From assembly GCA_963665735.1 (NCBI GenBank), contig OY762444.1:1867547-1931546 (forward strand): a stretch of DNA of 64,000 nt, given 5' to 3'. This DNA is from Dehalococcoidia bacterium (GTDB lineage: Bacteria; Chloroflexota; Dehalococcoidia; Lucifugimonadales; UBA3495). Of the stretch, positions 1-64,000 are shown one piece after another. Positions within the stretch are counted from its first letter, which is position 1, and each line of letters opens with the position of its first letter. The notes under the pieces were generated by a model, which saw only the letters and a list, made by a program, of their open reading frames with translations, did not search any database and was not told where the DNA came from. Both the position numbers and the translations under genes were made by a program.

Positions 1-1574
1 AACTGCACACTGTAGCCGGTGATGGCCGGCTTGCCGGTCATGTTCGGGACCGTCCAGGACAGGTCAACGGAGCCTTTGGGATTTGACGGGGTGAGGGCAA
101 GGGTGAGGACCGGCTTCGCCGGCGGTTCGTTCACGTCGGTGACGTTGATGGTGATGGTAACATCAGCGGATTCACCGCCATTGCCGTCGCTGGCCATCGT
201 CGTCACGGTGTACGATGTCTTGGTCTCGTAGTCCAGTTCAGTCCCGCTCTTGACCGTAATCTGGCCGGTGCTCGAGTTGATTTCGAACTTGTTGCCGTCG
301 GTCCCGCCCAAGGGGATGTAGGTCAGGGTATCGCCGTCGGGGTCGGTGGCGGTTATCGGAGCGCCGACGTTGGTTCCCCCAGACGAGTGCTCGGCGATGC
401 TGCGGGTGGCGGTGGCTGCCGGGAAGGTGGGGGCCCGGTTGCCCTGGGCGGTGGTTTGCGATGCCTCGTCGGACCAGGCGCTCCAGCCTTCGACGTTGTA
501 CGACCGCGCTTTGATGTAGTAAGTGGTGTTGGCGGTCAGTGAGTCAATGGTTGCGGTGGTGGCAGTAATCTCCTTGTGGGGAATGTTCCAGGAGTTTTTG
601 TCATGCGTCCAAATCACCTGGTACTTGTCGGCGCTGCCGTTGCCGGGCGTCAGGGTAACGTCTATCTTGCTGCTGGGGGTAGTGGAGTTTTGAGACGCGC
701 TGATGGTGGGCTTTCCGGGGGCGGTTACGTCGGTCACGTTGATGGTGACGGTGGCCGTTACGTTGTCAAAGCCGTCATCCGCGTTCACATAGACGCTGTA
801 CGAAGTCTTGGTTTCGTAGTCCAGGGTCGTGCCGCTCTTCAAGGAAATCTGTTGGTTGCTGCTGTTGAAGTCGAACTTGCCGGCGTCGGTTCCGCCGAAG
901 GTGTAGGTCAGGGTGTCGCCGTCGGGGTCGGAGGCGCTCACCGGGGAGCCGACGTTGGTTCCCGCCGGCGAGTTCTCGGCGATGCTGCGGGTCTGACTGG
1001 CGCCGCCGGAGAAACTGGGAGACTGGTTGACGCCGCCAAACGGAGAGACGGATTCGGGGGCCGGGTCAGCGAAGGGGGATTGGAAGGCGGCCGGGCCGGA
1101 GATGGCCGCGCTGATGAAGGGGGAGGGGAGAGCGTCGAGGACTTCCAGGGTGGCGACGTAGGCAGTTCCGGCTGCGTAGTCCAGGGCCGGGCTGTCATTG
1201 GTGGGAACCCCATTGTTGTTGACGTTGATGTCGCCGGGGTTGGCGTCGCCGTCGTCACCGAACGGGCTGACCGCCGGGGCCAGGGTCAGGTTGCCGGCGG
1301 CGTCGGAGGCGGCCAACGGAATGTGGAAAACCGACACGCCGTTGAAGCCGATTTCGGAAACCAGGTTCGGGGCGGCATCGCCGTCGTCGCTGAGCAGGCC
1401 GGCGGCCGGCGCCAGAATTGGGTTGTCCTCGGCGTGGAGGGTTCCGGCGGCGTGGAAGGCGGCCAAGGCCAGGAACCCGGCCAGGACGGCCACGACCAGG
1501 AACGCGGGCATCCGGGAGTAGCTGCCAAGACCCGAAACAACGGTTTTGCGGTTAAAGACTTGTTTCTTGTACAT
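1..1574 (-). CDS. Surface protein with alternating cadherin-like and fibronectin-III-like repeats and an N-terminal hydrophobic anchor; 3' end runs off the window
   Basis: Absent from the ORF track because it is open at the window edge. My translation of the minus strand from ATG 1574..1572 gives MYKKQVFNRKTVVSGLGSYSRMPAFLVVAVLAGFLALAAF. It then shows two copies of SIAE(N/H)S..GTNVG.P..A.DPDGDTLTY..GGTD..KF......Q.I..KSGT.LDYETKTSY (cadherin-repeat pattern), separated by an FN3-like module (KYQVIWTHD...YYIKARSYNVEGWSAWS). The + ORF 576..1610 is its GC-rich shadow. Confidence 0.85.
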   Translation of the reverse strand, partial: MYKKQVFNRKTVVSGLGSYSRMPAFLVVAVLAGFLALAAFHAAGTLHAEDNPILAPAAGLLSDDGDAAPNLVSEIGFNGVSVFHIPLAASDAAGNLTLAPAVSPFGDDGDANPGDINVNNNGVPTNDSPALDYAAGTAYVATLEVLDALPSPFISAAISGPAAFQSPFADPAPESVSPFGGVNQSPSFSGGASQTRSIAENSPAGTNVGSPVSASDPDGDTLTYTFGGTDAGKFDFNSSNQQISLKSGTTLDYETKTSYSVYVNADDGFDNVTATVTINVTDVTAPGKPTISASQNSTTPSSKIDVTLTPGNGSADKYQVIWTHDKNSWNIPHKEITATTATIDSLTANTTYYIKARSYNVEGWSAWSDEASQTTAQGNRAPTFPAATATRSIAEHSSGGTNVGAPITATDPDGDTLTYIPLGGTDGNKFEINSSTGQITVKSGTELDYETKTSYTVTTMASDGNGGESADVTITINVTDVNEPPAKPVLTLALTPSNPKGSVDLSWTVPNMTGKPAITGYSVQ

Positions 1575-1985
1575 TTGGCTTATCATCCTTCCACTGGCAT
1601 AAGGGTTTAGTGGATAACGGTTCACGGGTGATATTATGCGCTCCAAAGATGGTTGTCAAGTATAAGATTTATTTGTCCTACAATCAGATAGTTAAACTTA
1701 TTAACCATTCAACATACAGCTTGGTAATCAATACAACCGTGAATGATTCACAGGTAATTGGCTGTTTTAACGCACAAATGGCCCGTAAAACAGTTCGGAT
1801 GATAAGCGTTTCCCGGTTCAACCGATTAACGGTTCAACGGCGCGTCGGCCCAAAATGCCAGGGCCAGAGCTTACCGAATCAACGAAATTGCCGGCCAATT
1901 TCCCCAATTGCCGGGAAAAAGGCCGGCAATCGCCGGGAAAAGCCGGCCAATTCCCGGCAATTCCGGGACATTCCCGGCCCGATGC

Positions 1986-2165
1986 AGGCTAACCCCCTCC
2001 CCAACCCTCCCCCTGGCAGGGGGCGGGGTTTTTCTTTCCAGCCAAGAATTCACCCGTCCCACACCGTCATTCCCGCGAAAGCGGGAATCCAGAGGGCTGG
2101 GCGTAGAGCAGCTTTCCTGAAGGCAAGGATTCCTGGATTCCGGCCTACGCCGGAATGACGGTAGA
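1986..2165. repeat. Intergenic repeat mosaic: CCCTCCCCC-loop-GGGGGAGGG hairpin (family 1) plus two GTCATTCC(C/G)GCG..CGC(G/C)GGAATGAC hairpins (family 2)
   Basis: Family 1 hairpin lies at about 2005..2028 and is followed by a T run. Family 2 copies lie at 2066..2090 and 2135..2159. The same motifs recur in most intergenic spacers of the window. Confidence 0.8.
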
Positions 2166-2272
2166 GGGCGGGCCATTGAAGGCAAATCGGGGATGATGTC
2201 GCCGGGGTTGCTTTATGGCCGGGCTGTGCTATGTTGTGTGCCAAACCGGATTATGTTGGGAGAGCAGGAAGA

Positions 2273-3616
2273 ATGAACGCAACGGAAGCGCTGGCCCAGT
2301 TTATCGTGGATACCAGGTATGACCGGCTGCCGGCCGAGACGGTGGACGCGGCCAAGGTCGCCATCCTGGACGGGGTGGCCAACGTACTGGCCGGCTCGAC
2401 GCAGGAATTGGCGGACATCATCGGCGAATATACCCGCCGGCAGGGGGGAACGCCGGATTGCAGCGTCGTCGGTTGGGGATTCAAGACCAACGCGCCGGCG
2501 GCGGCCTTCGCCAACGGGGTCTTCGGGCATTGCCTGGACTACGAAATCCAGGGGTTCCCGCCGACGCATGGCACGTCGTCCTGCCTGCCCTCGGCCCTGG
2601 CCCTGGGGGAAACCCGCGGCGTCTCCGGGCGGACAATCATCGAAGCCTACGTTTTGGGCTGGGAAATCCAGGGCCGACTGCGGGCGGCATCGGCGGCGGC
2701 CTCCAACCCGGCCTTTCATCCGCCGGGGATGGTCGGCCCGCTGGGAGGCGCGGCGGCCAGCGCCAAGACCCTGGGACTGGATACGCGCCAGACCCAGATG
2801 GCGTTGGGAATCGCCGCCTCGCGCACCGGGGGACTGACGGCCAACACCGGAACGATGGTCAAGGCGACGCATCCGGGCAACGCCGCCCGCATGGGCGCCG
2901 AGGCGGGGATTCTGGCGGAAATGGGTTACACCGCCAGCGACGCCGCCCTGGAGTCCCCCAACGGCTTGGCCCAGGCTCTTTTCCAGGGCAACGTGGATTG
3001 GGACGTGCTGACCGGCGGGTTGGGAGATTCCTACCGGCTGGTTAACCCCGGTTACGACATCAAGCGGTTTCCGGCCCAGGTGTATATGCAGAACCCCATC
3101 GAGGCGGTGCTCAACCTGCGGCGCAACCACGGGCTGGAGGCGGACATGGTGGAACGGCTGACCATCCACCGCCGGGGCCGGGGACATTCGGGGCCAATCC
3201 CCCGCAGCGGCCTGGACGGCAAGTTCAGCGTGGAATACTGCGCGGCGGCGGCGCTGCTGGACGGGAGGGTGGTCATTGACACCTTCACCGATGAACGCCG
3301 GTTTGCGCCGGACATGGAGGAAACTCTGGCGAAGATTGCCGTTGACCCTGACGCGCCGGATACCGGCGTGGTGCGGGTGACGGCCCGGTTGAAGGACGGG
3401 CGGGAAGTCAGCGACGAATGTCAGGGTTTCAAGGGTTCCGCCGGCAATCCCATGACCCGCGAGGAACGGATGGAAAAGGTCTGGGACTGCATTGGCCGGG
3501 CGATGCCGCAAGCGGACTGCCAGCGGGCCTTAGAAATGCTGGAGGGTTTGGAGGATGTGGAGAACATCGCCGAGTTGATGGGGATTCTGGGCCAGCCCAG
3601 CCCGGGGCGGGGGTAG
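2273..3616 (+). CDS. MmgE/PrpD family protein (paralogue 1 of 3)
   Basis: ORF 2231..3616 with the start trimmed to ATG 2273. MNATEALAQFIVDTRYDRLPAETVDAAKVAILDGVANVLAG is a canonical MmgE/PrpD N-terminus, and the length fits the family. Confidence 0.85.
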   Translation: MNATEALAQFIVDTRYDRLPAETVDAAKVAILDGVANVLAGSTQELADIIGEYTRRQGGTPDCSVVGWGFKTNAPAAAFANGVFGHCLDYEIQGFPPTHGTSSCLPSALALGETRGVSGRTIIEAYVLGWEIQGRLRAASAAASNPAFHPPGMVGPLGGAAASAKTLGLDTRQTQMALGIAASRTGGLTANTGTMVKATHPGNAARMGAEAGILAEMGYTASDAALESPNGLAQALFQGNVDWDVLTGGLGDSYRLVNPGYDIKRFPAQVYMQNPIEAVLNLRRNHGLEADMVERLTIHRRGRGHSGPIPRSGLDGKFSVEYCAAAALLDGRVVIDTFTDERRFAPDMEETLAKIAVDPDAPDTGVVRVTARLKDGREVSDECQGFKGSAGNPMTREERMEKVWDCIGRAMPQADCQRALEMLEGLEDVENIAELMGILGQPSPGRG

Positions 3617-3630
3617 GGGGTTAACGTCTC

Positions 3631-3648
3631 TTCCTTATATATAAGGAA
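3631..3648. promoter_or_regulatory. Perfect 18-bp palindrome TTCCTTATATATAAGGAA (candidate operator or hairpin)
   Basis: Read directly from the sequence. It lies between the stop of the PrpD-family gene (3616) and the start of the Mo-oxidoreductase gene (3745). It does not belong to the window's repeat families. Confidence 0.35.
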
Positions 3649-3744
3649 TAAAGGGAGTGCGCTTCGGGCTTGGCATGAAGGGGTTTGCGTTTGGATGGGC
3701 CGGGCGATAGCGAACGGCTTTGGCCGTTGGCGCAGTCTCGCGGT

Positions 3745-4929
3745 ATGGAACGTCGCCGTTTCCTCCAGTTGATGCTGGCCGGCGGCGCGGCGGCGGCCTT
3801 GGCTGCCTGCGTTGACAACCCCATCGCCACGCCCGAAGGTAACGCCACGCCGACCGGGGATTCGCCGGGGGCTGTGTCCTGGTACAAAGACCCGTCGCCC
3901 TTCATCGTCCACGGCGAAAAGAGCCTGGAGGCCCGGCTGGAAAATATGCAGGGCCTGGTTACGCCCAACAAGTTCTTTTTCGTCCGCAACAACTCCGGCA
4001 GCCTGGCCTTGGATGCGTCAACCTGGCGGCTGCACGTTGAGGGCGACGCCGTTGCCAACCCCATGACGTTGACCTACGACGAAATCCGGCGGCTGCCCAG
4101 CCGGGCCTTGGTCGCCTACCTGGAGTGCGCCGGCAACCACCGGGCCATGTTCGACCTGGTGCAGGGGCGAGAGGCGGAAGGAACCCAGTGGATGACCGGC
4201 GGCGTCGGCAACGGCGAATGGGTCGGCGTGGAACTGCGCGACGTGTTGACCCTGGCCGGCATCCAGGACAATGCGGTTAGCGTGCTGCTGGTGGGGTTGG
4301 ATACCGAATCGCCGGAAGGGGGTTTCCGCCGGGTGATTCCGGCGGAAAAGGCGATGCACCCGGATACGTTGCTGGCCTACGGCCTGAACGGGGAGGAACT
4401 GCCCCGGGATCATGGCTACCCGTTGCGCGCGCTGGCGCCGGGCTGGGTGGGCAGTTCCAGCGTCAAGTGGCTGGGGCGCATCGTGGTGTCCTCGCAGCTG
4501 CTTTGGACCCGCAACAACACCACGTCCTACGTGCTTATCGGGGAGGACTACCCGCCGGAAGGAGAGGCCAACGGACAGGTGGCGGAGGAGCAGAGCATCA
4601 AGAGCGCGCTGGCCCTGCCCTGGCCGGCCCAACTGCCGGCCGGAAGTAATCGCATCTACGGCTATGCCCATTCCCCGGCGGGGCCGATAACCCGCGTGGA
4701 GTGGAGCCTGGACAGGGGCGCAACCTGGCAGGATGCGGAACTGGCCGGCCCGCAGATGCAACATTCATGGGCGCGGTTTCAATTCCTGTGGGACGCCGAG
4801 CCTGGGGAGCGAGTGCTAATGACCAGGGCCACCGACGCCGCCGGCAACACCCAGCCGGCAACCGTTCCCTTCAACGCCAAGGGCTACCTCTTCAACCAGC
4901 CCCTGCCCCACCCGGTCAGGGTGGTTTAG
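3745..4929 (+). CDS. Molybdopterin-dependent oxidoreductase, sulfite-oxidase/SorA-like, probable Tat-exported lipoprotein
   Basis: ORF 3685..4929 trimmed to ATG 3745. MERRRFLQLMLAGGAAAALAAC shows a twin-arginine motif and an LAAC lipobox. YLECAGNHR is the Mo-ligand cysteine motif. Confidence 0.8.
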   Translation: MERRRFLQLMLAGGAAAALAACVDNPIATPEGNATPTGDSPGAVSWYKDPSPFIVHGEKSLEARLENMQGLVTPNKFFFVRNNSGSLALDASTWRLHVEGDAVANPMTLTYDEIRRLPSRALVAYLECAGNHRAMFDLVQGREAEGTQWMTGGVGNGEWVGVELRDVLTLAGIQDNAVSVLLVGLDTESPEGGFRRVIPAEKAMHPDTLLAYGLNGEELPRDHGYPLRALAPGWVGSSSVKWLGRIVVSSQLLWTRNNTTSYVLIGEDYPPEGEANGQVAEEQSIKSALALPWPAQLPAGSNRIYGYAHSPAGPITRVEWSLDRGATWQDAELAGPQMQHSWARFQFLWDAEPGERVLMTRATDAAGNTQPATVPFNAKGYLFNQPLPHPVRVV

Positions 4930-5309
4930 GGCGGGGCGGTTTCCGCGGGTTGTATCACCACACGCCCACCTTCCATTACTTCCACGTAGAGGCTGTAGCT
5001 TTCCATGAGGGCCATGCCCAGCAAAGGCGCGACGCCTATTGCGTCAAGCTCAATGAATCGTGGGTTGCCGTCCCAGACCACCGTCGCACCGTAAACGTCA
5101 TAGGCAACCGACGTACCGTCAGCCAGGGCCGACCGACTGCGGGTTACAAAGGGCAACTCTAACTCAGCCACCAGTTCCGGCGACAGGGTCAGATTTCCGC
5201 TATACCCCGTGTCTATAATGGCTTCTATTTCCCGTTCCCGACCCTCATGGTCTCTTACCTGGATGGTCACCACCGCCTCAAAAAAGCCGTTCACCAAGCC
5301 CTCAATCAC
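4926..5309 (-). CDS. Retropepsin-like (clan AA) aspartic protease
   Basis: IEAIIDTGYSGNLTL carries the DTG active site. I set the start to GTG 5309 (MIEGLVNGFFEAVV...), which forms a GTGA start/stop overlap with the upstream ORF. The ORF-track start 5366 remains possible. Confidence 0.7.
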   Translation of the reverse strand: MIEGLVNGFFEAVVTIQVRDHEGREREIEAIIDTGYSGNLTLSPELVAELELPFVTRSRSALADGTSVAYDVYGATVVWDGNPRFIELDAIGVAPLLGMALMESYSLYVEVMEGGRVVIQPAETAPP

Positions 5310-5572
5310 TTGGCTCTCCAAAGGGAACTGCCCCCGAAAGTGCGCAGCGTCGGGTGTCCCACCCACACCAACCAGGAATCGGCGTCCGGGCGTCGAGCGC
5401 GTAAGCGTTCCGCGGCGGCAAGGACGCTGTCGCCGATGGCGTAGTCGCCACTGTCCACGTCAATGGCGACAAACTTGCCGTGATAATCCGCCTCAACCAG
5501 GGGGCGGATGTCCCTGTCGTATATTTCATCGCCGAGGCGTCCGGTTTCTTCCGGGGAACGGCGCAGCGTCAT
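5306..5572 (-). CDS. Small protein of unknown function, translationally coupled to the aspartic protease
   Basis: 88-aa ORF (…DYHGKFVAIDVDSGDYAIGDSVLAAAERLRARRP…). Its TGA overlaps the GTG of the protease gene. I do not confidently recognise a family. Confidence 0.5.
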   Translation of the reverse strand: MTLRRSPEETGRLGDEIYDRDIRPLVEADYHGKFVAIDVDSGDYAIGDSVLAAAERLRARRPDADSWLVWVGHPTLRTFGGSSLWRAK

Positions 5573-5654
5573 GGCGACCTCCCAGCTCCTTAAAGTTCTC
5601 TTCTAATGTGCAGGTGCTTACGATTGTTGTTTGTGGCTACAGATGGAGGCTGCG

Positions 5655-5765
5655 ACCCCCACCCTAACCCTCCCCCTGGCCAGGGGGAGGGGATTTTTTG
5701 GCGTCCTTAGACGCTTCGGCAAGCAGGAGAAGGGGCTAGATTCCCGCTTTCGCGGGAATGACGGT
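5655..5765. repeat. Intergenic repeat mosaic (family 1 hairpin 5668..5692 + T run; family 2 hairpin 5739..5764)
   Basis: Direct reading. The consensus motifs are the same as elsewhere in the window. Confidence 0.8.
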
Positions 5766-5795
5766 GGGTGACTTGCCGTTGTCACCCACTCATTT

Positions 5796-6350
5796 TTACA
5801 CGGGCAGTTTCGGTTCGTCGCCGTCGGGGGTGTCTATCTGGAAGGAGTTGGCGTTGAAGGCCAGGGTGGTGTAGTAGCCCATCAGGGTGGTCAGTTCGGT
5901 CAGGCCCAGGGCGCCGAACTGGTCCAGGGCGGCCTGGAATGTCTCATCGCTGACCTTGTGGTCGCGGAAAAGCTCGGTGACGTAGTTGACCACGGTTTGC
6001 TCGTCGTCGGGCAGTTGGGGCAGCGGCCGGCCGTCGCGCAGGTTGTCAATGAACTCGTCGCTGATGCCCTGCTCCCGGGAGCGGGCGGCGTGGGCGTGCC
6101 AGATATACTGGCAGTCCATGGTGCGGGCGGTCAGAATCATGGTCAATTCCTGCAACTTCTTGGGCAGGGAGGACTCGTCCCGCAGGTAGTTGACCAGGCT
6201 GTTGGCCCGGCGGCGCATTTCGGGGCTGTTAATCATCACCGAACCGGGGCCGGCGGTGACAACGCCGCCGGTGTTGGCGGTTTCGTGGTCAAAGGCATCG
6301 CGCAGGTTTTCGGGAACCATGTCTCGCGTGACGTCGGGGGTTCGGGGCAT
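5796..6350 (-). CDS. Carboxymuconolactone decarboxylase (AhpD-like) family protein
   Basis: ORF 5796..6521 trimmed to ATG 6350 (MPRTPDVTRDMVPENLRDAFDH...). The LTARTMDCQYIWHAHAA core is typical of the CMD family. Confidence 0.75.
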   Translation of the reverse strand: MPRTPDVTRDMVPENLRDAFDHETANTGGVVTAGPGSVMINSPEMRRRANSLVNYLRDESSLPKKLQELTMILTARTMDCQYIWHAHAARSREQGISDEFIDNLRDGRPLPQLPDDEQTVVNYVTELFRDHKVSDETFQAALDQFGALGLTELTTLMGYYTTLAFNANSFQIDTPDGDEPKLPV

Positions 6351-6514
6351 GGGTCGCCTCCTTATAGTAATGTTTTCCAGGACGGGGTTTGTCCGGCGGG
6401 ACAAGGGCATGATAGCCGGCGGGGTGGATGGTGGCAACCGTGACCGGCGGCGGTATTCATTGGGGAGATTCCATAATAGAATAGGCGGGCGATTTTTTGA
6501 CCGGGAGAAGGGCG

Positions 6515-7472
6515 ATGGCAACGGTGAATACGGTTCTGGGGCCGGTGGATACGGCGGACTTCGGGTTTACTTTGAGCCATGAGCACGTTGGAACCAATGC
6601 GGCGGGGCTGCGCCATACCTACCCCGAATTTATTGACCGGGAAGGCATTGTCGAGCAGTCCACGGCGGCGATGAAAGAGGTTTACGACGAGGCGGGGGTG
6701 CGGACGATTATAGACGTAAGCACGTTTGACCTGGGGCGCGACGTGGAGATGATACGGCGGGTGGCGGAAGGCAGCGGGATGCAGGTTGTGGCGGCCACCG
6801 GCAATCACCTGGCCGTGCCTCGGCCATTCGGCGACGTTTCGCCGGACGTAATCGCCGAGTTGTATGTCCGGGAAATTGAAGAGGGCATCGAAGGCACCGG
6901 CGTCAAGGCCGGCGTAATCAAGGTTGCCAGCGACCGGGGCGGCATTACCCCCCCCGCAAGAAGTGGTGTTGCGGGCGGCGGCCCGGACGCACAAGGCCAC
7001 CGGCGTCCCCATTTCCACCCATACCTGGTCGCCGGAGCGCATCGGGGAGCAGCAGGTAGCCATCCTGGAAGATGAAGGGGTTGACCTGAACCGGGTTTAC
7101 ATCGGCCACAGCAACGACGATACCGACCTGGACTACCTGCTGGGCCTGCTCAACAAAGGCGTCTGGCTGGGGCTGGACCGTTACCCCGGCGGGCTGGTGC
7201 CCGGCACGCCCGATTGGGAGCAGCGGACGGAGGTTGCCAAGCGGTTGATGGACGCCGGTTTTACCCATCGGATAATGCTTTCCCACGACTATTCGGTGCC
7301 CAAGGCGCGCCACGGGGCCGAAGTGCAGGAACAGCGGCGGCGGGCCAACCCGGACGGCTACAACTTCATTCCCCGCTACGTGCTGCCCCGGTTGAAAGAG
7401 TTTGGGGTCTCGGATAAAGACATCCGGCAGATAACGGTGGACAACCCCCGCCGTTTCTTTGAGGGGGCTTAG
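6515..7472 (+). pseudogene. Phosphotriesterase-family (PTE / lactonase-like) amidohydrolase with its reading frame broken in a C8 run
   Basis: ORFs 6497..7075 and 6924..7472 are the two halves of one PTE-family protein. The halves read MATVNTVLGPVDTADFGFTLSHEHV...GVIKVASDRGGITPP | QEVVLRAAARTHKATGVPISTHTW...LSHDY. The frames join if the C run 6948..6955 holds 7 rather than 8 C. Confidence 0.85.
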
Positions 7473-7522
7473 GCGGTTGGTGGGCGACGGGGGAACGCAA
7501 TGCAGAGTTTCTTGGCCGGGCT

Positions 7523-8053
7523 GTGAATTACCTCCTGGAAAACTGGGGCAGCCTGGTGGGCGCCTTTGGCTTGGCTTTTACCATCGCAGGGGTAGCCATA
7601 TCCTTTGCGGCGTTCCGGCGGGCCGGCAAGGCCAGGGACGCGGCCAGCGCAGCCGAGGCGGCCAGCAACGAAACGCGCTTGGCGATAACCAGCGTCCTAA
7701 CAACGGTGGACTTGGAGCGGGCGATAAATTTAGTGCAGCGAGTGAAGGAGTTGCACCGGGAAGGCCAATTGAGAGTCAGCCTGGCGTTGTATCCGACTCT
7801 CCGGGCCACGCTGGTTGACATTTTATCCAGGCACCCGGCGCTTACCCCGGAATTGAACCGGCAACTCCAGGAGTCTATACTCCGAGTGTCCCAGACGGAA
7901 AGGGAAATTACAACTGCGCTCCGTGGGGGCCCGGGCCCGGCGGTACTGGAATCAGTCAACGAGACACTGAACCAAGTCCAGGAACAATTGGAGATTTTGT
8001 CCGGTTCTATCAACCAATCGTGGGGGCAATCTTTCGGCGGGCCGAGCGAGTAG
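7523..8053 (+). CDS. Hypothetical membrane-anchored protein (one N-terminal TM helix, helical remainder)
   Basis: GTG-start ORF. It has the hydrophobic helix SLVGAFGLAFTIAGVAISFAAF followed by charged helical sequence. No family recognised. It is AT-richer by eye than its neighbours. Confidence 0.5.
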   Translation: MNYLLENWGSLVGAFGLAFTIAGVAISFAAFRRAGKARDAASAAEAASNETRLAITSVLTTVDLERAINLVQRVKELHREGQLRVSLALYPTLRATLVDILSRHPALTPELNRQLQESILRVSQTEREITTALRGGPGPAVLESVNETLNQVQEQLEILSGSINQSWGQSFGGPSE

Positions 8054-8058
8054 ATAAA

Positions 8059-8394
8059 ATGGTCGCAAGTGAAGAAGTCGTCAAGAAGTTAATCGAAAAA
8101 ACCAAACAAGAGAAGATTCGCTGGCTGAGTACGTCATCGGCCAATACCTTCATCGCGGTGGTGGGTCAATGGTCTCTGACCGTTTCGCTGCTGCTGGATT
8201 CATACGCCTACGCTAGTGTGCGCCTTCACATCGCGGACTGGAAAGCTCAACCCATCGAAGAGTTCAGCGCGCCGGCCCACGGGGATGCCCCCATGACCCC
8301 CTTGCTGTACGAACTTCACCAGACTGCGAAAAGCATGGCTCTGGGAAGCGCTACTCAACTGGACGACTTGATGGCGGAACTGGACCAGGTTTAG
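8059..8394 (+). CDS. Hypothetical protein
   Basis: ORF 8020..8394 trimmed to ATG 8059, which lies 5 nt after the upstream stop (operon-like). No family recognised. Confidence 0.45.
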   Translation: MVASEEVVKKLIEKTKQEKIRWLSTSSANTFIAVVGQWSLTVSLLLDSYAYASVRLHIADWKAQPIEEFSAPAHGDAPMTPLLYELHQTAKSMALGSATQLDDLMAELDQV

Positions 8395-8549
8395 CCGCCG
8401 GATGATTTTTGACCGGGCACATGATTCAGCCGGAAATCCCAATAATCAGCGCCGCTCCAAGGTGTAATGCCAAGTGGAATCCCGAATTTGTACCTCCCCT
8501 GAATATGGGTTGACTTGGCGAGCCAACAGCCGCCCGGCCCTGTAACCCC

Positions 8550-10034
8550 TTGCTTTCGACGTTAACGCGCAGTCCCCGATACCAATGGTATGCCTTTGGC
8601 GCAGTCGCCATAGGCACCTCTGGGTCGGTGGTGGACTATGGCAGCGTGGGCGTGGCTCTACCGTCCATCGCTACCCATTTCGGCGCCGACATTCCCACGG
8701 TGCAATGGGTGGTCATCGGGTTCGCCGTGACGGTTATCGCCCTGCTGCTGCCGATGGGCCGGCTGGCCGACTTAATCGGCCTCAAGCGGGTCTATATCAT
8801 GGGTTCCCTGGTGTTCATCGCCGGAGCGTTGGCGGCGGGAATGGCCCCCAGCCTGGCCTTCCTCGCGCTGTCCCGGGTGGCCCAGGGAGTGGGGGCGGCC
8901 ATGACCCAGGGCACCGGCATGGCTATCGTAATTGCCGCCTTTCCGCCGTCGGAACGGGGCAAGGCTATCGGGCTGATTATGACGATGGTGGGAGCCGGGG
9001 CCATCGCCGGCCCGGCCCTGGGCGGCGCGCTGGTGGATGCTCTGGGCTGGCGGTCGGTGTTCTACGCCAACATTCCCATCATGGCGTTGAGCGTGGCGAC
9101 GGGAATGGCCGTGCTGCGGAACCACCGGGAGGATGCGGCCACCGGCGGCGCCGGCCGGGGCCGGTTCGACTGGCCGGGGGCAGCCATGTCTTCCGGCGCG
9201 CTGGTACTTTTCCTGGTTGCCATTACCAACGCCCACCGCGCCGGCTGGACCTCGCCGTTGATTCTGGCGGCGGGGGCCGGAGTGGTTGCGCTGTTGGCCG
9301 TCTTTGTCTGGTGGGAACTGCGCCGTCCCAACCCCATGCTGCAACTGCGTTTCTTCCGGCGGAGGAACTTCTCCCTGGGAGTGTCGGCCAACTTCCTGAC
9401 CTTCCTGGGGTCTTCGGCGGTGCTGTTTATGACGCCCTTCTACTTGCAGAACGTCCTGGACTACAGCCCGCGGGTGGCTGGGCTGGCGATGGTGCCGGGC
9501 GCGCTCTGCATGGCCCTGGTGGGGCCGTTGAGCGGGCGGTTGTCGGACAGGTACGGGTGGCGCAAGTTCACCGTGGGCGGGCTGTGCTTTTCGGCGGCGG
9601 GAATTTTCATCCTGTCCCAACAGACGGAAGGTTCGTCCCTGCTGGCGGTGGTGCCGGCGTTGACGCTGCAAAGCATCGGCATGGGTGTCTTTTACTCCCC
9701 CAACACCAGCGCGGCGTTGAGCGCCGTGGGTCGGGAATCCTACGGGGTGGTTTCCGGGTTCCTGAACCTGATCCGCAACGCGGGCAACGTCATCAGCATC
9801 GCCGCCGCCACCGCTATCGTGACGGCAACGATGGGGTCGTTGGGGTATGAGCCGAGCCTGGACGCCGTGCGGGGCGCGACGGTTTCGGGGGTGGAAATGG
9901 CCTTTACCGCCGGGTTGAAGCGGGCTTACCTGACGATGGTGGGCTGCGTGTTGGTGGCGATGTTCATTTCCGCGCTGCCATTGCACCGGGCGGCGGCGCC
10001 GGACAGAAGGGCAGAGTCGGCGGAGGACGGGTAA
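8550..10034 (+). CDS. MFS transporter, DHA2 (EmrB/QacA-like) drug:H+ antiporter family
   Basis: 494-aa polytopic ORF with a TTG start. It shows LPMGRLADLIGLKRVY (MFS motif A-like) and VAQGVGAAM, with many hydrophobic segments consistent with 14 TMS. Confidence 0.85.
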   Translation: MLSTLTRSPRYQWYAFGAVAIGTSGSVVDYGSVGVALPSIATHFGADIPTVQWVVIGFAVTVIALLLPMGRLADLIGLKRVYIMGSLVFIAGALAAGMAPSLAFLALSRVAQGVGAAMTQGTGMAIVIAAFPPSERGKAIGLIMTMVGAGAIAGPALGGALVDALGWRSVFYANIPIMALSVATGMAVLRNHREDAATGGAGRGRFDWPGAAMSSGALVLFLVAITNAHRAGWTSPLILAAGAGVVALLAVFVWWELRRPNPMLQLRFFRRRNFSLGVSANFLTFLGSSAVLFMTPFYLQNVLDYSPRVAGLAMVPGALCMALVGPLSGRLSDRYGWRKFTVGGLCFSAAGIFILSQQTEGSSLLAVVPALTLQSIGMGVFYSPNTSAALSAVGRESYGVVSGFLNLIRNAGNVISIAAATAIVTATMGSLGYEPSLDAVRGATVSGVEMAFTAGLKRAYLTMVGCVLVAMFISALPLHRAAAPDRRAESAEDG

Positions 10035-10039
10035 AGGGG

Positions 10040-10230
10040 GACGACCCCCATCCCAACCTTCCCCCTGGTAGGGGGAAGGGGTATTCCAGTTTTCATTCCT
10101 CGCCTTTTCATGTCATTCTGAGCAACGCGAAGAATCTAAAATTCTTGCCTTAACCAACCCTGCCCTGACCATAGCCGAAGGGGCGTCTTGCCCGAAGAAT
10201 TTTAGACCCTTCACTTCGTTCAGGGTAACA
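10040..10230. repeat. Intergenic repeat mosaic (family 1 hairpin 10057..10079; family 5 pair 10111..10149 and 10194..10230)
   Basis: TGTCATTCTGAGCAACGCGAAGAATCTAAAATTCTTGCC and GAATTTTAGACCCTTCACTTCGTTCAGGGTAACA recur at about 32190..32300, 50590..50700, 51030..51140 and 56929..57222. Confidence 0.8.
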
Positions 10231-10326
10231 ACCAAAAGACAAGGGTAAAGACGGCGGGTTGGTGGACAAGGCGGGGTTGCCGTGCCAGTATTGGGGAAAC
10301 GCCGGGCCGAGGATTGAGCGGTTAAG

Positions 10327-13300
10327 ATGACGCAACACTTTAACGACAACGACCCAAAATTTCCCCTGCTGGCCGCCCAAATCCTTGACCGCCACGACAC
10401 CGGCCAACCCGAGGCCAACATCACCAGCGCCATCCGCGATTTCCTAACCCAGACCGACCTGGCCCAAAGCGACGAAATCCGCGAGGAAAACCCGCCCTCC
10501 GACACCTCCCGCCGCGCCGTTGACCTGACCGCCCTGGACACCTTCATCGAAGTCAAGCGGCGCATCGGCACCGTCGGCGGCCTCAACCCCAACCCCGAAT
10601 ACGTCGCCCAACTCGACGACTACCTGGCCCTGTCCCAGCAGCAGGGCCGGATGCGTATGGGCATCCTTACCGACGGCAAGCATTGGCTACTGCGCTGGCC
10701 CGGCGCCGGCCCGGTCAACGCCGCGCCCCCCTACGCCTTCATCCTGCAATCCCCCGACGGTTGGACGCCTCTCTACGAATGGCTCCGGGACCACGCCCTG
10801 GAGTCCCAAGAAAACCTGTCCTCCGACCGCGAAAACATCGCCGCCCACTTCAGCCCGGTCAGCCCCAACTACCGCCGCGACATTGCCGCCCTGTCCGACC
10901 TGTACCGCCAATCCCGGGACTATGAAACCGTCCGGGTCAAGCGGCAGCTTTGGCAAGACCTGTTGCAGACCGCTCTCGGCGAAGTCGTCACCGCCCGCGA
11001 AGACCTGGACGACCTGTTTATCCGCCATACCTACCTCGGCGCCGTCATCGGCATGGTGGTGCAGGCATCCTTCGGCATTGACATCCGCCAACTGGCCGCC
11101 GTCGAACCCGAAGACCTGCTCAACGGTCGCCGTTTCCGCAGCGACACCGGACTGCAAGGCATCGTCGAATCCGACTTCTTCACCTGGCCCGCCGAAGTCG
11201 GCGGACGGCCCATCCTGCAAACCCTGGCCCGCCGCGTCGCCAAGTTCAACTGGCTCTCCGCCCCGCCCGACATCGGCGCCATCCTCTACGAAACCGTCAT
11301 TCCCCCCAATGAACGCCGTCAGTTGGGCGAATACTACACCCCCGCTTGGCTGGCCCGCGTCATGGTCAACGAACTGGTGTCCAACCCTCTCAACCAGCGC
11401 GTCCTTGACCCGGCTTGCGGCTCCGGCGCCTTCATCGTCCAGGCCGTAACCCACTTCATCCAAGCCGCCCAGCAGACCAGTTGGGAACCCAAAGAAGTCC
11501 TGACCCGCCTCCGCGACGCCGTAACCGGCATTGACGTTCACCCCGCCGCCGTCCACCTGGCCCGCGCCGCCTGGGCCCTGGCCGCCCGCCCCGCTATCAA
11601 CGCCGCCGCTGCCGCCGGTTTCGACGCCTCCCTTTCCGTCCCCGTTTACCTCGGCGACGCCCTCCAACTCCGTTTCCGCACCGGCGATATGTTCGCCGAG
11701 AACGAAGTCACCATCCAGACCCAGGACGAGGCCAACACCGAACTGGTATTCCCGGTAAGCCTGGTGGAACGCGCCGAAAATTTCGATTCCCTCATGGCCC
11801 AAGTCGCCGAGTCCATCGAAAAAGGCGAAGACCCCGCCCTGGCCCTGGACGACCACCATATTACCGACCCCGGCGAGCGGCAGACCCTTCAAGCCACCTT
11901 CGCCGCCATGCAGCAGCTTCACCGCCAGGGCCGCGACCACATCTGGGCCTACTATACCCAAAACATGGTGCGCCCCGTCGCCCTCTCCCGCGCCAGGGTG
12001 GACGTGCTTATCGGCAATCCTCCCTGGATTAACTACAATCAGACCGTGGACGTGCTGCGGGGAGCGTTGCGCTACCTCAGCAGCAACACCTACGGCATCT
12101 GGGCCGGCGGACGCTACGCCACCCAGCAGGACATGGCCGGCCTCTTCTTCACCCGCTGCGTTGACCTCTACCTCAAAGAATTCGGCGTCATCGGCTTTGT
12201 CATGCCCCACAGCGCCTTGCAGACCGGCCAATACTCCAAGTGGCGCTCCGGCCGCTGGGGAGCCGGGAATAGCGTCAATGCCGTTTTTGCGGATTTCACC
12301 TACAAGACAGCCTGGGACTTGGAGGGACTGGAACCCAATACCTTTTTCCCGGTGCCGGCCTCGGTGATTTTTGCCCAACGCCGGACCCCGAATGCCAGAC
12401 CCTTGACCGCCAATGTAGAGCGTTGGTCGGGCCAAACCGATTCCGACAACGTGCTGCGGGAATACAGCGCCATTACCGATACCTCTGTCGCCGGCCAATC
12501 CCCCTACTCTGGACTATCCAGGAACGGGGCTACCATATTTCCCCGCTGCTTGTTTTTCGTCAACGAAACCGAAAACCCCGCCATCATCCGGGCCGGCCAG
12601 ACCGTCACCGTCACCCCCCGCCGCGGCAGCTTGGACAAGGCCCCCTGGAAAGACCTGGACTTGACCGCCATCACCAATCAGACCGTCGAGCGCACCCACC
12701 TTTTCGACGTGCATCTTGGGGAGACCGTCGCCCCCTACGTCACCCTGGAACCGTTAAGAGCTTTGCTGCCCCTGAAACAAGGCGACGCCGACCTGCCCGC
12801 CGATGAGGACGGCCCCGGTGGAATAGACCTGGGCGGACTGGAACGCCGGATGCGGGACCGCTGGCAGACCGTCAGCAATTTGTGGGATTCCAACAAGAAA
12901 GCATCCGAGAAGAAGAACTTGCTGGAACAGTTGGACTATATCCACAAATTTACGTCGCAACTGGATTGGCAACAAGATTCGGGTAATCGTCCATACCGCA
13001 TAATTTATAACAAGTCCGGTGAACCTACGGCAGCGTTGTTGAATGACGATGCAGCATTGGTCGAAAACGTCTTGTATTGGATTACTTGCAAAGATTTGGA
13101 CGAGGCCAACTACCTGCTGGCAATCATCAATAGCGACGCTTTATATCAAGCGGCCCAACCTCTGATGTCCAAGGGACAATTCGGGGCGCGGGACTTGCAA
13201 AAACACCTGTGGAAACTGCCCATCCCCGAATACGACTTCCGGCAGAAACTCCACGTCGCCATAGCCAAGGCCGGGGAACGGGCGGCGGCCGGCGCGGCGG

Positions 13301-13677
13301 AAAAGCTGGCCCGGGTGCGTCAAGAACGGGGCGACAAATTCACCGTAACCATCGCCCGGCGGGAACTGCGGGCCTGGCTGCGCTCCTCGCCGGAGGGCGC
13401 GGAAGTCGAGGCGGCAGTCAAGGCTTTGCTGGGCCAGGGCGTGGACTTTCGCGGCGTCATCACCATCGAGGCGGACAAGCGTTTCGGCAAACCCTGCATC
13501 CGGGGCCTCCGCATGACCGTCCAGGACGTAATGGAATACCTGGCCGGCGGCGAAACCTGGGCTGTAATGATGGAAGACTTTGGCCTGACCGAACCCGACC
13601 TCCACGCCTGCCTGTCCTTCGCCGCCGCCGAGGAGATGGATGACGACTACGCCCGTCTCCGTAAAGCTGTTATTTGA
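10327..13677 (+). CDS. Type IIL/IIG-like fused restriction endonuclease / N6-adenine methyltransferase with a C-terminal DUF433-like domain
   Basis: 1116-aa ORF. The N-terminus shows RRAVDLTALDTFIEVKRR ... GILTDGKHWLLR, a D-x8-E-x-K PD-(D/E)xK core. Methylase motif I is VLDPACGSGAFIV and motif IV is LIGNPPWINY, followed by a long TRD-like region. The last ~75 aa (VITIEADKRFGKPCIRGLRMTVQDVMEYLAGGETWAVMMEDFGLTEPDLHACLSFAA) fit the DUF433 pattern. Confidence 0.8.
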   Translation: MTQHFNDNDPKFPLLAAQILDRHDTGQPEANITSAIRDFLTQTDLAQSDEIREENPPSDTSRRAVDLTALDTFIEVKRRIGTVGGLNPNPEYVAQLDDYLALSQQQGRMRMGILTDGKHWLLRWPGAGPVNAAPPYAFILQSPDGWTPLYEWLRDHALESQENLSSDRENIAAHFSPVSPNYRRDIAALSDLYRQSRDYETVRVKRQLWQDLLQTALGEVVTAREDLDDLFIRHTYLGAVIGMVVQASFGIDIRQLAAVEPEDLLNGRRFRSDTGLQGIVESDFFTWPAEVGGRPILQTLARRVAKFNWLSAPPDIGAILYETVIPPNERRQLGEYYTPAWLARVMVNELVSNPLNQRVLDPACGSGAFIVQAVTHFIQAAQQTSWEPKEVLTRLRDAVTGIDVHPAAVHLARAAWALAARPAINAAAAAGFDASLSVPVYLGDALQLRFRTGDMFAENEVTIQTQDEANTELVFPVSLVERAENFDSLMAQVAESIEKGEDPALALDDHHITDPGERQTLQATFAAMQQLHRQGRDHIWAYYTQNMVRPVALSRARVDVLIGNPPWINYNQTVDVLRGALRYLSSNTYGIWAGGRYATQQDMAGLFFTRCVDLYLKEFGVIGFVMPHSALQTGQYSKWRSGRWGAGNSVNAVFADFTYKTAWDLEGLEPNTFFPVPASVIFAQRRTPNARPLTANVERWSGQTDSDNVLREYSAITDTSVAGQSPYSGLSRNGATIFPRCLFFVNETENPAIIRAGQTVTVTPRRGSLDKAPWKDLDLTAITNQTVERTHLFDVHLGETVAPYVTLEPLRALLPLKQGDADLPADEDGPGGIDLGGLERRMRDRWQTVSNLWDSNKKASEKKNLLEQLDYIHKFTSQLDWQQDSGNRPYRIIYNKSGEPTAALLNDDAALVENVLYWITCKDLDEANYLLAIINSDALYQAAQPLMSKGQFGARDLQKHLWKLPIPEYDFRQKLHVAIAKAGERAAAGAAEKLARVRQERGDKFTVTIARRELRAWLRSSPEGAEVEAAVKALLGQGVDFRGVITIEADKRFGKPCIRGLRMTVQDVMEYLAGGETWAVMMEDFGLTEPDLHACLSFAAAEEMDDDYARLRKAVI

Positions 13678-13993
13678 CAAAAACCTGTCGCCCCGGTTGC
13701 CGCGACTTTTGGCCGACCTGTTCCCGGGTTCGCTCCACGTCCAGGACGTTGACATGGGCGGGGCGCCTGACCTTGGCATTTGGGCCTACGCCATAGACGC
13801 AGGATTTACCATCGTCACCAAAGACCGCGACTACCTGGGACTAAGCGAATCGCGCGGTCATCCGCCCAAAGTCGTGCTGATTCGGCGGGGCAACTGCACC
13901 AGGTTGGAAATGGCAACCCTCCTCCGCCAACACCACCCCGACATAATCGCCCTCCACCAGGACCCCCAGCGGGGTTTGCTGCAACTGTCCTGA
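13640..13993 (+). CDS. DUF5615-like PIN-like domain protein (putative toxin/nuclease partner of DUF433)
   Basis: MTTTPVSVKLLFDKNLSPRLPRLLADLF...GAPDLGIWAYAIDAGFTIVTKDRDYLGL...PPKVVLIRRGN follows the DUF5615 pattern. ATG 13640 has GAGGAG 4 nt upstream and overlaps the upstream ORF (stop 13675..13677) by 38 nt. Confidence 0.7.
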   Translation: MTTTPVSVKLLFDKNLSPRLPRLLADLFPGSLHVQDVDMGGAPDLGIWAYAIDAGFTIVTKDRDYLGLSESRGHPPKVVLIRRGNCTRLEMATLLRQHHPDIIALHQDPQRGLLQLS

Positions 13994-14108
13994 AACCAAA
14001 AAAATCCCCTCCCCCTGACGAGGGGGAGGGTTAGGATGAGTTTAGTCCCTGCCCAACCATCTGTTACAATCAAGCAAACGCGGCAAGCCCCCCAAAGAGG
14101 TATCCAGC

Positions 14109-14465
14109 ATGGGAACATTCAACTGGCCAGTGCGGATTTCCAGCATCGACGGCCAACAATTCCGCGACGTGACAGCAGAGGTGGACACCGGCTCTTCCTA
14201 TACCACCCTGCCCGGTAGTATGCTGCGGGAGTTGGGAATCGTACCCAAGGGCCGGCGCACGTTGTTGTTGGCCAACAATCAGCGCGTTAACCTGGAGTAC
14301 GGGGAGGCGCTGGCCACCATAGACGGAGAAAGCGTCACCACTCTGGTGCTCTTTGGCGACGACCAATCCCCGGCCCTGTTGGGCGCCTACACCTTGGAGG
14401 GTCTGGCCCTGGCCGTTGACCCCGTAGCCCAGCGACTGGTTCCAACTGCGATGATTATGTACTAA
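14109..14465 (+). CDS. Retropepsin-like (clan AA) aspartic protease, second copy
   Basis: 118 aa. DVTAEVDTGSSYTTLPGSMLRELGI carries the DTG(S) active site. Its size and layout resemble 4926..5309. Confidence 0.7.
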   Translation: MGTFNWPVRISSIDGQQFRDVTAEVDTGSSYTTLPGSMLRELGIVPKGRRTLLLANNQRVNLEYGEALATIDGESVTTLVLFGDDQSPALLGAYTLEGLALAVDPVAQRLVPTAMIMY

Positions 14466-14605
14466 CATCCTCGCCAAGCCAACCCCGTCAAGACATCCCC
14501 TCCCCCTGGCAGGGGGAGGGGCCTTTCATTGGTGGACAAGCCGGGGTTGGCGTGCCAGTATTGGGACAACAGTGGGGATATTTCTGAAAGGAAGGGGAGG
14601 ACGCT

Positions 14606-16618
14606 ATGGCAGTCACCAGGTTGGAGATTACATCGGAACAGGCGTTGGCCGGTGGTCAGATATTCGGGGAAGTTGGCGCTTATCGGCAAATTGACGGCAT
14701 CGCCCACTTCGCCGTTGACCCGGCGCATCCGGCCAACGAGTTGGTCACGGACTTGAAACTGGCCCCAAGGAACGCGGCGGGTAAAGTCGAGTTTTCGGCG
14801 GACTTTCGCATCCTACGGCCCGAAGACGCCGCCCAGGGCAGCCGCCGGCTGTTTTTCGACGTGCTGAACCGGGGCCGCGGCACCGCGCTGCGGAACTTCA
14901 ACGATGCCCCGGACTTGGCGGCAGACCAGCCCCTGGACGCCGGCAACGGGTTCCTGATGCGCCAGGGTTATACCGTCGTCTGGTGCGGCTGGCAGCACGA
15001 CGCGCCGGACTTGCCGGGGGTGATGCGGCTGAACGCGCCGGGGGCCTTGGACGCGGCGGGCAATCCGGTGTCGGGCAAGCTGGTGGTGACTTTCCACTCC
15101 AACGAAAGGATAACGCAGCAATTCCTGTCCGACCGCAACCACCGGCCCTATCCGGCCAACAACCTGCAAGACCCGGAGGCGGTCTTGACGGTGCAGGAAC
15201 ACGAGGACGCGCCGGAAACGGTAGTCCCGCGGGAAAAGTGGGCCTTTGGCCGCCTGGAAAACGGCGAGTTTACGCCGGACGCCTCCCACGTCTGCATGGC
15301 TGACGGGTTCGAGGCCGGCAAGGTTTACCAGGTAATTTACTCCACCACCGGCGCGCCCATCGTGGGCCTGGGGCTGGCGGCGACGCGGGATTTGGCGTCG
15401 TTCCTGCGTTACGCCGGCGGGGATTCAGGTAATCCCTGCGCCGGGGAACTGGAGCACGCCTACACTTTCGGGTCGTCGCAGAGCGGCCGATTCCTGCGCG
15501 ACTTGCTGCACCTGGGCATGAACCTGGACGAGGAAGGCCGGCAAGCCTTTGACGGGTTGATTCCCCACGTCGCCGGGGCCAAGCACGGCGAGTTTAACCA
15601 ACGGTTTGCCCAGCCGTCCAGCCAGGCCAGCCGCAGTCCCAACAACCTGTTCCCCTTCAGCGACGCGGCGCAGACCGACCCGGAAACGGGAATCACCGAC
15701 GGAATTTTGACCCGGCTGGCGGAACGGGGCGCCGTTCCCAAGGTGATGTACACCTATACGTCGTCGGAATACTGGGGCGGGGGCGGCGCGCTGGTGCATA
15801 CCGACATCACGGGAACGCAGGACGTGGCGATTCCCGAAGACGTGCGGGTTTACGTTTTCGGCGGGGCGCAGCATCCGTTGGGAACGCCGCAGCTGCGCGA
15901 CAAAGACCCGGTGAACGGCAGCCACGGCCAGCAGCCCTTCAACTGCGTTGACTACCGGCCCTTGCTGCGGGCGGCCATCGCCAACCTGGACCGTTGGGTC
16001 AGCGATGGAACTCCCCCGCCGGCCAGCGGCCACCCGCGCATTGCCGACGGCACGGCGGTTGAGCCGGAGGCGGTGGCGGGAACCTTCCAAGCCCTTCCGG
16101 GGGTGAACTTCCCTAATCCCCTGCGGCGGTTCCGGCGGTTGGACTTCGGGTTTGACGGCGGGGTTGCCAACCAGGTTCCGGCGGTCTTTGGGGCAGCATA
16201 TCCCAACCTGGTGTGCGCCGTGGACGGAGACGGCAACGAACTGGCGGGAATCCGTATGCCGATGGTGCAAGCGCCCCTGGCAACCTACGCCGGCTGGAAC
16301 CTGCGCCACGCCGACATTGGCGGCGAGGGACAGATATTGTCCTCCGGCGGGGCCACCGGCGGCACCCTCATCGGCTCGACCATTCCCTTCCCGGCAACTC
16401 GGGAGGCCCGGGAAGAGACCGGAGACCCAAGGCTTTCCATCGAAGAGCGGTACGCCTCGCCAGAGGACTACGTGGCGCAAGTCCGCCGGGCTGCGGAAGC
16501 GATGATTGCGGAAGAGTATATCCTGGAAGAAGACCTGCCCCGGATATGCCGCCAAGCCGCCGCCCATTACGAAGAGTTGGCCGCCCCGGTTGCCGAACCC
16601 CAACCGGCGGACAACTAG
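14606..16618 (+). CDS. Conserved hypothetical protein, 670 aa (possible hydrolase)
   Basis: Long ORF with GGGGAGG 5 nt upstream of the ATG. The N-terminus MAVTRLEITSEQALAGGQIFGEVGAYRQIDGIAHFAVDPAHPAN resembles a widespread uncharacterised family that I cannot name with certainty. Confidence 0.6.
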   Translation: MAVTRLEITSEQALAGGQIFGEVGAYRQIDGIAHFAVDPAHPANELVTDLKLAPRNAAGKVEFSADFRILRPEDAAQGSRRLFFDVLNRGRGTALRNFNDAPDLAADQPLDAGNGFLMRQGYTVVWCGWQHDAPDLPGVMRLNAPGALDAAGNPVSGKLVVTFHSNERITQQFLSDRNHRPYPANNLQDPEAVLTVQEHEDAPETVVPREKWAFGRLENGEFTPDASHVCMADGFEAGKVYQVIYSTTGAPIVGLGLAATRDLASFLRYAGGDSGNPCAGELEHAYTFGSSQSGRFLRDLLHLGMNLDEEGRQAFDGLIPHVAGAKHGEFNQRFAQPSSQASRSPNNLFPFSDAAQTDPETGITDGILTRLAERGAVPKVMYTYTSSEYWGGGGALVHTDITGTQDVAIPEDVRVYVFGGAQHPLGTPQLRDKDPVNGSHGQQPFNCVDYRPLLRAAIANLDRWVSDGTPPPASGHPRIADGTAVEPEAVAGTFQALPGVNFPNPLRRFRRLDFGFDGGVANQVPAVFGAAYPNLVCAVDGDGNELAGIRMPMVQAPLATYAGWNLRHADIGGEGQILSSGGATGGTLIGSTIPFPATREAREETGDPRLSIEERYASPEDYVAQVRRAAEAMIAEEYILEEDLPRICRQAAAHYEELAAPVAEPQPADN

Positions 16619-16630
16619 GGGCTTTTATCC

Positions 16631-16754
16631 GTTGGATTGATGACGAACCTAAAAAGACCGTCATACCGGCGCCGGCCGGTATCCAGGATTTCTTGCCCTC
16701 AAGTACGCCGTTCCGGGCTGGCATTTCTGGATTCCGTCTTTCGCCGGAATGACG
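16631..16754. repeat. MITE-like composite element (family 3), left flank of a two-gene cassette
   Basis: GTTGGATTGATGACGAACC...CCGTCATACCGGCGCCGGCCGGTATCCAGGATTTCTTGCC...TTCCGGGCTGGCATTTCTGGATTCCGTCTTTCGCCGGAATGACG. The terminal inverted repeats are CCGTCAT(A/T)CCGGCG / CGCCGGAATGACGG. Confidence 0.75.
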
Positions 16755-16788
16755 ATTTGGATTCCAAGATGGATCGGACGGGGGCCGG

Positions 16789-17253
16789 ATGGAAACCCTC
16801 GTAGTACAATTTACGGTGCCTGACCGCCAGGGTCTTGACGACGCCGATAGAGTAGCATTGCTGGACGCCGAGGGGATGAGCGCTTTGCCGCCCAACCGGG
16901 CGGAGCAGGCATGGGGAGGCCCAGTTCCGAGCCAGGCCAGTTTGATTGCAATGATTCAAGATTCGGCCGTATTCGTGACTAAGGACTGGATGGTTACGAT
17001 TCGCGGCAACAAGCTGATTGACTGCGTTGCCGGAATGTGCGCCTTCCTGAACGTGCTTTCGCAACAATTGGGTACGCCTGTGGGGGTCGAATTATCAAAT
17101 ACCCACTACCGCAGTCTCAGACCGCTTTATAGGCAACTAGACCGTGAACGCACGATTCGGCAATGGCGGAGCATCGGGATTTGGGTTGTCACAATTGTAT
17201 GCGGCGCGATGTTGGGCGCGGCTATTTCGTGGGTAATCCAGGGAGTTCTATAA
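16789..17253 (+). CDS. Hypothetical protein with a C-terminal TM helix
   Basis: 154-aa ORF with the C-terminal helix IGIWVVTIVCGAMLGAAISWVIQGVL. No family recognised. AT-richer by eye. Confidence 0.5.
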   Translation: METLVVQFTVPDRQGLDDADRVALLDAEGMSALPPNRAEQAWGGPVPSQASLIAMIQDSAVFVTKDWMVTIRGNKLIDCVAGMCAFLNVLSQQLGTPVGVELSNTHYRSLRPLYRQLDRERTIRQWRSIGIWVVTIVCGAMLGAAISWVIQGVL

Positions 17254-17256
17254 ACT

Positions 17257-17643
17257 ATGGTACAGGCATCCGTGGACACTATTGCCAAACAAATCGTGGA
17301 GACTGCCCAATCCTGCGGTTACCTGGCTACAATGGATCCGGACACTCCCCGCTTCCGGTTCTTCGGCTGGTTCCGAGGCCGTAAATTCCGGCCCGATGTC
17401 CGAGTGACCAACGGAAGCCGCTCGGCGATCGTGGTGGCCAGGTCAGGGCCTGTGATATTCTACGACGTTTTCCTGATTGACCAGGCCAGGAACAAAAAGG
17501 ATACCGGAGCCCTCATCTGCGTTCCCGACGATGCGTTTTTGCGGATTCGGGAGAGCGCCAGGGAATACGCCGAAGAGCTGGACGTGCGCCTGTGTAAGTT
17601 GTCGGTCGTCGGGAAAGAACTTAGGGACTTGCTCGACCATTAG
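17257..17643 (+). CDS. Hypothetical cytosolic protein
   Basis: 128-aa ORF starting 3 nt after the upstream stop. It contains RPDVRVTNGSRSAIVVARSG, which is only weakly reminiscent of a degenerate PD-(D/E)xK strand pair. No family recognised. Confidence 0.5.
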   Translation: MVQASVDTIAKQIVETAQSCGYLATMDPDTPRFRFFGWFRGRKFRPDVRVTNGSRSAIVVARSGPVIFYDVFLIDQARNKKDTGALICVPDDAFLRIRESAREYAEELDVRLCKLSVVGKELRDLLDH

Positions 17644-17653
17644 TCTGACACTG

Positions 17654-17783
17654 TTGAATTGATGATTACCCATGCCAAACGAAAACCCGTCATACCGGCG
17701 CAGGCCGGTATCCAGGATTCCTTGCCTTCGAGAACACCTTCCGGGCTGGAATTTCTGGATTCCGGCTTTCACCGGTATGACGC
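17654..17783. repeat. MITE-like composite element (family 3), right flank of the two-gene cassette, same orientation as 16631..16754
   Basis: GTTGAATTGATGATTACCC...CCGTCATACCGGCGCAGGCCGGTATCCAGGATTCCTTGCC...TTCCGGGCTGGAATTTCTGGATTCCGGCTTTCACCGGTATGACG. Confidence 0.75.
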
Positions 17784-17830
17784 CAGAGCCATACTGACAG
17801 GCAAACCCCAATTAACCAGAGGAGGCGCGT

Positions 17831-19528
17831 ATGCGGCAGAGGAACGACGGCGGCGAGGCCATTCTGGAGGCTTTTCGCAACCTGGATATTGACTACATCA
17901 TTTCGTCCCCCGGTTCCGAGTGGGCGCCGGTGTGGGAGGCGTTGGCCCGCCAACAGTTGAACGAAACCCCCGGCCCGCGCTACGTCAACTGCTGGCACGA
18001 AACCTTGGCGGTGGACATGGCTATCGGCTACACCCGCGCCACCGGCAAGATGCAGGCCGTCCTGCTGCACGCCGGGGTTGGCCTGCTCCAGGGCAGCATG
18101 GGCATTCACAGCGCCAGCTTGGGAGAGGTGCCGGTACTGGTCTGTTCCGGCGAGGCCATCAGCTACGGGGAAAACCCGGAGTTGGACCCGCAAGGGCAAT
18201 GGTATCGCAACCTTAGCGTGGTGGGCGGCCCCAACCGTTTCGCCGACGCCTTTACCAAGTGGAGCGGCCAGGCCACCAGCCCCCATACCCTCTACGAGCA
18301 GGTTGTCCGGGCCGGGGAGATTGCCCAACGGACACCCAAAGGCCCGGCGTTCATTGACATTCCCATCGAGACGATGATTCACGACTGGACTCCGCCGGCC
18401 AAGCTGCGGAGAATTGCCGACGCTCCAAGGACGCAACCGACTCCCCAGGACATTGACCGCCTGGCCGGGCTGGTGGCGCAAAGCCGGTCGCCGCTGATTA
18501 TCACCGACTCGGCGGGGTGGGAACCCGACGGGTTCGCCAACCTGGTGCGGCTGGCGGAGCTTTTCGCCATTCCGGTGGTGGAGAGCGCGGCGGTTTACTC
18601 CAACTTCCCCAAGAGCCACCCGCTGCACCTGGGGTTTGAGCCGGGGCCATACCTGTCGGGGGCCGACCTGGTACTGCTGGCCGGCAGCCGTTCCCCCTGG
18701 TATCCGCCCAACGCCGGGCCGGAAAACGCCACGGTCATTGCGATGGGGGAGACACCCATCAAGAAGGAAATGGCCTACCAGAACCTGTTGGCCGACGGGT
18801 ACGTGGAAGGCGACTTGACCCTGGCCCTGGGGATGCTGGTTGAGGCCCTGGAACCGTTGGCCCCGGCCCGCGCCGACGCCATTGCAGAACGCAAATCCCG
18901 TTGGAAGGAAGAGCATCAACGGTTGACGGAAGGATACCGCCGGGCCGAAAACAACGTCCGGGATAAGCGGCCCATTGACCCGGTGCGGCTGTGCGCCGCC
19001 ATAAGCGAAGTTATGCCGGACAACACGGTTTACGTCGAGGAAGTCACGTCGCACCGGGCCGCCATATCCCGTCACGTCCGGTGGGAAGGCCCGCACAGCT
19101 ACTTTCACCCCAACGGCGGCCTGGGTCAGGGCCTTGGGCTGGCCTTGGGGGTGAAACTGGCGAAACCGCAGCAGCCGGTGGTTGCGCTGATGGGCGACGG
19201 GGGACTGCTATACAACCCAGTAGTGCAGAGTTTCGGGGCGGCGCGGGAGGCCAACCTGCCCATCCTGGTGGTGGTGTTCAACAACGGCAACTACGAGGCG
19301 ATGCGGCGGAACCACCTGCACTATTACCCGGAGGGCGTCGCGGCCCAGTCGGGAATCTTCCACGGCGTCCACATCCCCGGGCCGGACTACGGGCAGTTGG
19401 CGGCCCCCTTCGGCGGCTACGGCGAGCGGGTGGAAGACCCGTCGCAGCTCAATCAAGCGTTGGAAAACGGGCTGCGAGCAGTCCAGGAAGGCCGCACCGC
19501 CGTGCTGGACGTGGTATTGAGCCACTAA
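17831..19528 (+). CDS. Thiamine-diphosphate-dependent enzyme (acetolactate synthase large subunit-like family)
   Basis: GGEAILEAFRNLDIDYIISSPGSEW marks the Pyr domain. LMGDGGLLYNPVVQSFGAAREANLPILVVVFNNGNY is the GDG...NN ThDP-binding motif. Confidence 0.8.
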   Translation: MRQRNDGGEAILEAFRNLDIDYIISSPGSEWAPVWEALARQQLNETPGPRYVNCWHETLAVDMAIGYTRATGKMQAVLLHAGVGLLQGSMGIHSASLGEVPVLVCSGEAISYGENPELDPQGQWYRNLSVVGGPNRFADAFTKWSGQATSPHTLYEQVVRAGEIAQRTPKGPAFIDIPIETMIHDWTPPAKLRRIADAPRTQPTPQDIDRLAGLVAQSRSPLIITDSAGWEPDGFANLVRLAELFAIPVVESAAVYSNFPKSHPLHLGFEPGPYLSGADLVLLAGSRSPWYPPNAGPENATVIAMGETPIKKEMAYQNLLADGYVEGDLTLALGMLVEALEPLAPARADAIAERKSRWKEEHQRLTEGYRRAENNVRDKRPIDPVRLCAAISEVMPDNTVYVEEVTSHRAAISRHVRWEGPHSYFHPNGGLGQGLGLALGVKLAKPQQPVVALMGDGGLLYNPVVQSFGAAREANLPILVVVFNNGNYEAMRRNHLHYYPEGVAAQSGIFHGVHIPGPDYGQLAAPFGGYGERVEDPSQLNQALENGLRAVQEGRTAVLDVVLSH

Positions 19529-19587
19529 CCACCCCGTTGGGCGGCGGCGAATCTATCGTTGGCGGTAAAGCGCGGGCATGGGCCAAT

Positions 19588-20739
19588 TTATTTATCGGTT
19601 CCGGCGACTTGGGTTTCGGCGACAAGTCGCAAGGACAGGAACGCCTCTTTCAACGGTTGGTTTACTGCGCTATCCGGTTCCTCCAGAACCAACGCTTGGT
19701 ATGCGTCGGGGAATTGGGTCCTGACACGGTGAAAAAGGTGCAGGAAATGACGCAAGAAACCAATGCAGTCCAGCACAACAACCTCCACCCCGCCTAGAGA
19801 TTCGTACAAGGAACTGGCATATTCCTTAACCTCTGGGCTAATAGTGTCAGTCGTGATGAAAATGTAGTTGTCGATTCTGGGAGTGCGAGAAGCAATCTTT
19901 GTGACGGCCCTGTCAATGTCGTCGATAGTTACCTGCTTTAACTTCATTTCGTAGCTGGTAACTACTTCTTTGTCATTAGTCAGCACTATCTCCAGGTCTC
20001 CAAGAGCACCCGTTTGCTCGTCCGCCGCGTTGTGCGCTAAAAGCGGTTTTGCGGTCTCGCCGATCTTATCTTTCGCAACAGTGTAGGCGGCAGCCACCAC
20101 CAACACAGGCAGACGACTGGCGCTTGGGCACTGCAAGTGTTGTACGATTAAGGTAATGATTCCTTCCGAAGACAATGACAAACCACCCTTGCTTCCCTTT
20201 ATATCAGCAAGCAGAGTATCCATCCTTTGCCTTTTTTCATCCCGAACAACGCAAAGGAACCTGATGGTGTCTGACAGAACTGCCTCCGCCGTAGCACGGC
20301 CCGAAGCCACGTCGTTAAGAACTTGAAGCGTTTCGCGGTAAAGCTGAGTCGGCCGTCCGACGATATTGGTGCCTACTGTTAATGGGTAGTCTATGTTTCT
20401 AAGGGCAGGCGTGAGAAATGCGGTTGTTTGATTGCAGGGGAGACGTTTACTGTTGATGAATTGAGTTATGTATTGTTCATCATGCGTTCTGCCAGAAAAA
20501 TATGAGTCACTCTCAATTTCCGTATAGGGTTCACGAGGGTCAACATCAGGTCGGTGAATTTTGCCGAGCATACAAGCCATTAAAAGACGTACACACGCCC
20601 GGTTCGTGAGGCATCGTGCCACATATTCAATCCTGGCCAATATCTCCTCATCTTGCAAAATTGGAGCGTCCAAGGCTTGCTCGGCCTTGGCATACAACCG
20701 TTCCAGGATTTCCGTTGGGCTTTCGGTCATCGCTGCCAC
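19588..20739 (-). CDS. Putative Type II restriction endonuclease (PD-(D/E)xK)
   Basis: 383-aa ORF overlapping the upstream Dam-like methylase gene by 13 nt. It shows the candidate catalytic core GALGDLEIVLTNDKEVVTSYEMKLK (D...E-x-K). It sits in an AT-rich island. Specificity is unknown. Confidence 0.55.
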   Translation of the reverse strand: MAAMTESPTEILERLYAKAEQALDAPILQDEEILARIEYVARCLTNRACVRLLMACMLGKIHRPDVDPREPYTEIESDSYFSGRTHDEQYITQFINSKRLPCNQTTAFLTPALRNIDYPLTVGTNIVGRPTQLYRETLQVLNDVASGRATAEAVLSDTIRFLCVVRDEKRQRMDTLLADIKGSKGGLSLSSEGIITLIVQHLQCPSASRLPVLVVAAAYTVAKDKIGETAKPLLAHNAADEQTGALGDLEIVLTNDKEVVTSYEMKLKQVTIDDIDRAVTKIASRTPRIDNYIFITTDTISPEVKEYASSLYESLGGVEVVVLDCIGFLRHFLHLFHRVRTQFPDAYQALVLEEPDSAVNQPLKEAFLSLRLVAETQVAGTDK

Positions 20740-21716
20740 CCGATTTCTGCTTGCTCGTTGCTATCAAGAACAACTTCCGTCGTGGGATAATTGGTCCAGA
20801 GCACCTCTGAGCGTTTGCCTTTGGTGGCATGGTTCGTTCTAGGCGGTAGAACGTGCTTAAACCAACGGTCTTGCGGATAGAGAAGGTCGAGCAATTCACA
20901 ATCATAGTTGGAAAATGCGACTAGGCCCTTGGCTGCATTCAGGGTATAGGCAAGTTCCTGATGTTGTAGATTCGTCATCTCGAACTCGTAAGCCTTCGAG
21001 TCACTACGGGTTTCGTGGACGTAGGGCGGATCACAGTAGAACAGCGTATTGGGGGAATCGTACAGTTGGATGACATCAATAGCCGGGCGATTTTCAATCT
21101 GAACGCGCAACAACCGTTCTGCGATGTCGGGCAGGGAGTCCATGCTGCCTAGCCATCGGCTCACGACCCCACTCATTCCCGCCCTTGTGGTATTTATGCA
21201 ATTGGCCCATCGTCCTACTGACGCAGTTTGGGCTAAGCCAGTTCGCACTTGCCGCGCCCTCACATAAAACCTTCGCGCCCGTTCTACTGCCGGAATGTTT
21301 GCGTCAAGCAAACACGCCATCACGAATTCTTCCCGAGAGAAAGGGGTTAGCGCAATCAGTCTTGCTAACTCATCAGGTTCGTCACGAAGAACTCGAAAGA
21401 AATTGCAAACTTCGCCGTCCAAGTCGTTGTACGTCTCAACAGGAGATGGGCAACGATTCAACAACACGGCAGCAGACCCGGCGAACGGTTCGCAATAATG
21501 ATGGCACGTGGGCAACAACGGCAACAGCCAATCAAGGTGGGAGAACTTCCCTCCGTACCACCCAAATGGAATGAGTTTCTTTCTCCGGGTCAGCTTGGAA
21601 ATGGGTGGTGGTACATTCTTTCGGATTTTGCCATTCTTTACCGGCTTTTCGTTATTCATATCGCGGCTGACCGTCCCAAATCTGTGAAGGGATGATGATA
21701 GAAAAAGACCGCCCAT
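20727..21716 (-). CDS. DNA adenine methyltransferase, Dam/D12-class
   Basis: WYGGKFSHLDWLLPLLPTCHHYCEPFAGSAAVLLN is the motif I region and LFYCDPPYVHETR is the DPPY motif. The start is uncertain: ATG 21716, or ATG 21659 giving MNNEKP. Confidence 0.8.
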   Translation of the reverse strand: MGGLFLSSSLHRFGTVSRDMNNEKPVKNGKIRKNVPPPISKLTRRKKLIPFGWYGGKFSHLDWLLPLLPTCHHYCEPFAGSAAVLLNRCPSPVETYNDLDGEVCNFFRVLRDEPDELARLIALTPFSREEFVMACLLDANIPAVERARRFYVRARQVRTGLAQTASVGRWANCINTTRAGMSGVVSRWLGSMDSLPDIAERLLRVQIENRPAIDVIQLYDSPNTLFYCDPPYVHETRSDSKAYEFEMTNLQHQELAYTLNAAKGLVAFSNYDCELLDLLYPQDRWFKHVLPPRTNHATKGKRSEVLWTNYPTTEVVLDSNEQAEIGWQR

Positions 21717-21738
21717 GTCAACAACATACTGTCAGCCA

Positions 21739-22950
21739 TTAACCACCCTGTCCGGCGGCAGCGAACTCTTGGGCCAGGGCGATTAGGGCCGGGTCGGAGT
21801 TGCGGTTGCCCAGCAGGGACAGGCCGACGGGGAGGCCGTCAACCTCGGCGGCGGGGATGCTCAATTGGGGGCGTCCGGTGTTGCCGGCGATGGAGGTCAG
21901 CGCGCTGTTGCGGAGCCGCAGGGCGTGGCGTTCCGAAACTTTCTGGCCCACCGGCGGGGCCGGTGATACGGTGGTGGGCAGACAAACCACGGTTGGCCCA
22001 TCGCCGAATACTTCGTCCATGCGCCGGATGATTTCCTCCCGGCCGGCTTGAGCCGTTTCCACTTGGGCATCGGTGATTTCCCGGGCGGTAACGTAGCGGT
22101 CGGAAACCTCGAAACTGAAACGGGGATTTACGGCGTCAATCCAGTCTTTCACCGATTCCCAAGCCTCGCGGCTCTGGAGTACCTGCTGGTGACCGGACCA
22201 TTGGGCCAGACTTTCCGGGGCCAACCTTTCGGTGACGGTGGCGCCGCACAGTTCCCCTATTTGTTCGGCCAGGGGCAGCAGGGCCGCCGCGATTTCGGGG
22301 TCGGCCAAGTCGAAAGCGTCCTGGGCGATTACCAGCCGGGTAGGGCGGGTGCGGCACAGGTCTTGACCGGCGAACAGGGCATCGGCCACCCGTCGGAAGG
22401 TGTCAATGTCCCGGGCGAACCAGCCGATGGTGTCGTAGCTGGGGGCTTGGAGCAGAATCCCGTCCAGGGGTATCAGGCCGTGGGTGGGGCGCAGGCCGTA
22501 GAGTCCGCAGAAACTGGCCGGTACTCGGACGGAGCCGCCGGTGTCGGAACCCAGGGCAAAATCCACCAGCCGGCCAGCCACCGCGGAGGCGGAGCCGCTG
22601 GAAGAACCGCCGGGCACCCGTCCGGGGGCGCGGGGGTTGACCGGGGTTCCGTAGTGGGCGTTTTCGCCGAAGATGCCGCGGGTCAGTTCGTCGGTGATGG
22701 TCTTGCCAGCCATCGTCGCCCCGGCGTCCACCAGCGTTTGCACCACCCAGGCGGTGCGGTGGGCCGGCGGATGAGTGGCTTTCCAGTCCGGGTTGCCGCC
22801 GCCGGTGACGTGACCGGCCACGTCGAAAATGTCCTTGGCGGCGAAGGTCAGCCCGGAAAGAGGCCCGCCGGGGGCGCCGGCAAGAAAGGCGTCGCTGTCC
22901 CGGCAAAAAGCGTTGTAGGGGTCGTTGGTGACCGGGCTATGGGTGGACAT
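21739..22950 (-). CDS. Amidase (amidase-signature family)
   Basis: GGSSSGSASAVA is the amidase-signature glycine/serine-rich motif. Length 403 aa. Confidence 0.85.
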   Translation of the reverse strand: MSTHSPVTNDPYNAFCRDSDAFLAGAPGGPLSGLTFAAKDIFDVAGHVTGGGNPDWKATHPPAHRTAWVVQTLVDAGATMAGKTITDELTRGIFGENAHYGTPVNPRAPGRVPGGSSSGSASAVAGRLVDFALGSDTGGSVRVPASFCGLYGLRPTHGLIPLDGILLQAPSYDTIGWFARDIDTFRRVADALFAGQDLCRTRPTRLVIAQDAFDLADPEIAAALLPLAEQIGELCGATVTERLAPESLAQWSGHQQVLQSREAWESVKDWIDAVNPRFSFEVSDRYVTAREITDAQVETAQAGREEIIRRMDEVFGDGPTVVCLPTTVSPAPPVGQKVSERHALRLRNSALTSIAGNTGRPQLSIPAAEVDGLPVGLSLLGNRNSDPALIALAQEFAAAGQGG

Positions 22951-22986
22951 GGCGGCGGCATCCTTTCGGGTTTGGTACTGGAAGGG

Positions 22987-24036
22987 TTACAGCAGGTCCT
23001 GGTTGAGTGTTACGCCGAAACCGGGGCGGTCGTTGGGCGCGATGTAGCCGTTTTCCGGCGCGGGTTCTTCCAGCCAGAGGTTATCCCGCCGGGGCCGGAT
23101 GTGGTCGGAATGGTACTCGGCCAGGTCAGCCCAATCGCTGGCGATGATGAGGTGCAGTCCCCAGACTTCGCCGCCCCGGTGGGGAGAAACGGGGATTCCG
23201 TGGGCGCGGGCCAAATCCACGATGCGGAGTCCGGCGGTAATGCCGCCGCACCAGGTAATGTCGGGCTGCCAGAGTCCCAAGGCATCGGCGTCGGCAACGG
23301 CGGCGAAACCGTGATGGGTAAATTCATGCTCGCCGCCGGCCAGCAGAACCGGGGCCACCTGGGGCCGGAGTTGGGCTTGACCAGCCAGGTCGTCGGGGGT
23401 CAAAACGTCCTCATAGAAGTAAAGGTTGAACTCGGCCAGATTCGCCGCCATCCGGCGGGTGGTATCGGCGTCCCAGGACATATAGGAGTCAATCATCAGC
23501 CTGGCGTCGGGGCCATAGACGCTGCGGGCGCGGGCGGCCTGGTCATAGGCGGTCTGGAAATCGGCGTCGTCACCGCTCCAACGGTGAGGGAATTTGTGGC
23601 TGCGGTAGCCCAGGGCGGCGTACTGCTCGGAATCGGGGCCGGTAGCGTAGGCTATGACTTGGGGCTTGGCCGGGCCGCCCAGCAGTTGATAGACGGGCTG
23701 GTTTTCGGCCTTGGCCAGCAGGTCGTAAAGGCCCAGGTCAACGCCGCTCAGGGCCATGACGGCCAGCCCCTTGCGCCCGTAGGGAAGGGAGGCGGTGTAG
23801 AGGTCGTCCCAGACGGCGGCGATGTCGGCCAGCGTGTCTATGCGCCGGCCCAGCAGAAGTTCGCGGAAGTGGCGGTTGACGATTTCCACGGAGGCAACGC
23901 CGCCGCCGCCGTAGCCAAAACCGGAAATTCCAGCGTCGGTTTCGATGCGGACAACGATTTGCCAGAAGTGGGTACGCCAGGACGGGACGACGTGGCGATA
24001 GTTGGGAAAGACGGCTTTAACGTCGGTGATTTTCAT
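22987..24036 (-). CDS. Enolase-superfamily enzyme (mandelate racemase / muconate lactonizing / acid-sugar dehydratase-like)
   Basis: ORF 22987..24177 trimmed to ATG 24036 (MKITDVKAVFPNY...). LSGVDLGLYDLLAKAENQPVYQLLGG is the typical N-terminal capping-domain motif. Confidence 0.75.
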   Translation of the reverse strand: MKITDVKAVFPNYRHVVPSWRTHFWQIVVRIETDAGISGFGYGGGGVASVEIVNRHFRELLLGRRIDTLADIAAVWDDLYTASLPYGRKGLAVMALSGVDLGLYDLLAKAENQPVYQLLGGPAKPQVIAYATGPDSEQYAALGYRSHKFPHRWSGDDADFQTAYDQAARARSVYGPDARLMIDSYMSWDADTTRRMAANLAEFNLYFYEDVLTPDDLAGQAQLRPQVAPVLLAGGEHEFTHHGFAAVADADALGLWQPDITWCGGITAGLRIVDLARAHGIPVSPHRGGEVWGLHLIIASDWADLAEYHSDHIRPRRDNLWLEEPAPENGYIAPNDRPGFGVTLNQDLL

Positions 24037-24186
24037 GGCCGGTTGGCGAAGGACGGCTTGGGGTTTGGCGTTGGCGTTGCGCCGACAGGATAGCCGGCGC
24101 ATAGGGGCAGTGGCAAGGGATTTTGAGCCACCGCCCCTTTCCCTGGGAGGGACGACGGACAGGAATGTCCATCGCACCGCGGGGGA

Positions 24187-24595
24187 GTGAAAATTTTACC
24201 TTTTCCGCCAAAATTATCCATTTTTGACCATTTGAGCGTGGATTGGGGGGTTGGATGTGTCCAGGAAGTGTCCATTTGGGGGGATATTTGGGCGGTTTTG
24301 GCGATTTTGGACACTTTTTGGGCGGGTTTTGGGCAGGTTTTACCCCCTCCCCAACCCTCCCCCTCATAGGGGGCGGGAGCAATCGGGCGGGTGAAAATTT
24401 TGCTTTTTTGTTGGAAAAAGCGCTCATTTTTAATCAAAAGCGCTCATTTAAGCGTGGATTCGGGGAGTCCGATGCGCTCAAAAGCGCTCATTTTTCTCCC
24501 AAAAATGATTAGTTTTGAGCGGTTTTGACCACTTTTGATCATTTTTTGAGCAGGTTTATTCGGTTGTTTTGGGGTCTCCTTTTGGTTGATTTTGG
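24187..24595. other. AT-rich non-coding segment with helically phased T-tracts and iteron-like direct repeats
   Basis: T-tracts start at 24275, 24287, 24296, 24305, 24315, 24327, 24338 and at 24513, 24523, 24533, 24542, 24555, 24567, 24580, 24590. The motif AAAAGCGCTCATTT occurs at 24416, 24437 and 24480. A longer direct repeat GTGAAAATTTT...GCGTGGATT(G/C)GGG occurs at 24187..24248 and 24391..24465. Confidence 0.7.
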
Positions 24596-24599
24596 GGTT

Positions 24600-24990
24600 C
24601 CGGCGTTGGGATTTCAGGGTTGCCCGGCCGGGCGTTCCGGCTTTGCCCCGTCCCTTCAAGGGGGACGTTAAGCTGCCGCCGGTGGAGCGTGGCCGACTAC
24701 CGCCGCTACCACCCCGAAGGGGAGCAGCCACCCGTCGTCCAGGGGCACGGGCCGACTACCGCCGCTACCACCCCGCAGGGGAGCAGCCACCCGCCAGCCA
24801 GGGGCACGCCCGACTTTTGCCAGCCAAGGTTCTCCCAAGGGAGAAGGGCCGACGCCCGTCGGTGGGGCAGTTGCCGCAGCGGAGTCGTTAGACCTCGCAT
24901 CGGATAAGAGCCATGGTTATCCGGGAGGGACTCTCGACGCAAACGGCGGGGCGGGCTGCTGCATAGGCGGTTCCTCCTGGGTTTAGGATG
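24600..24990 (-). ncRNA. Candidate structured RNA of unknown class (minus strand favoured)
   Basis: A dense series of stable hairpins that do not belong to the window's repeat families. A tandem 59-nt unit (24691..24749, 24750..24808) folds on the minus strand into stems capped by UUCG and UGCG tetraloops, with a G-U pair that would be A-C on the plus strand. Additional hairpins lie at 24830..24845, 24849..24862 and 24902..24922. No known RNA family recognised. Confidence 0.3.
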
Positions 24991-25004
24991 GGGTACAAAG
25001 AAAA

Positions 25005-25032
25005 GGGACGGCCCCTTATTGAGGGTCGTCCC
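25005..25032 (-). terminator. Candidate intrinsic terminator (minus strand)
   Basis: GGGACGGCCC..GGGTCGTCCC forms a 10-bp stem (one mismatch or wobble). On the minus strand it is followed by UUUUCUUUGUA (25004..24994). Confidence 0.3.
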
Positions 25033-25096
25033 TACGCTGGTCATGTTACATAACAGGGGGAGGGTTGTCAAGGGGGTTTTGTCAGTTGGGGGGACG

Positions 25097-26046
25097 CACC
25101 CCCTCCCCAGCCCTCCCCCTGGTAGGGGGAGGGGGTTGTTGATGAGGTATTCAATGGGCGCAAGACTGGTTTGGGGCGGGGGTTTCTGGATTCCGGCCTT
25201 CGCCGGAATGACGGGTTGAGGGGCGGGGGTTGGTTTCGTGGGGGTGAGGTTGGTTTGGGGGAAGGATTTTGGATTCTTCGCTTTCGCGGGAATGACGGTG
25301 GGGGTATTGGTTTCGTGGAGGGAAGGTTGGTTTGGGGGGAAGGATTTGAGATTCTTCGCTTTGCTCAGAATGACATGGGGGAGAGGGGATGGTTGCCGAT
25401 TACCGTGTTGGTGATTGGCGTTGGTAGGGGCGCACGGCCGTGCGCCCCTACGGTTCAGGAACGGTCGAGGGATGGCAACGCCGGCTCCGGCGAGGATGTG
25501 GATTCCCGCTCCTTCGGCTACGCTCAGGACAGGTTTCGCGGGAATGACGGTGCGGGGTGGGGGTTTTCACCACGGAGGCACGGAGAGCGCGGAGGGTTGG
25601 GAGGGAGACGGAGAGGCGACGGACAGGAATGTCCATCGCGCCCCCGGCTCTGCCCCTGCATGAGGGGTTTCTGGATTCCGGCTTTCGCCGGAATGACGGG
25701 TTGGGGTCGGCGATGTTGGTTCCAGGCGAGGATGTGGATTCCCGCTTGCGCGGGAATGACGGTTGGGGTATTGGTTTCGTGGAGGGAAGGTTGGTTTGGG
25801 GGGAAGGATTTGAGATTCTTCGCTTTGCTCAGAATGACATGGGGGAGAGGGGAGGTTTGCCGATTACCGTGTTGGTGATTGGCGTTGGTAGGGGCGCACG
25901 GCCGTGCGCCCCTACGGTTCAGGAACGGTCGAGGGATGGCAAGGTTGGTTGGGGGCGAGGATGTGGATTCCGGCTTTCGCGGGAATGACGGGTTGGGGGC
26001 GGGGGAATGACGAAATCCGCTGCGGGAATGACGGTCAATGCAAGAC
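25097..26046. repeat. About 1-kb gene-free mosaic of repeat families 1, 2, 4, 5 and 7, including a 191-bp near-identical direct repeat (25288..25478 and 25752..25942)
   Basis: Direct comparison of the two copies shows about 3 mismatches. The 28-nt palindrome GTAGGGGCGCACGGCCGTGCGCCCCTAC lies at 25424..25451 and 25888..25915. The ORFs called here (e.g. 25171..25878) are translations of the repeats. Confidence 0.85.
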
Positions 26047-26049
26047 CAG

Positions 26050-27078
26050 TTAGAAGTTGGAGATTAAGTCCTGGTAGCGGGTTTGCCATTGGTGGGCCAG
26101 GGCGATTTCGTGTTGGCGGTTCTGGTAGCCGTCGGAGTCGTCGGCGGGGTTGTTGTCGCGATACCAGTTGACGGTGGCGGGCAGCCATTCTTCCACCGGG
26201 GTGGCGACGATGCCGATGTCGCGCTGGGCTTTGGCAAGGTCGTGGACGTTGAACAAGGGACGGGTCAGGGGCGGAAGGTAGCCGGCCAAGTCGGGTTGCC
26301 GGTCAATTACCGGACGGGGAACGTAAACGATGTTTCGGGAAGTTCCGGCGGCGTTCCAGAGTAAACTCGTCCAGCGTTCCACGGTCATTATTTCGGGCAT
26401 ACCGATGAAATAGGTCTGGCCGAGAGTGTGGGGCGCGTCCAGGACGCGGAGGAAGTTGGCTGCGGCGTCGGCGGAGTAGAAGGTGCGAAAGGCCCCCTGC
26501 AATTCGGCGGGAACGATGACCGGGCCACCGTCCAGGGCGCGCTGCGTCCACCACCACATCCGGCCCGTGGGGTCTTCCGGCCCCATGACGGCGGGGATGC
26601 GGATGATGGTGTAGGGAATGCCGCCGCCGTTTTCCAACAGCCATTTTTCGCAGTGCCGCTTGCCCACGGCGTAGGGGTCTTCGTTGGGCGGGTAGTCGTA
26701 TTCCAGGTTGTCCCAATTGACCGCGTTTTCGTCGTAGGGACAGTGACGGGAAAAGTCAACGTGGCCTTCGAGGTAAACGGAGCTGGTGCTGATGAGCAGG
26801 TAGCGGCCTACATTGCCGGTGAAGGCTTGCACTGCCGCCTGTACGTCTCCCCAACGGTAAGCCTGGGTATCCACCACGGCATCGAAGGTCAAGCCTTGCA
26901 GCTTGGCGACGAAGTCGGCGTAGTCGTTGCGGTCGCCGGCGATGTGGTCAACTCGTTCCCACCAGTGGGGCCGAGTGGAGCCGCGGGAAAAGACGGTAAC
27001 GCGGTCGCCCCGTTCCAGCAGGTTTTCCACCATGAGCTTGCCCATGTAGCCGGTGCCGCCGATGACGAGGATGTTCAC
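26050..27078 (-). CDS. NAD-dependent epimerase/dehydratase family (extended SDR) protein
   Basis: ORF 26050..27129 trimmed to GTG 27078, which is preceded by AGGAGG. The product starts VNILVIGGTGYMGKLMVENLLERGDRVTVFSRG (GxxGxxG Rossmann motif). Confidence 0.8.
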   Translation of the reverse strand: MNILVIGGTGYMGKLMVENLLERGDRVTVFSRGSTRPHWWERVDHIAGDRNDYADFVAKLQGLTFDAVVDTQAYRWGDVQAAVQAFTGNVGRYLLISTSSVYLEGHVDFSRHCPYDENAVNWDNLEYDYPPNEDPYAVGKRHCEKWLLENGGGIPYTIIRIPAVMGPEDPTGRMWWWTQRALDGGPVIVPAELQGAFRTFYSADAAANFLRVLDAPHTLGQTYFIGMPEIMTVERWTSLLWNAAGTSRNIVYVPRPVIDRQPDLAGYLPPLTRPLFNVHDLAKAQRDIGIVATPVEEWLPATVNWYRDNNPADDSDGYQNRQHEIALAHQWQTRYQDLISNF

Positions 27079-27226
27079 GGGGGGGCCTCCTGTTAAATGC
27101 CGGAGTTGTTGGAGCCGGTGGGTAGGCAATCGCCGGGGTTTTCACCCCTACCCTAACCCTCCCCCTCGTAGGGGGAGGGGATTTAGTCTAAGCCTTGAAT
27201 GTTGCTGCCCTGAGCCGGCGGGTAGA

Positions 27227-28003
27227 TTAGCGGGCGGTCCAGCCGCCGTCCACGATTAGCAGGTGGCCGGTGGTGGCGGCGGCGGAAGGGCTGGCCAGAT
27301 ATACGGTTGCGCCTACCAACTCTTCCGGGGACATCCGGCGGCCCAAGGGCATATTGGCGGCCAGGTCGGCGGCGAGTTCGTCGGCGTCTCGGGTGTCGGC
27401 CTCGACCAGTCCGGGGGTTTCCGTCGGGCCGGGGCCAATGGCGTTGACGGTTATGCCGTGCTGCGCCCATTCCAGGGCCAAGACCTGGGTAAGACTGGCC
27501 AGCCCGCCCTTGCTGGCGCAGTAGGCAGCCCGGTTCAGGCCGGCAACCACCGCCAGCTGGGAGGATATGTTGATAATCCGGCCCCCGCCCTGGGCAATCA
27601 TCAGGGGAGCGGCGGCCTGGGCGCAGAAAAAGGCCCCCTTGAGGTTGGTGTCAATTACCGCGTCCCAATCGGATTCGGTGACTTCCAGGGCGGGACTGCG
27701 GCGACGGATGCCGGCGTTGTTGACCAGGATGTCCAGTCCGCCGAAGTCGGCAGCCACCTGGGGGATGACGGCGCGGATTTGGGTCAAGTCGAGAACGTCC
27801 AGCTCATAGACGCGGGAGGAACGGCCCAATTCGTGGATTTGCGCCGTCACATTTTCGGCCAAGGACAGGTTGGCGGGAATGTCGGAAACGGCAACGTCGG
27901 CGCCGGCCTGGGCCAGCCCCACGGCCAAGGCCGCGCCGATGCCGCGGGCGGAGCCGGTGACCAGGGCCGTTTTGCCGTCAAGACTGAGGCCGGGGTAGGG
28001 CAT
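27227..28003 (-). CDS. Short-chain dehydrogenase/reductase (FabG/KduD-like)
   Basis: ORF trimmed to ATG 28003 (MPYPGLSLDGKTALVTGSARGIGAALAVGL). It has the TGxxxGIG motif and the YxxxK motif (AAYCASKGG). Its start overlaps the acylase stop (TAATG). Confidence 0.85.
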   Translation of the reverse strand: MPYPGLSLDGKTALVTGSARGIGAALAVGLAQAGADVAVSDIPANLSLAENVTAQIHELGRSSRVYELDVLDLTQIRAVIPQVAADFGGLDILVNNAGIRRRSPALEVTESDWDAVIDTNLKGAFFCAQAAAPLMIAQGGGRIINISSQLAVVAGLNRAAYCASKGGLASLTQVLALEWAQHGITVNAIGPGPTETPGLVEADTRDADELAADLAANMPLGRRMSPEELVGATVYLASPSAAATTGHLLIVDGGWTAR

Positions 28004-30441
28004 TAGGATGGTCCTTTCTCCGGCGGGGCGGGCAGCAGTTGTTGGCGGGTTTCGTGTTGGGCGGCGATTTGGTTCCAATCGTAGAGCATCGGGGCCATGT
28101 TTATCTGTCGCCACATTTCCGACTGGTCGGCGTAGTGGGGATGGCCGGGATGCCCGGACGCTCCCAAGGGAACCGCCCAAAGGCTGTTGTTCCAGTCGGA
28201 CAGGTCATAGGAATAGCGGACTACGGAAACCCCGACTACATCGGCGAACTGGGCTGGAGAGTAGGCGCCGGCCAAGGGTGTTTCGCCGTCACCGCTCATG
28301 GGGATGGCCGGCGGGTTCAGCAGGTGCGCCAGCGACGGAAAGGCGGCGGACAGGGTATGGGTTGGACGGGCTTGGTGGACTTGTCCCCAAGTCCAGCCGT
28401 CCGGGTCATCGCCCAACCGCCCTTGCAGGGAGGCGACGGCCTGGTTGAAAGCCGCCGCCAACAAGGACTGCCAGGACTCGCCGGGAGGCAACAGCGTACA
28501 GTCGTTTTCGGCCATCATGGTGTCCATCAGGTTCTTGAAACGTATGAGGAACACGGCTTGACCCCGGCCGGCCGGGTCCCAAGCCAGGGCGGTCAACCGG
28601 GGGCCAAGGTTGTAGTCCAGGAGGCGTTTCAACAGGGCGTCACGGGTGGCGCTGTAAATGGTGGGCGCAACCAGGGCGGCGTCCATGTTGCCGGGCCAGT
28701 CCAGCAGCATTTCCTTGGCCTTGGCTTGCAGCGGCTCCGACACATCCACGCCGCGGAGCAGTTCTACCAAGCGGCGGGCCGGAATGGACGTGCTTTCGGC
28801 GTGGACGCGGGCCATGTCCCCGGCGGTGGGCTTGTCCAGGGACAACAGGGATTGGGTGACGCGCTGCACCCGGTAGGCGGGGGCGAAATCAACGCCAATG
28901 TGGTAGGGGTAATCGTCGCCCACGGGCTTGTTGTTGGCGGTGGCAATCCAGCCTTGGGACGGGTTGAGTGCGTAGGGCATTTCGTCAAAGGGAATGACGC
29001 CGTGCCATTCATGGTTGCCGTCCCAGCCGGGAACGGGCAGCCAGGCGTTTTCCGGCGGACGCATCGGCAGTTCGCCGCGGCAGAGGTAGCCGATGCTGCC
29101 GTGAACGTCGGCAAAGAGGAAGTTGTTGCAGGGGTCAACCCAACCGCGCATGGACTCCCGCAGTTGGGCGGCGTCTTGGGCGGTCAGCATTTCCCGCAGA
29201 GTTGCCGGCCAAGCGCCGGCCGCCGGTTGGCCGTGGGCGGTGGATTCCCGCTTTCGCGGGAATGACGTTGGCAACTGTCCGCCGGCCACGGGCGACTGAA
29301 TAGCGGTGTAGCGCAGGGCCAGCCCGGCGCCGGATTCGGGGCCGCCGGCGATTACCGGGCCGTGATGGGTGGCCCAGGTGGTGAAACTGCGGTCAGGGCC
29401 GCCCTTGACCTTGACGGTTTCTTGGCGAGCGTCGGCGCGTCGCCATTGGTTTTGCCACAGGTAATAACCGGGGGTGGATTCCTGGAACCTTTCTATATAA
29501 AGGTCTTGGTAGTCGGCGGCGGTGTGGGTCACGCACCAGGCCACCCAGGGGTTATGGCCGAAATGGGGAAAACCGGGCAACCCCGGAAAGGAAAGGCCCA
29601 CCACGTCAAACGCGGGACAAGCGACGTGGTTCTGGTAATAGACGTTGGGAGTGTCCAGGGCGCGGTGGGAATCGCCGGCCAGGATGGGGCCGCCGGTGGC
29701 CGTGCGGCTGCCGGATAGCACCCAACTGTTGCTGCCCAAGTCCTGCTCGTTCAGGTAGTTAAGGGCGGAAAGGCCGGCGGTCAACTCTGCCAGCCCGGTT
29801 GCCAGCGGGCCGTCGTAAGGCTGGCCGGGGGGCAGAATCAACGGCTGACCGGGCTGGTAGCCGGGGAAGACCTGGGCGGTCTTTTCCGGCCCCAACTGCA
29901 AGACCATCTGGGCGCGGAGGACTTTGGCCTCGAAGGAACCCATGAAGGCGTGGCGGACTTTGTAAACCGCCAGCCCGTCCCAAGGCTGCCACGGTTCGGG
30001 GAGGAATCCGGCGATGCGGAACTCTACGGGCAAGGAATCGGGGGAGTTGGAGTCAATGAAGGCGTTGACCCCGGCGGCGTAGCTGTCCAGCATGGCGCGG
30101 GCGTCGTGGTCAACGGCGGCATAGTCGGCGCGGGCGCTGTCCTCCAAGCGGAAACGGCGCATCAACTCATCCTGGGCGGCGGCGGACTCCCCGACAACCT
30201 CAGCCCACCGACCCACGGCCCGGCGGCGGTCAAATTCCATCTGCCAAAGCCGGTCCTGGGCGGTGACAAAACCCTGGGCAAAGAAGGCGTCATTTTCGTT
30301 GGCGGCGCGGATATGGGGAATGCCCAGGGAGTCGCGGTAAACGTCCACCGGGCCGGACAGCCCCGGCAGTTGCAGGGAGCCGGTGACGTTGGGCCAGCCG
30401 CGGCGCAGGTCTTCCGGCGTCAATTGTTGGGCGGGTGGCAC
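28003..30441 (-). CDS. Penicillin acylase family (Ntn hydrolase; penicillin/AHL-acylase-like)
   Basis: 812 aa. GSNSWVLSGSRTATGGPILAGDSH carries the nucleophile Ser at the alpha/beta processing site. It also contains an in-frame family-2 repeat (see 29241..29267). Confidence 0.85.
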   Translation of the reverse strand: MPPAQQLTPEDLRRGWPNVTGSLQLPGLSGPVDVYRDSLGIPHIRAANENDAFFAQGFVTAQDRLWQMEFDRRRAVGRWAEVVGESAAAQDELMRRFRLEDSARADYAAVDHDARAMLDSYAAGVNAFIDSNSPDSLPVEFRIAGFLPEPWQPWDGLAVYKVRHAFMGSFEAKVLRAQMVLQLGPEKTAQVFPGYQPGQPLILPPGQPYDGPLATGLAELTAGLSALNYLNEQDLGSNSWVLSGSRTATGGPILAGDSHRALDTPNVYYQNHVACPAFDVVGLSFPGLPGFPHFGHNPWVAWCVTHTAADYQDLYIERFQESTPGYYLWQNQWRRADARQETVKVKGGPDRSFTTWATHHGPVIAGGPESGAGLALRYTAIQSPVAGGQLPTSFPRKRESTAHGQPAAGAWPATLREMLTAQDAAQLRESMRGWVDPCNNFLFADVHGSIGYLCRGELPMRPPENAWLPVPGWDGNHEWHGVIPFDEMPYALNPSQGWIATANNKPVGDDYPYHIGVDFAPAYRVQRVTQSLLSLDKPTAGDMARVHAESTSIPARRLVELLRGVDVSEPLQAKAKEMLLDWPGNMDAALVAPTIYSATRDALLKRLLDYNLGPRLTALAWDPAGRGQAVFLIRFKNLMDTMMAENDCTLLPPGESWQSLLAAAFNQAVASLQGRLGDDPDGWTWGQVHQARPTHTLSAAFPSLAHLLNPPAIPMSGDGETPLAGAYSPAQFADVVGVSVVRYSYDLSDWNNSLWAVPLGASGHPGHPHYADQSEMWRQINMAPMLYDWNQIAAQHETRQQLLPAPPEKGPS
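29241..29267. repeat. Family-2 hairpin repeat inside the acylase CDS
   Basis: TGGATTCCCGCTTTCGCGGGAATGACG is translated in frame as ...LPTSFPRKRESTAHG... Confidence 0.85.
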
Positions 30442-30477
30442 GGTGATTCAACTGCCTTTCTTAATTCCGTCGGGAGA

Positions 30478-30705
30478 GGGACGACCCCCACCCCAACCCT
30501 CCCCCTGAATAGGGGGAGGGGGCCGAATGCAAGGTTTGATACTCTTCCACCTGACAGTCTGTCTTTTGTGTCAACATCGCTCGAGCCAGCCGTCTGTGCG
30601 GTTCACCGGGTAGGGGCGCACGGCCGTGCGCCCCTACGTCGCAATTTTCCAGCCCTGAATAAGGTATGAGAGCTTTTTGGATTCCGGCTTTCGCGGGAAT
30701 GACGA
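30478..30705. repeat. Intergenic repeat mosaic (family 1; family 4 palindrome 30610..30637; family 2 at 30680..30705)
   Basis: Direct reading. Confidence 0.8.
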
Positions 30706-30731
30706 TGGTTGCGGTGGTGGGCATGGCGGGA

Positions 30732-31895
30732 TCAGAAAGCACCTTGAGGGTCAAGGCCCAGGTAGTACTGGCCGGCGGTGTCGTAATGGCCGTAGCTGCC
30801 CTGGGTGTGCTGGGTGATGACGTGCATATCCTGAAAGCGGCGCTGGATGGGGTTGGCGGCGAAGATGGCGCCGGAGCCGCAGAGGTTGTAGGCGGTTTCC
30901 ACCACCTGCGCGGCCATGCGGATGGCGTGGGTGGCGGCCAGCCGCAGGGCAATGCGGTTGTCGGAGGGCGAGGCCGGGTTGTGAACCACGTCGTCCCAAA
31001 CAACGTCGGCGGAATGGTCGAGGAAGGACTTGGCGGAGCGCCAGGTAGCCTCGGCCTGGCCGATGAGCCGGTGGGTGGTCTGCTGGTTCTGGAGCAGGGT
31101 TGCGCCCTGCCGGGGGATGCGCCGGGAGGAAGTTTCGATGGCGATGTCCAGGCTTTTGCGGGCCACTTCCAGGGCCACGGTGGCGAAACCCGTCCCAAAT
31201 AGCAGGGTAGTGGGAATCTTGTAGAGCGGCCCCTCTTCCGCCGGCGGGCTGCCCGGCTGGTAGGAACGGGCGGCGGGAACGAAAAGGTCTTCCACCTCGA
31301 AACTGAAACTGCCGGTGCCCCGCAAGCCGTGGACGTGCCACAAGTCCAGCATCCGCACGTCTTCCTTGGGCATCAGCAGGATGCGGGCGCCGGCCCGATT
31401 CACCGAGGCGTCCTGTTTCTGTTCGGGGGTTCCCACCGGGGCCAGAGCCGCTATCCAGGTGGCATGGTCGCTGCCGCTGCTGAAATTCCAGCGTCCACTA
31501 AGGCGGTATCCACCATCCACGGGAACGGCTTTGGCGGCGGAAGTTGGCGGGCCGTTGGTCACTACGGCGCGCGGTTCGCCCCAGATTTCCCGGGCGGTCT
31601 GCTCCGGCATACGGACGGCGTTGGTGGAAAAGACGTTGTTCTGGTTGAGGCACCAGGCAACGCTGGCGTCCTCGCGGGCGAAGATTCGCAGGATGCGGCG
31701 AAAGTCGGGATGGGGCAGTTCGGCGCCGCCAAAGGAACGGGGCAGCAGCAGCCGGAAGAACCCTTCGTCAGCCATTTCTGCCGCCAACTCCGGGGGCATC
31801 TGTCGGTCTTCGTCAATCTGGTCGGCGTTGGCGGCCACCTGCTGGGCCAGGGGCAGGGCCTTTTCCAGGTAGCTTTCGATTGCGTAAGTTGCCAT
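30732..31895 (-). CDS. Acyl-CoA dehydrogenase-fold flavoprotein (group D monooxygenase/ACAD-like)
   Basis: ORF trimmed to ATG 31895. The product reads MATYAIESYLEKALPLAQQVAANADQIDEDRQMPPELAAEMADEGFFRLLLPRSFGGAE, a typical ACAD-family N-terminus. Confidence 0.75.
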   Translation of the reverse strand: MATYAIESYLEKALPLAQQVAANADQIDEDRQMPPELAAEMADEGFFRLLLPRSFGGAELPHPDFRRILRIFAREDASVAWCLNQNNVFSTNAVRMPEQTAREIWGEPRAVVTNGPPTSAAKAVPVDGGYRLSGRWNFSSGSDHATWIAALAPVGTPEQKQDASVNRAGARILLMPKEDVRMLDLWHVHGLRGTGSFSFEVEDLFVPAARSYQPGSPPAEEGPLYKIPTTLLFGTGFATVALEVARKSLDIAIETSSRRIPRQGATLLQNQQTTHRLIGQAEATWRSAKSFLDHSADVVWDDVVHNPASPSDNRIALRLAATHAIRMAAQVVETAYNLCGSGAIFAANPIQRRFQDMHVITQHTQGSYGHYDTAGQYYLGLDPQGAF

Positions 31896-32070
31896 AGGCG
31901 GTACGGTTTCCATTCCTGGTTGATTTTTTGGGGCGGTTGATTGGCACGTCCAACGGGGAAAGGGACGGCGGTTATTATCGGGCGGAAGGGTGGCAGTGTC
32001 AAAGCGGGAAAGTCAATGTCCCAACTATGGGGGGTGGTTCAGCACTGGAATACATTCCTCTGAGGTGAAG

Positions 32071-32592
32071 TTCACCCCCATCCTAACCTTCCCCCGTCAA
32101 GGGGGAAGGGACTATTGAAATATCTCCCAATGCCATTCCTACCGACTTTGCAATCGTACTAGTTAAAGCGGGGGCATTTTCTTGATACAGGGATGTTATT
32201 CTGAGCGGAGCGGAGAATCCAAAATTCTTGGTTTGGCCAAGGTCGCCCTGCTTGGAGGATTTTAGACCCTTCACTTCGTTCAGGGTGACATGGGGGGCGT
32301 TCAGGGTGACATGAAAGGGCGAGGATGTGGATTCCCGCTTTCGCGGGAATGACGGTTGGCGGTGGGGAATGACGGTGGGTGGTCGGGAATGACGGTTGGC
32401 GGTCGGGAATGACAGTTGGCGGCGGGCGAATGATTTGCAAACCGGGGCAAGGTTGTTCATCATTGGGGCGCGGTTTGCCATGTCCTTACAATTGCAAGGG
32501 TAGGCTAAGGGCCGGGAGTTGGATTCCCGCTTTCGCGGGAATGACGGTAGGGGGCCGGGAATGATTTTTCACCCAGGGTAGGGAATGACGGT
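32071..32592. repeat. Intergenic repeat mosaic including a 20-nt tandem array x5 (32341..32440) of GGGAATGAC half-elements
   Basis: The units tcgcgggaatgacggttggc / ggtggggaatgacggtgggt / ggtcgggaatgacggttggc / ggtcgggaatgacagttggc / ggcgggcgaatgatttgcaa sit in perfect 20-nt register. Families 1, 2 and 5 flank the array. Confidence 0.85.
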
Positions 32593-32625
32593 ATAGGACG
32601 GGTAGAAAAGGCGAAAGGGGGCGTT

Positions 32626-33498
32626 ATGTTTGAGGGGTTTGAGAAACGGTTGGTGGAAACGGGCGGCGCGGCGGTTAACCTGGTCATGGGGGGCAGCGGC
32701 CCGCCCCTGTTGCTGCTGCACGGCTACCCCCAAACCCACGTGATGTGGCACAAAATCGCGCCCCGGCTGGCGGAGGATTTTACCGTGGTGGCAGCCGATT
32801 TGCGGGGTTACGGCGACAGCGGAAAGCCCAACCGCGACCCGGAGCATTTCAGCTATTCCAAGCGGGCGATGGCCCAAGACCAGGTTGAGGCAATGGAAAA
32901 GTTGGGTTTCGATTCCTTCCTGCTGGCCAGCCATGACCGGGGCGCGCGGGTGGCTCACCGGCTGACCAAAGACCACCCGGAAAGGGTGCGGAAACTGGCG
33001 ACGCTGGACATCATCCCCACCCGGCGGATGTTCCAAATCGTTGACAAGGACATGGCGACCAACACCTATCATTGGTTCTTCCTGATTCAGCCCTACGATT
33101 TCCCGGAGCGGGTCATCGGGGCCGACCCGGACTATTTCATCCGTTCCCGTTTCATGCGGGTGGACAACGCCGAGACGGTCTTTCCCGCCGACGCCGTTGA
33201 GGAATACGTGCGCTGTTTCAGCAACCCGGCGGCGATTCATGGGGCTTGCGAGGACTACCGAGCGGGAGCCAGCATTGACCTGGTACACGATGAGGCAGAT
33301 TTCGAGCAGAAGATAACCTGTCCCCACCTGGCCCTGTGGAGCGAAACGGGCTACGTGGGCCGCACCCAGGACGTGCTGGGGGTATGGCGAGACTATTCCA
33401 GCAAGGTTGACGGGCAATCGCTGCCCTGCGGCCATTACATCGCTGAGGAAATGCCGGAGGAGAGCTACGCGCTGCTGAAGGAATTTTTGTCGGATTAG
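32626..33498 (+). CDS. Alpha/beta hydrolase, haloacetate (fluoroacetate) dehalogenase-like
   Basis: MFEGFEKRLVETGGAAVNLVMGGSGPPLLLLHGYPQTHVMWHKIAPRLAEDFTVVAADLRGYGDSGKP. Also ASHDRGARVAHR (nucleophile Asp plus R-x-x-R), YHWFF and CEDYRAG. It is close to my memory of characterised fluoroacetate dehalogenases. Confidence 0.7.
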   Translation: MFEGFEKRLVETGGAAVNLVMGGSGPPLLLLHGYPQTHVMWHKIAPRLAEDFTVVAADLRGYGDSGKPNRDPEHFSYSKRAMAQDQVEAMEKLGFDSFLLASHDRGARVAHRLTKDHPERVRKLATLDIIPTRRMFQIVDKDMATNTYHWFFLIQPYDFPERVIGADPDYFIRSRFMRVDNAETVFPADAVEEYVRCFSNPAAIHGACEDYRAGASIDLVHDEADFEQKITCPHLALWSETGYVGRTQDVLGVWRDYSSKVDGQSLPCGHYIAEEMPEESYALLKEFLSD

Positions 33499-33702
33499 GG
33501 GATACCACCCCCACCCCTTCGACTACGCTCAGGGCAGGCTCTAACCCTCCCCCTCGTAGGGGGAGGGGATTTGCCGCACACCTTAATGCGTGTCGGCAAA
33601 TTAAGGATGGAGGCGTCCAGAAGGGCAGGGCAACCACAAGGGTTGCCCCTACGGGGATTTGACCACACCCAACAAGCCCGGCACACATAAACGGGAGGGG
33701 CT

Positions 33703-35058
33703 ATGGCCGGAAATTACCTGGACTTGCTGGCGGAGTTCGTTGTCAACACCAGACTGGAATACCTGTCGCCCGGCGCGGTCAACGCCGCCAGGAACGTGGT
33801 GCTGGACACGGTGGGGGCAATCATCGCCGGCAGCCGCCAGCCGGAAAACGCCAAGTTTGCCCAACTGGTCAAGACCATGAGCGGGCCGGGGCGGGCGACG
33901 CTGGTGGGCCATCGGGGTACGGTGCAGCCGGTGTTTGCCGCCCTGGTCAACGCCACGGCGGGGGTGGCCCTGGAAATGGACGAAGGCAGCCGGCTGGGGG
34001 GCGGCCATCCGTCCATCCACGTCACCCCCGGCGCGCTGGCGGTGGCGGAGGAATTGGGCCGCAACGGTAAGGAAACGCTGGAAAGCGTCATCGTCGGGTA
34101 TGAGGTCATTTCGCGGATTGGAACCGGCACCACGCCCCGGCGGGAAGTCCACTCCCACGGCACTTGGGGAACCATCGGCGCGGCGGCGGCAACGGCCCGG
34201 CTGCTGGGTTTTGACGCCGGGCAGACGCGGCAGGCCATGAACCTGGCAATGTCCATGAGTCCGGCCAACACCTGGACGCCGTGCCTGGAAGGGGCAACGG
34301 TGCGGAACCTGTACCCCGGTAGGTCGGGTTTCCAGGGAATCATGGCCGCCCATTTGGGGCAGTGCGGGTTTACCGCCGTCGAGGACGGGCCGGCGGACTT
34401 GTACGATGGGCTGCTGGGTCAGGGTTTTGACCCGGCGGCGGTGGTTGACGGTCTGGGGGACGGGGGCAAGCTCCGCATTGAGCAAAACTATTTCAAGCTG
34501 CACGCCTGCTGTCTCTACAACCATCCGGCGTTGGACGCCGCCATGATTCTGCAAAAGCGGGAGGGCTTTGCGGCGTCGGATGTGGAGCGGGTGGAAGTGA
34601 CGGCGCCGCCCATCGCGCAGATAATGGCCGACCCGCAGCCGGAGAATATGCTGTCGGCCAAGTTTTCCATACCCTACGCAGTGGCGGCGGCCATCGTCAC
34701 CGGAGGCGCCGACGTTACGGCGTTTTACCCGGAACGGCTGGCGGACGCCGATACCGCGAGCCTGGCCCGGCGGGTGAAAGTGCTGGCCGATGAGGAAATG
34801 GACCTGCGGCGGTACGACTATCCGGCGGCGCGGGTCAAGGTGTTCCTGACGGGCAACCGGGTCTTGGAGGAAAGCGTCACGGCCCATTACGGCGATTCGG
34901 CCAACCCGGTGACGCGGGAAGACCTGGTTGGCAAGTTCAATTTCCTGGCCGTTGACACGCTGGGAGAGGCGGGAGCGGCCAAGGTGGTTGACACGGTTGC
35001 CAGGCTGGAAGAGTTGCCGGACATTGGGGAGTTGACGGAATTGCTGCGGGGCGGGTAG
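33703..35058 (+). CDS. MmgE/PrpD family protein (paralogue 2 of 3)
   Basis: MAGNYLDLLAEFVVNTRLEYLSPGAVNAARNVVLDTVGAIIAGS. Length 451 aa. Confidence 0.85.
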   Translation: MAGNYLDLLAEFVVNTRLEYLSPGAVNAARNVVLDTVGAIIAGSRQPENAKFAQLVKTMSGPGRATLVGHRGTVQPVFAALVNATAGVALEMDEGSRLGGGHPSIHVTPGALAVAEELGRNGKETLESVIVGYEVISRIGTGTTPRREVHSHGTWGTIGAAAATARLLGFDAGQTRQAMNLAMSMSPANTWTPCLEGATVRNLYPGRSGFQGIMAAHLGQCGFTAVEDGPADLYDGLLGQGFDPAAVVDGLGDGGKLRIEQNYFKLHACCLYNHPALDAAMILQKREGFAASDVERVEVTAPPIAQIMADPQPENMLSAKFSIPYAVAAAIVTGGADVTAFYPERLADADTASLARRVKVLADEEMDLRRYDYPAARVKVFLTGNRVLEESVTAHYGDSANPVTREDLVGKFNFLAVDTLGEAGAAKVVDTVARLEELPDIGELTELLRGG

Positions 35059-35402
35059 CCCGGCTAGTGGTTGGTGTTTGGTTGGCGTCATTCCCGATGT
35101 TGCGGGAACCTAGTCCCTTCACCCATCGAGGGTGAAGGTTAGGAAGGAGGTGATACATCCGACCCCCACCCCAGCCCTCCCCCTGCCAAGGGGAGGGGGA
35201 ATTAAATGGCCGGCGATATGACAATGGCCGTTTGTAGATTGGCGGGGGTTGGGCTAAAATCGGGGCGGTGTTGCGTTTGCCCTGTTGCGGCGGCTGGTTG
35301 ATTCCCGTTCTCGCGGGAATTAGGGACGGCACGGACAGGAATGTCCATGTCACCCATGCAGGAACGTCCATGCCACCTTTGGGATGAAAAGGAGCGGTTC
35401 TT

Positions 35403-36473
35403 TTGCCGGAAAGTTTGATTACCGACGAAATTAAGGCCCTTATCGGACGGGAGTCGGAGCCGGAACGGAACCGCTTTCCCATCAGCGCCGAGATGGCCTA
35501 CGACGTGGCCGATTCCATCGAGGACTACAACCCCCTTTACGTGGATGCCGACTACGCCGCCAAGAGCCGGTTCGGGGGTCTGCTTTGCCCTCCCCTGGCG
35601 GCCTGGAAAGACATTGCGCCGCCCATCGGCTACTTCGGGGCGGGGCAGGACTGGCATTTTGAGGTGCCGCTGCCCTTCAACAGCTACGGGCTGAACGGGG
35701 GCAGCGACTGGCAGTTTCTCCGGCCGGCGCGGGTGGGCGCGTGGATTACCCGCCGGTTCCGAATCCTGGACATTTTCGAGAAACAAGGACGTTCCGGGCC
35801 ACTGGTGTTTATCGTGCGGCAGGAAACTCAGACGGACCAGGATGGGCAGGTCATCAGCGTCGCCAAACGGGTCAGCATTCACCGGGCGCTGGCATCGGAG
35901 GAGGATGCCAGGCCCGGTGTCGCGGTGGCGGAGCAACTGACCACGGTGGCGGTGGCCCCGCCGTCCCCGGACGTGGTAATCGCCAAGCCCGCCCCGGCCA
36001 AGCCGCCGCAGACCCGGTTTGAGGACGTGGCCGTTGGGACGAAGTTGGCGCCGGTGGTCAAAGGGCCGATGACCACCTCGCACCTGATACGGTGGGCGGC
36101 GGCCAACGGCAATTACGCCCGCATCCATTGGGACTTGCCCTTCGCCCAACTGCACCAGGGTTTGCCCAACGTGGTGGTCAACGGGTCGTTGAAGAATCAA
36201 TACCTGGGGCAACTGCTGCTGGACTTCGCCGGCGAAGAAGGATGGTTCAAGCGTTTCTACGTGGAACACCGGGGCATGGACTTCCCCGGCGATACCCTGA
36301 CGGCCCAAGGAACGGTTACGGCGACGCGGGAAGTTGACGGCTACGGCTACGCCGATTGCCAAGTGACGCTGACCAACGACCGGGGCCAGCAGACCGCCGG
36401 CGGAACGGCAACGGTGGTCTTGCCCAAGCGCAGCCAATCATTGCCGTTGGCGTGGGACGAGGAACCCTTGTAA
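35403..36473 (+). CDS. Double hot-dog (MaoC_N + MaoC-like) enoyl-CoA hydratase/dehydratase
   Basis: TTG start. The N-terminal half shows SIEDYNPLYVDADYAAKSRFGGLLCPPLAAW. The C-terminal half shows TTSHLIRWAAANGNYARIHWDLPFAQ...VVNGSL. The architecture resembles itaconyl-/mesaconyl-CoA hydratases. Confidence 0.7.
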   Translation: MPESLITDEIKALIGRESEPERNRFPISAEMAYDVADSIEDYNPLYVDADYAAKSRFGGLLCPPLAAWKDIAPPIGYFGAGQDWHFEVPLPFNSYGLNGGSDWQFLRPARVGAWITRRFRILDIFEKQGRSGPLVFIVRQETQTDQDGQVISVAKRVSIHRALASEEDARPGVAVAEQLTTVAVAPPSPDVVIAKPAPAKPPQTRFEDVAVGTKLAPVVKGPMTTSHLIRWAAANGNYARIHWDLPFAQLHQGLPNVVVNGSLKNQYLGQLLLDFAGEEGWFKRFYVEHRGMDFPGDTLTAQGTVTATREVDGYGYADCQVTLTNDRGQQTAGGTATVVLPKRSQSLPLAWDEEPL

Positions 36474-37666
36474 TGGCGGGAATGCTGGCGGGTATCCGCG
36501 TTCTGGAATTGGGCGACGGGGTTGCCGCTTCTTTTTGCGGCAAGCTGCTGGCCGACTATGGGGCCGACGTTATCAAGATTGAGCCGCCCGATACCGGCCA
36601 TGACACCCGGCGGGTTGGGCCTTTCGTTGGCGATGACCCCCACCCGGAAAAGAGCATCCCCTTTCTGTACCTGAACACCAACAAGCGCGCCGTAACGCTG
36701 GGTCTGGATACCGCCACCGGCCAAGGTCTGCTGCGCCGCTTGGCGGCAACGGCGGACGTGGTGGCGGAAGATTTTCCCGCCGGCCGGTTGGAAGAACTGG
36801 GGGCGGGTTATGCAGTCCTGTCCGGGGTCAATCCCGGCCTGGTGGTCACGTCCATAACCTCCTTTGGGCAAGATGGGCCTTACCGCGATTTGCAGGCCAC
36901 CGACATCGTTAACTTCGCCATGAGCGGGCTGATGTACCACTCCGGGGACTCGGATAAGGAACCGCTGCGGAATGTTCTGAACCAGTCCTATTACGTGGCC
37001 GGGGTCAACGCCGCCGTTGCGACAATGGCAGCCCTGTTCCAAAGGCTGACCACCGGACAGGGGCAGCGGGTGGACGTTTCGGCTACCGAATGTTTGGCGT
37101 CCCACCTGGTGCAGGCCGCGCCGTATTACAGCTTTATGGGGGCCATCAAGGGCCGCCGCCCGATGCGCGGGGCCGGGTTTGAAGAGCTGATGCCGGCCAG
37201 GGACGGCTACGTTATCCCGTCGGTGCAGGGTTCCCAACCCTGGTCAACGGTGGCGGAACTGGTGGGAGTGGCCGAGTTGCAGGACGAAAGATTCGCCACC
37301 GGCACGGGGCGCATCGAACACGGCGAGGAATTGAATCAACTGCTGCTGCGGGGTTTGGCCCAATGGGACCGGAAAGAGCTTTTCCAGGCGTCGGGAGAGC
37401 GGCGGCTGGTCTTTGGCATGGCTCAGGACGCCGGCGATTTGGCGGAATGTCCCCACCTAGCGGCGCGGGAGTTCTTTGACCGGGTGGCGCATCCGGTAGC
37501 GGGAACGGCGGACTACCCGGGCATGGGGCCGATTGTGTCGGGAATGGGCCGGACGGAACGGCGGCCGGCGCCGATGCTGGGGCAGCACAACGCCGAAATT
37601 TATGGCGAAGAACTGGGTTGCTCATCCCTGGAACTGGCGCAACTGCGGGCGGTTGGGGCGATATGA
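36473..37666 (+). CDS. Family III CoA-transferase (CaiB/BaiF), copy 1
   Basis: ORF trimmed to ATG 36473 (TAATG overlap with the hydratase stop). The product reads MAGMLAGIRVLELGDGVAASFCGKLLADYGADVIKIEPP. Confidence 0.85.
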   Translation: MAGMLAGIRVLELGDGVAASFCGKLLADYGADVIKIEPPDTGHDTRRVGPFVGDDPHPEKSIPFLYLNTNKRAVTLGLDTATGQGLLRRLAATADVVAEDFPAGRLEELGAGYAVLSGVNPGLVVTSITSFGQDGPYRDLQATDIVNFAMSGLMYHSGDSDKEPLRNVLNQSYYVAGVNAAVATMAALFQRLTTGQGQRVDVSATECLASHLVQAAPYYSFMGAIKGRRPMRGAGFEELMPARDGYVIPSVQGSQPWSTVAELVGVAELQDERFATGTGRIEHGEELNQLLLRGLAQWDRKELFQASGERRLVFGMAQDAGDLAECPHLAAREFFDRVAHPVAGTADYPGMGPIVSGMGRTERRPAPMLGQHNAEIYGEELGCSSLELAQLRAVGAI

Positions 37667-39045
37667 GCCGCGCGCCGCTGGAAGGAATCCGGGTGGTGGA
37701 CTTGAGCCGGGTATTCGCTATGCCCTACTGCGGGGCGCATCTGGCCGACCTGGGCGCGGAGGTTATCAAGGTTGAAACCCACCACAGCGCGTTTGTTGAC
37801 ACCACCCGCACACTGAACGGCCCCTATCCCGACAACGAACCGGGGCATAACTTCTGGGAACGAGGCGGCACTTTCCAGACGTTGAACCGGGGCAAGCGGT
37901 CGGTGACGCTGGACTTGCGCTCGGAAGAGGCGCTAGGCGTCCTGAAAGACCTGGTGAGCGTCAGCGACGTGGTGCTGGAAAACTTCACGCCGCGGGTGAT
38001 GCGCCGTTTCGGTCTGGATTACGCCCGGTTGCGGGCATACCGTCCTGACCTGATTATGGTTTCCAACACCGGCTACGGCCACAGCGGGCCGTGGCAAGAC
38101 TTCGGGGCGATGGCTACCGCCCTGGAACCCACCCACGGCACCGGGGCTTTCATGGGCTACCTGGAACCCGAAGGCGCGGGGTGTCTTGGGCCGGGGACGG
38201 TTCCCAACAAAATCGCCAATTCCTACACGGATTTTCTGGCTAGCTGGACGGCGCAATTGGCGGTATTGGTCTGTCTTTTCCACCGGGCCAACACCGGGCA
38301 AGGGGCCTGGATTGACTTGGCGATGTACCAGGTGGGAGTCTCTTACATGGGGGAGGGACTGCTGGACTACGCCTTTAACGGGCGGCGCGCCCGGCGGTTG
38401 GGCAACCGCCATGAGTACCTGTCGCCCCACGGCTGCTACCCCTGCCGCGGCGATGACGAATGGGCGGTAATCGCGGCGCGGGATGACGCTGAATGGAAGG
38501 CTGTCTGCCGGGTCATGGGACGCCCGGAGTTGGCCGAAGACGTGCGGTTCGCCGACCCCATCGCCCGTCATGCCCACCAGGACGAACTGGACGATATAAT
38601 CGCCGGTTGGACAAGAAAGTTGGGCCAGTACGAAGTCATGGAACTGTTGCAACGAGAGGGGGTTCCCGCCGGGCCGGCCCTGGACGGCAAGGGAATCTGG
38701 AACAATCCCCACCTGCGGAGCCGGGGCTATTTCGAGACAGCGCAGCACCCGCCGGAAACCGGGTTGGGGCAGCGGGATTACACCAGCCGGGGTTGGCGGT
38801 TGAGCGACAGCAAGGTGGGCATCGGCAGACCCGGCCCAATGCTGGGACAGGACAACCACCATGTTTTGTCGGAAATCCTGGGGTTGGAGGCGGCCCGGAT
38901 TGATGAGTTAAAGCAAGCCGACGCCATTGGCGATACGCTGAAGGGTATGGCAGTGCCGCGGGCGGTGCCGATGGAACGTCAGGTGGAATTGGGCTGGACG
39001 GTAAGGTATGACCCGGATTATCGGGGGCCGGGAGATGGTGGTTAG
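37663..39045 (+). CDS. Family III CoA-transferase, copy 2
   Basis: ORF trimmed to ATG 37663 (ATGA overlap with copy 1). The product reads MSRAPLEGIRVVDLSRVFAMPYCGAHLADLGAEVIKVE. Confidence 0.85.
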   Translation: MSRAPLEGIRVVDLSRVFAMPYCGAHLADLGAEVIKVETHHSAFVDTTRTLNGPYPDNEPGHNFWERGGTFQTLNRGKRSVTLDLRSEEALGVLKDLVSVSDVVLENFTPRVMRRFGLDYARLRAYRPDLIMVSNTGYGHSGPWQDFGAMATALEPTHGTGAFMGYLEPEGAGCLGPGTVPNKIANSYTDFLASWTAQLAVLVCLFHRANTGQGAWIDLAMYQVGVSYMGEGLLDYAFNGRRARRLGNRHEYLSPHGCYPCRGDDEWAVIAARDDAEWKAVCRVMGRPELAEDVRFADPIARHAHQDELDDIIAGWTRKLGQYEVMELLQREGVPAGPALDGKGIWNNPHLRSRGYFETAQHPPETGLGQRDYTSRGWRLSDSKVGIGRPGPMLGQDNHHVLSEILGLEAARIDELKQADAIGDTLKGMAVPRAVPMERQVELGWTVRYDPDYRGPGDGG

Positions 39046-39265
39046 TGGATAGTGGTCTGTCAACTGAGGATTGATGGATAAAGCGGGAGTCCGTTCGTGG
39101 TGAGCTTGTCGAACCATGAACGGGCGGCCCTTCGACAAGCTCAGGGCGAACGGGAAAATCCACCATCATTTCAAGGTTGTTCGCCTGTCAGTGGCTAGTG
39201 GCCGGGGGCCAGTGGTTAGTTTCTGCAATCTGCGCCCCACTATCCACTAATCACTGGCCACTAAT
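39036..39265. repeat. Intercistronic mosaic: heptamer (STRR-like) repeats, a family 6 element (39088..39155) and inverted heptamer arms (39187..39220 / 39236..39265)
   Basis: The heptamer register reads GGTGGTT AGTGGAT AGTGGTC ... CCCACTA TCCACTA ATCACTG GCCACTA. Family 6 is AGTCCGTTCGTGGTGAGCTTGTCGAACC...TTCGACAAGCTCAGGGCGAACGGGA, with a 12-bp internal stem. Confidence 0.8.
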
Positions 39266-39280
39266 TGAAGGAGGTATCGC

Positions 39281-40540
39281 ATGACGGAGGCGGGAATTTT
39301 GGACGGGGTGACGGTGTTGACCCTGGAGCAGGTTCACGCCCTGCCCTGGGGCACCGGCTTTCTGGCAGACCTGGGGGCGCGGGTCGTCCGGGTGGAAAGC
39401 GTTGACCACCTGCAAGACCGCAAGGCCGGCCCCTTTCCCGGCGGCGCTCCGGGCGAAGAGTGGTGGAACGAAGGCGGCAGCCTGGTCTATTACGGCACCC
39501 GCAACAAGCAAAGCCTGTGCATGGACGTTACCAGTCCCAAAGGCAAAGAGGTCTTTCTGAAACTGGCGGCCAATGCGGACATCGTGACCGACAACTTCCG
39601 GCCCGGCACCATGCAGCGGTTCGGATTTGACCACGAAAGCCTGTCGGTGGTGAATCCCCGGATTATCAGCCTGAGCAGCACGGCCTACGGGTACACCGGC
39701 CCCTGGCGGCGGGCGGGTTCCCGCGCCCGCACGGTGGACGCCGCTTGCGGGCTGTCCTACCTGACCGGCTACGAAGGCGGCCCGTCCTACCGGGCCAGCA
39801 ACAACTACATGGACCACTCCGTCGGCAACAACGTGGCCTATGCCCTGCTGCTGGCCCTGTACCAGCGCAGCAAGACGGGCCGGGGGATGCGGATTGACCT
39901 GACCATGCAGGAAACCGGCGTCTCAGCCATCGGCCCGGCGGTCTTGGAGGCCCAGCGGGGAATAACCCGGCAGAGGATGGGCTGCGCTCACTGGTGGAAG
40001 TCGCCGCACAATGTTTATCCCTGCAAGGACGCTGACCGCTGGGTTGTCATTGTGGTGTCCGGCGACGGGGAATGGGAACGGCTGAAAGAGGCGATGGGGA
40101 GTCCGGCCTGGGCCAACGATGCGAAGTTGGATTCGGTGAGCGGGCGTTGGCGGCATCGTCACGAAATTGACGAAAATCTGGCCGAATGGACGGCGCAGTG
40201 GGACGACCTGGAGTTGGGCCGCTACCTGCAAGGGCATGGTGTCAGCGCCGGGCCGGCCATGACCGCCGAGCAGTTGGTCAACGACGACCACCTGCAACAG
40301 CGGGGCTACCTGTGGGAGTTTGACAACCCCAACGCGCCGGAGGTGGGGCCGCGGGTTTACGCCGGTCGTCCCTTCCGCACCCCGGAAATACCCATGTCCA
40401 TCACCAAGGCGGCGGCCTTGGGCCAGGACAACGAGGCGGCGTTGAAAGAGATTGGCGGCCTTTCGGCGGAGGAAATAGCGTCTTTGGCTGAGGAAGGGGT
40501 CATCGCCGCCGCGCCCCGTCCCGACGAAAGGCGGCCCTGA
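39281..40540 (+). CDS. Family III CoA-transferase, copy 3
   Basis: MTEAGILDGVTVLTLEQVHALPWGTGFLADLGARVVRVES, with GAAGGAGG upstream. Confidence 0.85.
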   Translation: MTEAGILDGVTVLTLEQVHALPWGTGFLADLGARVVRVESVDHLQDRKAGPFPGGAPGEEWWNEGGSLVYYGTRNKQSLCMDVTSPKGKEVFLKLAANADIVTDNFRPGTMQRFGFDHESLSVVNPRIISLSSTAYGYTGPWRRAGSRARTVDAACGLSYLTGYEGGPSYRASNNYMDHSVGNNVAYALLLALYQRSKTGRGMRIDLTMQETGVSAIGPAVLEAQRGITRQRMGCAHWWKSPHNVYPCKDADRWVVIVVSGDGEWERLKEAMGSPAWANDAKLDSVSGRWRHRHEIDENLAEWTAQWDDLELGRYLQGHGVSAGPAMTAEQLVNDDHLQQRGYLWEFDNPNAPEVGPRVYAGRPFRTPEIPMSITKAAALGQDNEAALKEIGGLSAEEIASLAEEGVIAAAPRPDERRP

Positions 40541-40677
40541 GTCAGTGGACAGTGGTTAGTGGTTAGCGCGGGGCAACCGGCGAGTAGGGGCGCACGGCCG
40601 TGCGCCCCTACCACTAGCCACTAACTGCTATTCACTGACCAATAACCACTGGCAACTGACCACTAAGAGAGGAACTT
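40541..40677. repeat. Intercistronic 137-nt composite palindrome: heptamer arms around the family-4 28-nt palindrome (40584..40611)
   Basis: Left arm GTCAGTG GACAGTG GTTAGTG GTTAG. Centre GTAGGGGCGCACGGCCGTGCGCCCCTAC. Right arm CACTAG CCACTAA CTGCTAT TCACTGA CCAATAA CCACTGG CAACTGA CCACTAA. Confidence 0.85.
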
Positions 40678-41886
40678 ATGGCAGGAATACTTGACGGCAT
40701 CAGAACGCTGGAATTGACCAACCAACCGTCGGGGGCGTTCTGCGCCAAGCTGGTGGCCGACCAGGGGGCCGACACGCTCAAGGTTGAGCCGCCGGGCTGG
40801 GGCGACCAGTTGCGCCACGAACCGCCCTTCATCGGCGGCGAGCCGCACCCGGACAAGGGAACGTCTTTCCTGGCCTTCAACACCAACAAACGGGGCATCA
40901 CCCTGGACTTGGAGCAGACCGCCGGGCGGGAAATCCTGCTGCGGCTGGCCGAGTCCGCCGACGTGGTTATCGAGAGCTTTCCGCCGGGATACCTGGACGC
41001 GCTGGGGTTGGGGTATGAGGCGCTGCAAGGGCGGAATCCGGGGCTGATACTGGTATCCATAACCTACTTCGGGCAGGAGGGCCCCTACGCCGACTACCGG
41101 GGCAATGACCTGGTGGCGCAGGCGATGGGCGGGTTCCTGTACGCGGTGACGGGTTCCAGCAACCGCCCGCCGATGGGAACGGCGTTGCAGCAGATGGAAA
41201 TAACGGCGGCGCGCAACGGGGCCATCGCCATCACCGCCGCTTTGATGCGTCGGGAACAATCCGGCGGTGGAACGCACATTGACCTGTCGGTGATGGAGGC
41301 GGCGGTGAGCACGCCCAGCGGGTTGATTCACCCCTTCACCTTCACCGGGCGCAGTCCCCACCGGGGCGGCAGCGACGGCAACGTGATGGACGGGATGCAC
41401 CTGCCCACCAGGGACGGCGAGGTTACGTTGACCACCGCCGGCACCGGGGGGCGTCCGATGGAGGCGTGGGCCGAGTTTCTGGATGAGCCGGGCTTGCTGG
41501 ACGCCAAGTTTGCCAGCCGCCAGGGACGGATGGAGCATTGGGAGGAACTGCACGGGCTGGTGGCGCCCAAGCTGGCGGAGTGGAACAACCTGGACTTGAT
41601 GGCGGAGACGATGGCCCGCGGCCTGGTGGTGGGGCTGGTGCAAAGCCCGGAGCAGGTGGTGGAATCGCCCCACCTGGAGGAGCGGGGGTTTTTCGTGGAG
41701 TTGGAACACCCGGAGGTTGGGACGCTGAAATACGCCGGGGCCGGGTTTTTCATGGACGGGGAAAACACCATGGAAACGGGCCGGGCGGCGCCCCGGCTGG
41801 GGGAACACAACGTCGAAATTCTTAACGGGGAGTTGGGAATTTCCCTGGAAGAGTTGGGCGTCTTGCGGGCGGCGCGGGTGATTTAG
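40678..41886 (+). CDS. Family III CoA-transferase, copy 4
   Basis: MAGILDGIRTLELTNQPSGAFCAKLVADQGADTLKVEPPGWGD. Confidence 0.85.
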   Translation: MAGILDGIRTLELTNQPSGAFCAKLVADQGADTLKVEPPGWGDQLRHEPPFIGGEPHPDKGTSFLAFNTNKRGITLDLEQTAGREILLRLAESADVVIESFPPGYLDALGLGYEALQGRNPGLILVSITYFGQEGPYADYRGNDLVAQAMGGFLYAVTGSSNRPPMGTALQQMEITAARNGAIAITAALMRREQSGGGTHIDLSVMEAAVSTPSGLIHPFTFTGRSPHRGGSDGNVMDGMHLPTRDGEVTLTTAGTGGRPMEAWAEFLDEPGLLDAKFASRQGRMEHWEELHGLVAPKLAEWNNLDLMAETMARGLVVGLVQSPEQVVESPHLEERGFFVELEHPEVGTLKYAGAGFFMDGENTMETGRAAPRLGEHNVEILNGELGISLEELGVLRAARVI

Positions 41887-42565
41887 GGTAGATAGTGGCC
41901 AGGGGGCGTCGCCAAAATCATACGTTGCAATTCCCGCATCCCCAACGTGATACCGGCGCAGGCCAGTATCCAGGAATCCTTGCCCTCGATTACGCTGTTT
42001 TTTGCTTGGGGTTTCTGGATTCCGGCTTTCGCCGGAATGACGGGTTGGGCGCGGGAGTGACGGTTTGTGCGCCGATGGCGAGTATCTTCCCCTGGTTGAT
42101 ACCCTCCTCAACTTGTCCAAGGCCATACAGTTACCGGCCTTTGCCGAACAGTCCCAGCCGGTACGCCATCCAGCAGAGCATTCCCAGGACGGAAGCTATT
42201 AACAGCACCTCTACCGCCAGCCAAAAGACGAGGCCCGGTTCCGTGCCAAGAAAAGCGCCGAATTTCTGAATGAACCCCATTGAACACCCCCCGTTGCAAC
42301 CTGGTCTGACAGCCGCATTATCTTTCCTGAGCGAGGGACATTGTCAACATTTATGCCGGATTGTGTCCCGGGGCGTGTCGTTATATTCACCGCTATACCG
42401 GCGCAGGCCGGTATCCAGGAATCCTTGCCCTCGATTACGCTGTTTTTTGCTTGGGGTTTCTGGATTCCGGCTTTCGCCGGAATGACGGTGGAATATGACG
42501 ACACGCCCTGGTGGATAGTGCGGGGCAACCGGCGAGTAGGGGCGCATGGCCATGCGCCCCTACCA
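41887..42565. repeat. Gene-free repeat mosaic (two family-3 MITE-like copies 41946..42043 and 42391..42488; family-4 variant 42536..42563; heptamers)
   Basis: Direct reading. ORFs called here (e.g. 41895..42269, 42341..42850) translate repeats. Confidence 0.8.
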
Positions 42566-43921
42566 CTAGCCACTATGTTCGTCCCCGTCCTCCCTAACGT
42601 CTATGCGCCCGGTGACGGCGGCGGAAATCAGGGCGGTTCTAAACTCTCTCAGGAGTTCGACGGCTTTGCGCGATGTAGCGACCAGGGAGTCAATCTTGGC
42701 GGTTTCCCGGTCGAGGTAGGCGGCAATGGCGGTTTGTTCGGCCAGGGGCGGGAAAGGCATGAAACTGCAAGCTACTTCATTGGGACTAACGCGGGGCATC
42801 CTGGCGCCATAGGTCAGGCTATCAATCCAACGGATGTACGGCTCGTTTAACAGGCTGTATGCCAAGTAGCTTTGTAAACACTCATCCCTCGGGCGCATCA
42901 CCAACACCTCGCTGGTGGCCGTGCCTTCGAAGTCGGTACGGACTACCTTGGCGAGGTATGGACGGAGCTTGCCGAACAAGACATCCCCCGGAGCGAAGGT
43001 GACAACCGCACTGTCCACCCGTTCCGGCTGGTCATCAAGCAGCAGTTTCCCTGTCCACGGTTCGATATTCTCAAGTCCGACGTATGTAGCATCTTCCGGT
43101 TTGTTGTCCAGTTTGCCGTTATGGAAGGGAGCCACATACTTCAGCCGGCGCACTTCCCAATGGGCGGGGATTTCCCCCAGCCACTCAACGCCGGAGTCTT
43201 TCATTGGCGCGTTGGAGTCCAGGCCCCGGGTAACGGCGTTGGTGATGAGGGCGGCGCGCATTTCCCGCAGCAGTTCGATGAGCCGCTCTTTCCGGGAGAC
43301 CAGGGCGTCAATCTTGGCGGTTTCCCGGTCAAGGAAGGCGGCAATGGCCTGTTGTTCGGGGAGGGGCGGGATTGGGTGTTTGAGGTTGGAAACAAACGAC
43401 TCGGGAATTCGTTTCTGACCGCCGGCGCCATACATTTCGGCTTCGCCCAGCTTGCGGAAATCGCCCGTCATGGTCATGTAAAAGGCGAATTGCTTATCTA
43501 GTTCCGGGCGGCATCTCAATACGTGGAGTTCGGTGGTGCCAAAGGCGATTCCATTGACAAGTTCGCCAGCCAGCGCCCCCTTGCCGTTCTCAAAGCAAGG
43601 GGTAATCTTGGCTACCACTACATCGCCATCCCTGAAATAGGTATATCCGTCCACCACATCGGAAAGTTCCTTGGTTAGCGACAGGTCCAAGCCACCGTAT
43701 TCGCCAACGGCTTCCATTGGCAAGAAAGAGACCTCTGTATCCGGGGCCAGCTTTCGCACTTCGGAGGCTTTGGGATTCAGGCTAGCGACATACTTCAGCC
43801 GCTTGACTTCCCAATGGGCCGGCACGTCGCCCAGCCACTCGACGCCGGAGGGCCGGTAGGCCGGGTAGGGTTGGTATTTTGCGGTTGGATTTGCCATGTA
43901 AGGATGCTTTAAGGTTCGCAT
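42566..43921 (-). CDS. hsdS: Type I restriction-modification specificity subunit (HsdS), orphan
   Basis: Two TRD halves, each followed by the conserved helical repeat: LPEQQAIAAFLDRETAKIDALVSRKERLIELLREMRAALITNAVTRGL and LAEQTAIAAYLDRETAKIDSLVATSRKAVELLREFRTALISAAVTGRIDV. The alternative start ATG 43897 (MANPTAKY) is possible. Confidence 0.85.
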   Translation of the reverse strand: MRTLKHPYMANPTAKYQPYPAYRPSGVEWLGDVPAHWEVKRLKYVASLNPKASEVRKLAPDTEVSFLPMEAVGEYGGLDLSLTKELSDVVDGYTYFRDGDVVVAKITPCFENGKGALAGELVNGIAFGTTELHVLRCRPELDKQFAFYMTMTGDFRKLGEAEMYGAGGQKRIPESFVSNLKHPIPPLPEQQAIAAFLDRETAKIDALVSRKERLIELLREMRAALITNAVTRGLDSNAPMKDSGVEWLGEIPAHWEVRRLKYVAPFHNGKLDNKPEDATYVGLENIEPWTGKLLLDDQPERVDSAVVTFAPGDVLFGKLRPYLAKVVRTDFEGTATSEVLVMRPRDECLQSYLAYSLLNEPYIRWIDSLTYGARMPRVSPNEVACSFMPFPPLAEQTAIAAYLDRETAKIDSLVATSRKAVELLREFRTALISAAVTGRIDVREDGDEHSG

Positions 43922-43963
43922 CGCAACAGCTAAGCGTGTCCGCCTCTACGTCCGGCGGCGGGG

Positions 43964-44749
43964 TTACTCTTCGGCTACGATGTAGTTGCGGAGAGTGCCG
44001 ATGCCGCTGATTTCCACTTCGATGGTATCGCCGGGGCGCATATCGCCGTCGGCGCCCTGGGTTCCCATCCAAAGCACGTCGCCGGGGTGCAGGGTGGCGT
44101 AGCGGCTCAGTTCCTGAATCCAGGTGGCCGCGTCCCAAATCTGGTCCGCCGAGGAAAAGTCCTCCCAGACCTGGCCGTTGTGCCGGACGATTATCCGCAG
44201 GTTGGTGGGGTCTAGGCCGGTGACGATAAAGGGGCCAAGGGGCTTGAATGTATCGCAGTTCTTGCCTCGGAACATGGTTCGGTCGTTGCTTTGCCAGACC
44301 CGTTGGCTGATGTCGTTGCCGATGGTATAGCCGAAAACGTAGTCCAGGGCCTCGGAGGCGGGGACGTTGCGGGCCGGTTTGCCCATGACCACGCCCAGCT
44401 GTCCCTCGGGTTGGACGGCGCCGGAGCAGTCCCGGGGAACGACGATGTTTTCCTCGGTGGCGATGATGGCGTGGACGGAGCGGAAGTTGGGTTCGGGAAT
44501 GGCGGGATAGGACGGCGGCGCGCCCCGGCGGGCGGCCATGCCTTCCACGTGGCCCCGGTAGTTGGGGCCGGCGGCGTAGAGCATGGGCGGGATTATGGGG
44601 GCCAGCAGCTTGACGGCGGAGAGGGTTTGACTAACGCCGGTCTTTTCGTAGCCGTGGATGGGATGGCCGGATACCTGGCTGATGGTGTTATCGTCCTCAA
44701 CGATTCCGTAGCTGGTCTGGTTTTCCGACTGGTAGCGGCACCATTTCAT
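43964..44749 (-). CDS. Fumarylacetoacetate hydrolase (FAH) family protein
   Basis: 261 aa. MKWCRYQSENQTSYGIVEDD... and GKNCDTFKPLGPFIV are typical FAH-fold motifs. Confidence 0.8.
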   Translation of the reverse strand: MKWCRYQSENQTSYGIVEDDNTISQVSGHPIHGYEKTGVSQTLSAVKLLAPIIPPMLYAAGPNYRGHVEGMAARRGAPPSYPAIPEPNFRSVHAIIATEENIVVPRDCSGAVQPEGQLGVVMGKPARNVPASEALDYVFGYTIGNDISQRVWQSNDRTMFRGKNCDTFKPLGPFIVTGLDPTNLRIIVRHNGQVWEDFSSADQIWDAATWIQELSRYATLHPGDVLWMGTQGADGDMRPGDTIEVEISGIGTLRNYIVAEE

Positions 44750-44855
44750 AACTTGTCTCCCGGTTTAAGGTGAAGGTTTTAGGGCGGGTTGTCCTTTCCG
44801 ACAGGGTGCCACCCCCTCCCTAACCCTCCCCCTCGTAGGGGGAGGGGATTTTTCG

Positions 44856-44972
44856 CGCACCCCCTCAGGGGTAGGATTTGTGACGCACCCTTTCAGGGGT
44901 AGGGATTTTGTGACGCATCCTCTCAGGGGTAGGGATTTTGTGACGCACCCTTTCAGGGGTAGGGATTTGTGA
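44856..44972. repeat. Tandem repeat, 4 x 28-30 bp (CGCACCCYYTCAGGGGTAGGGATTT(T)GTGA)
   Basis: Units lie at 44856..44883, 44884..44913, 44914..44943 and 44944..44972. Each contains a short ACCCC/GGGGT hairpin. There are no spacers. Confidence 0.85.
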
Positions 44973-44990
44973 CAGGGCCTCTTGGGTTGG

Positions 44991-45815
44991 TTATTTCAAC
45001 CGGGCGGCTACTCTGGCCGTCGCCCGGTTGTCGAACCAGCCTTCCTCATAGTACAGGATTTCCAGGCCGGCGCAGTCCTGGCGCAGCTCCCCCGGCTCCG
45101 CCAAGTATTGACGGGAAGGGCTTTCGTGGCGTTTGATGCGACTTGGCCCACCCGATAGGTAACTTGTCTCAAACGGGTGGGCCGGCGCGCCGGGTTCGAT
45201 GCGACTTGGCCCACCCGATAGGTAACTTGTCTCAAACGGGTGGGCCGGCGCGCCGGGTTCCGGGTTTGCAAGGCAGAGCACTTCGCCCAGGAAGATGCCG
45301 CCGGGTTGGAGTTTGGCCCGGATGGCCGGGAAAAGGTCGCGCTGGCGGTAGAGGAAACAGGTCACAACGTCGAAAGCGCCGTCGCCGATGAAATCCAACG
45401 ACGGCTGGGTTTCCAGGTCGGCCTCGATGGTCTTGACGGTCAATCCCTTTGCTTGCAGGTTCTGGCGGGCCAGTTCCAGGCCGGCGGGGGAAATGTCCAC
45501 CGCCGTAACGTCCAGGCCGCGGGCCGCCAGCCAGCCGGAGATGCGCCCGGCGCCGGCGGCCAGGTCAAGGGCGCGTCCTTGAGTTGGAACCAGATGCTCA
45601 ACATCGGCCAGCCAGCGGGGAGCCGGCAGGGGAACAGGGCCGGATTCGATGCGACTTGGCCCGCCCGACAGGTAACTTGTCTCAAACGGGCGGGCCGGCG
45701 CGCCGGGTTCGATGCGACTTGGCCCGCCCGACAGGTAACTTGTCTCAAACGGGCGGGCCGGCGCGCCGGGTTCCGAGTATCGGGCATCCCATCTAACGCG
45801 GTCGGACTCGGCCAT
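44991..45815 (-). CDS. Class I SAM-dependent methyltransferase (TehB-like small MTase) carrying four in-frame 21-aa repeat insertions
   Basis: Motif I is GRALDLAAGAGRISGWLAARGLDVTAVDISPAGLELA. EPGAPA(R/H)PFETSYLSGGPSRI occurs x2 near the N-terminus and x2 near the C-terminus. Confidence 0.75.
   Translation of the reverse strand: MAESDRVRWDARYSEPGAPARPFETSYLSGGPSRIEPGAPARPFETSYLSGGPSRIESGPVPLPAPRWLADVEHLVPTQGRALDLAAGAGRISGWLAARGLDVTAVDISPAGLELARQNLQAKGLTVKTIEADLETQPSLDFIGDGAFDVVTCFLYRQRDLFPAIRAKLQPGGIFLGEVLCLANPEPGAPAHPFETSYLSGGPSRIEPGAPAHPFETSYLSGGPSRIKRHESPSRQYLAEPGELRQDCAGLEILYYEEGWFDNRATARVAARLK
45135..45260. repeat. 63-nt hairpin element, tandem dimer inside the CDS (site A)
   Basis: Two identical 63-nt copies (45135..45197, 45198..45260). 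The stem is GGCCCACCCG/CGGGTGGGCC around a 19-nt loop. Confidence 0.9.
45648..45773. repeat. 63-nt hairpin element, tandem dimer inside the CDS (site B)
   Basis: Two identical 63-nt copies (45648..45710, 45711..45773). The stem is GGCCCGCCCG/CGGGCGGGCC, a compensatory change relative to site A. Confidence 0.9.
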
Positions 45816-45840
45816 TTTTCACTCCTCCCGCCTGGCTGTC

Positions 45841-46135
45841 CGGCAGGTGCGGGCGCACGGCGGTGCGCCCCTACGGTCAAGAGGTACGGGCGCAAGGCGG
45901 TGCGCCCCTACGCTCAAACGGGTGGGCCGGCGCGCCGGGTTCCGGCAACCTTCATTTGACAGGTAAACCGGAAGTCCGTTCGTGGTGAGCTTGTCGAACC
46001 ATGAACGGACGGCCCTTCGACAAGCTCAGGGCGAACGGGAAATGACCATCATTTCAAGGTTATTCGCCTACTAGTGGCTAGTGGGTAGAAGGCGGCGGAA
46101 ACCAATCACTAACCATTGTCCACTAACCACCAACT
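45841..46135. repeat. Intergenic mosaic: two degenerate family-4 palindromes, a half copy of the 63-nt element (45913..45942), family 6 (45973..46040) and heptamers
   Basis: The composite of family 6 plus CCATCATTTCAAGGTT.TTCGCCT..AGTGGCTAGTGG is shared with 39088..39210. Confidence 0.8.
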
Positions 46136-46475
46136 AAGCGTTCCAGAAGTTGGCTACGGCGGCGTCGGGGAGGAGGAACTCGAATCCGTTGCGCTCGGCG
46201 TACTGGCGGTCAATGTCGGTGTCGCCGATGTGGTAATAAACGGCGGCGGGAAACTCGGCCTTAACCTGGTCAAGCTGGTGTTTCAGGACGGTGAACTGGA
46301 CGGGGATTTGGTGTTCGCTCCAGATGCGCTGCTGGCTGCGAATCATGCGGTCGGAGCAGCTGCCGATGATGTAGCCGGAATCGCGGGCGGCGCGCACCAT
46401 GTCCATGGTCACGCAGCCGGGGGGGTCGCCCACTTCCAGGGTGCCGTCAATGTCGAAACTTATCAGCTTGGCCAA
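46134..46475 (-). CDS. Small HAD-superfamily hydrolase-like protein
   Basis: MAKLISFDIDGTLEV carries the DxDxT motif. Length 113 aa. Confidence 0.6.
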   Translation of the reverse strand: MAKLISFDIDGTLEVGDPPGCVTMDMVRAARDSGYIIGSCSDRMIRSQQRIWSEHQIPVQFTVLKHQLDQVKAEFPAAVYYHIGDTDIDRQYAERNGFEFLLPDAAVANFWNA

Positions 46476-46614
46476 GTATGTTCTCCTTTTGGATTCCGGC
46501 TTTCGCGGGAATGGCGGTTTAAGGCGTGGGATTTCACCCCCAACCGTAGGGGCGGGCCTTTACATTGAAACGTCAGGCCGCCCCTACCCCACGAGGGGGA
46601 AGGGATTTTTGGGT

Positions 46615-47931
46615 TTAACTGGGGTGTTTGGCGAGCATGAGCCAGCCGCCGCTGCTGGGAGTGCTGAAGGCGCACAGGGCGGTTTCGCAGCGGATTTGGA
46701 TTTGGCGGGGGCCGGCGGTTCCGCGGAGCTGCTCGATGCTGTCGGTGTACATGGCGGTGCGGGTGCGCCCGTTGCCCAGGTTGCCGCCGCTGGAACTGAA
46801 GGGATGCGGGCCTTCGACCCGGATGTCGCCGGCGTAGAAGGCGAAGGCGTCGCCGCGCTGGACGCCGTGCCATTGGAAGCCTTCGAGGAAGAATTGGGTC
46901 ATGGTGGCGTAGCCGTCGTAGGGGTTGAAGACGTCCACGTCCTGGGGGTGGAGGCCGGCGCCCTGGTACATTCGTTGGGCGGCTTGGTCGGTCCACTGTT
47001 CGATTTCGTCCAGGTCGGGCTGGGTGGTGCGCTGGCGGAAGTTGTGCTGGGAGTGGTTGAGGACGTAAACCGGGGGCTGTTTCAGGTCGCGGGCGCGCTC
47101 GGCGGTGGTGAAGAGGTAGGCGGCGGAGGCCTGCACCGGGCGGTCGCAGTCCCAGATGCGGAGGGGGTTGAGGATGTAGCGGGAGTTGACGTATTCGTCG
47201 ACGGTAATCTGGTCAATGCCGTGGTTGGCGTTGAAGCCCCAGGGGGTCATCAGGCCGTTGCGGTGCTGGTTCATCACGAAGGGGGCCAGGTCGTCGTGGT
47301 GGCCGCCGTATTTCAAGCAATACTGGTTGTGGGGGAAGATGTTGATGAAGTCATTGCCGCCGTGGTTGCCCCAGGGCACGGTCCACTGGCGGGGGCCGCG
47401 GGCGTAGTCGTCGGCGTTTTCGCCGCCGCGGCGGTAGCGGCCTTCCAGGTTGCCGGTGGGGTAGATGACGAGGCAGGTGTTGCAGCGTCCGTCGCCGACG
47501 GCCTGGGAGGCCCAGCCGACCATTTCGCCGATGGTGGGTACGTTGTCGGGGGCGTATTTGACGTTTTTGAGGCCCATGTTGTCGATGAGCCACTGGGCGT
47601 TGATGAGGGTGAGTCCCCATTCGGAGTCGTAGGGCGGGTCGAAGTAGGGCCGGGGGTCCCAACGGGAGGCGGAGCCGCCGCTGGCGCCGGCGATGTGGCT
47701 CTGGCAGACGAGGATGCCGTCAATCTGGTCGGGGGTGACGCCGGCGTCGTCCATGGCCCGTTGGCAGGCCAGGATGGTGTAGGCGCCGAGGGATTGGTCC
47801 ATGGAAACGCCGTCCCAACGGCGGTCAACGGGGGAGTGTCCCACGCCGGCGACGGCCACCTGGCCGCGATGTTCCCAGACGCCGAGGCCGTCCTTGTCGC
47901 GGCGCCACTGGTAGTTGTCGTTGGTTGTCAT
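46615..47931 (-). CDS. Thiolase-like (SCP-x/lipid-transfer-protein-like) protein
   Basis: 438 aa. GQVAVAGVGHSP...ILACQRAMDDAGVTPDQIDGILV is thiolase-like. It is paired with an upstream DUF35 OB-fold gene, as is usual for this family. Confidence 0.7.
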   Translation of the reverse strand: MTTNDNYQWRRDKDGLGVWEHRGQVAVAGVGHSPVDRRWDGVSMDQSLGAYTILACQRAMDDAGVTPDQIDGILVCQSHIAGASGGSASRWDPRPYFDPPYDSEWGLTLINAQWLIDNMGLKNVKYAPDNVPTIGEMVGWASQAVGDGRCNTCLVIYPTGNLEGRYRRGGENADDYARGPRQWTVPWGNHGGNDFINIFPHNQYCLKYGGHHDDLAPFVMNQHRNGLMTPWGFNANHGIDQITVDEYVNSRYILNPLRIWDCDRPVQASAAYLFTTAERARDLKQPPVYVLNHSQHNFRQRTTQPDLDEIEQWTDQAAQRMYQGAGLHPQDVDVFNPYDGYATMTQFFLEGFQWHGVQRGDAFAFYAGDIRVEGPHPFSSSGGNLGNGRTRTAMYTDSIEQLRGTAGPRQIQIRCETALCAFSTPSSGGWLMLAKHPS

Positions 47932-47965
47932 GGTTAATCCTCGCTAGTTGTCGGTTGCCGGGCAG

Positions 47966-47993
47966 GTAGGGGCGCACGGCCGTGCGCCCCTAC
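47966..47993. repeat. Family-4 28-nt perfect palindrome between the DUF35 and thiolase-like genes
   Basis: GTAGGGGCGCACGGCCGTGCGCCCCTAC. Confidence 0.9.
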
Positions 47994-48004
47994 CGTTGGG
48001 CTGG

Positions 48005-48415
48005 CTATTGTATGACCCGCCATTCGTGGATTAGCTGGTCGGGGGCGACTTCCTCAAAGACCACCTCGACGGCGGCGCCCACCGGGACTTCATAAGGGGG
48101 AGTGCCGGGGAGGTTGGAGTAGAAGTTGACGGTGGTGTCCTGGTCCAGGGTAATCAGGGCCAGGTTGTAGGGCTGGTCGGGCATCCGGCGGTTGAGGCGT
48201 CCGTCCTCGATGACGATATAGGTGGCGACGTGGCCCTTGCCCTCGACTTCCTGCCATACCAGGTTGTCCGGGGAGCCGCAGACCTGGCAGGCGGCCTGGG
48301 GCGGGTATTGGAGCTTGTCGCAGACGGTGCAGCGTTGCAGCACCAGCCGGCGCCGGTTGACGCCATCCCAGAAGGGCTGGCTCAAATCGTCGGCGACGGG
48401 GATGACCTTCGGCAT
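48005..48415 (-). CDS. Zn-ribbon/OB-fold protein (DUF35 family)
   Basis: PFWDGVNRRRLVLQRCTVCDKLQYPPQAACQVCGS shows the CxxC...CxxC rubredoxin-like knuckle, followed by an OB-fold segment. Confidence 0.8.
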   Translation of the reverse strand: MPKVIPVADDLSQPFWDGVNRRRLVLQRCTVCDKLQYPPQAACQVCGSPDNLVWQEVEGKGHVATYIVIEDGRLNRRMPDQPYNLALITLDQDTTVNFYSNLPGTPPYEVPVGAAVEVVFEEVAPDQLIHEWRVIQ

Positions 48416-48567
48416 GGTATAACTCCTGGTTGGGTGTCCGCGGGGGCGGTTTCAACCGTGCTAGGATAGTGCAGGTTTCAACCGCCCGTCAAATGCGGTT
48501 TGGGCCGGGGGATTTGCTGGTACAATGTTAATGGGACGAAGGGGCGGTTTGGAGCGGAGCGCCGGGT

Positions 48568-49266
48568 ATGTGCGGACGGTTTGACCTGAACGAACATCAA
48601 TTGAAGATAAACTTCGGCGTTGACCTGGGCGGGCTGTCCCTGCCGGATGACGGCCCTGCGGTCTTGCCGGCGTACAACATCGCGCCCACCAGCCGGGTGT
48701 TGACCATCCTGTCCGACGGGTACGGGAATCAGCCGCGGCTGATGCGGTGGGGGCTGGTGCCCCGGTGGTCGAAAGAGATTAACTCCCGGTACGCCATGAT
48801 TAACGCCAGGGACGACCGGATATTGACCACCAAATCGTATGCCGGCCCGTTCAGGAACCAGCGCTGCCTGATTCCGGCCAGCGGGTTCTACGAATGGAAA
48901 CGCGGCCCGAGACAAGCGCGGTGGCCGGTGCGGTTTACGCTGAAATCGGAGGATACCTTCGCCTTCGCGGGGATTTGGGAACGGGCGCGTCCCGGTGGGG
49001 AAGAGGTCTTGTCCTGCTCGATTATCACCACGGCGGCCAACCGGCTGGTAAGCACGATTCACGACCGGATGCCGGTGATTCTGGCCCCGGAGGATTACCG
49101 GCGCTGGATGGACCCGCGCAACGAAAACGTGGAAGACCTGCTGGAACTGCTGCGGCCCTACGACGCCGGGTTGATGAAGGGCTACCCGGTTTCCAACGAG
49201 GTCAACGACGCCAGGAACCAGGGGCCGCATCTGGTAGAGGCGGCGGGGCCGGAACTGATTTTCTAG
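48568..49266 (+). CDS. SOS-response-associated peptidase (SRAP/YedK-like abasic-site processing protein)
   Basis: It starts with MCGRF (catalytic Cys2) and shows CLIPASGFYEW and HDRMPVIL. Confidence 0.85.
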   Translation: MCGRFDLNEHQLKINFGVDLGGLSLPDDGPAVLPAYNIAPTSRVLTILSDGYGNQPRLMRWGLVPRWSKEINSRYAMINARDDRILTTKSYAGPFRNQRCLIPASGFYEWKRGPRQARWPVRFTLKSEDTFAFAGIWERARPGGEEVLSCSIITTAANRLVSTIHDRMPVILAPEDYRRWMDPRNENVEDLLELLRPYDAGLMKGYPVSNEVNDARNQGPHLVEAAGPELIF

Positions 49267-49281
49267 CCGAAGGAGCGATTT

Positions 49282-49881
49282 ATGACCACGCAAGAGCCGG
49301 TTAACGTCAAGGTCTGGTTTGACTACACTTGACCCTTCTGCTACGTGGGCCTGGTCAGGCTGGAACAGGTAGCGCGGGAAATTCCCATGACCATTGACCG
49401 GCGGCCTTTTTTGTTGCAGCCGGACAAGCCGCCGGAGGGAACGGAGCGGCCCATGCGGGAGGGGGAGACGGCGACGGAGCTTTCCGCCGCGTGGCAGGAA
49501 CGGGCCGGCGCGCTGGGCGTCACCATGCGCCGCCCATCATGGTCGCCCAACACCAAGCTGGTGCATGAGGCGACGCTTTTCGCCAAGGAACGGGGACGGG
49601 ATGGGGAATTTCACCACCGGGCGGCCCGGGAATACTGGGAGTCGGGGGCCGACCTGGGCGATGCTGCGGTGGTGGAAAGACTGGCCCGGGACTGCGGGTT
49701 GGACGCATCCGAACTGCGGGCTGCGTTGGATTCGGGGCGGTTCCGGCAGCAGGTGGTTGACGAAGACCAGGCGGCGCGGGGATTGGGAATCGGCGGCACG
49801 CCCACCTACCAGGTCAACGGGGGCGAACCGACTTTCGGCGACTTGAGCGCCGACGACCTGCGGGCGTTGATTGGGAAGTGA
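49282..49881 (+). CDS. DsbA/FrnE-like thiol:disulfide oxidoreductase with an in-frame TGA at the first redox position (candidate selenoprotein, U-P-F-C)
   Basis: ATG 49282 has GAAGGAG 6 nt upstream. The product MTTQEPVNVKVWFDYT-[TGA 49330..49332]-PFCYVGLVRLEQVARE... is in frame with ORF 49345..49881. The family motif is (W/F)xDxxCP(F/W)CY. Confidence 0.6.
49340..49373 (+). promoter_or_regulatory. SECIS-like hairpin downstream of the in-frame TGA
   Basis: Lower stem GCUAC/GUAGC (49340..49344 / 49369..49373). Upper stem GGCCU/AGGCU (49348..49352 / 49357..49361). Apical loop GGUC (49353..49356). Confidence 0.45.
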
Positions 49882-50040
49882 GGCGGGGGTTTACCCCCAC
49901 CCCAACCCTCCCCCTAGTAAGGGGAGGGAGTATCTTTTGGCCTGGCCCTCTTTCGGTGGAGGGAGTGTCTTTTGGCCCGGTATTTTCCCAAGGCGGGATG
50001 GATTTAAGATTGACGGCAAATGCAAGGGAGGAAAAACAAC

Positions 50041-50340
50041 GTGATTAGGCAACTGCGTATCTACACCATCAACAAGGGACACCTGGACGATTTCGTACAG
50101 GGCTGGCTGGCCGGGGTTTACCCGCTGCACTTGGAACAGGGCTACAAGATTGAGCGGGCGGGAACGGTGCCGGAGCGGAACGAATTTGTCTGGGAAGTGT
50201 CCTACGACGGGCCGGAGGACTGGGACGCCAAGCAAGAGGCGTATTATAGTTCCCCGGAGCGGCTGGCCCTGGACCCGGACCCGGCGCAGTGGATTGCCAA
50301 GCGGGATGTCTGGTTCGTCAACTCCGTCCTGCCGGAGTAG
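50041..50340 (+). CDS. NIPSNAP-like small alpha/beta-barrel protein
   Basis: ORF 50020..50340 trimmed to GTG 50041, which follows AAGGGAGG. The product reads VIRQLRIYTINKGHLDDFVQGW... Confidence 0.55.
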   Translation: MIRQLRIYTINKGHLDDFVQGWLAGVYPLHLEQGYKIERAGTVPERNEFVWEVSYDGPEDWDAKQEAYYSSPERLALDPDPAQWIAKRDVWFVNSVLPE

Positions 50341-50344
50341 GGAC

Positions 50345-51405
50345 GGCTTTCGCCGGAATGAGGTGGGGGGTGTGAATGGCGGCGCGGGCGGTTGCCGGCG
50401 CAGGCACGTCATACCGGCGTAGGCCACTTTTAATGTCGTGTCTTCCGCTACGCTACGGACACAGGCCAGGAATCCTTGCCCACGGGTACGCTGTTCTATG
50501 CGTGGCTTTTCTGGATTCCGGCTCCTTCGGCTACGCTCAGGACAGGTTTCTTCGGAATGACGGTGGGGCAACCCTCATGTCGCCCGTAACTCCCATCATG
50601 TTACCCTGAACGAAGTGAAGGGTCTAAAATTCCTTCGTTAAAGCGGCGTTGGTTTCAGGCAAGGATTTGAGATTCTTCGCTTTACTCAGAATGACATGGA
50701 AGGGCCGGCGATTCCGCGTTTTGACTTGGATTTGGATTCCGGCTCCTTCGGCTACGCTCAGGACAGGTTTCTTCGGAATGACGGTAAAGAGGTCTGGGAA
50801 TGATGGCGGTGGGCGGTTGCCGGCGCAGGCACGTCATACCGGCGTAGGCCACTTTTAATGTCGTGTCCTCCGCTACGCTACGGACACAGACCAGGAATCC
50901 TTGCCCACGGGTACGCTGTTCTATGCGTGGCATTTCTGGATTCCGGCTTTCGCCGGAATGACGGTGGGGGCAACCCTCATATCGCCCGTAACTTCCATCA
51001 TGTAACCCGGAACTCCCACCATGTTACCCTGAACGAAGTGAAGGGTCTAAAATTCCTTCGTTAAAGCGGCGTTGGTTTCAGGCAAGGATTTGAGATTCTT
51101 CGCTTTGCTCAGAATGACATGGGGGCGCTCAGAATGACATGGAAGGGCCGGCGATTCCACGTTTTGGCTTGGACTTGGATTCCGGCTTTCGCCGGAATGA
51201 CGGGTTCGGGCCGGGAATGATGGTGGGCGATTCCAGGCGCAAGCACGTCATACCGGCGAAGGCCACTTTTAATGTCGTGTCCTCCGCTCCGCTACGGACA
51301 CAGGCCAGGAATCTTTGCCCCCAAGTGCGCTGTTCTGTGCGTGACATCTCTGGATTCCGGCTTTCGCCGGAATGACGGTGGGGGGCGGGGATGATTTTTC
51401 GCATA
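50345..51405. repeat. About 1-kb gene-free array: roughly 2.5 tandem copies of a composite unit of about 420 bp (families 3, 2, 5)
   Basis: The family-3 variant CACGTCATACCGGCG.AGGCCACTTTTAATGTCGTGTC.TCCGCT occurs at 50406, 50828 and 51240. The family-5 block is repeated at about 50601..50745 and 51024..51185. Confidence 0.8.
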
Positions 51406-51410
51406 TCCCA

Positions 51411-52805
51411 TCAGTGGGTGAAGGTTATCGCGGCCATTTCCTCGGCGGTTATGGTCAGGTTGGGGATTAACTGCCGGACGTTGCCGAGGTTTTCCAGGTC
51501 GTTGACCGCCTCTATCACCGCCTCGGCGCGCTGGGGGCCGAGGACGGGGTTGAACAGATAGAGCGCCTTGGCGTTGACCGTCTCGGTGTCCATCGGGTTC
51601 TGCATGGTGCCGTAGGCGTGGGGGGTGAAGTGGGACAGGGTAGCGCCGTCGTTCAGGGTCACTTCCACCCGGCCGCTGCGGGGCGCCTCCGGGTCCATCA
51701 ACGCCGGGTCCGGGATGAGCTGCACCCGCTCTTTAACCGCCAGCACTGCCGGGTCCGACATCCGTTGGTACGAGTGGGTGGACTCGAAAGTAACCTCCCC
51801 GTCCACCAGGGCCATTGCAATCATGTGCTGGCAATTAACGTCGGGCATGGCCCGGTCGTTGACGATTCCCGCCCCGTCCTCGGGCAGCCGGACTTCGATG
51901 CGGGCGACGTTTTCCGGTGTCAGCCGATGCCCTTGGTGAATGGCGAAAAAGGCGTCCAGGGCCGCCTGGATGGGATACCCCACCGGATAAGGCTTGATGG
52001 CGGTTTCGGTGATGCAATACCGACTACCCAGGTCGGCAATCATCAACGCCGGTTCCGGGCCGGGGGAGTGGGCGTTTAGGACGTTGTGCTGTCCTTCCAG
52101 GGCGTCGGCCACGCCGGAAAACCCGGCCTGCACCATCAGGGCGGCGGTGACGCCGTTGCGCGCGCCCATCCCCGAAAAGTCGAAGGCTTTTTCCACGTGC
52201 TCCAGGTCCCGGGGCCAACTCCAGACGCCGGAAACTTGCTGGGCGGCGTAGGACAGCACGTAGCGCATCCCCGTTTCGTCCAGCCCGGCGATGGAGGCCG
52301 CCGCCGCCGCGCTGCCCATCGTGGAGCTGGTGCCTTCCGCGCTGCGGTGGTTGCCTCGCACCAGGTCAGGGCCAAGAGCCAGCAGGAACCGGCAGCAGAC
52401 ATCGTAGCCCAGGACGACGGCCCGCAGCAGTTCTTCCCCGCTGCTGCCCTCCCGCTCGGCCATTGCCAAAGCCGCCGGAACCACGGAACAACCGGGGTGA
52501 GACTTGGTGACCGGCTCGAAATCGTCGGTTTCGTCGGCGTGGCCGAACATCCCGTTGACCAGGGCGGCGTTGACGGCGTTGGTCTTGACGTTGGTGGTCA
52601 GTACCGAGGATTCGGGGATGCCGCCCTGCAATCCGGCGTACTTTATCGCCATTTCGCCGGCTTTCAACCGCCCGCCGGAAACGCAGGCCGCCAGCGAGTC
52701 CAGGATGCGGTGCCGGGCCGCCAGCGCAACGTCGGCCGGCAGGGGGCGTTGGCTTGCCCCGGCCATGTACCGGGCCAGGGTTGCGGTAATTCCGTTAGTC
52801 GTCAT
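51411..52805 (-). CDS. MmgE/PrpD family protein (paralogue 3 of 3)
   Basis: ORF trimmed to ATG 52805. The product reads MTTNGITATLARYMAGASQRPLPADVALAARHRILDSLAACVSG. Confidence 0.85.
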   Translation of the reverse strand: MTTNGITATLARYMAGASQRPLPADVALAARHRILDSLAACVSGGRLKAGEMAIKYAGLQGGIPESSVLTTNVKTNAVNAALVNGMFGHADETDDFEPVTKSHPGCSVVPAALAMAEREGSSGEELLRAVVLGYDVCCRFLLALGPDLVRGNHRSAEGTSSTMGSAAAAASIAGLDETGMRYVLSYAAQQVSGVWSWPRDLEHVEKAFDFSGMGARNGVTAALMVQAGFSGVADALEGQHNVLNAHSPGPEPALMIADLGSRYCITETAIKPYPVGYPIQAALDAFFAIHQGHRLTPENVARIEVRLPEDGAGIVNDRAMPDVNCQHMIAMALVDGEVTFESTHSYQRMSDPAVLAVKERVQLIPDPALMDPEAPRSGRVEVTLNDGATLSHFTPHAYGTMQNPMDTETVNAKALYLFNPVLGPQRAEAVIEAVNDLENLGNVRQLIPNLTITAEEMAAITFTH

Positions 52806-52923
52806 TGGCAAATGACCTCGTAAAGATTGGGACAGGGTTAACGGTGGGCATCCCCTTATCCCGGCGCGGAGTTTCCCGAGGAGAAAGTGCAGAAAGCCGA
52901 TGCCGCGGCCCAGCGCCGGGTCG

Positions 52924-53835
52924 TCAGTACCAGGCGTAGGCGGCGCCGGGCCGCCGGGCCCAACCGGTCTGGCCAATCTCCCGCATCGCCGGGCCGAGGG
53001 CGGACATCTGCCTGGCCCACTCGTCGCCGTCCACCCGGGACCACATACCGTGGCCGGCGAACACCCATTCCACTTTCAGCTTGGCGATTAGGTCCATGGT
53101 ATCGGCCAATACCGGCCATGAGAAAAAAGTCTGTTCCGGGAAAACGTCGAACTCCCCCCGGCGATGGTTCCAGTGCAGCGTGTCGCCGGTGAACAGAAGG
53201 CGGTCATCAACGTAATACAGGACGTGGCCTTTGGTATGCCCCGGCGCAGGAATGGAGACCACCCCCGGCGATATAACCGCCACTTCTTCATCGCCGGTCA
53301 CATCCGTCGCGTAGGGAGCGGCGTCGGCGTCGGCCTCGCCGATCCAGACCCGAGCGCCGTAGCGGTCGGCCCAACGGTCAGCGTCGGCTACATCGTCCCG
53401 GTGGCTCAGCAACACGTGGGCGATGCCACCCAGGGCGTCAACGCTCTCGGCGAGTACCCGGTTGAACCGCGGGGAGTCCACCATCAGGTTGCCTTCAGGC
53501 CGGGCGACCAGAAACGAATGGGCGGCAAAGGAGGAAAGTGCGTTATTGCCCAGGGCGAACACGCCGTCGGTCATGCGGTAGGGAAACACGCCGGCCGGTT
53601 CCCGGGGCTGGCTGCGGTTCCCGATGGACTTGGTGGGGCAGGCCGCAGCAGCCCGCCACATCGCGGCCTCCTCTGCCGCGCCGACGGGCTGCCGGGCGAC
53701 GTAGGAACGTCCGGCGGCATCCATTTCAATCAGCCCGGGAGCCCAGTTGCGCGCTGCGTCGCACCGGATGCAACGAGTGTCCACGAACCAGAGGCCGGAT
53801 TGGTTGGCGGGGTGGGACTGGTCGGCTCTCGGCAT
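52924..53835 (-). CDS. MBL-fold hydrolase with an N-terminal ferredoxin-like Cys motif
   Basis: The N-terminus shows FVDTRCIRCDAARNWAP...AACPTKSI. The body shows VLLSHRDDVAD and PAPGHTKGHV, which are MBL-like. Confidence 0.6.
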   Translation of the reverse strand: MPRADQSHPANQSGLWFVDTRCIRCDAARNWAPGLIEMDAAGRSYVARQPVGAAEEAAMWRAAAACPTKSIGNRSQPREPAGVFPYRMTDGVFALGNNALSSFAAHSFLVARPEGNLMVDSPRFNRVLAESVDALGGIAHVLLSHRDDVADADRWADRYGARVWIGEADADAAPYATDVTGDEEVAVISPGVVSIPAPGHTKGHVLYYVDDRLLFTGDTLHWNHRRGEFDVFPEQTFFSWPVLADTMDLIAKLKVEWVFAGHGMWSRVDGDEWARQMSALGPAMREIGQTGWARRPGAAYAWY

Positions 53836-53898
53836 GGCCTCCTCCGCGCAAACAGGACATTGCGGGCCATTATAGTAGAGTTTGGATTTCGCCGGGGG

Positions 53899-54777
53899 TT
53901 AACGGCGGCGGACGTACTTATCCACGCTTTGCTCAATGGTCAGACCCAGGTAGATGTCCCCGTTGGAATCAACGGCCATGCCGTGGGCGTGACGGATGGG
54001 CCACCGCTCCAGGCAATTGCCGTCGGCGTCCCAAACGCTGCAATGGGAATGGCCGGTTTCATCGGCCTGCTCCGCCAGATAGAAAATGCCGTCGTTGCCG
54101 CGCACCAGGTTGTCGGGGCCGCCCATGCCCGTCCACATGGTGATAAATTCGCCGTCCGGGGAAAAGACCTGCACCCGGCGGTTGGCCCGGTCGCAGACGT
54201 AAACCTTGCCGTCGGGGTCAATCAGCAGGCTGTGGGGCAGGTGGAACTGGCCCGGCTCTTCCTTGCCGGGCTGTCCCCAGGACTGGAGCAACTGGCCCTG
54301 GCTGTTGAAACGGTGGACGCGGGCGTTGCGGTAGCCGTCGGAAACGTATATGTCGCCGGAGGGACTGGGGGACATTTCGGTGCAGTAGTTGAAAGGGCCG
54401 GCGGCGCGAGGCACCAAATCGCCGGGGTTTTCGCAGCCGGTATCGGAATGAACGCCCCGCTCCCCGATTATCTGCAAGGGCTTGCCGTCCAGGGTGAACT
54501 TGACCGCCACGTGGTCGGAACGGTCGGTGACGTAAACGATGTCGTCCACAATCATCATGCCGTGGGGGTCGGATATGGCCCCGATTCCCCAGCGGTTAAG
54601 GTAGTTGCCCTCCCGGTCAAAGACCATCACCGGCGGGTCTTGACGCTGGAAGGCGTAAACCCGGTCCTGGGAATCGGTGGCGACGGTGCTGACGGTGCCC
54701 AGGGACTCGCCGGGCGGGAGGTTGGGCCAGTCCTGAATCAGGTCATAGGTGTAGGCGCCGGAACCAACGGTAGTCAT
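53899..54777 (-). CDS. NHL-repeat six-bladed beta-propeller protein (peptidyl-alpha-hydroxyglycine lyase-like)
   Basis: Repeated NHL-like blades: DRVYAFQRQ, DIVYVTDRSDHVAVKF, DIYVSDGYRNARVHRF, KVYVCDRANRRVQVF. Confidence 0.75.
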   Translation of the reverse strand: MTTVGSGAYTYDLIQDWPNLPPGESLGTVSTVATDSQDRVYAFQRQDPPVMVFDREGNYLNRWGIGAISDPHGMMIVDDIVYVTDRSDHVAVKFTLDGKPLQIIGERGVHSDTGCENPGDLVPRAAGPFNYCTEMSPSPSGDIYVSDGYRNARVHRFNSQGQLLQSWGQPGKEEPGQFHLPHSLLIDPDGKVYVCDRANRRVQVFSPDGEFITMWTGMGGPDNLVRGNDGIFYLAEQADETGHSHCSVWDADGNCLERWPIRHAHGMAVDSNGDIYLGLTIEQSVDKYVRRR

Positions 54778-54798
54778 GGTTTTTCCTCGCTTGAGATT

Positions 54799-55083
54799 GT
54801 GGATAGTGAATAGTCGTTAGTGGGTGTCGTCATATTCATCGTCATACCGGCCTGCGCCGGTATCCAGAATTCCTTATAGAAAATGCGCTGTGGTCGCAGG
54901 CTCGTCATACCGGCGCAGGCCGGTATCCAGGAATTCTTGCCAGCTAGTACGCTGTTCTATCCGTAAAATTTCTGGATTCCGGCCCCGTATCGTGGTACGG
55001 GGCAGGCTTTTCGCCGGCATGACGATATATGCTTACGCTACCTGTCACCCCCATCCTAACCTTCCCCCATCGAGGGGGAAGGG
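54799..55083. repeat. Intergenic mosaic (heptamers, two family-3-like copies, family 1 hairpin 55060..55083 abutting the downstream stop codon)
   Basis: Direct reading. Confidence 0.8.
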
Positions 55084-55084
55084 A

Positions 55085-56740
55085 TTATCGGCCCGTCCAT
55101 TCGCCGTAAATGGGGTATTGGCTGCACAGGAACTCGATGTAGGCCGGGCGGTTTTCCTTGTTGGCGTCCAGGGCGCGGCGGAGGGCCGGCACAACCTGGG
55201 CGGGGTCGGACACGCGCTCGGTGTGAAAGCCCAAATCGCCGATGACCTTGGACATATCAACGTCGTCGGGGCCAAGGACGGCGTGGGTAAAGGGGTCATG
55301 GCCCGGCCCCCAGAAACCGGGGCCGTAGCCGGCAAACCCGCCGTTGCTGATGTGGGCCACGGTAATGCCCAGGTTTTGCCGCAGCGCCACTTCCAGGTTG
55401 CCCAGCATATAGCCCAGGCCGGCCTCGCCGGTGACGGTCACGGCCGGACGGGCCGGGTCATCCAGCTTGGCGGCTACCGAGGCGGCCCAGCCAAAGCCCA
55501 GGGTGGAGACGTTGCCCCAACCCAGGAAGGCCCGCGGAATCCGGGTTTCGTAAACGGTGCTGAGCTGGTCCCGGGTGTTGCCCGATTCGTGGGTGACGAA
55601 AGAGTTTTGCGGGTCAAGGACTTCCATCAACCCGGCGTAAACCCGGTAGGGATTGATGGGTTGGTCATTGGAGGCCATCGCCTCCCGATATTGGGCCAGG
55701 CCGGCGTCGCGCTCCGCCTGGACTTCCAGGGCCACGTCCTCCGGGGACTTGCCGCCCCGCGGCCCGCGCCCGGCCAGCTCGTCGGCCAGGGCTTGCAGGG
55801 TATATTTGGCGTCGCCGATGACGGCCTGGGCGGTGGGATACTGCTTGTTGATGTGCAGTTCGTCCACGTTGCAATGGATGATGGTCTTGGACGCCGGATT
55901 GGGGATTCCGTGGCTGAACCGGCCCGGCGACAGGCTGGAACCGACGGCCAGAATCAGGTCGCTGTTGTTCAGGTAGTTGGTGACCTGGCCGCCCCGGACG
56001 CCGACAAACAGGGGATGGTCTGCCGGGAACGCGCCCATGCCTTTCAGGGTGGTTACCACCGGAGCGTTGGCCAGTTCTGCGAAGGCCAGCAGTTCGGCGG
56101 CGGCGTTGGCGTAAATCACGCCCTCCCCGGCGTAGATGAGGGGATTTTGGGCCTGGGCCAGCAGGTCAACGGCCAAACTTACGTCTTGCGGGTCCGGTGC
56201 CGACTTCCAGCCCTTGACCGGGCGGTAGGGGTCGGCGTCCTCATCGTAAGTCCCGGTGGGGTCGGGAACGGCCAGAATGACCGGGCCGGGCCGCCCGCTC
56301 CGCAGCATGGTAAAGGCCCGCCGCAGAAACTCCGGCGTCCGTTCCGGGCGGTCAATGTAGCCGAACCACTTGGAGACGGTCTTCATGCTGGAAAAAACGT
56401 CGAACTGGCTGTTGCCGGAACTGCCGGCCGGCACACCGTCGGTGATGCAGAGAACCGGGGAGCCGTCCTCGTAAGCCTGGGCCATCCCCGCGTAGGCGTA
56501 CTGCATCCCGGCGGCATTAACGCCGCCCTGGAAGGTGCAGACGCCGATTTGACGGCCGGCCGTGATTCGGGAGAAGGCGTCGGCCACCGCCACGGCGTAG
56601 CGGTCATCGCGCATCATCAGCATGGGGATACCCTCGCGGCCCAGGGCGTTGTTGACCCGGCAAACCGGGAAGGTGGACACCCATTCCACCCCTTCCTGTT
56701 TGAGGATGCGGGCTATGCCGGTGGCGGCGTCTATGGTCAT
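55085..56740 (-). CDS. Thiamine-diphosphate-dependent enzyme (acetolactate synthase / sulfoacetaldehyde acetyltransferase-like)
   Basis: ORF trimmed to ATG 56740, which follows AAGGAGG. The product starts MTIDAATGIARILKQEGVEWVSTFPV. VTGEAGLGYMLGNLEVALRQNLGITVAHISNGGF is the ThDP motif. Confidence 0.8.
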   Translation of the reverse strand: MTIDAATGIARILKQEGVEWVSTFPVCRVNNALGREGIPMLMMRDDRYAVAVADAFSRITAGRQIGVCTFQGGVNAAGMQYAYAGMAQAYEDGSPVLCITDGVPAGSSGNSQFDVFSSMKTVSKWFGYIDRPERTPEFLRRAFTMLRSGRPGPVILAVPDPTGTYDEDADPYRPVKGWKSAPDPQDVSLAVDLLAQAQNPLIYAGEGVIYANAAAELLAFAELANAPVVTTLKGMGAFPADHPLFVGVRGGQVTNYLNNSDLILAVGSSLSPGRFSHGIPNPASKTIIHCNVDELHINKQYPTAQAVIGDAKYTLQALADELAGRGPRGGKSPEDVALEVQAERDAGLAQYREAMASNDQPINPYRVYAGLMEVLDPQNSFVTHESGNTRDQLSTVYETRIPRAFLGWGNVSTLGFGWAASVAAKLDDPARPAVTVTGEAGLGYMLGNLEVALRQNLGITVAHISNGGFAGYGPGFWGPGHDPFTHAVLGPDDVDMSKVIGDLGFHTERVSDPAQVVPALRRALDANKENRPAYIEFLCSQYPIYGEWTGR

Positions 56741-56928
56741 TGGTCGTTCCTCCTTGCGGTTGCCGGTGGTCAGTGATTGGCGGCTGGCGGCTAGGCCCCG
56801 CCCTTTCTTTAGCGCTGGGAGGCGGGGCAACCCCGTTACTGTAACATCACGGCGGTTTGGCGTCACCCTTGCCGGTAGCCGGCGGTTACGCGACCGGCAA
56901 GGCGTCGAAAAATCCCTTGCCCTCAACC

Positions 56929-57222
56929 TGTCATTCTGAGCAAAGCGAAGAATCTAAAATTCTTGCCTTAGCCGTCGCTGCCTCACCCGTAGAATTTTAG
57001 ACCCTTCGCTCCGCTCAGGGTGACATGGTGAAGTTCAAGGTTACATGGTGACGGCTCAGGGTGACATCCAAAAGACCGGACGATTATCCGCAGGGGCCTT
57101 CAATTGTTTCCCTGCGGGGCTTTCAATTGTTACCCTGAACGAAGTGAAGGGTCTAAATTCGTCCCAATGGGCGCGTTGGGAAAGGCAAGAATTTTAGATT
57201 CTTCGCTTTGCTCAGAATGACA
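56929..57222. repeat. About 295-bp nested inverted repeat built from family-5 elements
   Basis: Outer arms are 56929..56967 (TGTCATTCTGAGCAAAGCGAAGAATCTAAAATTCTTGCC) and 57184..57222 (its reverse complement). Inner arms are about 56991..57024 and 57129..57161. Confidence 0.85.
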
Positions 57223-57361
57223 TGGAAGGGCAAGGAATGAAAACCAAAATACCCGGGCGATTATCCGGGTCTGGCTTGTTGCCCCGGCTACCACGCTGGT
57301 AAACTGCCCGCATAATGCGACGGGGTTGGGAATCCGGGGAAGACAGCCCGCATACGCCACT

Positions 57362-58075
57362 ATGAAACTGACGGAAATAGTCGCCGGGATTTACCAGGTG
57401 GAGTTCCTTAACACCAGCGTCTTTCTGGCGTTGGATGAACGGGTTACGGTCATTGACGCCGGTTGGCGGGGCTGCGGCCACCTGCTGCTGAAAGCCCTGG
57501 AACGGCTGGGCCGTCGCCCCGAAGAAATCGCCTACCTGGTAGCCACCCACCACCACCCGGACCACGTTGGCGCAATGGCGTACCTGCGGCAAGAATCGGG
57601 GGGCCAGGTGGCAGCCCACCAAGCCGAGGCGGGGGTGATGGCCGGGCTGGCAGAACCGCCGGCGCCCCAGGTCATGCAGCACGGGCCTCTTCATTCCATC
57701 TATGGCTGGCTGGCCCACGGATTCACCTCGTTGGAAGCCGTCGCGCCCGTTCCGGTTGACCTGCCCCTGTCCGACGGCAGCCGCCTGGACGTTCTGGACG
57801 GTATGGAAGTCGTCCATTGCCCGGGGCATACGCCGGGCAGCATTTGCCTGCATTTCCCCAACCAAGGGCTGCTGGTCGTAGGGGACGCTTTGCAATACCA
57901 CCACGGCCAACTGGAACTGCCCCATCCCTGGTACACCGTGGACATGGAGCAGGCCAAGGACTCGGTACGCAAGCTGTCCGCGCTGGACTACGACACCCTG
58001 GCCTTCAGCCACTTCCCGCCCATCCGGGGCAACGCCTCCGCCGCGGTGGGCAGGTTCGCGGAGGGCCTTGGCTAG
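57362..58075 (+). CDS. MBL-fold metallo-hydrolase
   Basis: ORF trimmed to ATG 57362 (MKLTEIVAGIYQV...). It shows VATHHHPDHVGA (HxHxDH) and CPGHTPGSI. Confidence 0.8.
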   Translation: MKLTEIVAGIYQVEFLNTSVFLALDERVTVIDAGWRGCGHLLLKALERLGRRPEEIAYLVATHHHPDHVGAMAYLRQESGGQVAAHQAEAGVMAGLAEPPAPQVMQHGPLHSIYGWLAHGFTSLEAVAPVPVDLPLSDGSRLDVLDGMEVVHCPGHTPGSICLHFPNQGLLVVGDALQYHHGQLELPHPWYTVDMEQAKDSVRKLSALDYDTLAFSHFPPIRGNASAAVGRFAEGLG

Positions 58076-58084
58076 TGACTGGCA

Positions 58085-58270
58085 GGGAACAACATGGAAA
58101 TGGGGGTAATTTCTCCGTTCGCCCTGAGCTTGTCGAAGGGCCGTCCGTTCATGGTTCGACAAGCTCACCACGAACGGACTCTTGGTTGCCCAATCAATCC
58201 AAAGATGATGGACGCTAATGGCTGGGGCCTCGTGGTCAGCCACTAATCGCGTGCCAATAGTCATTTATGA
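58085..58270. repeat. Intergenic mosaic (family 6 in reverse orientation 58112..58180; heptamers)
   Basis: Contains the 12-bp stem GAGCTTGTCGAA...TTCGACAAGCTC. Confidence 0.8.
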
Positions 58271-58285
58271 AAAAGGAACGCAAAC

Positions 58286-60763
58286 ATGGAAACCTTGATT
58301 GACTTGATGGAGTCCTGCGTCGGGAAGTTTCAGAACCGGACGGCGCTGGTCATTACCCCCGGTTTCCGCCGCCAGCGGTGGACGTACCGCCAACTGTGGG
58401 ACATGGCCGGGCAGCTGGCCGCGGTACTGCGGAATCGCGGGCTGGAAAAGGGCGACCGGGCGGTCATCTGGGCGCCCAACCGTCCGGAGTGGGCGCTGGC
58501 TTACCTGGCCTGCCTGCGGGCCGGCGTGGTGCTGGTTCCCCTGGACGTGCGAAGTTCGCCGGACTTCGTGGCTCGCATCGTTGAGCAGACCCAGCCCAAG
58601 CTGGGTTTCCGCGCCCGCCAGACTCCCGGCGACTTGGGCGATGCTTTCCCCACCCTGGCCCTGGAAGAACTAGAGGACTTGATTGACGGCCAGGTGGAGC
58701 AGTGGACGGAGCCGTCCCTGGTCAAGGACGACATCGCCCAACTGATGTTTACCTCCGGCACCACCGGCGACCCCAAGGGCGTAATCCTGACCCACGGCAA
58801 CCTGGTGTCCAACATCACCGCCTGCCAGAACCTGCTGCCCGTGGGCGTCAACAGCCGCATCCTTTCTTTGCTGCCCCTCAGCCATATGTTGGAGCAAATC
58901 GGCGGGCTGTGGGTGCCGTTGGTGTCCGGCGCCTCGGTGACTTATCCCACCAGCCGCCAGCCCCGCACGCTTTTCAAGACCATGCAGCGGGACCGCATTA
59001 CCAACCTGGTGCTGGTGCCGCAGGCGTTGGAGTTGCTGATGGCCGGCATCGAGCGGGAAGTGCGGGCCAAGGGCAAGGAAAAGGTCTGGAAGATTATGAC
59101 CAGGGCCTCGCCTTATATGCCCAAACCCGTCCGTCGCCTGTTGTTCAAAGAAGTCCACAAGAACTTTGGCGGCAAGATGGCCTTCATCATGTCCGGCGGC
59201 GCCTACCTGTCGCCGGAGTTGGCTAAGAAATGGGCCGCCATTGGCATTCCCGTTTTGCAGGGCTATGGCACCACCGAGGCGTCGCCGGTCATTTCCGCCA
59301 ATACCTTCTCCCACAACCGGCTGGGTTCGGTGGGCCGCACGGTGCGGGGAGTCAGCCTCAAGCTGGCCGACGACGGCGAAATTCTGGTCAAGGGCGACAA
59401 CATCACCCCCGGTTACTGGATGAATCAGGATGCCACCGACGCCGCTTTCGAGGACGGCTGGTACAAGACGGGCGACCTGGGCAACCTGGACTCCGACGGC
59501 TATCTGTCGCTGAAAGGGCGCAAGAAAGACCTGATTGTGCTGCCCAACGGCCAGAATGTCTATCCCGAAGACCTGGAACTGCTGCTGAACCAGCAGCCCC
59601 CGGTCAAGGATAGCGTGGTATTGGGCGCGCCCGACCGCAACGGCGCAACGCAAGTCCACGCCGCCCTGCTGCTGGAGGAATCGTCCACCCAAGGCGACGG
59701 TGACGGAGCAGTGGCGGAGGTCAACCGGATGGTGTCCGACCACCAGCGCATCCGGGCGATTACCGTCTGGCCGGAAGAGGACTTTCCCCGGACGCATACC
59801 CTCAAAATCCGCAAGCCCCTGGTGCTGGACTACATTCAAGGCAACGGCCAGCCGGATACGGCCCCATCTCCCGCCGCAGCCTCCACCGCCGGGGCCAGTC
59901 CCTTCCTGGCCCTGGTGTCGGCCCAATCCGCCTTGCCGGTGGACGCCCTGACCCCCGATAGCGTCCTGGAAACCGACCTGGGGCTGGACTCCCTGGGCCG
60001 GGTGGAACTGCTGTCGGCCATTGAAGAGGAACTGGGAGTTTACATTGACGAACAGGAAGTAAGTCCCGAAACCACCCTGGGCCGGTTGCAGCAAATGGTG
60101 GAGCAGGGAGTGGCTACCCCCCGGATGTCCTTCCCCACCTGGGGGCAAGATGCCTGGTGCCGGGTGGCCCGCGCCGGCCTGCAATGGGGGTTGGTGTTTC
60201 CGTTCCTGCGGCTGTTCTACCGGGTCAACATCCAGGGGCGAGAGTCCATAAAGGGGTTGTCCGGGCCGATGCTGTTCGCCTCCAACCACAACGTCAAGCT
60301 GGACAACCCGGCCATCATCCTGGCCCTGCCCCCCGGCTGGCGGTGGCGGCTGTCCATCGCGGCGGCGGCGGACGATATTTTCGGTCATCCCGTGCGGAAA
60401 ATCGCCGCTCCCCTGCTGGGCAACGGGTTCCCCTTTTCCCGGGAAGGGGCGGTCAGGCCCAGCCTGGAACACCTGGGCGGTATGCTGGACGACGGTTGGT
60501 CGGTGCTTATCTACCCGGAGGGGCGCAACAACTACGGGGAGATGGACGCTTTCAAGCCGGGAACCGGGATGCTGGCCGTGGAAAGCCGCACTACCATCAT
60601 TCCCATCCGGGTGAGTCTCAACAAGCCGGGGCCGTGGGACGGGGCCTCGCCCATCAGCCGGGGCCGGATTGATGTCCGGTTCGGCCAACCCCTGAATTTC
60701 CCCAAGGGCCAGGACTACCGGGAGGCCACGGAGAAGATAGAGGCGGCAGTGCGCGCGTTGTAG
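58286..60763 (+). CDS. Tri-domain protein: acyl-AMP/CoA ligase - carrier protein (PP-binding) - PlsC-type acyltransferase
   Basis: Adenylation-domain motifs MFTSGTTGDPKGV, GYGTTE, YKTGDLG and TLKIRK. The phosphopantetheine site is LGLDSLGRVELLSAIEE. The acyltransferase motifs are ASNHNVKLD (HX4D) and IYPEGR. Confidence 0.8.
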   Translation: METLIDLMESCVGKFQNRTALVITPGFRRQRWTYRQLWDMAGQLAAVLRNRGLEKGDRAVIWAPNRPEWALAYLACLRAGVVLVPLDVRSSPDFVARIVEQTQPKLGFRARQTPGDLGDAFPTLALEELEDLIDGQVEQWTEPSLVKDDIAQLMFTSGTTGDPKGVILTHGNLVSNITACQNLLPVGVNSRILSLLPLSHMLEQIGGLWVPLVSGASVTYPTSRQPRTLFKTMQRDRITNLVLVPQALELLMAGIEREVRAKGKEKVWKIMTRASPYMPKPVRRLLFKEVHKNFGGKMAFIMSGGAYLSPELAKKWAAIGIPVLQGYGTTEASPVISANTFSHNRLGSVGRTVRGVSLKLADDGEILVKGDNITPGYWMNQDATDAAFEDGWYKTGDLGNLDSDGYLSLKGRKKDLIVLPNGQNVYPEDLELLLNQQPPVKDSVVLGAPDRNGATQVHAALLLEESSTQGDGDGAVAEVNRMVSDHQRIRAITVWPEEDFPRTHTLKIRKPLVLDYIQGNGQPDTAPSPAAASTAGASPFLALVSAQSALPVDALTPDSVLETDLGLDSLGRVELLSAIEEELGVYIDEQEVSPETTLGRLQQMVEQGVATPRMSFPTWGQDAWCRVARAGLQWGLVFPFLRLFYRVNIQGRESIKGLSGPMLFASNHNVKLDNPAIILALPPGWRWRLSIAAAADDIFGHPVRKIAAPLLGNGFPFSREGAVRPSLEHLGGMLDDGWSVLIYPEGRNNYGEMDAFKPGTGMLAVESRTTIIPIRVSLNKPGPWDGASPISRGRIDVRFGQPLNFPKGQDYREATEKIEAAVRAL

Positions 60764-61144
60764 GGAATCAGTGGCTAGCGGTCAGTGATTGGTGGTTAGG
60801 TACGGTTGCATTGACGACTAACCCGTCATACGGCATCCAGTCCCTTCCCCATCGCTATTAACCGTCATTCCGGCGAAAGCCGGAATCCAGAAATATCAAG
60901 CACATTGCAACCCCCTTGAGTGCAAGGAATCCTGGATACCGGCCTACGCCGGTATGACGGGTTGAATTGCGCAAGTGGGAAGGGTTTTTGCCGGGGTGTC
61001 TCCGTTGGGCCCCTACCACGCTCGGCGGATTCCTGGTCAACCTATGAAAGTATCCCAATACGATTGTCATGGGCCGCCCGCTTGTTTGACTCTCCCAAAA
61101 GGCGGGCTTAAACTCCGTAGGGGCGCACGGCCGTGCGCCCCTAC
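60764..61144. repeat. Intergenic mosaic (heptamers 60764..60800; reverse family-3 copy about 60822..60962; family-4 palindrome 61117..61144)
   Basis: Direct reading. Confidence 0.8.
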
Positions 61145-61203
61145 CCCCTTGTTGGCTCAATTTCGCCGCTAATCCATCCCCCCACCGGAGACAGTTTGCC
61201 CTT

Positions 61204-62337
61204 ATGAATTTCGGTCTTTTTCTGGAATGGCCCAACCCGGAAATCCGCAACTGGAAGACGCTTTTCGAGGAAGGAATCGAGCAGCTCCAGTACTCGGAAG
61301 AGGTGGGGTTTGACTACTGCCTGATTGCCGAACACCACTTTTCCAACTACGGCAACTCGCCGGCCCCACTGCTCCAGGCCCTGCACATCGGCCAGCGCAC
61401 CCGGAAACTGAAAATCGCCACCGGAATCCTGGTATTGCCCATCTGGGACCCGCTGCGGCTGGCCGAAGAGGTGGCGGTGCTGGACAACCTGGTTGACGGG
61501 CGGTTTATCTGCGGCATTGGCCGGGGCTACCAGCCCCATGAAATGTCCCGGTTCGGCATCCCCCTGGAAGAGTCCCGCCAGCGCACCCACGAAACCCTGG
61601 ACGTGATGGTTAAAGCCTGGACTCAGGACGAGTCTTTCACCTACGCGGGCGAATACATCAACGTACCCCACGAAGTAACGGTCTGGCCCAAGCCGTTGCA
61701 GAAACCCCATCCGCCCTTCTGGATTGCCGGCACCAGCGTCGAGTCCATGAAACTGGCGGCCCAGCGGGACATGATGCCCATAACCACGGGTCTGCTGGGC
61801 GCGGCGGGTATGCGGGCGCACCTGGCCTCGCTGATACATTTCCGGCTGGAATTGGGCAAGCCGATAGACAACATCCAACTGGGGATGCAGGCCATTACCC
61901 ACGTCGCCGACACCGACGAAGAGGCCCGCAATCAACTGGCCTACGCCCGTTGGCAGAACCGGGCCGGCCGCGCCCTGAACCGGCTGGACGTTAAGAACGG
62001 GCGGGTGCAGGTGGGGCCGTACCAAGGGGAGTTGGACGACGACGGTTTCATGCAGCGGTTGTTTTTCGGCGGGCCGGATACGGTCATCAGGAAGTTCAAG
62101 GAAGCGGCGGAGTTGGGCGTCACCCACGTCAGCAACTGGATGATGTTCGGCGGGCTGGAACACGAAAAGATTATGAAGTCGGTGCGGCTGATGGGCGAGG
62201 AAGTGATACCGGCCCTGCGGGAAGTCCTGCCGCCCCCGTCCCTGGCCGAGGAACTGGCCCAGGAACCCCCGGCCACCACCGAAGAACTACAACAAGCCAG
62301 ATTCGGCCCCGCCCCCTCAGACGTAACAACGACGTAA
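61204..62337 (+). CDS. LLM-class (luciferase-like) flavin/F420-dependent oxidoreductase
   Basis: MNFGLFLEWPNP...GFDYCLIAEHHFSNYG...LDNLVDGRFICGIGRGYQPHE. Confidence 0.8.
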   Translation: MNFGLFLEWPNPEIRNWKTLFEEGIEQLQYSEEVGFDYCLIAEHHFSNYGNSPAPLLQALHIGQRTRKLKIATGILVLPIWDPLRLAEEVAVLDNLVDGRFICGIGRGYQPHEMSRFGIPLEESRQRTHETLDVMVKAWTQDESFTYAGEYINVPHEVTVWPKPLQKPHPPFWIAGTSVESMKLAAQRDMMPITTGLLGAAGMRAHLASLIHFRLELGKPIDNIQLGMQAITHVADTDEEARNQLAYARWQNRAGRALNRLDVKNGRVQVGPYQGELDDDGFMQRLFFGGPDTVIRKFKEAAELGVTHVSNWMMFGGLEHEKIMKSVRLMGEEVIPALREVLPPPSLAEELAQEPPATTEELQQARFGPAPSDVTTT

Positions 62338-62456
62338 CCCAAGGGCTTGAATCTTGACTGACATTCCATTGTGAGCTTTCTTTGGGTATTGGTGTAGAAT
62401 TGGCCTAATCGCCCTTTCGCAATCCGCTTGTCCCACCAACCGGCGCAAGGAGTTCC

Positions 62457-63347
62457 ATGAATAGACCCGTTGAACAAGGGCAGCTTATTGTTGGTGAAGG
62501 CCGGCAATCCAAGAAAAGGCCGTCCCCTTCCCAAAGGGCCAACGACCTTGACGGGCGGCAATGGTTGCGGAACTCCATCAGCATTTGGAGCGATATTCAT
62601 AAGACCCCGGAGGAAATTTCGTTAAAACATCCCGCCATGTTTCCCATCAAATTGGTGAGCCGGTTAATCGAGTCTTTTACCCGTTCCGACCAAAGGGTTG
62701 TGCTTGACCCCTTTTCCGGGATTGGTTCTACGGTTCTGGCCGCCGAAGGGCTGGGCAAACAAGGCATAGGGCTGGACATATCGCCTGAGTACATCACCAA
62801 AGCCAGCCAGCGCCCTTTGCCCAACACGGACTTGTTTGGGTCTAACGGCGCTACCGGGACTGGGGAGCGCCATTTCTACCAGGCGGATGCCAGGGACTTG
62901 TTGCAGTACGCCGACCCGGACTCGGTTGATTTCGTAGTAACTTCTCCCCCCTATTGGGACATTCTGCTCCAGAACAGGACTGCCGACTACAAGGAAATCC
63001 GAAACTACGGAGATTCGGATTCGGATTTAGGGCGAATCTCCGATTACCACGAATTCATTGAGGCTTTGGGCGATGTTTTCGCCCAGGTTCTTACTGCCCT
63101 TAAACCGGGGTGCTACTGCTGCGTGGTGGTGATGGATTTACGCAAGGGCAGCAAGTTCTTTCCCTTACACGCCGATTTGTCCGTGAAGATGCAGGAAATA
63201 GGTTTCCTGTTCGACGACCTGATAATCTGGGACCGGAAGCACGAATACAACAACTTGCGGCCCTTGGGACACCCCAGCGTTTTCCGAATCAACAAGGTTC
63301 ACGAGTTTATCCTCATTTTCCAGAAACCACGGGCCAATGCAGCTTGA
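62457..63347 (+). CDS. DNA methyltransferase (N4-C/N6-A DNA-methylase family) with motif order X-I ... IV
   Basis: HPAMFPIKLVSRLIESFT...VLDPFSGIGSTVLAAE covers motifs X and I at residues about 60-95. VVTSPPYWDI is motif IV at residue about 165. AT-richer island. Confidence 0.8.
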   Translation: MNRPVEQGQLIVGEGRQSKKRPSPSQRANDLDGRQWLRNSISIWSDIHKTPEEISLKHPAMFPIKLVSRLIESFTRSDQRVVLDPFSGIGSTVLAAEGLGKQGIGLDISPEYITKASQRPLPNTDLFGSNGATGTGERHFYQADARDLLQYADPDSVDFVVTSPPYWDILLQNRTADYKEIRNYGDSDSDLGRISDYHEFIEALGDVFAQVLTALKPGCYCCVVVMDLRKGSKFFPLHADLSVKMQEIGFLFDDLIIWDRKHEYNNLRPLGHPSVFRINKVHEFILIFQKPRANAA

Positions 63348-64000
63348 TACGGCGCGTTTCTCTGAGGATATTCCGAATATCTTTGGGCTGGACGGCGACC
63401 TGGACTTGGCTGTCGCCTTCGTAACTGAGCCTGGCTTATCCCTGGTACGTCCATCCCTGGAACGAAAACTCGCGTCGGGACGGCGTATCCGCCTGTTGCT
63501 CGACCTGCAAGAGGGCGCTACGGACCCGACCGCATTGTGGGAACTGATTGCCCTTGCCCATCAATACCCTTCTTCTCTTCTGCTGCGGGCATACGTTCCG
63601 AATCAAGGAATCCTCCACAGCAAGGTTTACATCAACCAGGCTGACAGCAGGGTTACTCTGATAACCGGGTCAGCGAACCTGAGCGCGGCCGCTCTCAACG
63701 AGAACGTGGAACACGGGTTGCGCCTCGCCGGAACCACCTCCGACCAAGTCCTAACGGAAGCGCAAGATGAGTTCGAGCGACTTTGGAACTCCCAATACGC
63801 TTTTCGCATAGACGATGAGGCGGCCAGGCTTTACGAAACTTACTGCGGCCTGATTAGGACTTCCCTAACCAGGGCGCAAAGAAGGGCGCGGGGTTCGTGG
63901 CGAAACCTGCTGGCGCACTTGGCGGAAACTCCGCCCACGGCCTTTGAGTGGCCGTCGGTACGGGCAGCGTTTATCATCGGAGCAATCACGGCTCGCGGCT
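63337..64000 (+). CDS. PLD-family (HKD) nuclease, putative restriction endonuclease; 3' end runs off the window
   Basis: Not in the ORF track because it is open at the window edge. My translation from ATG 63337 gives MQLDTARFSEDIPNIFGLDGDLDLAVAFVTEPG...GILHSKVYINQADSRVTLITGSANLSAAALNENVEHGLR (HxK...GSxN). It overlaps the methylase gene by 11 nt. Confidence 0.7.
   Translation, partial: MQLDTARFSEDIPNIFGLDGDLDLAVAFVTEPGLSLVRPSLERKLASGRRIRLLLDLQEGATDPTALWELIALAHQYPSSLLLRAYVPNQGILHSKVYINQADSRVTLITGSANLSAAALNENVEHGLRLAGTTSDQVLTEAQDEFERLWNSQYAFRIDDEAARLYETYCGLIRTSLTRAQRRARGSWRNLLAHLAETPPTAFEWPSVRAAFIIGAITARG

Follow-up and report, generated by a model that had tools for sequence, protein, structure and literature searches.

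The 64-kb window, i.e. the whole stretch of DNA analyzed here, from an uncultured Dehalococcoidia bacterium, carries on its plus strand a single unbroken ORF of 1116 codons (10327..13677) that encodes a fused Type IIG/IIL restriction-methylase (RM) with a C-terminal DUF433 domain. It is overlapped by a second plus-strand ORF (13640..13993) coding for a 117-residue DUF5615 protein, a PIN-like putative RNase toxin. An earlier note had described the long ORF as combining, in order, a nuclease, a methylase, a segment resembling a target-recognition domain (TRD) and a DUF433 tail, with the next gene starting inside the tail's coding sequence; the uninterrupted frame, this four-part order and the geometry of the overlap are all borne out. 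The toxin ATG at 13640 lies 4 nt downstream of a ribosome-binding site read from the sequence (GAGGAG, 13630-13635, +), and with the RM stop codon at 13675-13677 the two reading frames share 38 nt.

Searches with the PADLOC models recovered the REase_MTase_IIG profile for the 1116-residue protein (2e-64), and searches against Pfam recovered N6_Mtase (9e-11) and Eco57I (3e-7). The N-terminal PD-(D/E)xK nuclease region (10327..11106, +; dN/dS 0.22) contains VDLTALDTFIEVK in its core and reads D66-X8-E75-V-K77, which agrees with the pattern D-X8-9-E-X-K; the catalytic D66 (10522-10524, +) and both charged residues of E75-x-K77 (10549-10557, +) are invariant in 48 orthologues. It is followed by a gamma-class N6-adenine methyltransferase module (11224..12276, +; Pfam N6_Mtase, Eco57I; dN/dS 0.17), in which motif I, DPACGSG (residues 361-367; 11407-11427, +), and motif IV, NPPW (residues 564-567; 12016-12027, +), are likewise invariant in the 48 orthologues. 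The target-recognition region and its conserved C-terminal helices occupy 12277..13440 (+), with a weak Pfam match to TaqI_C at residues 883-966 and helices at residues 974-1034 of an AF2 model; the 95 compared orthologues that lack a tail stop at this point, ending in '...LLAGG'. Foldseek searches with the RM model recovered DrdV as the top structural match (7lo5; 5e-11) and also MmeI (5hr4; 3e-7), solved enzymes which the RM protein resembles in fold and domain order; the TM-scores are low (about 0.3) because the model is multi-domain with a pLDDT of 70.7, and identity to the solved Type IIL enzymes is only 10-14%. The earlier assignment to the MmeI type holds only approximately: the best structural match is DrdV, the Pfam MmeI_Mtase model scores under its cut-off (19.8 bits vs 27) and the other MmeI domains have no Pfam matches in this protein. 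Judged by its motifs and domains, the ORF is an intact single-chain Type IIG/IIL restriction-methylase, a type expected to cut at a fixed distance from an asymmetric site and to methylate one strand.

The tail was correctly recognized as DUF433: residues 1045-1099 (13459..13623, +) show a full-length match to PF04255 (COG2442; E 7e-16, profile positions 1-56 of 56), and the tail searched alone recovers the same family with E 1.8e-17. The domain also shows weak similarity (E 0.03) to the DUF433 portion of a PDB entry, 5af3, whose chain is named VAPBC49. From 13640 onward, the C-terminal extension (13624..13677, +), which ends in AAAEEMDDDYARLRKAVI, also encodes the start of the toxin, and the C-terminus 'MDDDYxxLRxAVI' is common to all fused proteins. 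The product of the overlapping gene belongs, as the note had proposed, to DUF5615 (PF18480; COG4634, Mut7-C group; 1.8e-30, 105 bits), covering profile positions 2-107 of 110. In an alignment of 17 homologues three acidic residues, D13, D62 and D64, are conserved, and the window toxin has all of them; most aligned toxins retain D/E13, D62 and D64, the first being replaced by N in three and by E in one of the nine toxins aligned from tailed loci. The gene has a dN of 0.27 and a dS of 1.25. Pfam detected no ATPase domain in the protein, no sequence relatives of it were found in the PDB, and the pLDDT of its single-sequence AF2 model (42) is too low for use in assessing a PIN-like fold.

A G+C-rich hairpin (CCCCTCCCCCTG-N-CAGGGGGAGGG; 14001..14030) closes the two-gene unit, and similar palindromes also lie 3' of neighboring genes. 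The ORF further downstream (14109..14465, +), previously described as a retropepsin-like protease, does encode a clan-AA aspartic protease (Asp_protease_2, 25.2 bits vs a cut-off of 24.3; TIGR03698 8e-9, under its cut-off). The gene is absent from all other tailed loci, and by this distribution it is placed outside the RM-toxin system. Two copies of a 42-nt direct repeat, 90% identical to each other (10259..10300 and 14529..14570, both +), bracket the RM-toxin-protease segment; they are the only two matches to the repeat in the window, against a chance expectation of 0. The locus is set among metabolic genes, outside any defense island.

Among the 120 best protein clusters from an orthologue search with the RM protein, 22 carry the in-frame DUF433 fusion, at 65-76% identity. 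The junction, ALLGxG followed by VD[YF]RG, is in frame in all 22 as well as in 13 loci from independent assemblies, which come from different samples and assemblers and include scaffold- and NODE-type short-read assemblies. An assembly or annotation artifact, such as the lost stop or frameshift considered in the note, is virtually excluded by this recurrence of one and the same junction. The fused genes of two related long-read assemblies (L090, L091) are frameshifted, possibly through long-read errors. Across the orthologues the DUF433 tail is under purifying selection, with a dN/dS of 0.15 at a dS of about 1, a constraint at least equal to that on the RM domains (0.17-0.23). By these sequence comparisons the fusion is old and under selection.

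The codon at the junction, Val1039 (13441..13443, +), is GTG in 13/13 fused loci; among 159 invariant four-fold-degenerate columns, only seven keep a single codon across the 11 intact loci. It was probably the start codon of a formerly separate DUF433 gene, and might still serve as an internal start yielding free DUF433. The conserved GTG is also what would be expected if a mobile DUF433-DUF5615 pair had simply landed behind the RM stop codon, which was then lost, leaving an RM enzyme and a selfish toxin-antitoxin (TA) pair independent of each other; the fusion would then be kept since reverting the stop orphans the antitoxin, or the old GTG would supply enough of it in free form. In eight loci (L001, L002, L009, L047, L061, L083, L085 and L087) an RM orthologue is indeed followed, after 1.1-5 kb, by a free DUF433-DUF5615 pair in the same orientation, and duplicated fragments of the RM 3' end (L034, L047, L061, L069) point to frequent recombination at that end of the gene. 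Moreover, Chloroflexi are very rich in COG2442-PIN pairs (PMC2701414). Nevertheless, we consider such an accident unlikely, as the tail is under selection as strong as that on the enzyme, over saturated synonymous divergence, and as the arrangement recurs with other tails. In the same RM family two other short tails occur, in L081 and L074, both with a classical PIN gene overlapping them, and in a second Type IIG family (L089) a tail and an overlapping PIN gene are found inside an RM-PIN-DUF4145-HsdS operon. In all, at least three tail types, over two RM families, are each followed by a PIN-type gene that overlaps them. Neither of the two short tails matches a Pfam family or contains a recognizable DNA-binding part; the tail shared by L081 and L089 recurs as the C-terminal module of a small free-standing protein of the DUF2281 type, whose DUF2281-type N-terminus is missing from the fusions. 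In sequence, these short tails look like products of domain replacement and not of simple stop-codon loss. The three further architectures strengthen the suggestion of the earlier note that an antitoxin is tethered to the RM enzyme.

Of the 120 RM orthologue clusters closest to the window protein, 95 have neither the DUF433 tail nor the alternative one. The toxin gene adjoins 11/13 tailed loci, as against 0/73 untailed ones (p = 3e-12), and this tracking of the tail by the toxin supports the view that the tail and the overlapping gene together make up a toxin-antitoxin unit of the DUF433/DUF5615 kind. Tails can decay or disappear once the toxin has been lost, as in L002, where a frameshifted DUF433 remnant is left, and in L082, where the RM protein terminates at '...GRGVD'. 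Two loci (L001, L004) have an intact tail and no adjacent toxin gene. Such tails could be accommodated if both parts had been domesticated, DUF433 as an additional DNA-binding or regulatory domain of the RM enzyme and DUF5615 as a non-toxic nuclease or RNA-binding partner. DUF433 has a three-helix or winged-helix fold of the DNA-binding kind, and its family member VapB10 binds promoter DNA (PMC2701414, PMC3834315); the substitution of Asn for the first catalytic Asp in three toxins would also fit. Yet retention of the acidic residues by most toxins, the many clusters with neither tail, and the genuine toxicity of the nearest relatives studied by experiment (PMC5175181) make this reading very improbable.

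The explanation that we regard as the best, and to which we give somewhat less than an even chance, is that the RM enzyme doubles as the antitoxin of a VapBC-like TA pair, which would act as an addiction or gene-integrity lock stabilizing the RM gene. The nuclease, the N6A methylase, the TRD and the last ~75 residues with DUF433 would be made as one chain, and the DUF5615 PIN-like RNase would be translated from the same mRNA, starting at the codon within the last 38 nt of the RM reading frame. The tail would bind and silence the toxin, so that neutralization would need continued synthesis of full-length, in-frame RM protein; the RNase would be freed if the RM gene were lost, if its 3.1-kb frame acquired a nonsense or frameshift mutation, or if the protein were destroyed. 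Though we infer the binding of toxin by tail, the toxicity of the RNase and the condition for its release, the RM protein is most likely an antitoxin carrier that couples toxin release to its own supply or integrity, and an addiction or gene-integrity lock is the most economical role for such coupling. In five loci whose fused reading frame is unbroken, as well as in the frameshifted L090, the fused gene starts 0-19 nt from the dxr stop codon; a TA promoter or operator would not fit into so short a gap, and autoregulation by DUF433 is therefore unlikely there. Several observations count against the RM protein acting as the antitoxin: the tails without a toxin in L001 and L004, the Asn that replaces the first catalytic Asp in the toxins of L003, L038 and L053, fused ORFs that are not visibly less disrupted than untailed ones, and the conserved junction GTG, from which free DUF433 could uncouple the antitoxin from the RM chain.

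The same architecture could also serve as a guard, a reading we regard as less probable. Here the tethered tail would keep the RNase latent until the RM protein is altered by a phage anti-restriction protein or destroyed by phage-induced proteolysis, which would free the toxin and halt translation, resulting in abortive infection. The model is PrrC, which becomes active when T4 Stp inhibits EcoprrI, and RM guardians such as PrrC and PARIS are already an accepted category (PMC12707154). Consistent with this, the tail-PIN pair of L089 is placed after the catalytic RM gene and ahead of hsdS, where PrrC is found in the prr locus, and orthologues of the RM gene are translationally coupled to other defense effectors, e.g. 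a DISARM-like helicase-MZB protein in L032. On the other hand, the metabolic surroundings of the window locus are not those of a defense island, the module is located inside a uppS-cdsA-dxr-rseP housekeeping cluster in several genomes, and PADLOC has no model matching the tail or the toxin. The present observations fit a guard and plain addiction alike. The interpretation in the earlier note, which had proposed one or the other, is as a whole partly supported. More broadly, and with considerable doubt, we envisage a hitherto unrecognized class of RM-tethered TA systems among Type IIG enzymes, with the RM protein as covalent antitoxin and sensor and a PIN-family RNase as executioner. If this were true, restriction that fails through phage anti-restriction, or because the RM enzyme is destroyed or lost, would end in abortive infection, and the 3' end of these RM genes would be a general docking site at which different tail-plus-toxin cassettes are swapped.

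The closest characterized counterparts of the TA part are VapBC10 of Synechocystis, in which the PIN toxin VapC10 is neutralized by the DUF433 protein VapB10, itself broken down by ClpXP2 (PMC3834315), and the M. tuberculosis pair Rv2018-Rv2019 ('VapBC45'), in which the DUF433-containing Rv2018 neutralizes the RNase Rv2019 (PMC5175181). As in these systems, the antitoxin domain belongs to PF04255, its coding sequence is 5' of the toxin gene and overlaps it, and the toxin is from the Mut7-C/COG4634 branch of PIN-like nucleases (PMC5499597). Their antitoxins, however, are small, separate and labile, whereas here DUF433 constitutes the C-terminal 7% of a 1116-residue restriction-methylase, being in frame with the 1038-residue RM body in 13 loci and hence unlike a small separate antitoxin (~70-110 residues); moreover, several loci leave it no space for a promoter or operator of its own. 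The RM part shares with the Type IIL enzymes MmeI and DrdV the order of D..ExK nuclease, gamma-class N6A methylase (DPACGSG, NPPW) and TRD, but the solved enzymes of this type have neither an antitoxin-type tail nor an overlapping toxin gene. Matelska et al. [quoted passage not shown] As in the Type I cases covered there, PIN-type toxins are transcriptionally coupled to RM subunits, but those cases involve separate genes beside the Type I subunits, whereas here the antitoxin is within the RM polypeptide. In line with the earlier note, the literature searched yielded no description of an RM-fused antitoxin, and this wiring, of which versions with other tails and toxins exist, appears to be undescribed so far. 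With PrrC-EcoprrI, RloC and PARIS the locus shares a putative latent RNase embedded in or attached to an RM locus (PMC12707154), and, as in the PrrC-EcoprrI type, the condition of the RM enzyme could determine whether the RNase is active. PrrC, though, is an anticodon nuclease of the ABC-ATPase type that a Type Ic complex restrains through non-covalent contacts and that T4 Stp sets off. In the present locus inhibition would come from an antitoxin domain covalently joined to a Type IIG enzyme, with a PIN-like protein as the effector.

Profile searches recovered every domain that the earlier note had named from sequence alone, and the gene layout it described was likewise borne out. A single open frame on the forward strand (10327..13677; 1116 aa) encodes a large protein that matches the PADLOC model for Type IIG restriction-methylases (RM; 2e-64) and the Pfam N6_Mtase and Eco57I domains, and whose residues 1045-1099 span the full length of the DUF433 profile (7e-16, or 1.8e-17 with the tail as query). 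The second forward-strand ORF (13640..13993; 117 aa) overlaps the last 38 nt of the RM ORF, its ATG lying 4 nt after a GAGGAG motif (13630-13635); its product, the putative toxin, matches DUF5615 (1.8e-30) and, below threshold, PIN_10. Across an alignment of 48 RM orthologues D66, E75, K77, DPACGSG and NPPW are invariant, and the solved structures nearest to the AF2 model of the RM protein (pLDDT 70.7) are DrdV (5e-11), BrxX/PglX, LlaBIII and MmeI (3e-7). From the profile matches, invariant motifs and structural neighbors we therefore identify it as a Type IIL-like single-chain RM enzyme. The narrower label "MmeI-type" used previously is only an approximation: MmeI is not a close relative, because the protein scores below the cut-offs of the Pfam MmeI models. 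No NCBIfam or PADLOC model matches the tail or the toxin; sequence searches of PDB recovered no DUF5615 relative and, for the tail, only one weak match, which falls in the DUF433 part of 5af3 (E 0.03; chain name VAPBC49). The single-sequence AF2 model of the toxin has a pLDDT of 42, and NCBI labels one fused orthologue 'DUF433 domain-containing protein'.

Searching 5.8 billion proteins yielded 2369 relatives, and a census of tails in the best 120 clusters revealed the same tail in 22 (65-76% identical), with the junction '...ALLGxG' running directly into 'VD[YF]RG(T/V)ITIE...', a different tail in 3, and none in the remaining 95, which end in '...LLAGG' and a stop. The recurrence of tail and junction across 22 clusters shows that the fusion is not an artefact. 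A scan of GTDB, with each species represented by one genome, turned up 187 loci; almost all belong to MAGs of Dehalococcoidia or Chloroflexota, and several genomes have 2-3 copies. For seven intact fused loci dN/dS was 0.15 in the DUF433 tail (dS about 1.0), 0.22 in the nuclease region, 0.17 in the methylase region and 0.23 in the target recognition domain (TRD), and the toxin gene displays dN 0.27 and dS 1.25; these values indicate that the fusion is old and held by selection. In a neighbor-joining tree of the RM body, which is distance-based and affected by TRD exchange, the tailed proteins form a grade that includes untailed subclades and a clade with the alternative tail, for which one old fusion followed by losses and one cassette swap would be the most parsimonious history. 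No record in the plasmid collection joins the RM C-terminus to DUF433, or a second RM family described below to its tail. The proteins P0258-P0263, considered as free short DUF433 homologues, proved to be pieces of the 3' part of the fused gene. As a probe of a gene-integrity lock, tailed and untailed loci were compared for how often the RM gene is disrupted; the fractions did not clearly differ, but long-read frameshift errors and locus selection confound this comparison and make it uninformative. The fused ORFs of L090 and L091 carry frameshifts that may be such errors. Extra copies of the last 35-150 RM codons occur 1-3 kb downstream of some orthologues, or the RM gene is split by an insertion (L034 12310-12561, L047 11610-11680, L061 10507-10722 and L069 8736-12058), which suggests that the conserved RM 3' end flanking the TRD often recombines or exchanges cassettes.

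Mapping DUF433, DUF5615 and RM homologues across all retrieved loci (L numbers) upheld the proposed pairing of the tail with a DUF5615 gene: of the 13 tailed loci, 11 (the window, L003, L038, L053, L083-L087, L090 and L091) have such a gene overlapping the RM stop, and of the 73 untailed ones none does (Fisher's exact p = 3e-12). The tail and the putative toxin thus form one unit. Two tailed loci, L001 and L004, have lost the toxin; L002 has a frameshifted DUF433 remnant without an adjoining toxin, and the RM protein of L082 ends in '...GRGVD' and a stop within a dxr-rseP context common to loci that still have both tail and toxin. The toxins of L003 (9359-9709), L038 (9362-9712) and L053 (9347-9697) read LLFNQNL for LLFDQNL, an asparagine replacing the first catalytic aspartate in proteins that are otherwise conserved, and these three may be attenuated or repurposed; the L086 toxin has a glutamate at this position. 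That the module has been domesticated for a non-toxic role is suggested solely by the asparagine-bearing toxins and the two toxin-less tailed loci, and we consider it highly improbable. A second, free DUF433-DUF5615 pair often comes next on the same strand, in tandem with the RM-fused pair (L083 8900-9828, L085 6534-7504, L087 6435-7375, L001 10454-11436, L002 10422-11377 and L047 10605-11560); it comprises a DUF433 protein of ~200 aa, with N-terminal 'LEQHK'-rich coiled-coil-like repeats, and its own DUF5615 gene.

In three further architectures, too, a PIN-type gene overlaps the end of a tailed RM gene. At L081 (P0012/13/16), members of the window's RM family end in a ~70-aa tail ('...RRxAWxxF...R...IYLDPDIDINDLIDEMY...'), and a classical PIN/VapC gene (PF01850, 8e-19) overlaps the stop by 1 nt. 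An exhaustive HMMER search recovered this module in two other settings: at the C-terminal end of P0206, a small free protein of DUF2281 type, and after 'HDLHNHDG...AEAFIEWA..LSFW', the methylase-module end of a second Type IIG family composed of HSDR_N_2, N6_Mtase, Eco57I and, optionally, Methylase_S. L088 and L081 are syntenic, except that in L088 it is the second RM family that precedes the same tail and PIN gene. L089 (contig LXNI01001502.1, 1916-6857), the only locus recovered by a metagenome scan with the alternative-tail alignment, is an intact four-gene operon of RM-tail, PIN, DUF4145 and HsdS-like specificity subunit, in which a TRD-less nuclease-methylase of 750 aa with an antitoxin-like tail is overlapped by the PIN gene by 4 nt; a DUF2971 gene lies upstream. 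Finally, at L074 (9100-9710) the RM orthologue (59% identical) has a third, unrelated 49-aa extension ('...LSAAASLEEARLEREVAWEPWFRAAIRR') and its stop overlaps (ATGA) another PIN gene (PF01850, 3e-11). The short tails of the L081 and L074 types have no Pfam match and no recognizable DNA-binding part, and the RM body appears to take the place of the N-terminal domain of a free antitoxin. What the earlier note described is real, robust and more widespread than it knew. Synteny of L081 with the window, both having an MFS gene upstream, was rejected, as no similarity between the two MFS proteins was detected at phmmer E <= 1e-4. P0121 had looked like an ancestral antitoxin in free form, but its N-terminal 'HDLHNHDG...LSFW' is the methylase-module end of the second Type IIG family, which makes it a piece of an RM-tail ORF broken by a frameshift.

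The neighbors of the window module are metabolic (MFS transporter, Abhydrolase_10, PrpD, molybdopterin oxidoreductase and TPP enzyme), and the site is not a defence island. The segment containing RM, toxin and a protease gene is bracketed by the sole two copies in the 64-kb window of a 42-nt direct repeat (10259-10300 and 14529-14570; 90% identical) and flanked by G+C-rich hairpins (near 10060-10082, 14001-14030 and 14497-14525, with others at 5668, 25111, 30497 and 35175), which suggests that these 4.3 kb were inserted and that a target or promoter region was duplicated. Palindromes of the form CCCCTCCCCCTG-N-CAGGGGGAGGG come after several window genes, suggesting the presence of REP-like elements. 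Between hairpin and 42-nt repeat, the MFS-RM intergenic region holds a 36-nt imperfect inverted repeat (10111-10230; 75% complementary, 48-nt spacer) that looks like a small MITE-like insertion. A promoter scan predicted nothing sigma-70-like ahead of the RM start and did not call the 42-nt repeat a promoter, and the window has no Rfam or tRNA matches. Coding-strand GC skew in the RM gene (10400-12600) is strongly negative, -0.20 to -0.27 against about +0.05 in flanking genes of similar G+C, and this composition may point to a foreign origin. Two overlapping forward-strand ORFs (7523-8394; 176 and 124 aa) without Pfam match lie 5' of the MFS gene. The retropepsin-like gene (14109..14465), which the earlier note saw following on the same strand and which encodes a clan-AA aspartic protease, does not belong to the system: no homologue occurs near any other tailed locus. 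Small clan-AA protease genes do lie near untailed orthologues (L035 260-415, reverse strand; L041 3695-4033; L080 10347-10697), so that 4 of about 90 loci have one within a few kb of the RM gene, in varying position and orientation. At L032 (9153-14582) a protein of 1809 aa with DEAD, Helicase_C and MZB (DUF1998), which resembles fused DISARM DrmA/DrmB, is encoded directly behind an untailed RM orthologue, stop and start overlapping; its start sequence recurs as a 105-aa ORF at L068; the window RM family may thus also serve as the methylase of a DISARM-like system.

In six other loci (L082, L084-L087 and L090) the RM(-TA) module is wedged, in the same orientation and with hardly any intergenic space, between the dxr and rseP genes of the conserved housekeeping cluster uppS-cdsA-dxr-rseP(-ispG), an uncommon location for an RM gene. 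The intact fused ORFs (L084-L087) begin 0-19 nt past the dxr stop, leaving no space for a TA promoter or operator. The best-supported reading, plausible and strengthened though unproven, is that the RM polypeptide itself would carry the antitoxin, with the toxin produced from the same mRNA by coupled translation and its neutralization tied to an ongoing supply of intact RM protein. Such an arrangement could serve as an addiction or gene-integrity lock, to which we give a little less than an even chance, or as a PrrC-like guard, which we regard as rather unlikely. On data that fit both, we favor the lock because nothing points to a phage trigger and because the module has settled stably among housekeeping or metabolic genes.

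A serious caveat to tethering of the antitoxin to RM comes from the junction codon (Val1039; 13441-13443), which is GTG in all 13 loci compared (the window, L001, L003, L004, L038, L053, L083-L087, L090 and L091) where synonymous sites are otherwise near saturation; among 11 loci with intact fused ORFs a single codon is kept in only 7 of 159 invariant four-fold-degenerate columns. This GTG is probably the former start codon of DUF433 and may still permit production of free antitoxin by internal initiation. If so, it would fit a frozen accident in which RM and TA function independently, an account that we hold to be decidedly unlikely.

We retain the RM polypeptide as candidate antitoxin carrier, and predict a type II TA pair with its antitoxin built into a Type IIG RM enzyme. 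The classic 'addictive' defence modules are of two kinds, RM and toxin-antitoxin systems, and single-chain RM enzymes are assumed, on general reasoning, to be poor at post-segregational killing alone. On that assumption, an enzyme that unites nuclease and methylase in a single chain would gain an addiction lock from the fusion; another use would be a built-in back-up that kills the cell once restriction is disabled. The recurrence of the arrangement with interchangeable tails and toxins offers a clean test system for the re-wiring of antitoxin modules onto new carriers, and a rule for genome searches: look for RM genes that end in an unexplained extension and are overlapped there by a small PIN gene.

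Among known systems, the DUF433 protein VapB10 neutralizes VapC10, binds its own promoter and is degraded by ClpXP2 (PMC3834315), and Rv2019, which cleaves rRNA and mRNA, is neutralized by the DUF433-containing Rv2018 (PMC5175181). The top-ranked literature on DUF433 and DUF5615 does not contain the term 'DUF5615'. COG4634 and PIN_10 are members of the Mut7-C branch of PIN-like nucleases (PMC5499597). The passages on antitoxins, PrrC and PIN of a 2025 review of RM biology class PrrC and PARIS as RM guardians and make no mention of RM-antitoxin fusions (PMC12707154). The 2017 PIN survey did not see PIN-like nucleases with Type II RM, and direct TA-RM interaction had not been shown (PMC5499597). 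A direct physical link between RM and TA systems has been proposed earlier, and a covalent RM-antitoxin would be the simplest such link.

Follow-up and report, generated by a model that had tools for sequence, protein, structure and literature searches.

A methyltransferase gene in the genome of a Dehalococcoidia bacterium (G000, the source genome, a single 3.92-Mb contig) encodes the same 21-residue peptide four times, as two tandem pairs at separate sites. This raises the question of whether the repeated segments belong to the protein family itself or descend from a DNA element that entered the coding sequence and, in the latter case, what kind of repeat the element is and how it spread. The original prediction, made from the letters of the DNA, proposed that a hairpin-forming element had been inserted in frame as tandem dimers. 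We evaluated this proposal in the window (the whole 64,000-nt stretch of DNA analysed, to which coordinates refer unless a genome position or another contig is named), in the rest of the source genome and in related genomes.

Two tandem dimers of a 63-nt hairpin unit in a methyltransferase gene

The predicted 274-codon ORF was found on the minus strand, with the 21-residue peptide EPGAPA(R/H)PFETSYLSGGPSRI occurring four times (Table 1); PFETSYLSGGPSR is one example of the insert-derived peptides in the predicted 274-aa product. A degenerate pattern matched 63-nt units at 45135-45197, 45198-45260, 45648-45710 and 45711-45773 with 0 mismatches, where 0 matches were expected by chance, in line with four exact units arranged as two in-frame dimers. 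Every unit was confirmed to carry the perfect 10-bp stem around a 19-nt loop that had been described, with a minimum free energy of −29 to −31 kcal/mol as compared with −20 to −24 kcal/mol for shuffled sequences. By inspection, the flanks of the 63-nt unit were AACCCGGCGCGCC and AAGTCGCATCG.

The two copies within either site were identical, as had been reported. The difference between the sites had been described as a compensatory change of one stem pair; this pair, A/T to G/C, was found, but it is not the full difference, as the N-site and C-site units are separated by three substitutions, the third being a T/C change at the 3′ base of the loop (GATAGG vs GACAGG). Only one of the three alters the peptide in the methyltransferase frame (H vs R). 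The half copy that had been placed outside the coding sequence was likewise recovered, in the 5′ leader of the methyltransferase gene about 100 nt upstream of the ATG.

Removing the four units left a protein of 190 aa, the size that had been expected from the sequence and close to the 187 aa of orthologues. The Pfam domain Methyltransf_25/11 covers aa 83-176 and is flanked by the two insert sites. The ORF and SAM motif I are intact, a good Shine-Dalgarno sequence (GGAGG) precedes the gene, and the best structural matches of the protein were TehB (2xva) and Slr1183.

Table 1. Positions of the host gene, the 63-nt units and neighbouring repeats in the window, and arrays of the wider family sampled in sister genomes (AF2, AlphaFold2)
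Feature	Unit and copies	Position	Strand or orientation	Basis
Host gene, TehB/Slr1183-like class I SAM-dependent methyltransferase		44991..45815	(-)	ORF, Pfam, AF2, structural matches
C-site tandem dimer, stem GGCCCACCCG/CGGGTGGGCC, aa 187-228	2 × 63 nt	45135..45260	(-)	pattern match, orthologue alignment
N-site tandem dimer, stem GGCCCGCCCG/CGGGCGGGCC, aa 15-56	2 × 63 nt	45648..45773	(-)	pattern match, orthologue alignment
Partial copy, sense, C-site variant	first ~30 nt of unit	45913..45942	(-)	100% over 30 nt
Context: other GC-rich palindromic repeat, CGTAGGGGCGCACCGCC.TGCGCCC	two 37-nt units	45845..45917	.	repeat family D4, sequence
Array L059	66 nt × 6.9	5′ of start codon	sense	
Array L060	63 nt × 3	5′ of start codon	sense	
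Array L063	63 nt × 2.4	5′ of start codon	sense	
Array L067	53 nt × 4	5′ of start codon	sense	

Both dimers are absent from orthologues

A six-frame search of 40 related genomes recovered the methyltransferase in 7/7 congeners and in G017, and all of these matches were split, with query residues ~15-56 and 187-225 missing. Of the orthologous ORFs, those of G006 and G017 encode 187 aa, and those of G002 and G003 about 200 aa. Both dimers were absent from the orthologues in G006, G003, G002 and G017 and from those of the metagenomic relatives P0003 and P0004, and in DNA alignments with orthologues each dimer was an exact 126-nt gain, as expected for a hairpin element inserted into the coding sequence with the frame kept. 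The empty C-site of the orthologues reads AACCTGG^AACGCCAC, and the insertion phase at this site has a 3-nt ambiguity. When 126 nt were removed per site, the resulting 190-aa protein was collinear with its orthologues. The synteny of the methyltransferase gene with the downstream FAH-family gene was kept in G006, G003 and the P0003 contig. Orthologues carrying the 21-aa segments in repeat-free genomes were looked for, and the orthologues found were devoid of them. These results support reading the four units as insertions into coding sequence rather than as an ancestral protein repeat.

In the closest relative, the metagenomic contig encoding P0002, the N-site was empty and uninterrupted (RYSE^SGP), and a different family member (...CCGGCGGCCCGGCCCGGTTGAGACAAGTTACCTTGCCGGGCCGGGCGACGGATTAAA...) was found at the same C-site with a net gain of 87 nt and an open frame. 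The methyltransferase orthologue of G003 has a family hairpin ~45 nt 5′ of its ATG. Together with the leader copy of the source genome, these two cases indicate that the methyltransferase locus was hit repeatedly.

Among the insert-free methyltransferase cores of G000, P0002, P0003 and G006, dN/dS was 0.17–0.26, with a dS of ~0.46 between the P0002 and G000 cores. Since the units within each dimer are identical, the duplications (or a homogenisation of the units) are recent, so a dN/dS of ~0.2 says little about selection after the arrival of the inserts.

Predicted fold of the host protein

In an AlphaFold2 model built on a 44-sequence alignment, the core of the methyltransferase was predicted confidently (147 residues with a pLDDT of at least 90), and aa 24-55 and 192-228 were modelled as coil with a pLDDT below 50. 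The N-insert is placed between the helices H3-14 and H67-75, where it separates the N-terminal helix from the Rossmann core, and the C-insert between the strand E169-181 and the helix H243-247, directly after strand β5. In this model of a TehB-like SAM methyltransferase fold, both inserts thus form loops of low confidence that are flanked by well-predicted elements. The orthologue alignment and the structure prediction that had been proposed as checks of the insertion claim therefore agree: both sites are empty in orthologues, and both lie between secondary-structure elements of the predicted fold as low-confidence coil.

Other copies and hosts in the source genome

The exact unit is very low-copy in the source genome. 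A whole-genome blastn search located it at six places in 3.92 Mb, of which four are the methyltransferase units, one is the half copy and one, with 90% identity, is at genome position 3,200,796-3,200,855. The unit is therefore not unique to the methyltransferase gene, a point on which the original prediction had called for a genome-wide search. The gene that holds the 3.20-Mb copy is a 467-codon open frame (counted from stop to stop) for an HExxH-motif protein with no Pfam match. The copy is read in a different frame (GPARRPARLSQVTSRAGQVAS) from the methyltransferase units and is an exact 63-nt in-frame gain relative to the orthologues in G006 and G007. Five of the six copies of this 63-nt subfamily are intragenic.

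A search of the source genome with the loop only added about 10 hairpins with the same loop and different stems. One of them is a 22-residue (66-nt) in-frame hairpin, ALKLPAARFPVETSCLAGN..DGR, in an MMPL/RND transporter of 890 aa (G000 C1:3101880-3102716), where its reading frame (PVETSCLAG) is that of the methyltransferase units. The hairpin lies just after a conserved RYNEER motif and was absent from seven homologues, which were taken from a large protein database because the genus has no orthologue. At genome positions 66301 and 2506322, family copies directly adjoin the start codons (ATG) of an arginase-like and a NifS-like gene; both genes were identified by eye, the former from its N-terminal sequence.

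A wider hairpin family with a conserved loop

A blastn search of the exact unit against 40 relatives gave no match apart from weak core matches in G024, a genome of a related genus, which led to a 12-nt motif of the apical loop, AGACAAGTTACC (sense strand). This motif occurred 3–66 times per genome in all eight sampled species of the source genus and 10 times in G024, as compared with 0–1 occurrences in each of ~190 genomes that represent 25 other genera of this bacterial family; reversed-pattern controls gave counts of 0–2. The loop is often closed by GAG...CUU pairs. Units of the family are 53–75 nt long, most often 63 nt, and occur singly or head to tail, where 63 nt is also the commonest tandem period, with periods of 66, 69, 75, 53 and 65 nt found as well.

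The family conserves its loop and not its stem, and the GC-rich stem varies by compensatory changes. In an alignment of ten members with variant stems, 81.6% of the cells were paired, as compared with 37–52% when the partners were slid, and 11 of 18 pairs had double-sided changes; none of 500 shuffles reached the observed values. The hairpin structure has thus been maintained while the loop sequence has been conserved, and some units in sister genomes fold weakly (z about 0).

The usual position of family members is between genes, just 5′ of a start codon and in the sense orientation, and this holds for the arrays sampled directly upstream of start codons in G001 and G004 (L059, L060, L063 and L067; Table 1). 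They have also repeatedly been found inside coding sequence. In the nucleoside hydrolase gene of G001, three 63-nt units in frame make up an exact 189-nt gain that is absent from 7/7 congeners. In a TlyA-like rRNA methyltransferase gene of G004 (L061, G004:C13:66300-67700, positions 580-770), the only in-frame ATG is separated from the conserved N-terminus RKARQRADLL.. by three 63-nt units, which suggests an in-frame N-terminal insertion. Different hosts read the unit in different sense frames, and all three occur (ETSYL, RQVT and DKLP), which identifies it as an element of nucleic acid rather than a module of protein.

Several further searches delimited the family. A scan of 44700-46200 against Rfam 15 with E-values of up to 10 returned only sub-threshold chance matches, mostly to miRNA and sRNA models. 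In metagenome contigs, the core pattern of the unit gave 0 matches and a 20-mer of the type-A hairpins gave three, of which both that were examined (L159 and L160) were chance matches without hairpins. A covariance model of the type-A hairpins (R1) matched only its seven training copies in the source genome; it missed the units of the methyltransferase gene, in which the stem is shifted in register by one base. Readings of the unit as a SECIS-like element, a riboswitch-like element or a translational bypass are not needed, as it has no UGA and no known motif and its frames are open.

In G024, a region beside an oxidoreductase gene (L002, G024:C1:2206755-2209794, positions ~1480-2070) holds four tandem repeats of ~147 nt. 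Each of these comprises a family hairpin together with the Shine-Dalgarno sequence and ~7 initial codons (MKKLSLC) of the oxidoreductase gene, whose 5′ end has thus been amplified along with the hairpin.

Orientation, target sites and mobilisation

The sense strand of the family was the C-rich strand at 11/11 loci in the source genome (genome positions 66301 to 3200831). It was the plus strand below 1.80 Mb and the minus strand above 1.91 Mb, with the minimum of the cumulative GC skew at 1.83 Mb, and the orientation switched again across the maximum of the cumulative skew. Because dnaA is located at 2.75 Mb, at neither extreme of the skew, we assigned no leading or lagging strand to this bias. 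All eight assessable copies in the source genome were in sense with the host or downstream gene, whereas long ORFs are divided ~50/50 between the strands. A single-strand-specific process would be the most economical reading of this pattern.

A G^AAYC-like junction was common to three targets in the source genome and the leader copy (TCGG^AATCC, CTGG^AACGC, TTGG^AACCG and CCGG^AACCC). As the unit itself starts with AACCCGG, every boundary between units again resembles the target; judging from these four sites, this could explain the tandem growth. Both methyltransferase inserts are bordered by a 3-nt match (GAA) and the G001 array by (C/G/A)AG; the flanks of the 3.20-Mb copy match over at most 1–2 nt. 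The sole inverted repeat in the 63-nt unit is its central stem.

A search for Y1/RAYT transposases (PF01797) in 14 genomes, including all nine that carry the family, gave no match, where the control search gave matches in 6 of 14 named control genomes. Likewise, whole-genome blastn revealed no larger parent element or related IS sharing the unit in the source genome, only the six short copies. Two independent insertions and a leader copy within 800 bp, with only one other copy in the genome, are improbable under random transposition; local hopping, a hot spot or recombination among the copies is needed to explain such clustering.

Comparison with known repeat classes

The best-documented case of palindromic repeats colonising genes in frame is Rickettsia, where this has been described as unusually frequent. 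The same behaviour is now seen in an unrelated, uncultured Dehalococcoidia lineage. Extra features here are a unit of exactly 21 codons, tandem amplification in coding sequence, a conserved loop on covarying stems and a site in one gene that different family members have used repeatedly.

According to the accounts of Ogata et al. (2000, 2002) given in PMC10969869 and PMC3184786, Rickettsia palindromic elements (RPEs) are hairpin-forming interspersed repeats of ~105–150 nt found in frame in unrelated genes. As described there, they share with the 63-nt family their in-frame occurrence in protein-coding genes, absence from orthologues, fold-compatible positions, occurrence outside genes as well and the lack of a known transposase (PMC10969869, PMC3184786). 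In-frame gains relative to orthologues were found here as 126, 126, 63 and 66 nt in the source genome and 189 nt in G001, and in the methyltransferase model the inserts fall at sites where they form coil with a pLDDT below 50. The likeness to RPEs that had been suggested is therefore apt as a description of behaviour. On the same accounts, the unit is set apart by its length (63 nt vs ~105–150 nt) and by its host, a Chloroflexota Dehalococcoidia lineage and not Rickettsia. The 63-nt family also differs in forming in-frame tandem arrays of 2–3 units, and it conserves a loop on variable stems and uses all three sense frames, whereas RPEs are described there as a conserved peptide-coding palindrome.

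REP/BIME repeats and RAYT-associated REPINs resemble the family as short GC-rich hairpins with lineage-specific bursts of copy number and compensatory stem changes, located mostly between genes and in clusters (PMC3733652). RAYT-mobilised REPs and REPINs include GTAG- and CGTC-tagged superfamilies (PMC3733652); by inspection, however, the 63-nt unit has neither a GTAG nor a CGTC head next to a 20–40-nt palindrome. Its family further differs in its long (~9–19 nt) and conserved loop, in the absence of a PF01797 gene from 9/9 carrying genomes and in the predominantly intragenic location of the 63-nt subfamily (five of six copies). MITEs such as ERIC, BOX and Nezha are likewise small and non-autonomous, have open frames and occasionally form translational fusions in genes (PMC10969869, PMC3184786), but the 63-nt unit is much shorter, has no terminal inverted repeats apart from the central hairpin, shows no clear target-site duplication and has no parent IS in the genome.

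The unit also shares features with coding minisatellites (VNTRs with a period of 3n) and mycobacterial MIRUs, which consist of near-identical head-to-tail units with a period divisible by three, between or within genes. Each methyltransferase site holds two 63-nt units with 100% identity, and the sister arrays have periods of 63, 66, 69 and 75 nt; unlike a minisatellite or MIRU, the 63-nt unit carries a conserved hairpin and is also found as single copies scattered over unrelated loci. NTS or Ssn-related motifs (SRMs), which are cut by the GIY-YIG enzyme SsnA (PMC11893778), are similar as abundant oriented hairpin repeats. The published SRM search sequence, HGTCWY N0-2 YYVSBRH N0-5 WNVSBRG N0-2 RNCYNB, needs the HGTCWY head and a loop of 0–5 nt (PMC11893778), whereas inspection of the 63-nt unit against this pattern revealed a 19-nt loop and no HGTCWY head.

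On the defining features examined, the unit is thus not a member of the RPEs, REP/RAYT repeats, classical MITEs or SRMs, and we describe it as an RPE-like phenomenon in Chloroflexota: a REP-like Dehalococcoidia hairpin repeat of 21 codons that conserves its loop and is arrayed in tandem and in frame inside genes. Its hosts offer natural loop-insertion experiments on known folds, namely a TehB-like methyltransferase, an MMPL transporter and a nucleoside hydrolase. For annotation, odd low-complexity segments of proteins in these MAGs should be regarded as repeat-derived.

Proposed history and alternative explanations

The 63-nt unit most probably represents a private subfamily, amplified recently, within a non-autonomous hairpin family that is restricted to the Dehalococcoidia genus of the source genome and one related genus. 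The copy in the 5′ leader probably seeded the two intragenic insertions at G^AAYC-like sites, and each methyltransferase insertion may then have been doubled through recombination (slipped-strand or unequal) or through a second insertion at the unit junction. With a length of 21 codons and no stop in the sense frames in use, each unit inserted in a surface loop would add only a disordered 21-residue segment, so that intragenic insertions could persist. The conserved loop and covarying stems suggest a putative trans-acting factor that reads the folded single strand, either DNA or RNA; such a factor driving the spread would not be a Y1/RAYT transposase, and the loop motif AGACAAGTTACC could be used for finding it.

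A bolder version, which is possible but on the unlikely side, is that the unit is a coding-competent hairpin repeat, in which the 21-codon period and the stop-free sense frames are adaptations for colonising and expanding in genes. It would be moved or copied by a putative factor other than Y1/RAYT that reads the loop on single-stranded DNA, with the orientation fixed relative to replication and transcription. If true, this would be a new route of mobilisation for REP-like DNA and a source of rapid variation of loop length in Chloroflexota proteins.

Different explanations have to be weighed against a recently amplified repeat subfamily. The hairpin could be primarily a functional cis-acting RNA in leaders or between cistrons, which binds a regulator or stabilises the mRNA, with the intragenic copies as by-products or themselves acting in the mRNA. 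The sense orientation of the eight assessable copies, the several sister-genome arrays that abut start codons, the conservation of the loop on covarying stems and the leader hairpin of the G003 orthologue all speak for such a role. Copy numbers of 3–66 among congeners against 0–1 loop motifs in genomes of 25 other genera of the same family nevertheless make it distinctly improbable, as do the unrelated functions of the downstream genes, the missing Rfam match and the finding that copies compared with orthologues were present in one species and missing at the same position elsewhere. The orientation, moreover, tracks the GC skew, so the sense bias need not reflect RNA function. It is also unlikely, if slightly less so, that the methyltransferase gene had already been inactivated and tolerates the inserts only because it is dispensable and becoming a pseudogene. 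The intact ORF, Shine-Dalgarno sequence and SAM motif I argue against decay, and so do the open frame of P0002 with its own C-site insert and the frames kept by the MMPL transporter, HExxH protein and nucleoside hydrolase hosts; the dN/dS of 0.2 against three relatives points the same way, with the inserts too young for this figure to inform. Even so, 84 extra residues are a heavy load on a 190-aa enzyme, the C-site directly after β5 is predicted to be near the substrate side of TehB-like enzymes, and four mRNA hairpins of about −30 kcal/mol could impede translation.

That the tandem dimers are assembly artefacts, produced by the collapse or expansion of repeats, is highly improbable. Nothing speaks for it directly, apart from the identity of the copies within each dimer, while the genome is a single contig, a 126-nt array is shorter than typical reads, both dimers keep the frame and equivalent 63-nt arrays were found in several independent assemblies, both long-read and short-read. 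The chance that the 21-aa segments are an ancestral protein repeat of the methyltransferase family, as the presence of the same peptide four times in one protein might suggest, is smaller still. The peptide was absent from the eight top-match homologues that were read and from the same-genus orthologues, and among the homologues listed nearly all were 172–221 aa long, too short for four 21-aa segments. With the clean empty sites in orthologues and the same DNA unit in another frame in another gene, this explanation is effectively refuted.

Other repeats near the methyltransferase gene

Several repeats unrelated to the 63-nt unit surround the gene. The 37-nt units of the second palindromic repeat in Table 1 (CGTAGGGGCGCACCGCC.TGCGCCC) have a GTAG head and are present although the source genome has no RAYT gene. 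The partial 63-nt copy ends exactly at the start of these two units, so that one repeat family appears to interrupt another. Other repeat families in the source genome resemble SRMs. In the metagenome contig encoding P0002 (L069, an ENA contig, positions 60-110), the methyltransferase leader contains NTS/SRM-like units (CGTCATTCCGGCAAAAGCCGGAATCCAG) and not the 63-nt family, so that repeat content at this locus turns over fast between close relatives. On the other side of the gene in the window, the spacer that separates the methyltransferase stop from the start of the FAH-family gene (44830-44970) is taken up by four tandem units of ~30 nt (..CACCC[TC]TTCAGGGGTAGGGATTTTGTGACG..), which likewise bear no relation to the 63-nt unit. 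Finally, an inverted repeat at 45976-46038 (CCGTTCGTGGTGAGCTTGTCGAA / TTCGACAAGCTCAGGGCGAACGG), with 23-nt arms that are 87% complementary and a 17-nt spacer, adds one more hairpin repeat family to the 318-nt leader region of the methyltransferase gene.

Follow-up and report, generated by a model that had tools for sequence, protein, structure and literature searches.

Positions 49282-49881 of the 64-kb stretch of DNA analysed here (hereafter, the window) very probably constitute a selenocysteine (Sec)-recoded gene, hitherto mis-annotated, that encodes a DsbA/FrnE-like oxidoreductase of a known selenoprotein family. The TGA that interrupts this gene is conserved across the clade, with selection at the protein level on both of its sides and selection at the RNA level on the hairpin that follows it. 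The preliminary description of this DNA had proposed a recoded, rather than a truncated, gene, and this proposal is supported by the near-universal retention of the TGA in related species (79/80), by constraint on the protein sequence encoded upstream of it, and by the conservation of the hairpin.

The coding sequence (49282..49881, +) comprises 199 codons, including Sec17, as defined by translation, a Pfam match and comparison with orthologues. It starts at ATG 49282, 6 nt downstream of the Shine-Dalgarno sequence GAAGGAG (49270..49276, +), which includes AAGGAG, and reads MTTQEPVNVKVWFDYT, then TGA (49330-49332), then PFCYVGLVRLEQ and onwards to the terminator TGA at 49879-49881 (+). Both the position of the ribosome-binding site and the shared frame of ATG 49282, the TGA and the listed open reading frame at 49345..49881 (178 aa, GTG start) had been noted previously, and were confirmed by direct reading and translation; the TGA is the sole interruption of the 199-codon frame. 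When codon 17 was set to Cys, the 199-residue product matched the Pfam DSBA family (PF01323) over residues 9-196 (E 1.8e-30; 106.6 bits, relative to a cut-off of 25.6), and the occurrence of an in-frame TGA within a full-length DSBA domain is beyond chance. Comparison with orthologues places this candidate Sec codon (49330..49332, +) at the first position of a U-P-F-C motif, the resolving Cys of which is encoded by TGC as codon 20 (49339..49341, +). Of the 43 genes called in the window, 10 terminate in TGA, as does the DsbA-like gene itself. Hence there has been no genome-wide reassignment of this codon, and its decoding must be local or context-dependent. No other credible TGA-interrupted gene was found in the window, the only instance being an antisense-shadow artefact at 15427.

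The upstream SRAP gene ends at TAG 49264-49266, leaving a gap of only 15 nt, and it is therefore likely to be co-transcribed with the DsbA-like gene. Directly 3' of the stop codon of the latter are two similar terminator-like hairpins in tandem (49906-49938 and 49946-49973, +), the T-rich tails of which are nearly identical (GGGAGGG-AGTATCTTTTGG and GGAGGG-AGTGTCTTTTGG). The number of terminator-like sites found by a consensus scan did not exceed the shuffled expectation, and these hairpins are only suggestive of a transcript end. Further downstream, a 106-residue open reading frame (50020-50340, +) has no Pfam match and is 94, 82 and 82 % identical in the syntenic genomes L025, L015 and L001, respectively; the adjacent DsbA-like gene is less conserved in the same three genomes, at 79, 71 and 66 %.

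Orthologues were sought by scanning one genome per species, which identified 80 loci with tblastn matches spanning residues 1-197 of 199. All were from Dehalococcoidia, Chloroflexota or SAR202 metagenome-assembled genomes, many of which are complete chromosomes. The codon in the Sec column was TGA in 79 of these 80 orthologues and TGT, encoding Cys, in the other (L010), and the resolving Cys was encoded by TGC or TGT in every case. The Sec forms are 48-98 % identical to one another, with a median of 57 %. Codon usage was then counted across the 80 TGA-bearing sequences, which are the window gene and 79 orthologues: the base 3' of the UGA was C in all 80, and the preceding codon was ACT in 76. 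Conserved blocks flank the TGA on both sides, with VW.DYT upstream and P.C(Y)(V/I)G downstream. Over the 16 codons 5' of the TGA, amino acids are kept while synonymous sites vary; conservation of the encoded residues is seen at codons 9-16 (V-T-V-W-x-D-Y-T), where Val9 and Val11 are each specified by four different codons. This combination of protein-level constraint with free synonymous change indicates that the 5' segment is translated. The alignment of Sec with Cys at the TGA column, which had been suggested as a check on recoding, was found both within the orthologue set (79 TGA relative to one TGT) and in the further Cys forms P0006, P0030 and P0031. This comparative evidence is regarded as decisive for the predicted recoding.

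The same orthologues bear on the explanation that TGC or TGT in this genome was miscalled as TGA through an assembly or sequencing error. Such errors do seem to affect related data, as a contig of 3.84x coverage has CGA at the Sec codon and a frameshift further 3', and a frameshifted phosphotriesterase-family (PTE) gene within the window could represent another. However, 79 genomes, each assembled independently, have this same TGA, accompanied in the hairpin by the AGG codon specific to Sec forms, and both are also present in the window. The possibility of a misread base, raised when the gene was first described, is excluded by these independent assemblies, and the probability of an error is regarded as negligible.

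Gene callers have instead treated the TGA as a genuine stop, such that the locus would be a pseudogene, or encode a truncated DsbA-like protein initiated at GTG 49345 or ATG 49387, without the first active-site residue. This is reflected in a database of 5.8 billion proteins, in which N-terminal truncation (71-89 % coverage) affects almost all of the nearest homologues. These begin at assorted points 3' of codon 17, with Met36 as the first residue of P0001 (164 aa), residue 58 as that of P0005, and codon 22 as the start of P0007, P0011 and P0020. The remoter homologues in this database are full-length, with CxxC or CxxS motifs. No NCBIfam model covers the window protein, for which the best hit scored 26 bits relative to a cut-off of 190, and this absence accounts for the persistence of the truncated annotations. 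The window does have a GTG 12 nt 3' of the TGA, but the strong Shine-Dalgarno sequence precedes ATG 49282, and not the downstream start candidates. Nor is there a conserved downstream start across the 80 TGA-bearing sequences, a pattern that had been put forward as grounds for rejecting recoding: codon 22 is GTC in 42, GTG in 28, GTA in two and specifies another residue in eight, such that most orthologues have a non-start codon (GTC or ATC) at this position, while Met36 is not conserved, being mostly Ile. Furthermore, alignment with FrnE indicates that a start after residue 17 would deprive the thioredoxin fold of both its nucleophile and its beta-strand 1; the 16 codons upstream of the TGA are under purifying selection at the protein level; and a nonsense mutation would not persist in 79 of 80 species that have diverged to 48-98 % identity. 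A genuine stop is consequently considered extremely improbable.

The putative SECIS-type hairpin (49340..49373, +) was defined by cross-species pairing, covariation and the bSECIS model. In the window sequence, the lower stem can form between GCUAC (49340-44) and GUAGC (49369-73), and the upper stem between GGCCU (49348-52) and AGGCU (49357-61), with a U.G pair (49346/49363) and an apical loop of GGUC (49353-56) that lies 20 nt after the UGA. These stems and this loop had been identified in the preliminary description, and the pairings were confirmed, but as evidence from a single sequence they are weaker than it had implied; what stands is that the hairpin is conserved and covaries across orthologues. 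The minimum free energy (MFE) of the 61-nt segment 49330-49390 was -20.5 kcal/mol, relative to -19.0 +/- 2.95 kcal/mol for dinucleotide shuffles (z = -0.50), and the MFE fold favours an alternative upper pairing (-14.1 kcal/mol, versus -11.0 kcal/mol for the described structure). The published bSECIS model, a test proposed at the outset, was applied through our own implementation of its pattern and constraints. The window hairpin passed with all four constraints (GGUC loop, 5-bp upper stem, 20-nt spacing and -18.9 kcal/mol), as did 79 of 81 sequences overall, although a version demanding that the MFE fold be the hairpin missed that of the window. The specificity of the model is low in this window of 62 % GC, with 266 of 600 random in-frame positions (44 %) passing, and 25 of 600 doing so in a stricter version; hence the weight of evidence falls on covariation and synonymous constraint. 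No relevant match to Rfam was found either in the whole window at the gathering threshold or in 49250-49450 at E <= 10, and, as no bacterial SECIS family was among the matches, this negative carries little information. Alone, the hairpin is no better than chance.

It is only through cross-species conservation and covariation that the predicted hairpin becomes convincing. Pairing was analysed from the TGA to +57 in 68 distinct sequences, in which the upper helix (columns 17-23 with 28-34) was 94.5 % paired, and the lower helix (columns 11-15 with 40-44) 81 % paired. Overall pairing was 89 %, and fell to 22-59 % when the 3' partners were displaced by 1-3 columns. Across the 68 sequences, covariation, uncorrected for phylogeny, was seen at two pairs: pair 18-33 is GC in 25, CG in 18 and unpaired in 25, and pair 21-30 is CG in 59, UA in six and UG in three. 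Both are at synonymous third positions, and RNAalifold independently recovered an upper stem of five pairs. Synonymous variation is correspondingly reduced, with a normalised entropy of 0.40 across codons 18-28, relative to 0.72 elsewhere (Mann-Whitney p 1.5e-4). Among the 80 TGA-bearing sequences, Leu24 is encoded by CTG in 79, the apical loop opens with GG in 78, and Arg26 is encoded by AGG in 73, AGA in six and CGG in one, while the other Arg columns of the gene are mostly CGN.

The Cys forms both qualify and extend this result. In three of them, L010, L082 (equivalent to P0006) and L083 (equivalent to P0037), a GCC/GGC stem is found at the position of the SECIS, but with Arg encoded by CGG and a six-base loop. 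The ratio of AGR to CGG at Arg26 is 79 to 1 in Sec forms and 0 to 3 in Cys forms (Fisher p 4e-5, uncorrected for phylogeny). The stem is present in Cys forms because GGC-CTG-nnn-CGG-CTG, encoding Gly-Leu-x-Arg-Leu, is self-complementary, and part of the hairpin is therefore a by-product of the amino acid sequence. The wider family includes UxxC, CxxC and CxxS variants: P0006, P0030 and P0031 carry CP(F/H)C at the Sec column, while P0037 and P0044 carry CxxS. As L010 and P0006 nest among the Sec forms, at 70-80 % identity, they appear to be independent replacements of Sec by Cys. In a further variant, P0022 (L085 1001-1608), the Sec codon is replaced by CGA (Arg) and the preceding ACT by CCT, with the Sec-type hairpin and its AGG intact; a frameshift splits the gene towards its 3' end, on a contig with 3.84x coverage, and the CGA is probably an assembly error or very recent decay.

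These patterns allow for a tentative account of origins, to which we would assign a rather low probability, in which a hairpin dictated by the coding sequence was exapted as the SECIS, with repeated flips between Sec and Cys. The GGC-CUG-nnn-CGG-CUN of Cys-form relatives already pairs GCC with GGC; a single synonymous change of CGG to AGG would then narrow the loop to four bases (GGNN), after which one change of TGY to TGA could yield a functional Sec site.

Of the genes for the Sec machinery, selA, selB and selD were not identified by Pfam annotation of 40 genes in the window. ARAGORN likewise found no tRNA or tRNA-Sec in the 64 kb, nor in the flanks of 60 related loci. This absence from the window lends something to the alternative in which the UGA is read through without Sec, by a near-cognate Trp, Cys or Arg tRNA or by Cys inserted via the Sec machinery, with the hairpin acting as a generic stimulator. 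The invariance of UGA-C among TGA-bearing sequences fits the same explanation, UGA-C being the leakiest stop context in bacteria, as does the similar stem found in Cys forms. Yet this is the position of the redox nucleophile, a role that only Cys or Sec can fill, and Cys is the one replacement observed among orthologues; an inefficient process, yielding mostly inactive product with Trp or Arg, is unlikely to have been selected over TGC for so long. Moreover, the loop sequence and spacing of the hairpin match those of SECIS elements bound by SelB, and dozens of selenoproteins are encoded in related genomes that share this TGA gene (PMC13326102). In that resource, BSepDB, Dehalococcoidia bacterium UBA1141 has 49 selenoprotein genes and isolate 10f4566d has 46, placing both in the top ten bacteria, and both carry the TGA orthologue identified here (L073 and L062, respectively). 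The SelA and SelB COGs have also been found to be enriched in sponge-symbiont bins (PMC5649159). Read-through without Sec is judged very unlikely, and Sec insertion remains the preferred reading.

The gene content of the window, with three MmgE/PrpD genes, four family-III CoA-transferases, a luciferase-like monooxygenase and amidases, resembles that of the Dehalococcoidia/SAR202-type lineage. The CoA-transferase genes are consecutive (36482-41886, +) and the MmgE/PrpD paralogues dispersed (2273-3616, 33703-35058 and 51411-52805), and the expansion of both sets of paralogues is typical of SAR202-type Chloroflexota. The neighbours of the DsbA-like gene are common only to the three closest genomes, and offer no functional clue. 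Elsewhere in the window, a CMD-family protein (5796-6350, -) has a sub-threshold match to the NCBIfam 'YciW-related (seleno)protein' model (31 bits, relative to a cut-off of 310), but shows no sign of being a selenoprotein, its reading frame being uninterrupted and having a single Cys in the motif region. The PTE gene (6497-7472, +) is split by a frameshift into an N-terminal half, with the HxH motif 'FTLSHEHV', in the open reading frame at 6497..7075, and a C-terminal half (Pfam PTE positions 143-298 of 298) in another frame at 6924..7472; this is either a pseudogene or an assembly indel error. Restriction-modification functions are represented by a 1116-residue fusion of an N6-methylase with an Eco57I-type protein, with a C-terminal DUF433 (10327-13677, +), a D12-class adenine methyltransferase (20727-21716, -) and a type I specificity (HsdS-like) subunit (42566-43897, -). 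A partial gene with cadherin and fibronectin-III domains runs off the start of the window (1-1586, -), and its product is a probable surface or adhesion protein.

The best match of known structure to the DsbA-like protein is FrnE of Deinococcus radiodurans (5cnw/5cp1), a cytoplasmic DsbA-like disulfide isomerase (E 5e-18, residues 4-183). The W-x-D-x-x-C22-P-W-C25-Y-I-G of FrnE aligns with W-F-D-Y-T-[TGA]-P-F-C-Y-V-G in the window, which upholds the earlier placement of the TGA at the first redox Cys, corresponding to Cys22 of the FrnE CPWC motif. Overall identity is low, and FrnE has Cys where the window protein has TGA. The two also differ in length, as FrnE has 260 residues, including a C-terminal extension, whereas the window protein stops at 199, with the alignment reaching residue 201 of FrnE. 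The C-terminal extension of FrnE bears a second pair of Cys residues used for regeneration. This pair is absent from the 199-residue sequence of the window protein, which, lacking the extension, is better described as FrnE-like than as an orthologue of FrnE. No signal peptide is evident in the protein sequence, the N-terminus of which (MTTQEPVNVK) has no hydrophobic stretch, suggesting that the protein is cytoplasmic and similar to FrnE rather than to periplasmic DsbA. A periplasmic DsbA of the E. coli type was rejected as a counterpart on the same grounds, and because the best matches are cytoplasmic FrnE-type proteins.

All the sequence-level characteristics of the DsbA-like UxxC selenoprotein family were found in this gene. 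The family (COG2761), with its UxxC motif and 3' stem-loop, was described in 2005 from the Sargasso Sea metagenome (Zhang, Fomenko and Gladyshev; PMC1088965), and in 2006 it was identified in several genomes (PMC1794560). A 2026 review of the prokaryotic selenoproteome lists 'DsbA-like protein form 1, PF01323, UxxC' (PMC13188914). The premise of the preliminary description, that Sec is documented in place of the redox Cys of DsbA-like proteins, is thereby borne out by both the original report and this review (PMC1088965, PMC13188914). Like members of this family, the gene has the PF01323 domain and a UxxC motif in which Sec stands for the first redox Cys; in both cases Cys homologues are widespread, and the UGA is closely followed by a stem-loop whose small apical loop contains G. 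The likeness to the published AACY01178397 and NIP15863.1 is one of shared domain, motif and stem-loop rather than of direct sequence alignment, with orthology unproven. Earlier surveys identified a handful of Sec occurrences among DsbA-like proteins, in Deltaproteobacteria and Clostridia; unlike these, the Sec form is near-universal here, being found in 79 of 80 species of a deep Dehalococcoidia/SAR202-type clade. In the literature, no paper was found that joined 'FrnE-like' with 'selenocysteine'. The SECIS of E. coli fdhF (NC_000913.3), which has been defined by experiment, has the same GGUC apical loop, in a hairpin within the coding region directly 3' of the UGA. This loop occupies +22..25 in fdhF and +24..27 in the window, which is 2 nt further from the UGA; the stem sequences are unrelated, and no equivalent of the bulged U is evident in the window hairpin.

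The mechanism, including the insertion of Sec, the binding of SelB and the substrate of the enzyme, is inferred from the established bacterial pathway. When the UGA at 49330-32 is in the ribosomal A site, the hairpin at 49340-73 would offer its GGUC loop, 20 nt downstream, to SelB-GTP-Sec-tRNA(Sec), and SelB, competing with release factor 2, would bring Sec to the codon. Sec insertion is probably aided by the C that invariably follows the UGA, giving the weak termination context UGA-C, and by the ACT codon conserved on its 5' side. Translation would then proceed as far as TGA 49879-81, the true terminator, where such a hairpin is lacking. The predicted product is a 199-residue cytoplasmic thiol:disulfide oxidoreductase (DsbA-like/FrnE, COG2761, PF01323), with Sec for the N-terminal nucleophilic Cys in U17-P-F-C20. 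By analogy with D. radiodurans FrnE, its likely role is the reduction or isomerisation of cytoplasmic disulfides, for which Sec would provide a lower pKa and higher nucleophilicity than Cys.

Recognition of this gene leaves the understanding of selenocysteine recoding itself unchanged, but would correct its annotation, as it is currently called as an N-terminally truncated "DsbA family protein" of 164-178 residues without an active site. Of the protein clusters closest to it in the 5.8-billion-protein database, numbering approximately 25, most carry the same truncation error. The alignment of 80 species also enables RNA-level selection on a bacterial SECIS to be separated from selection at the protein level. 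Were exaptation of a coding-imposed hairpin true, it would account both for the fixation of Sec across a deep Dehalococcoidia/SAR202-type clade and for the recurrent reversions from Sec to Cys within it (L010 and P0006), providing a worked example of the ease with which a bacterial Sec codon may be gained and lost. A well-supported selenoprotein is also added to the Dehalococcoidia/SAR202-type lineage, which is emerging as unusually rich in such proteins.
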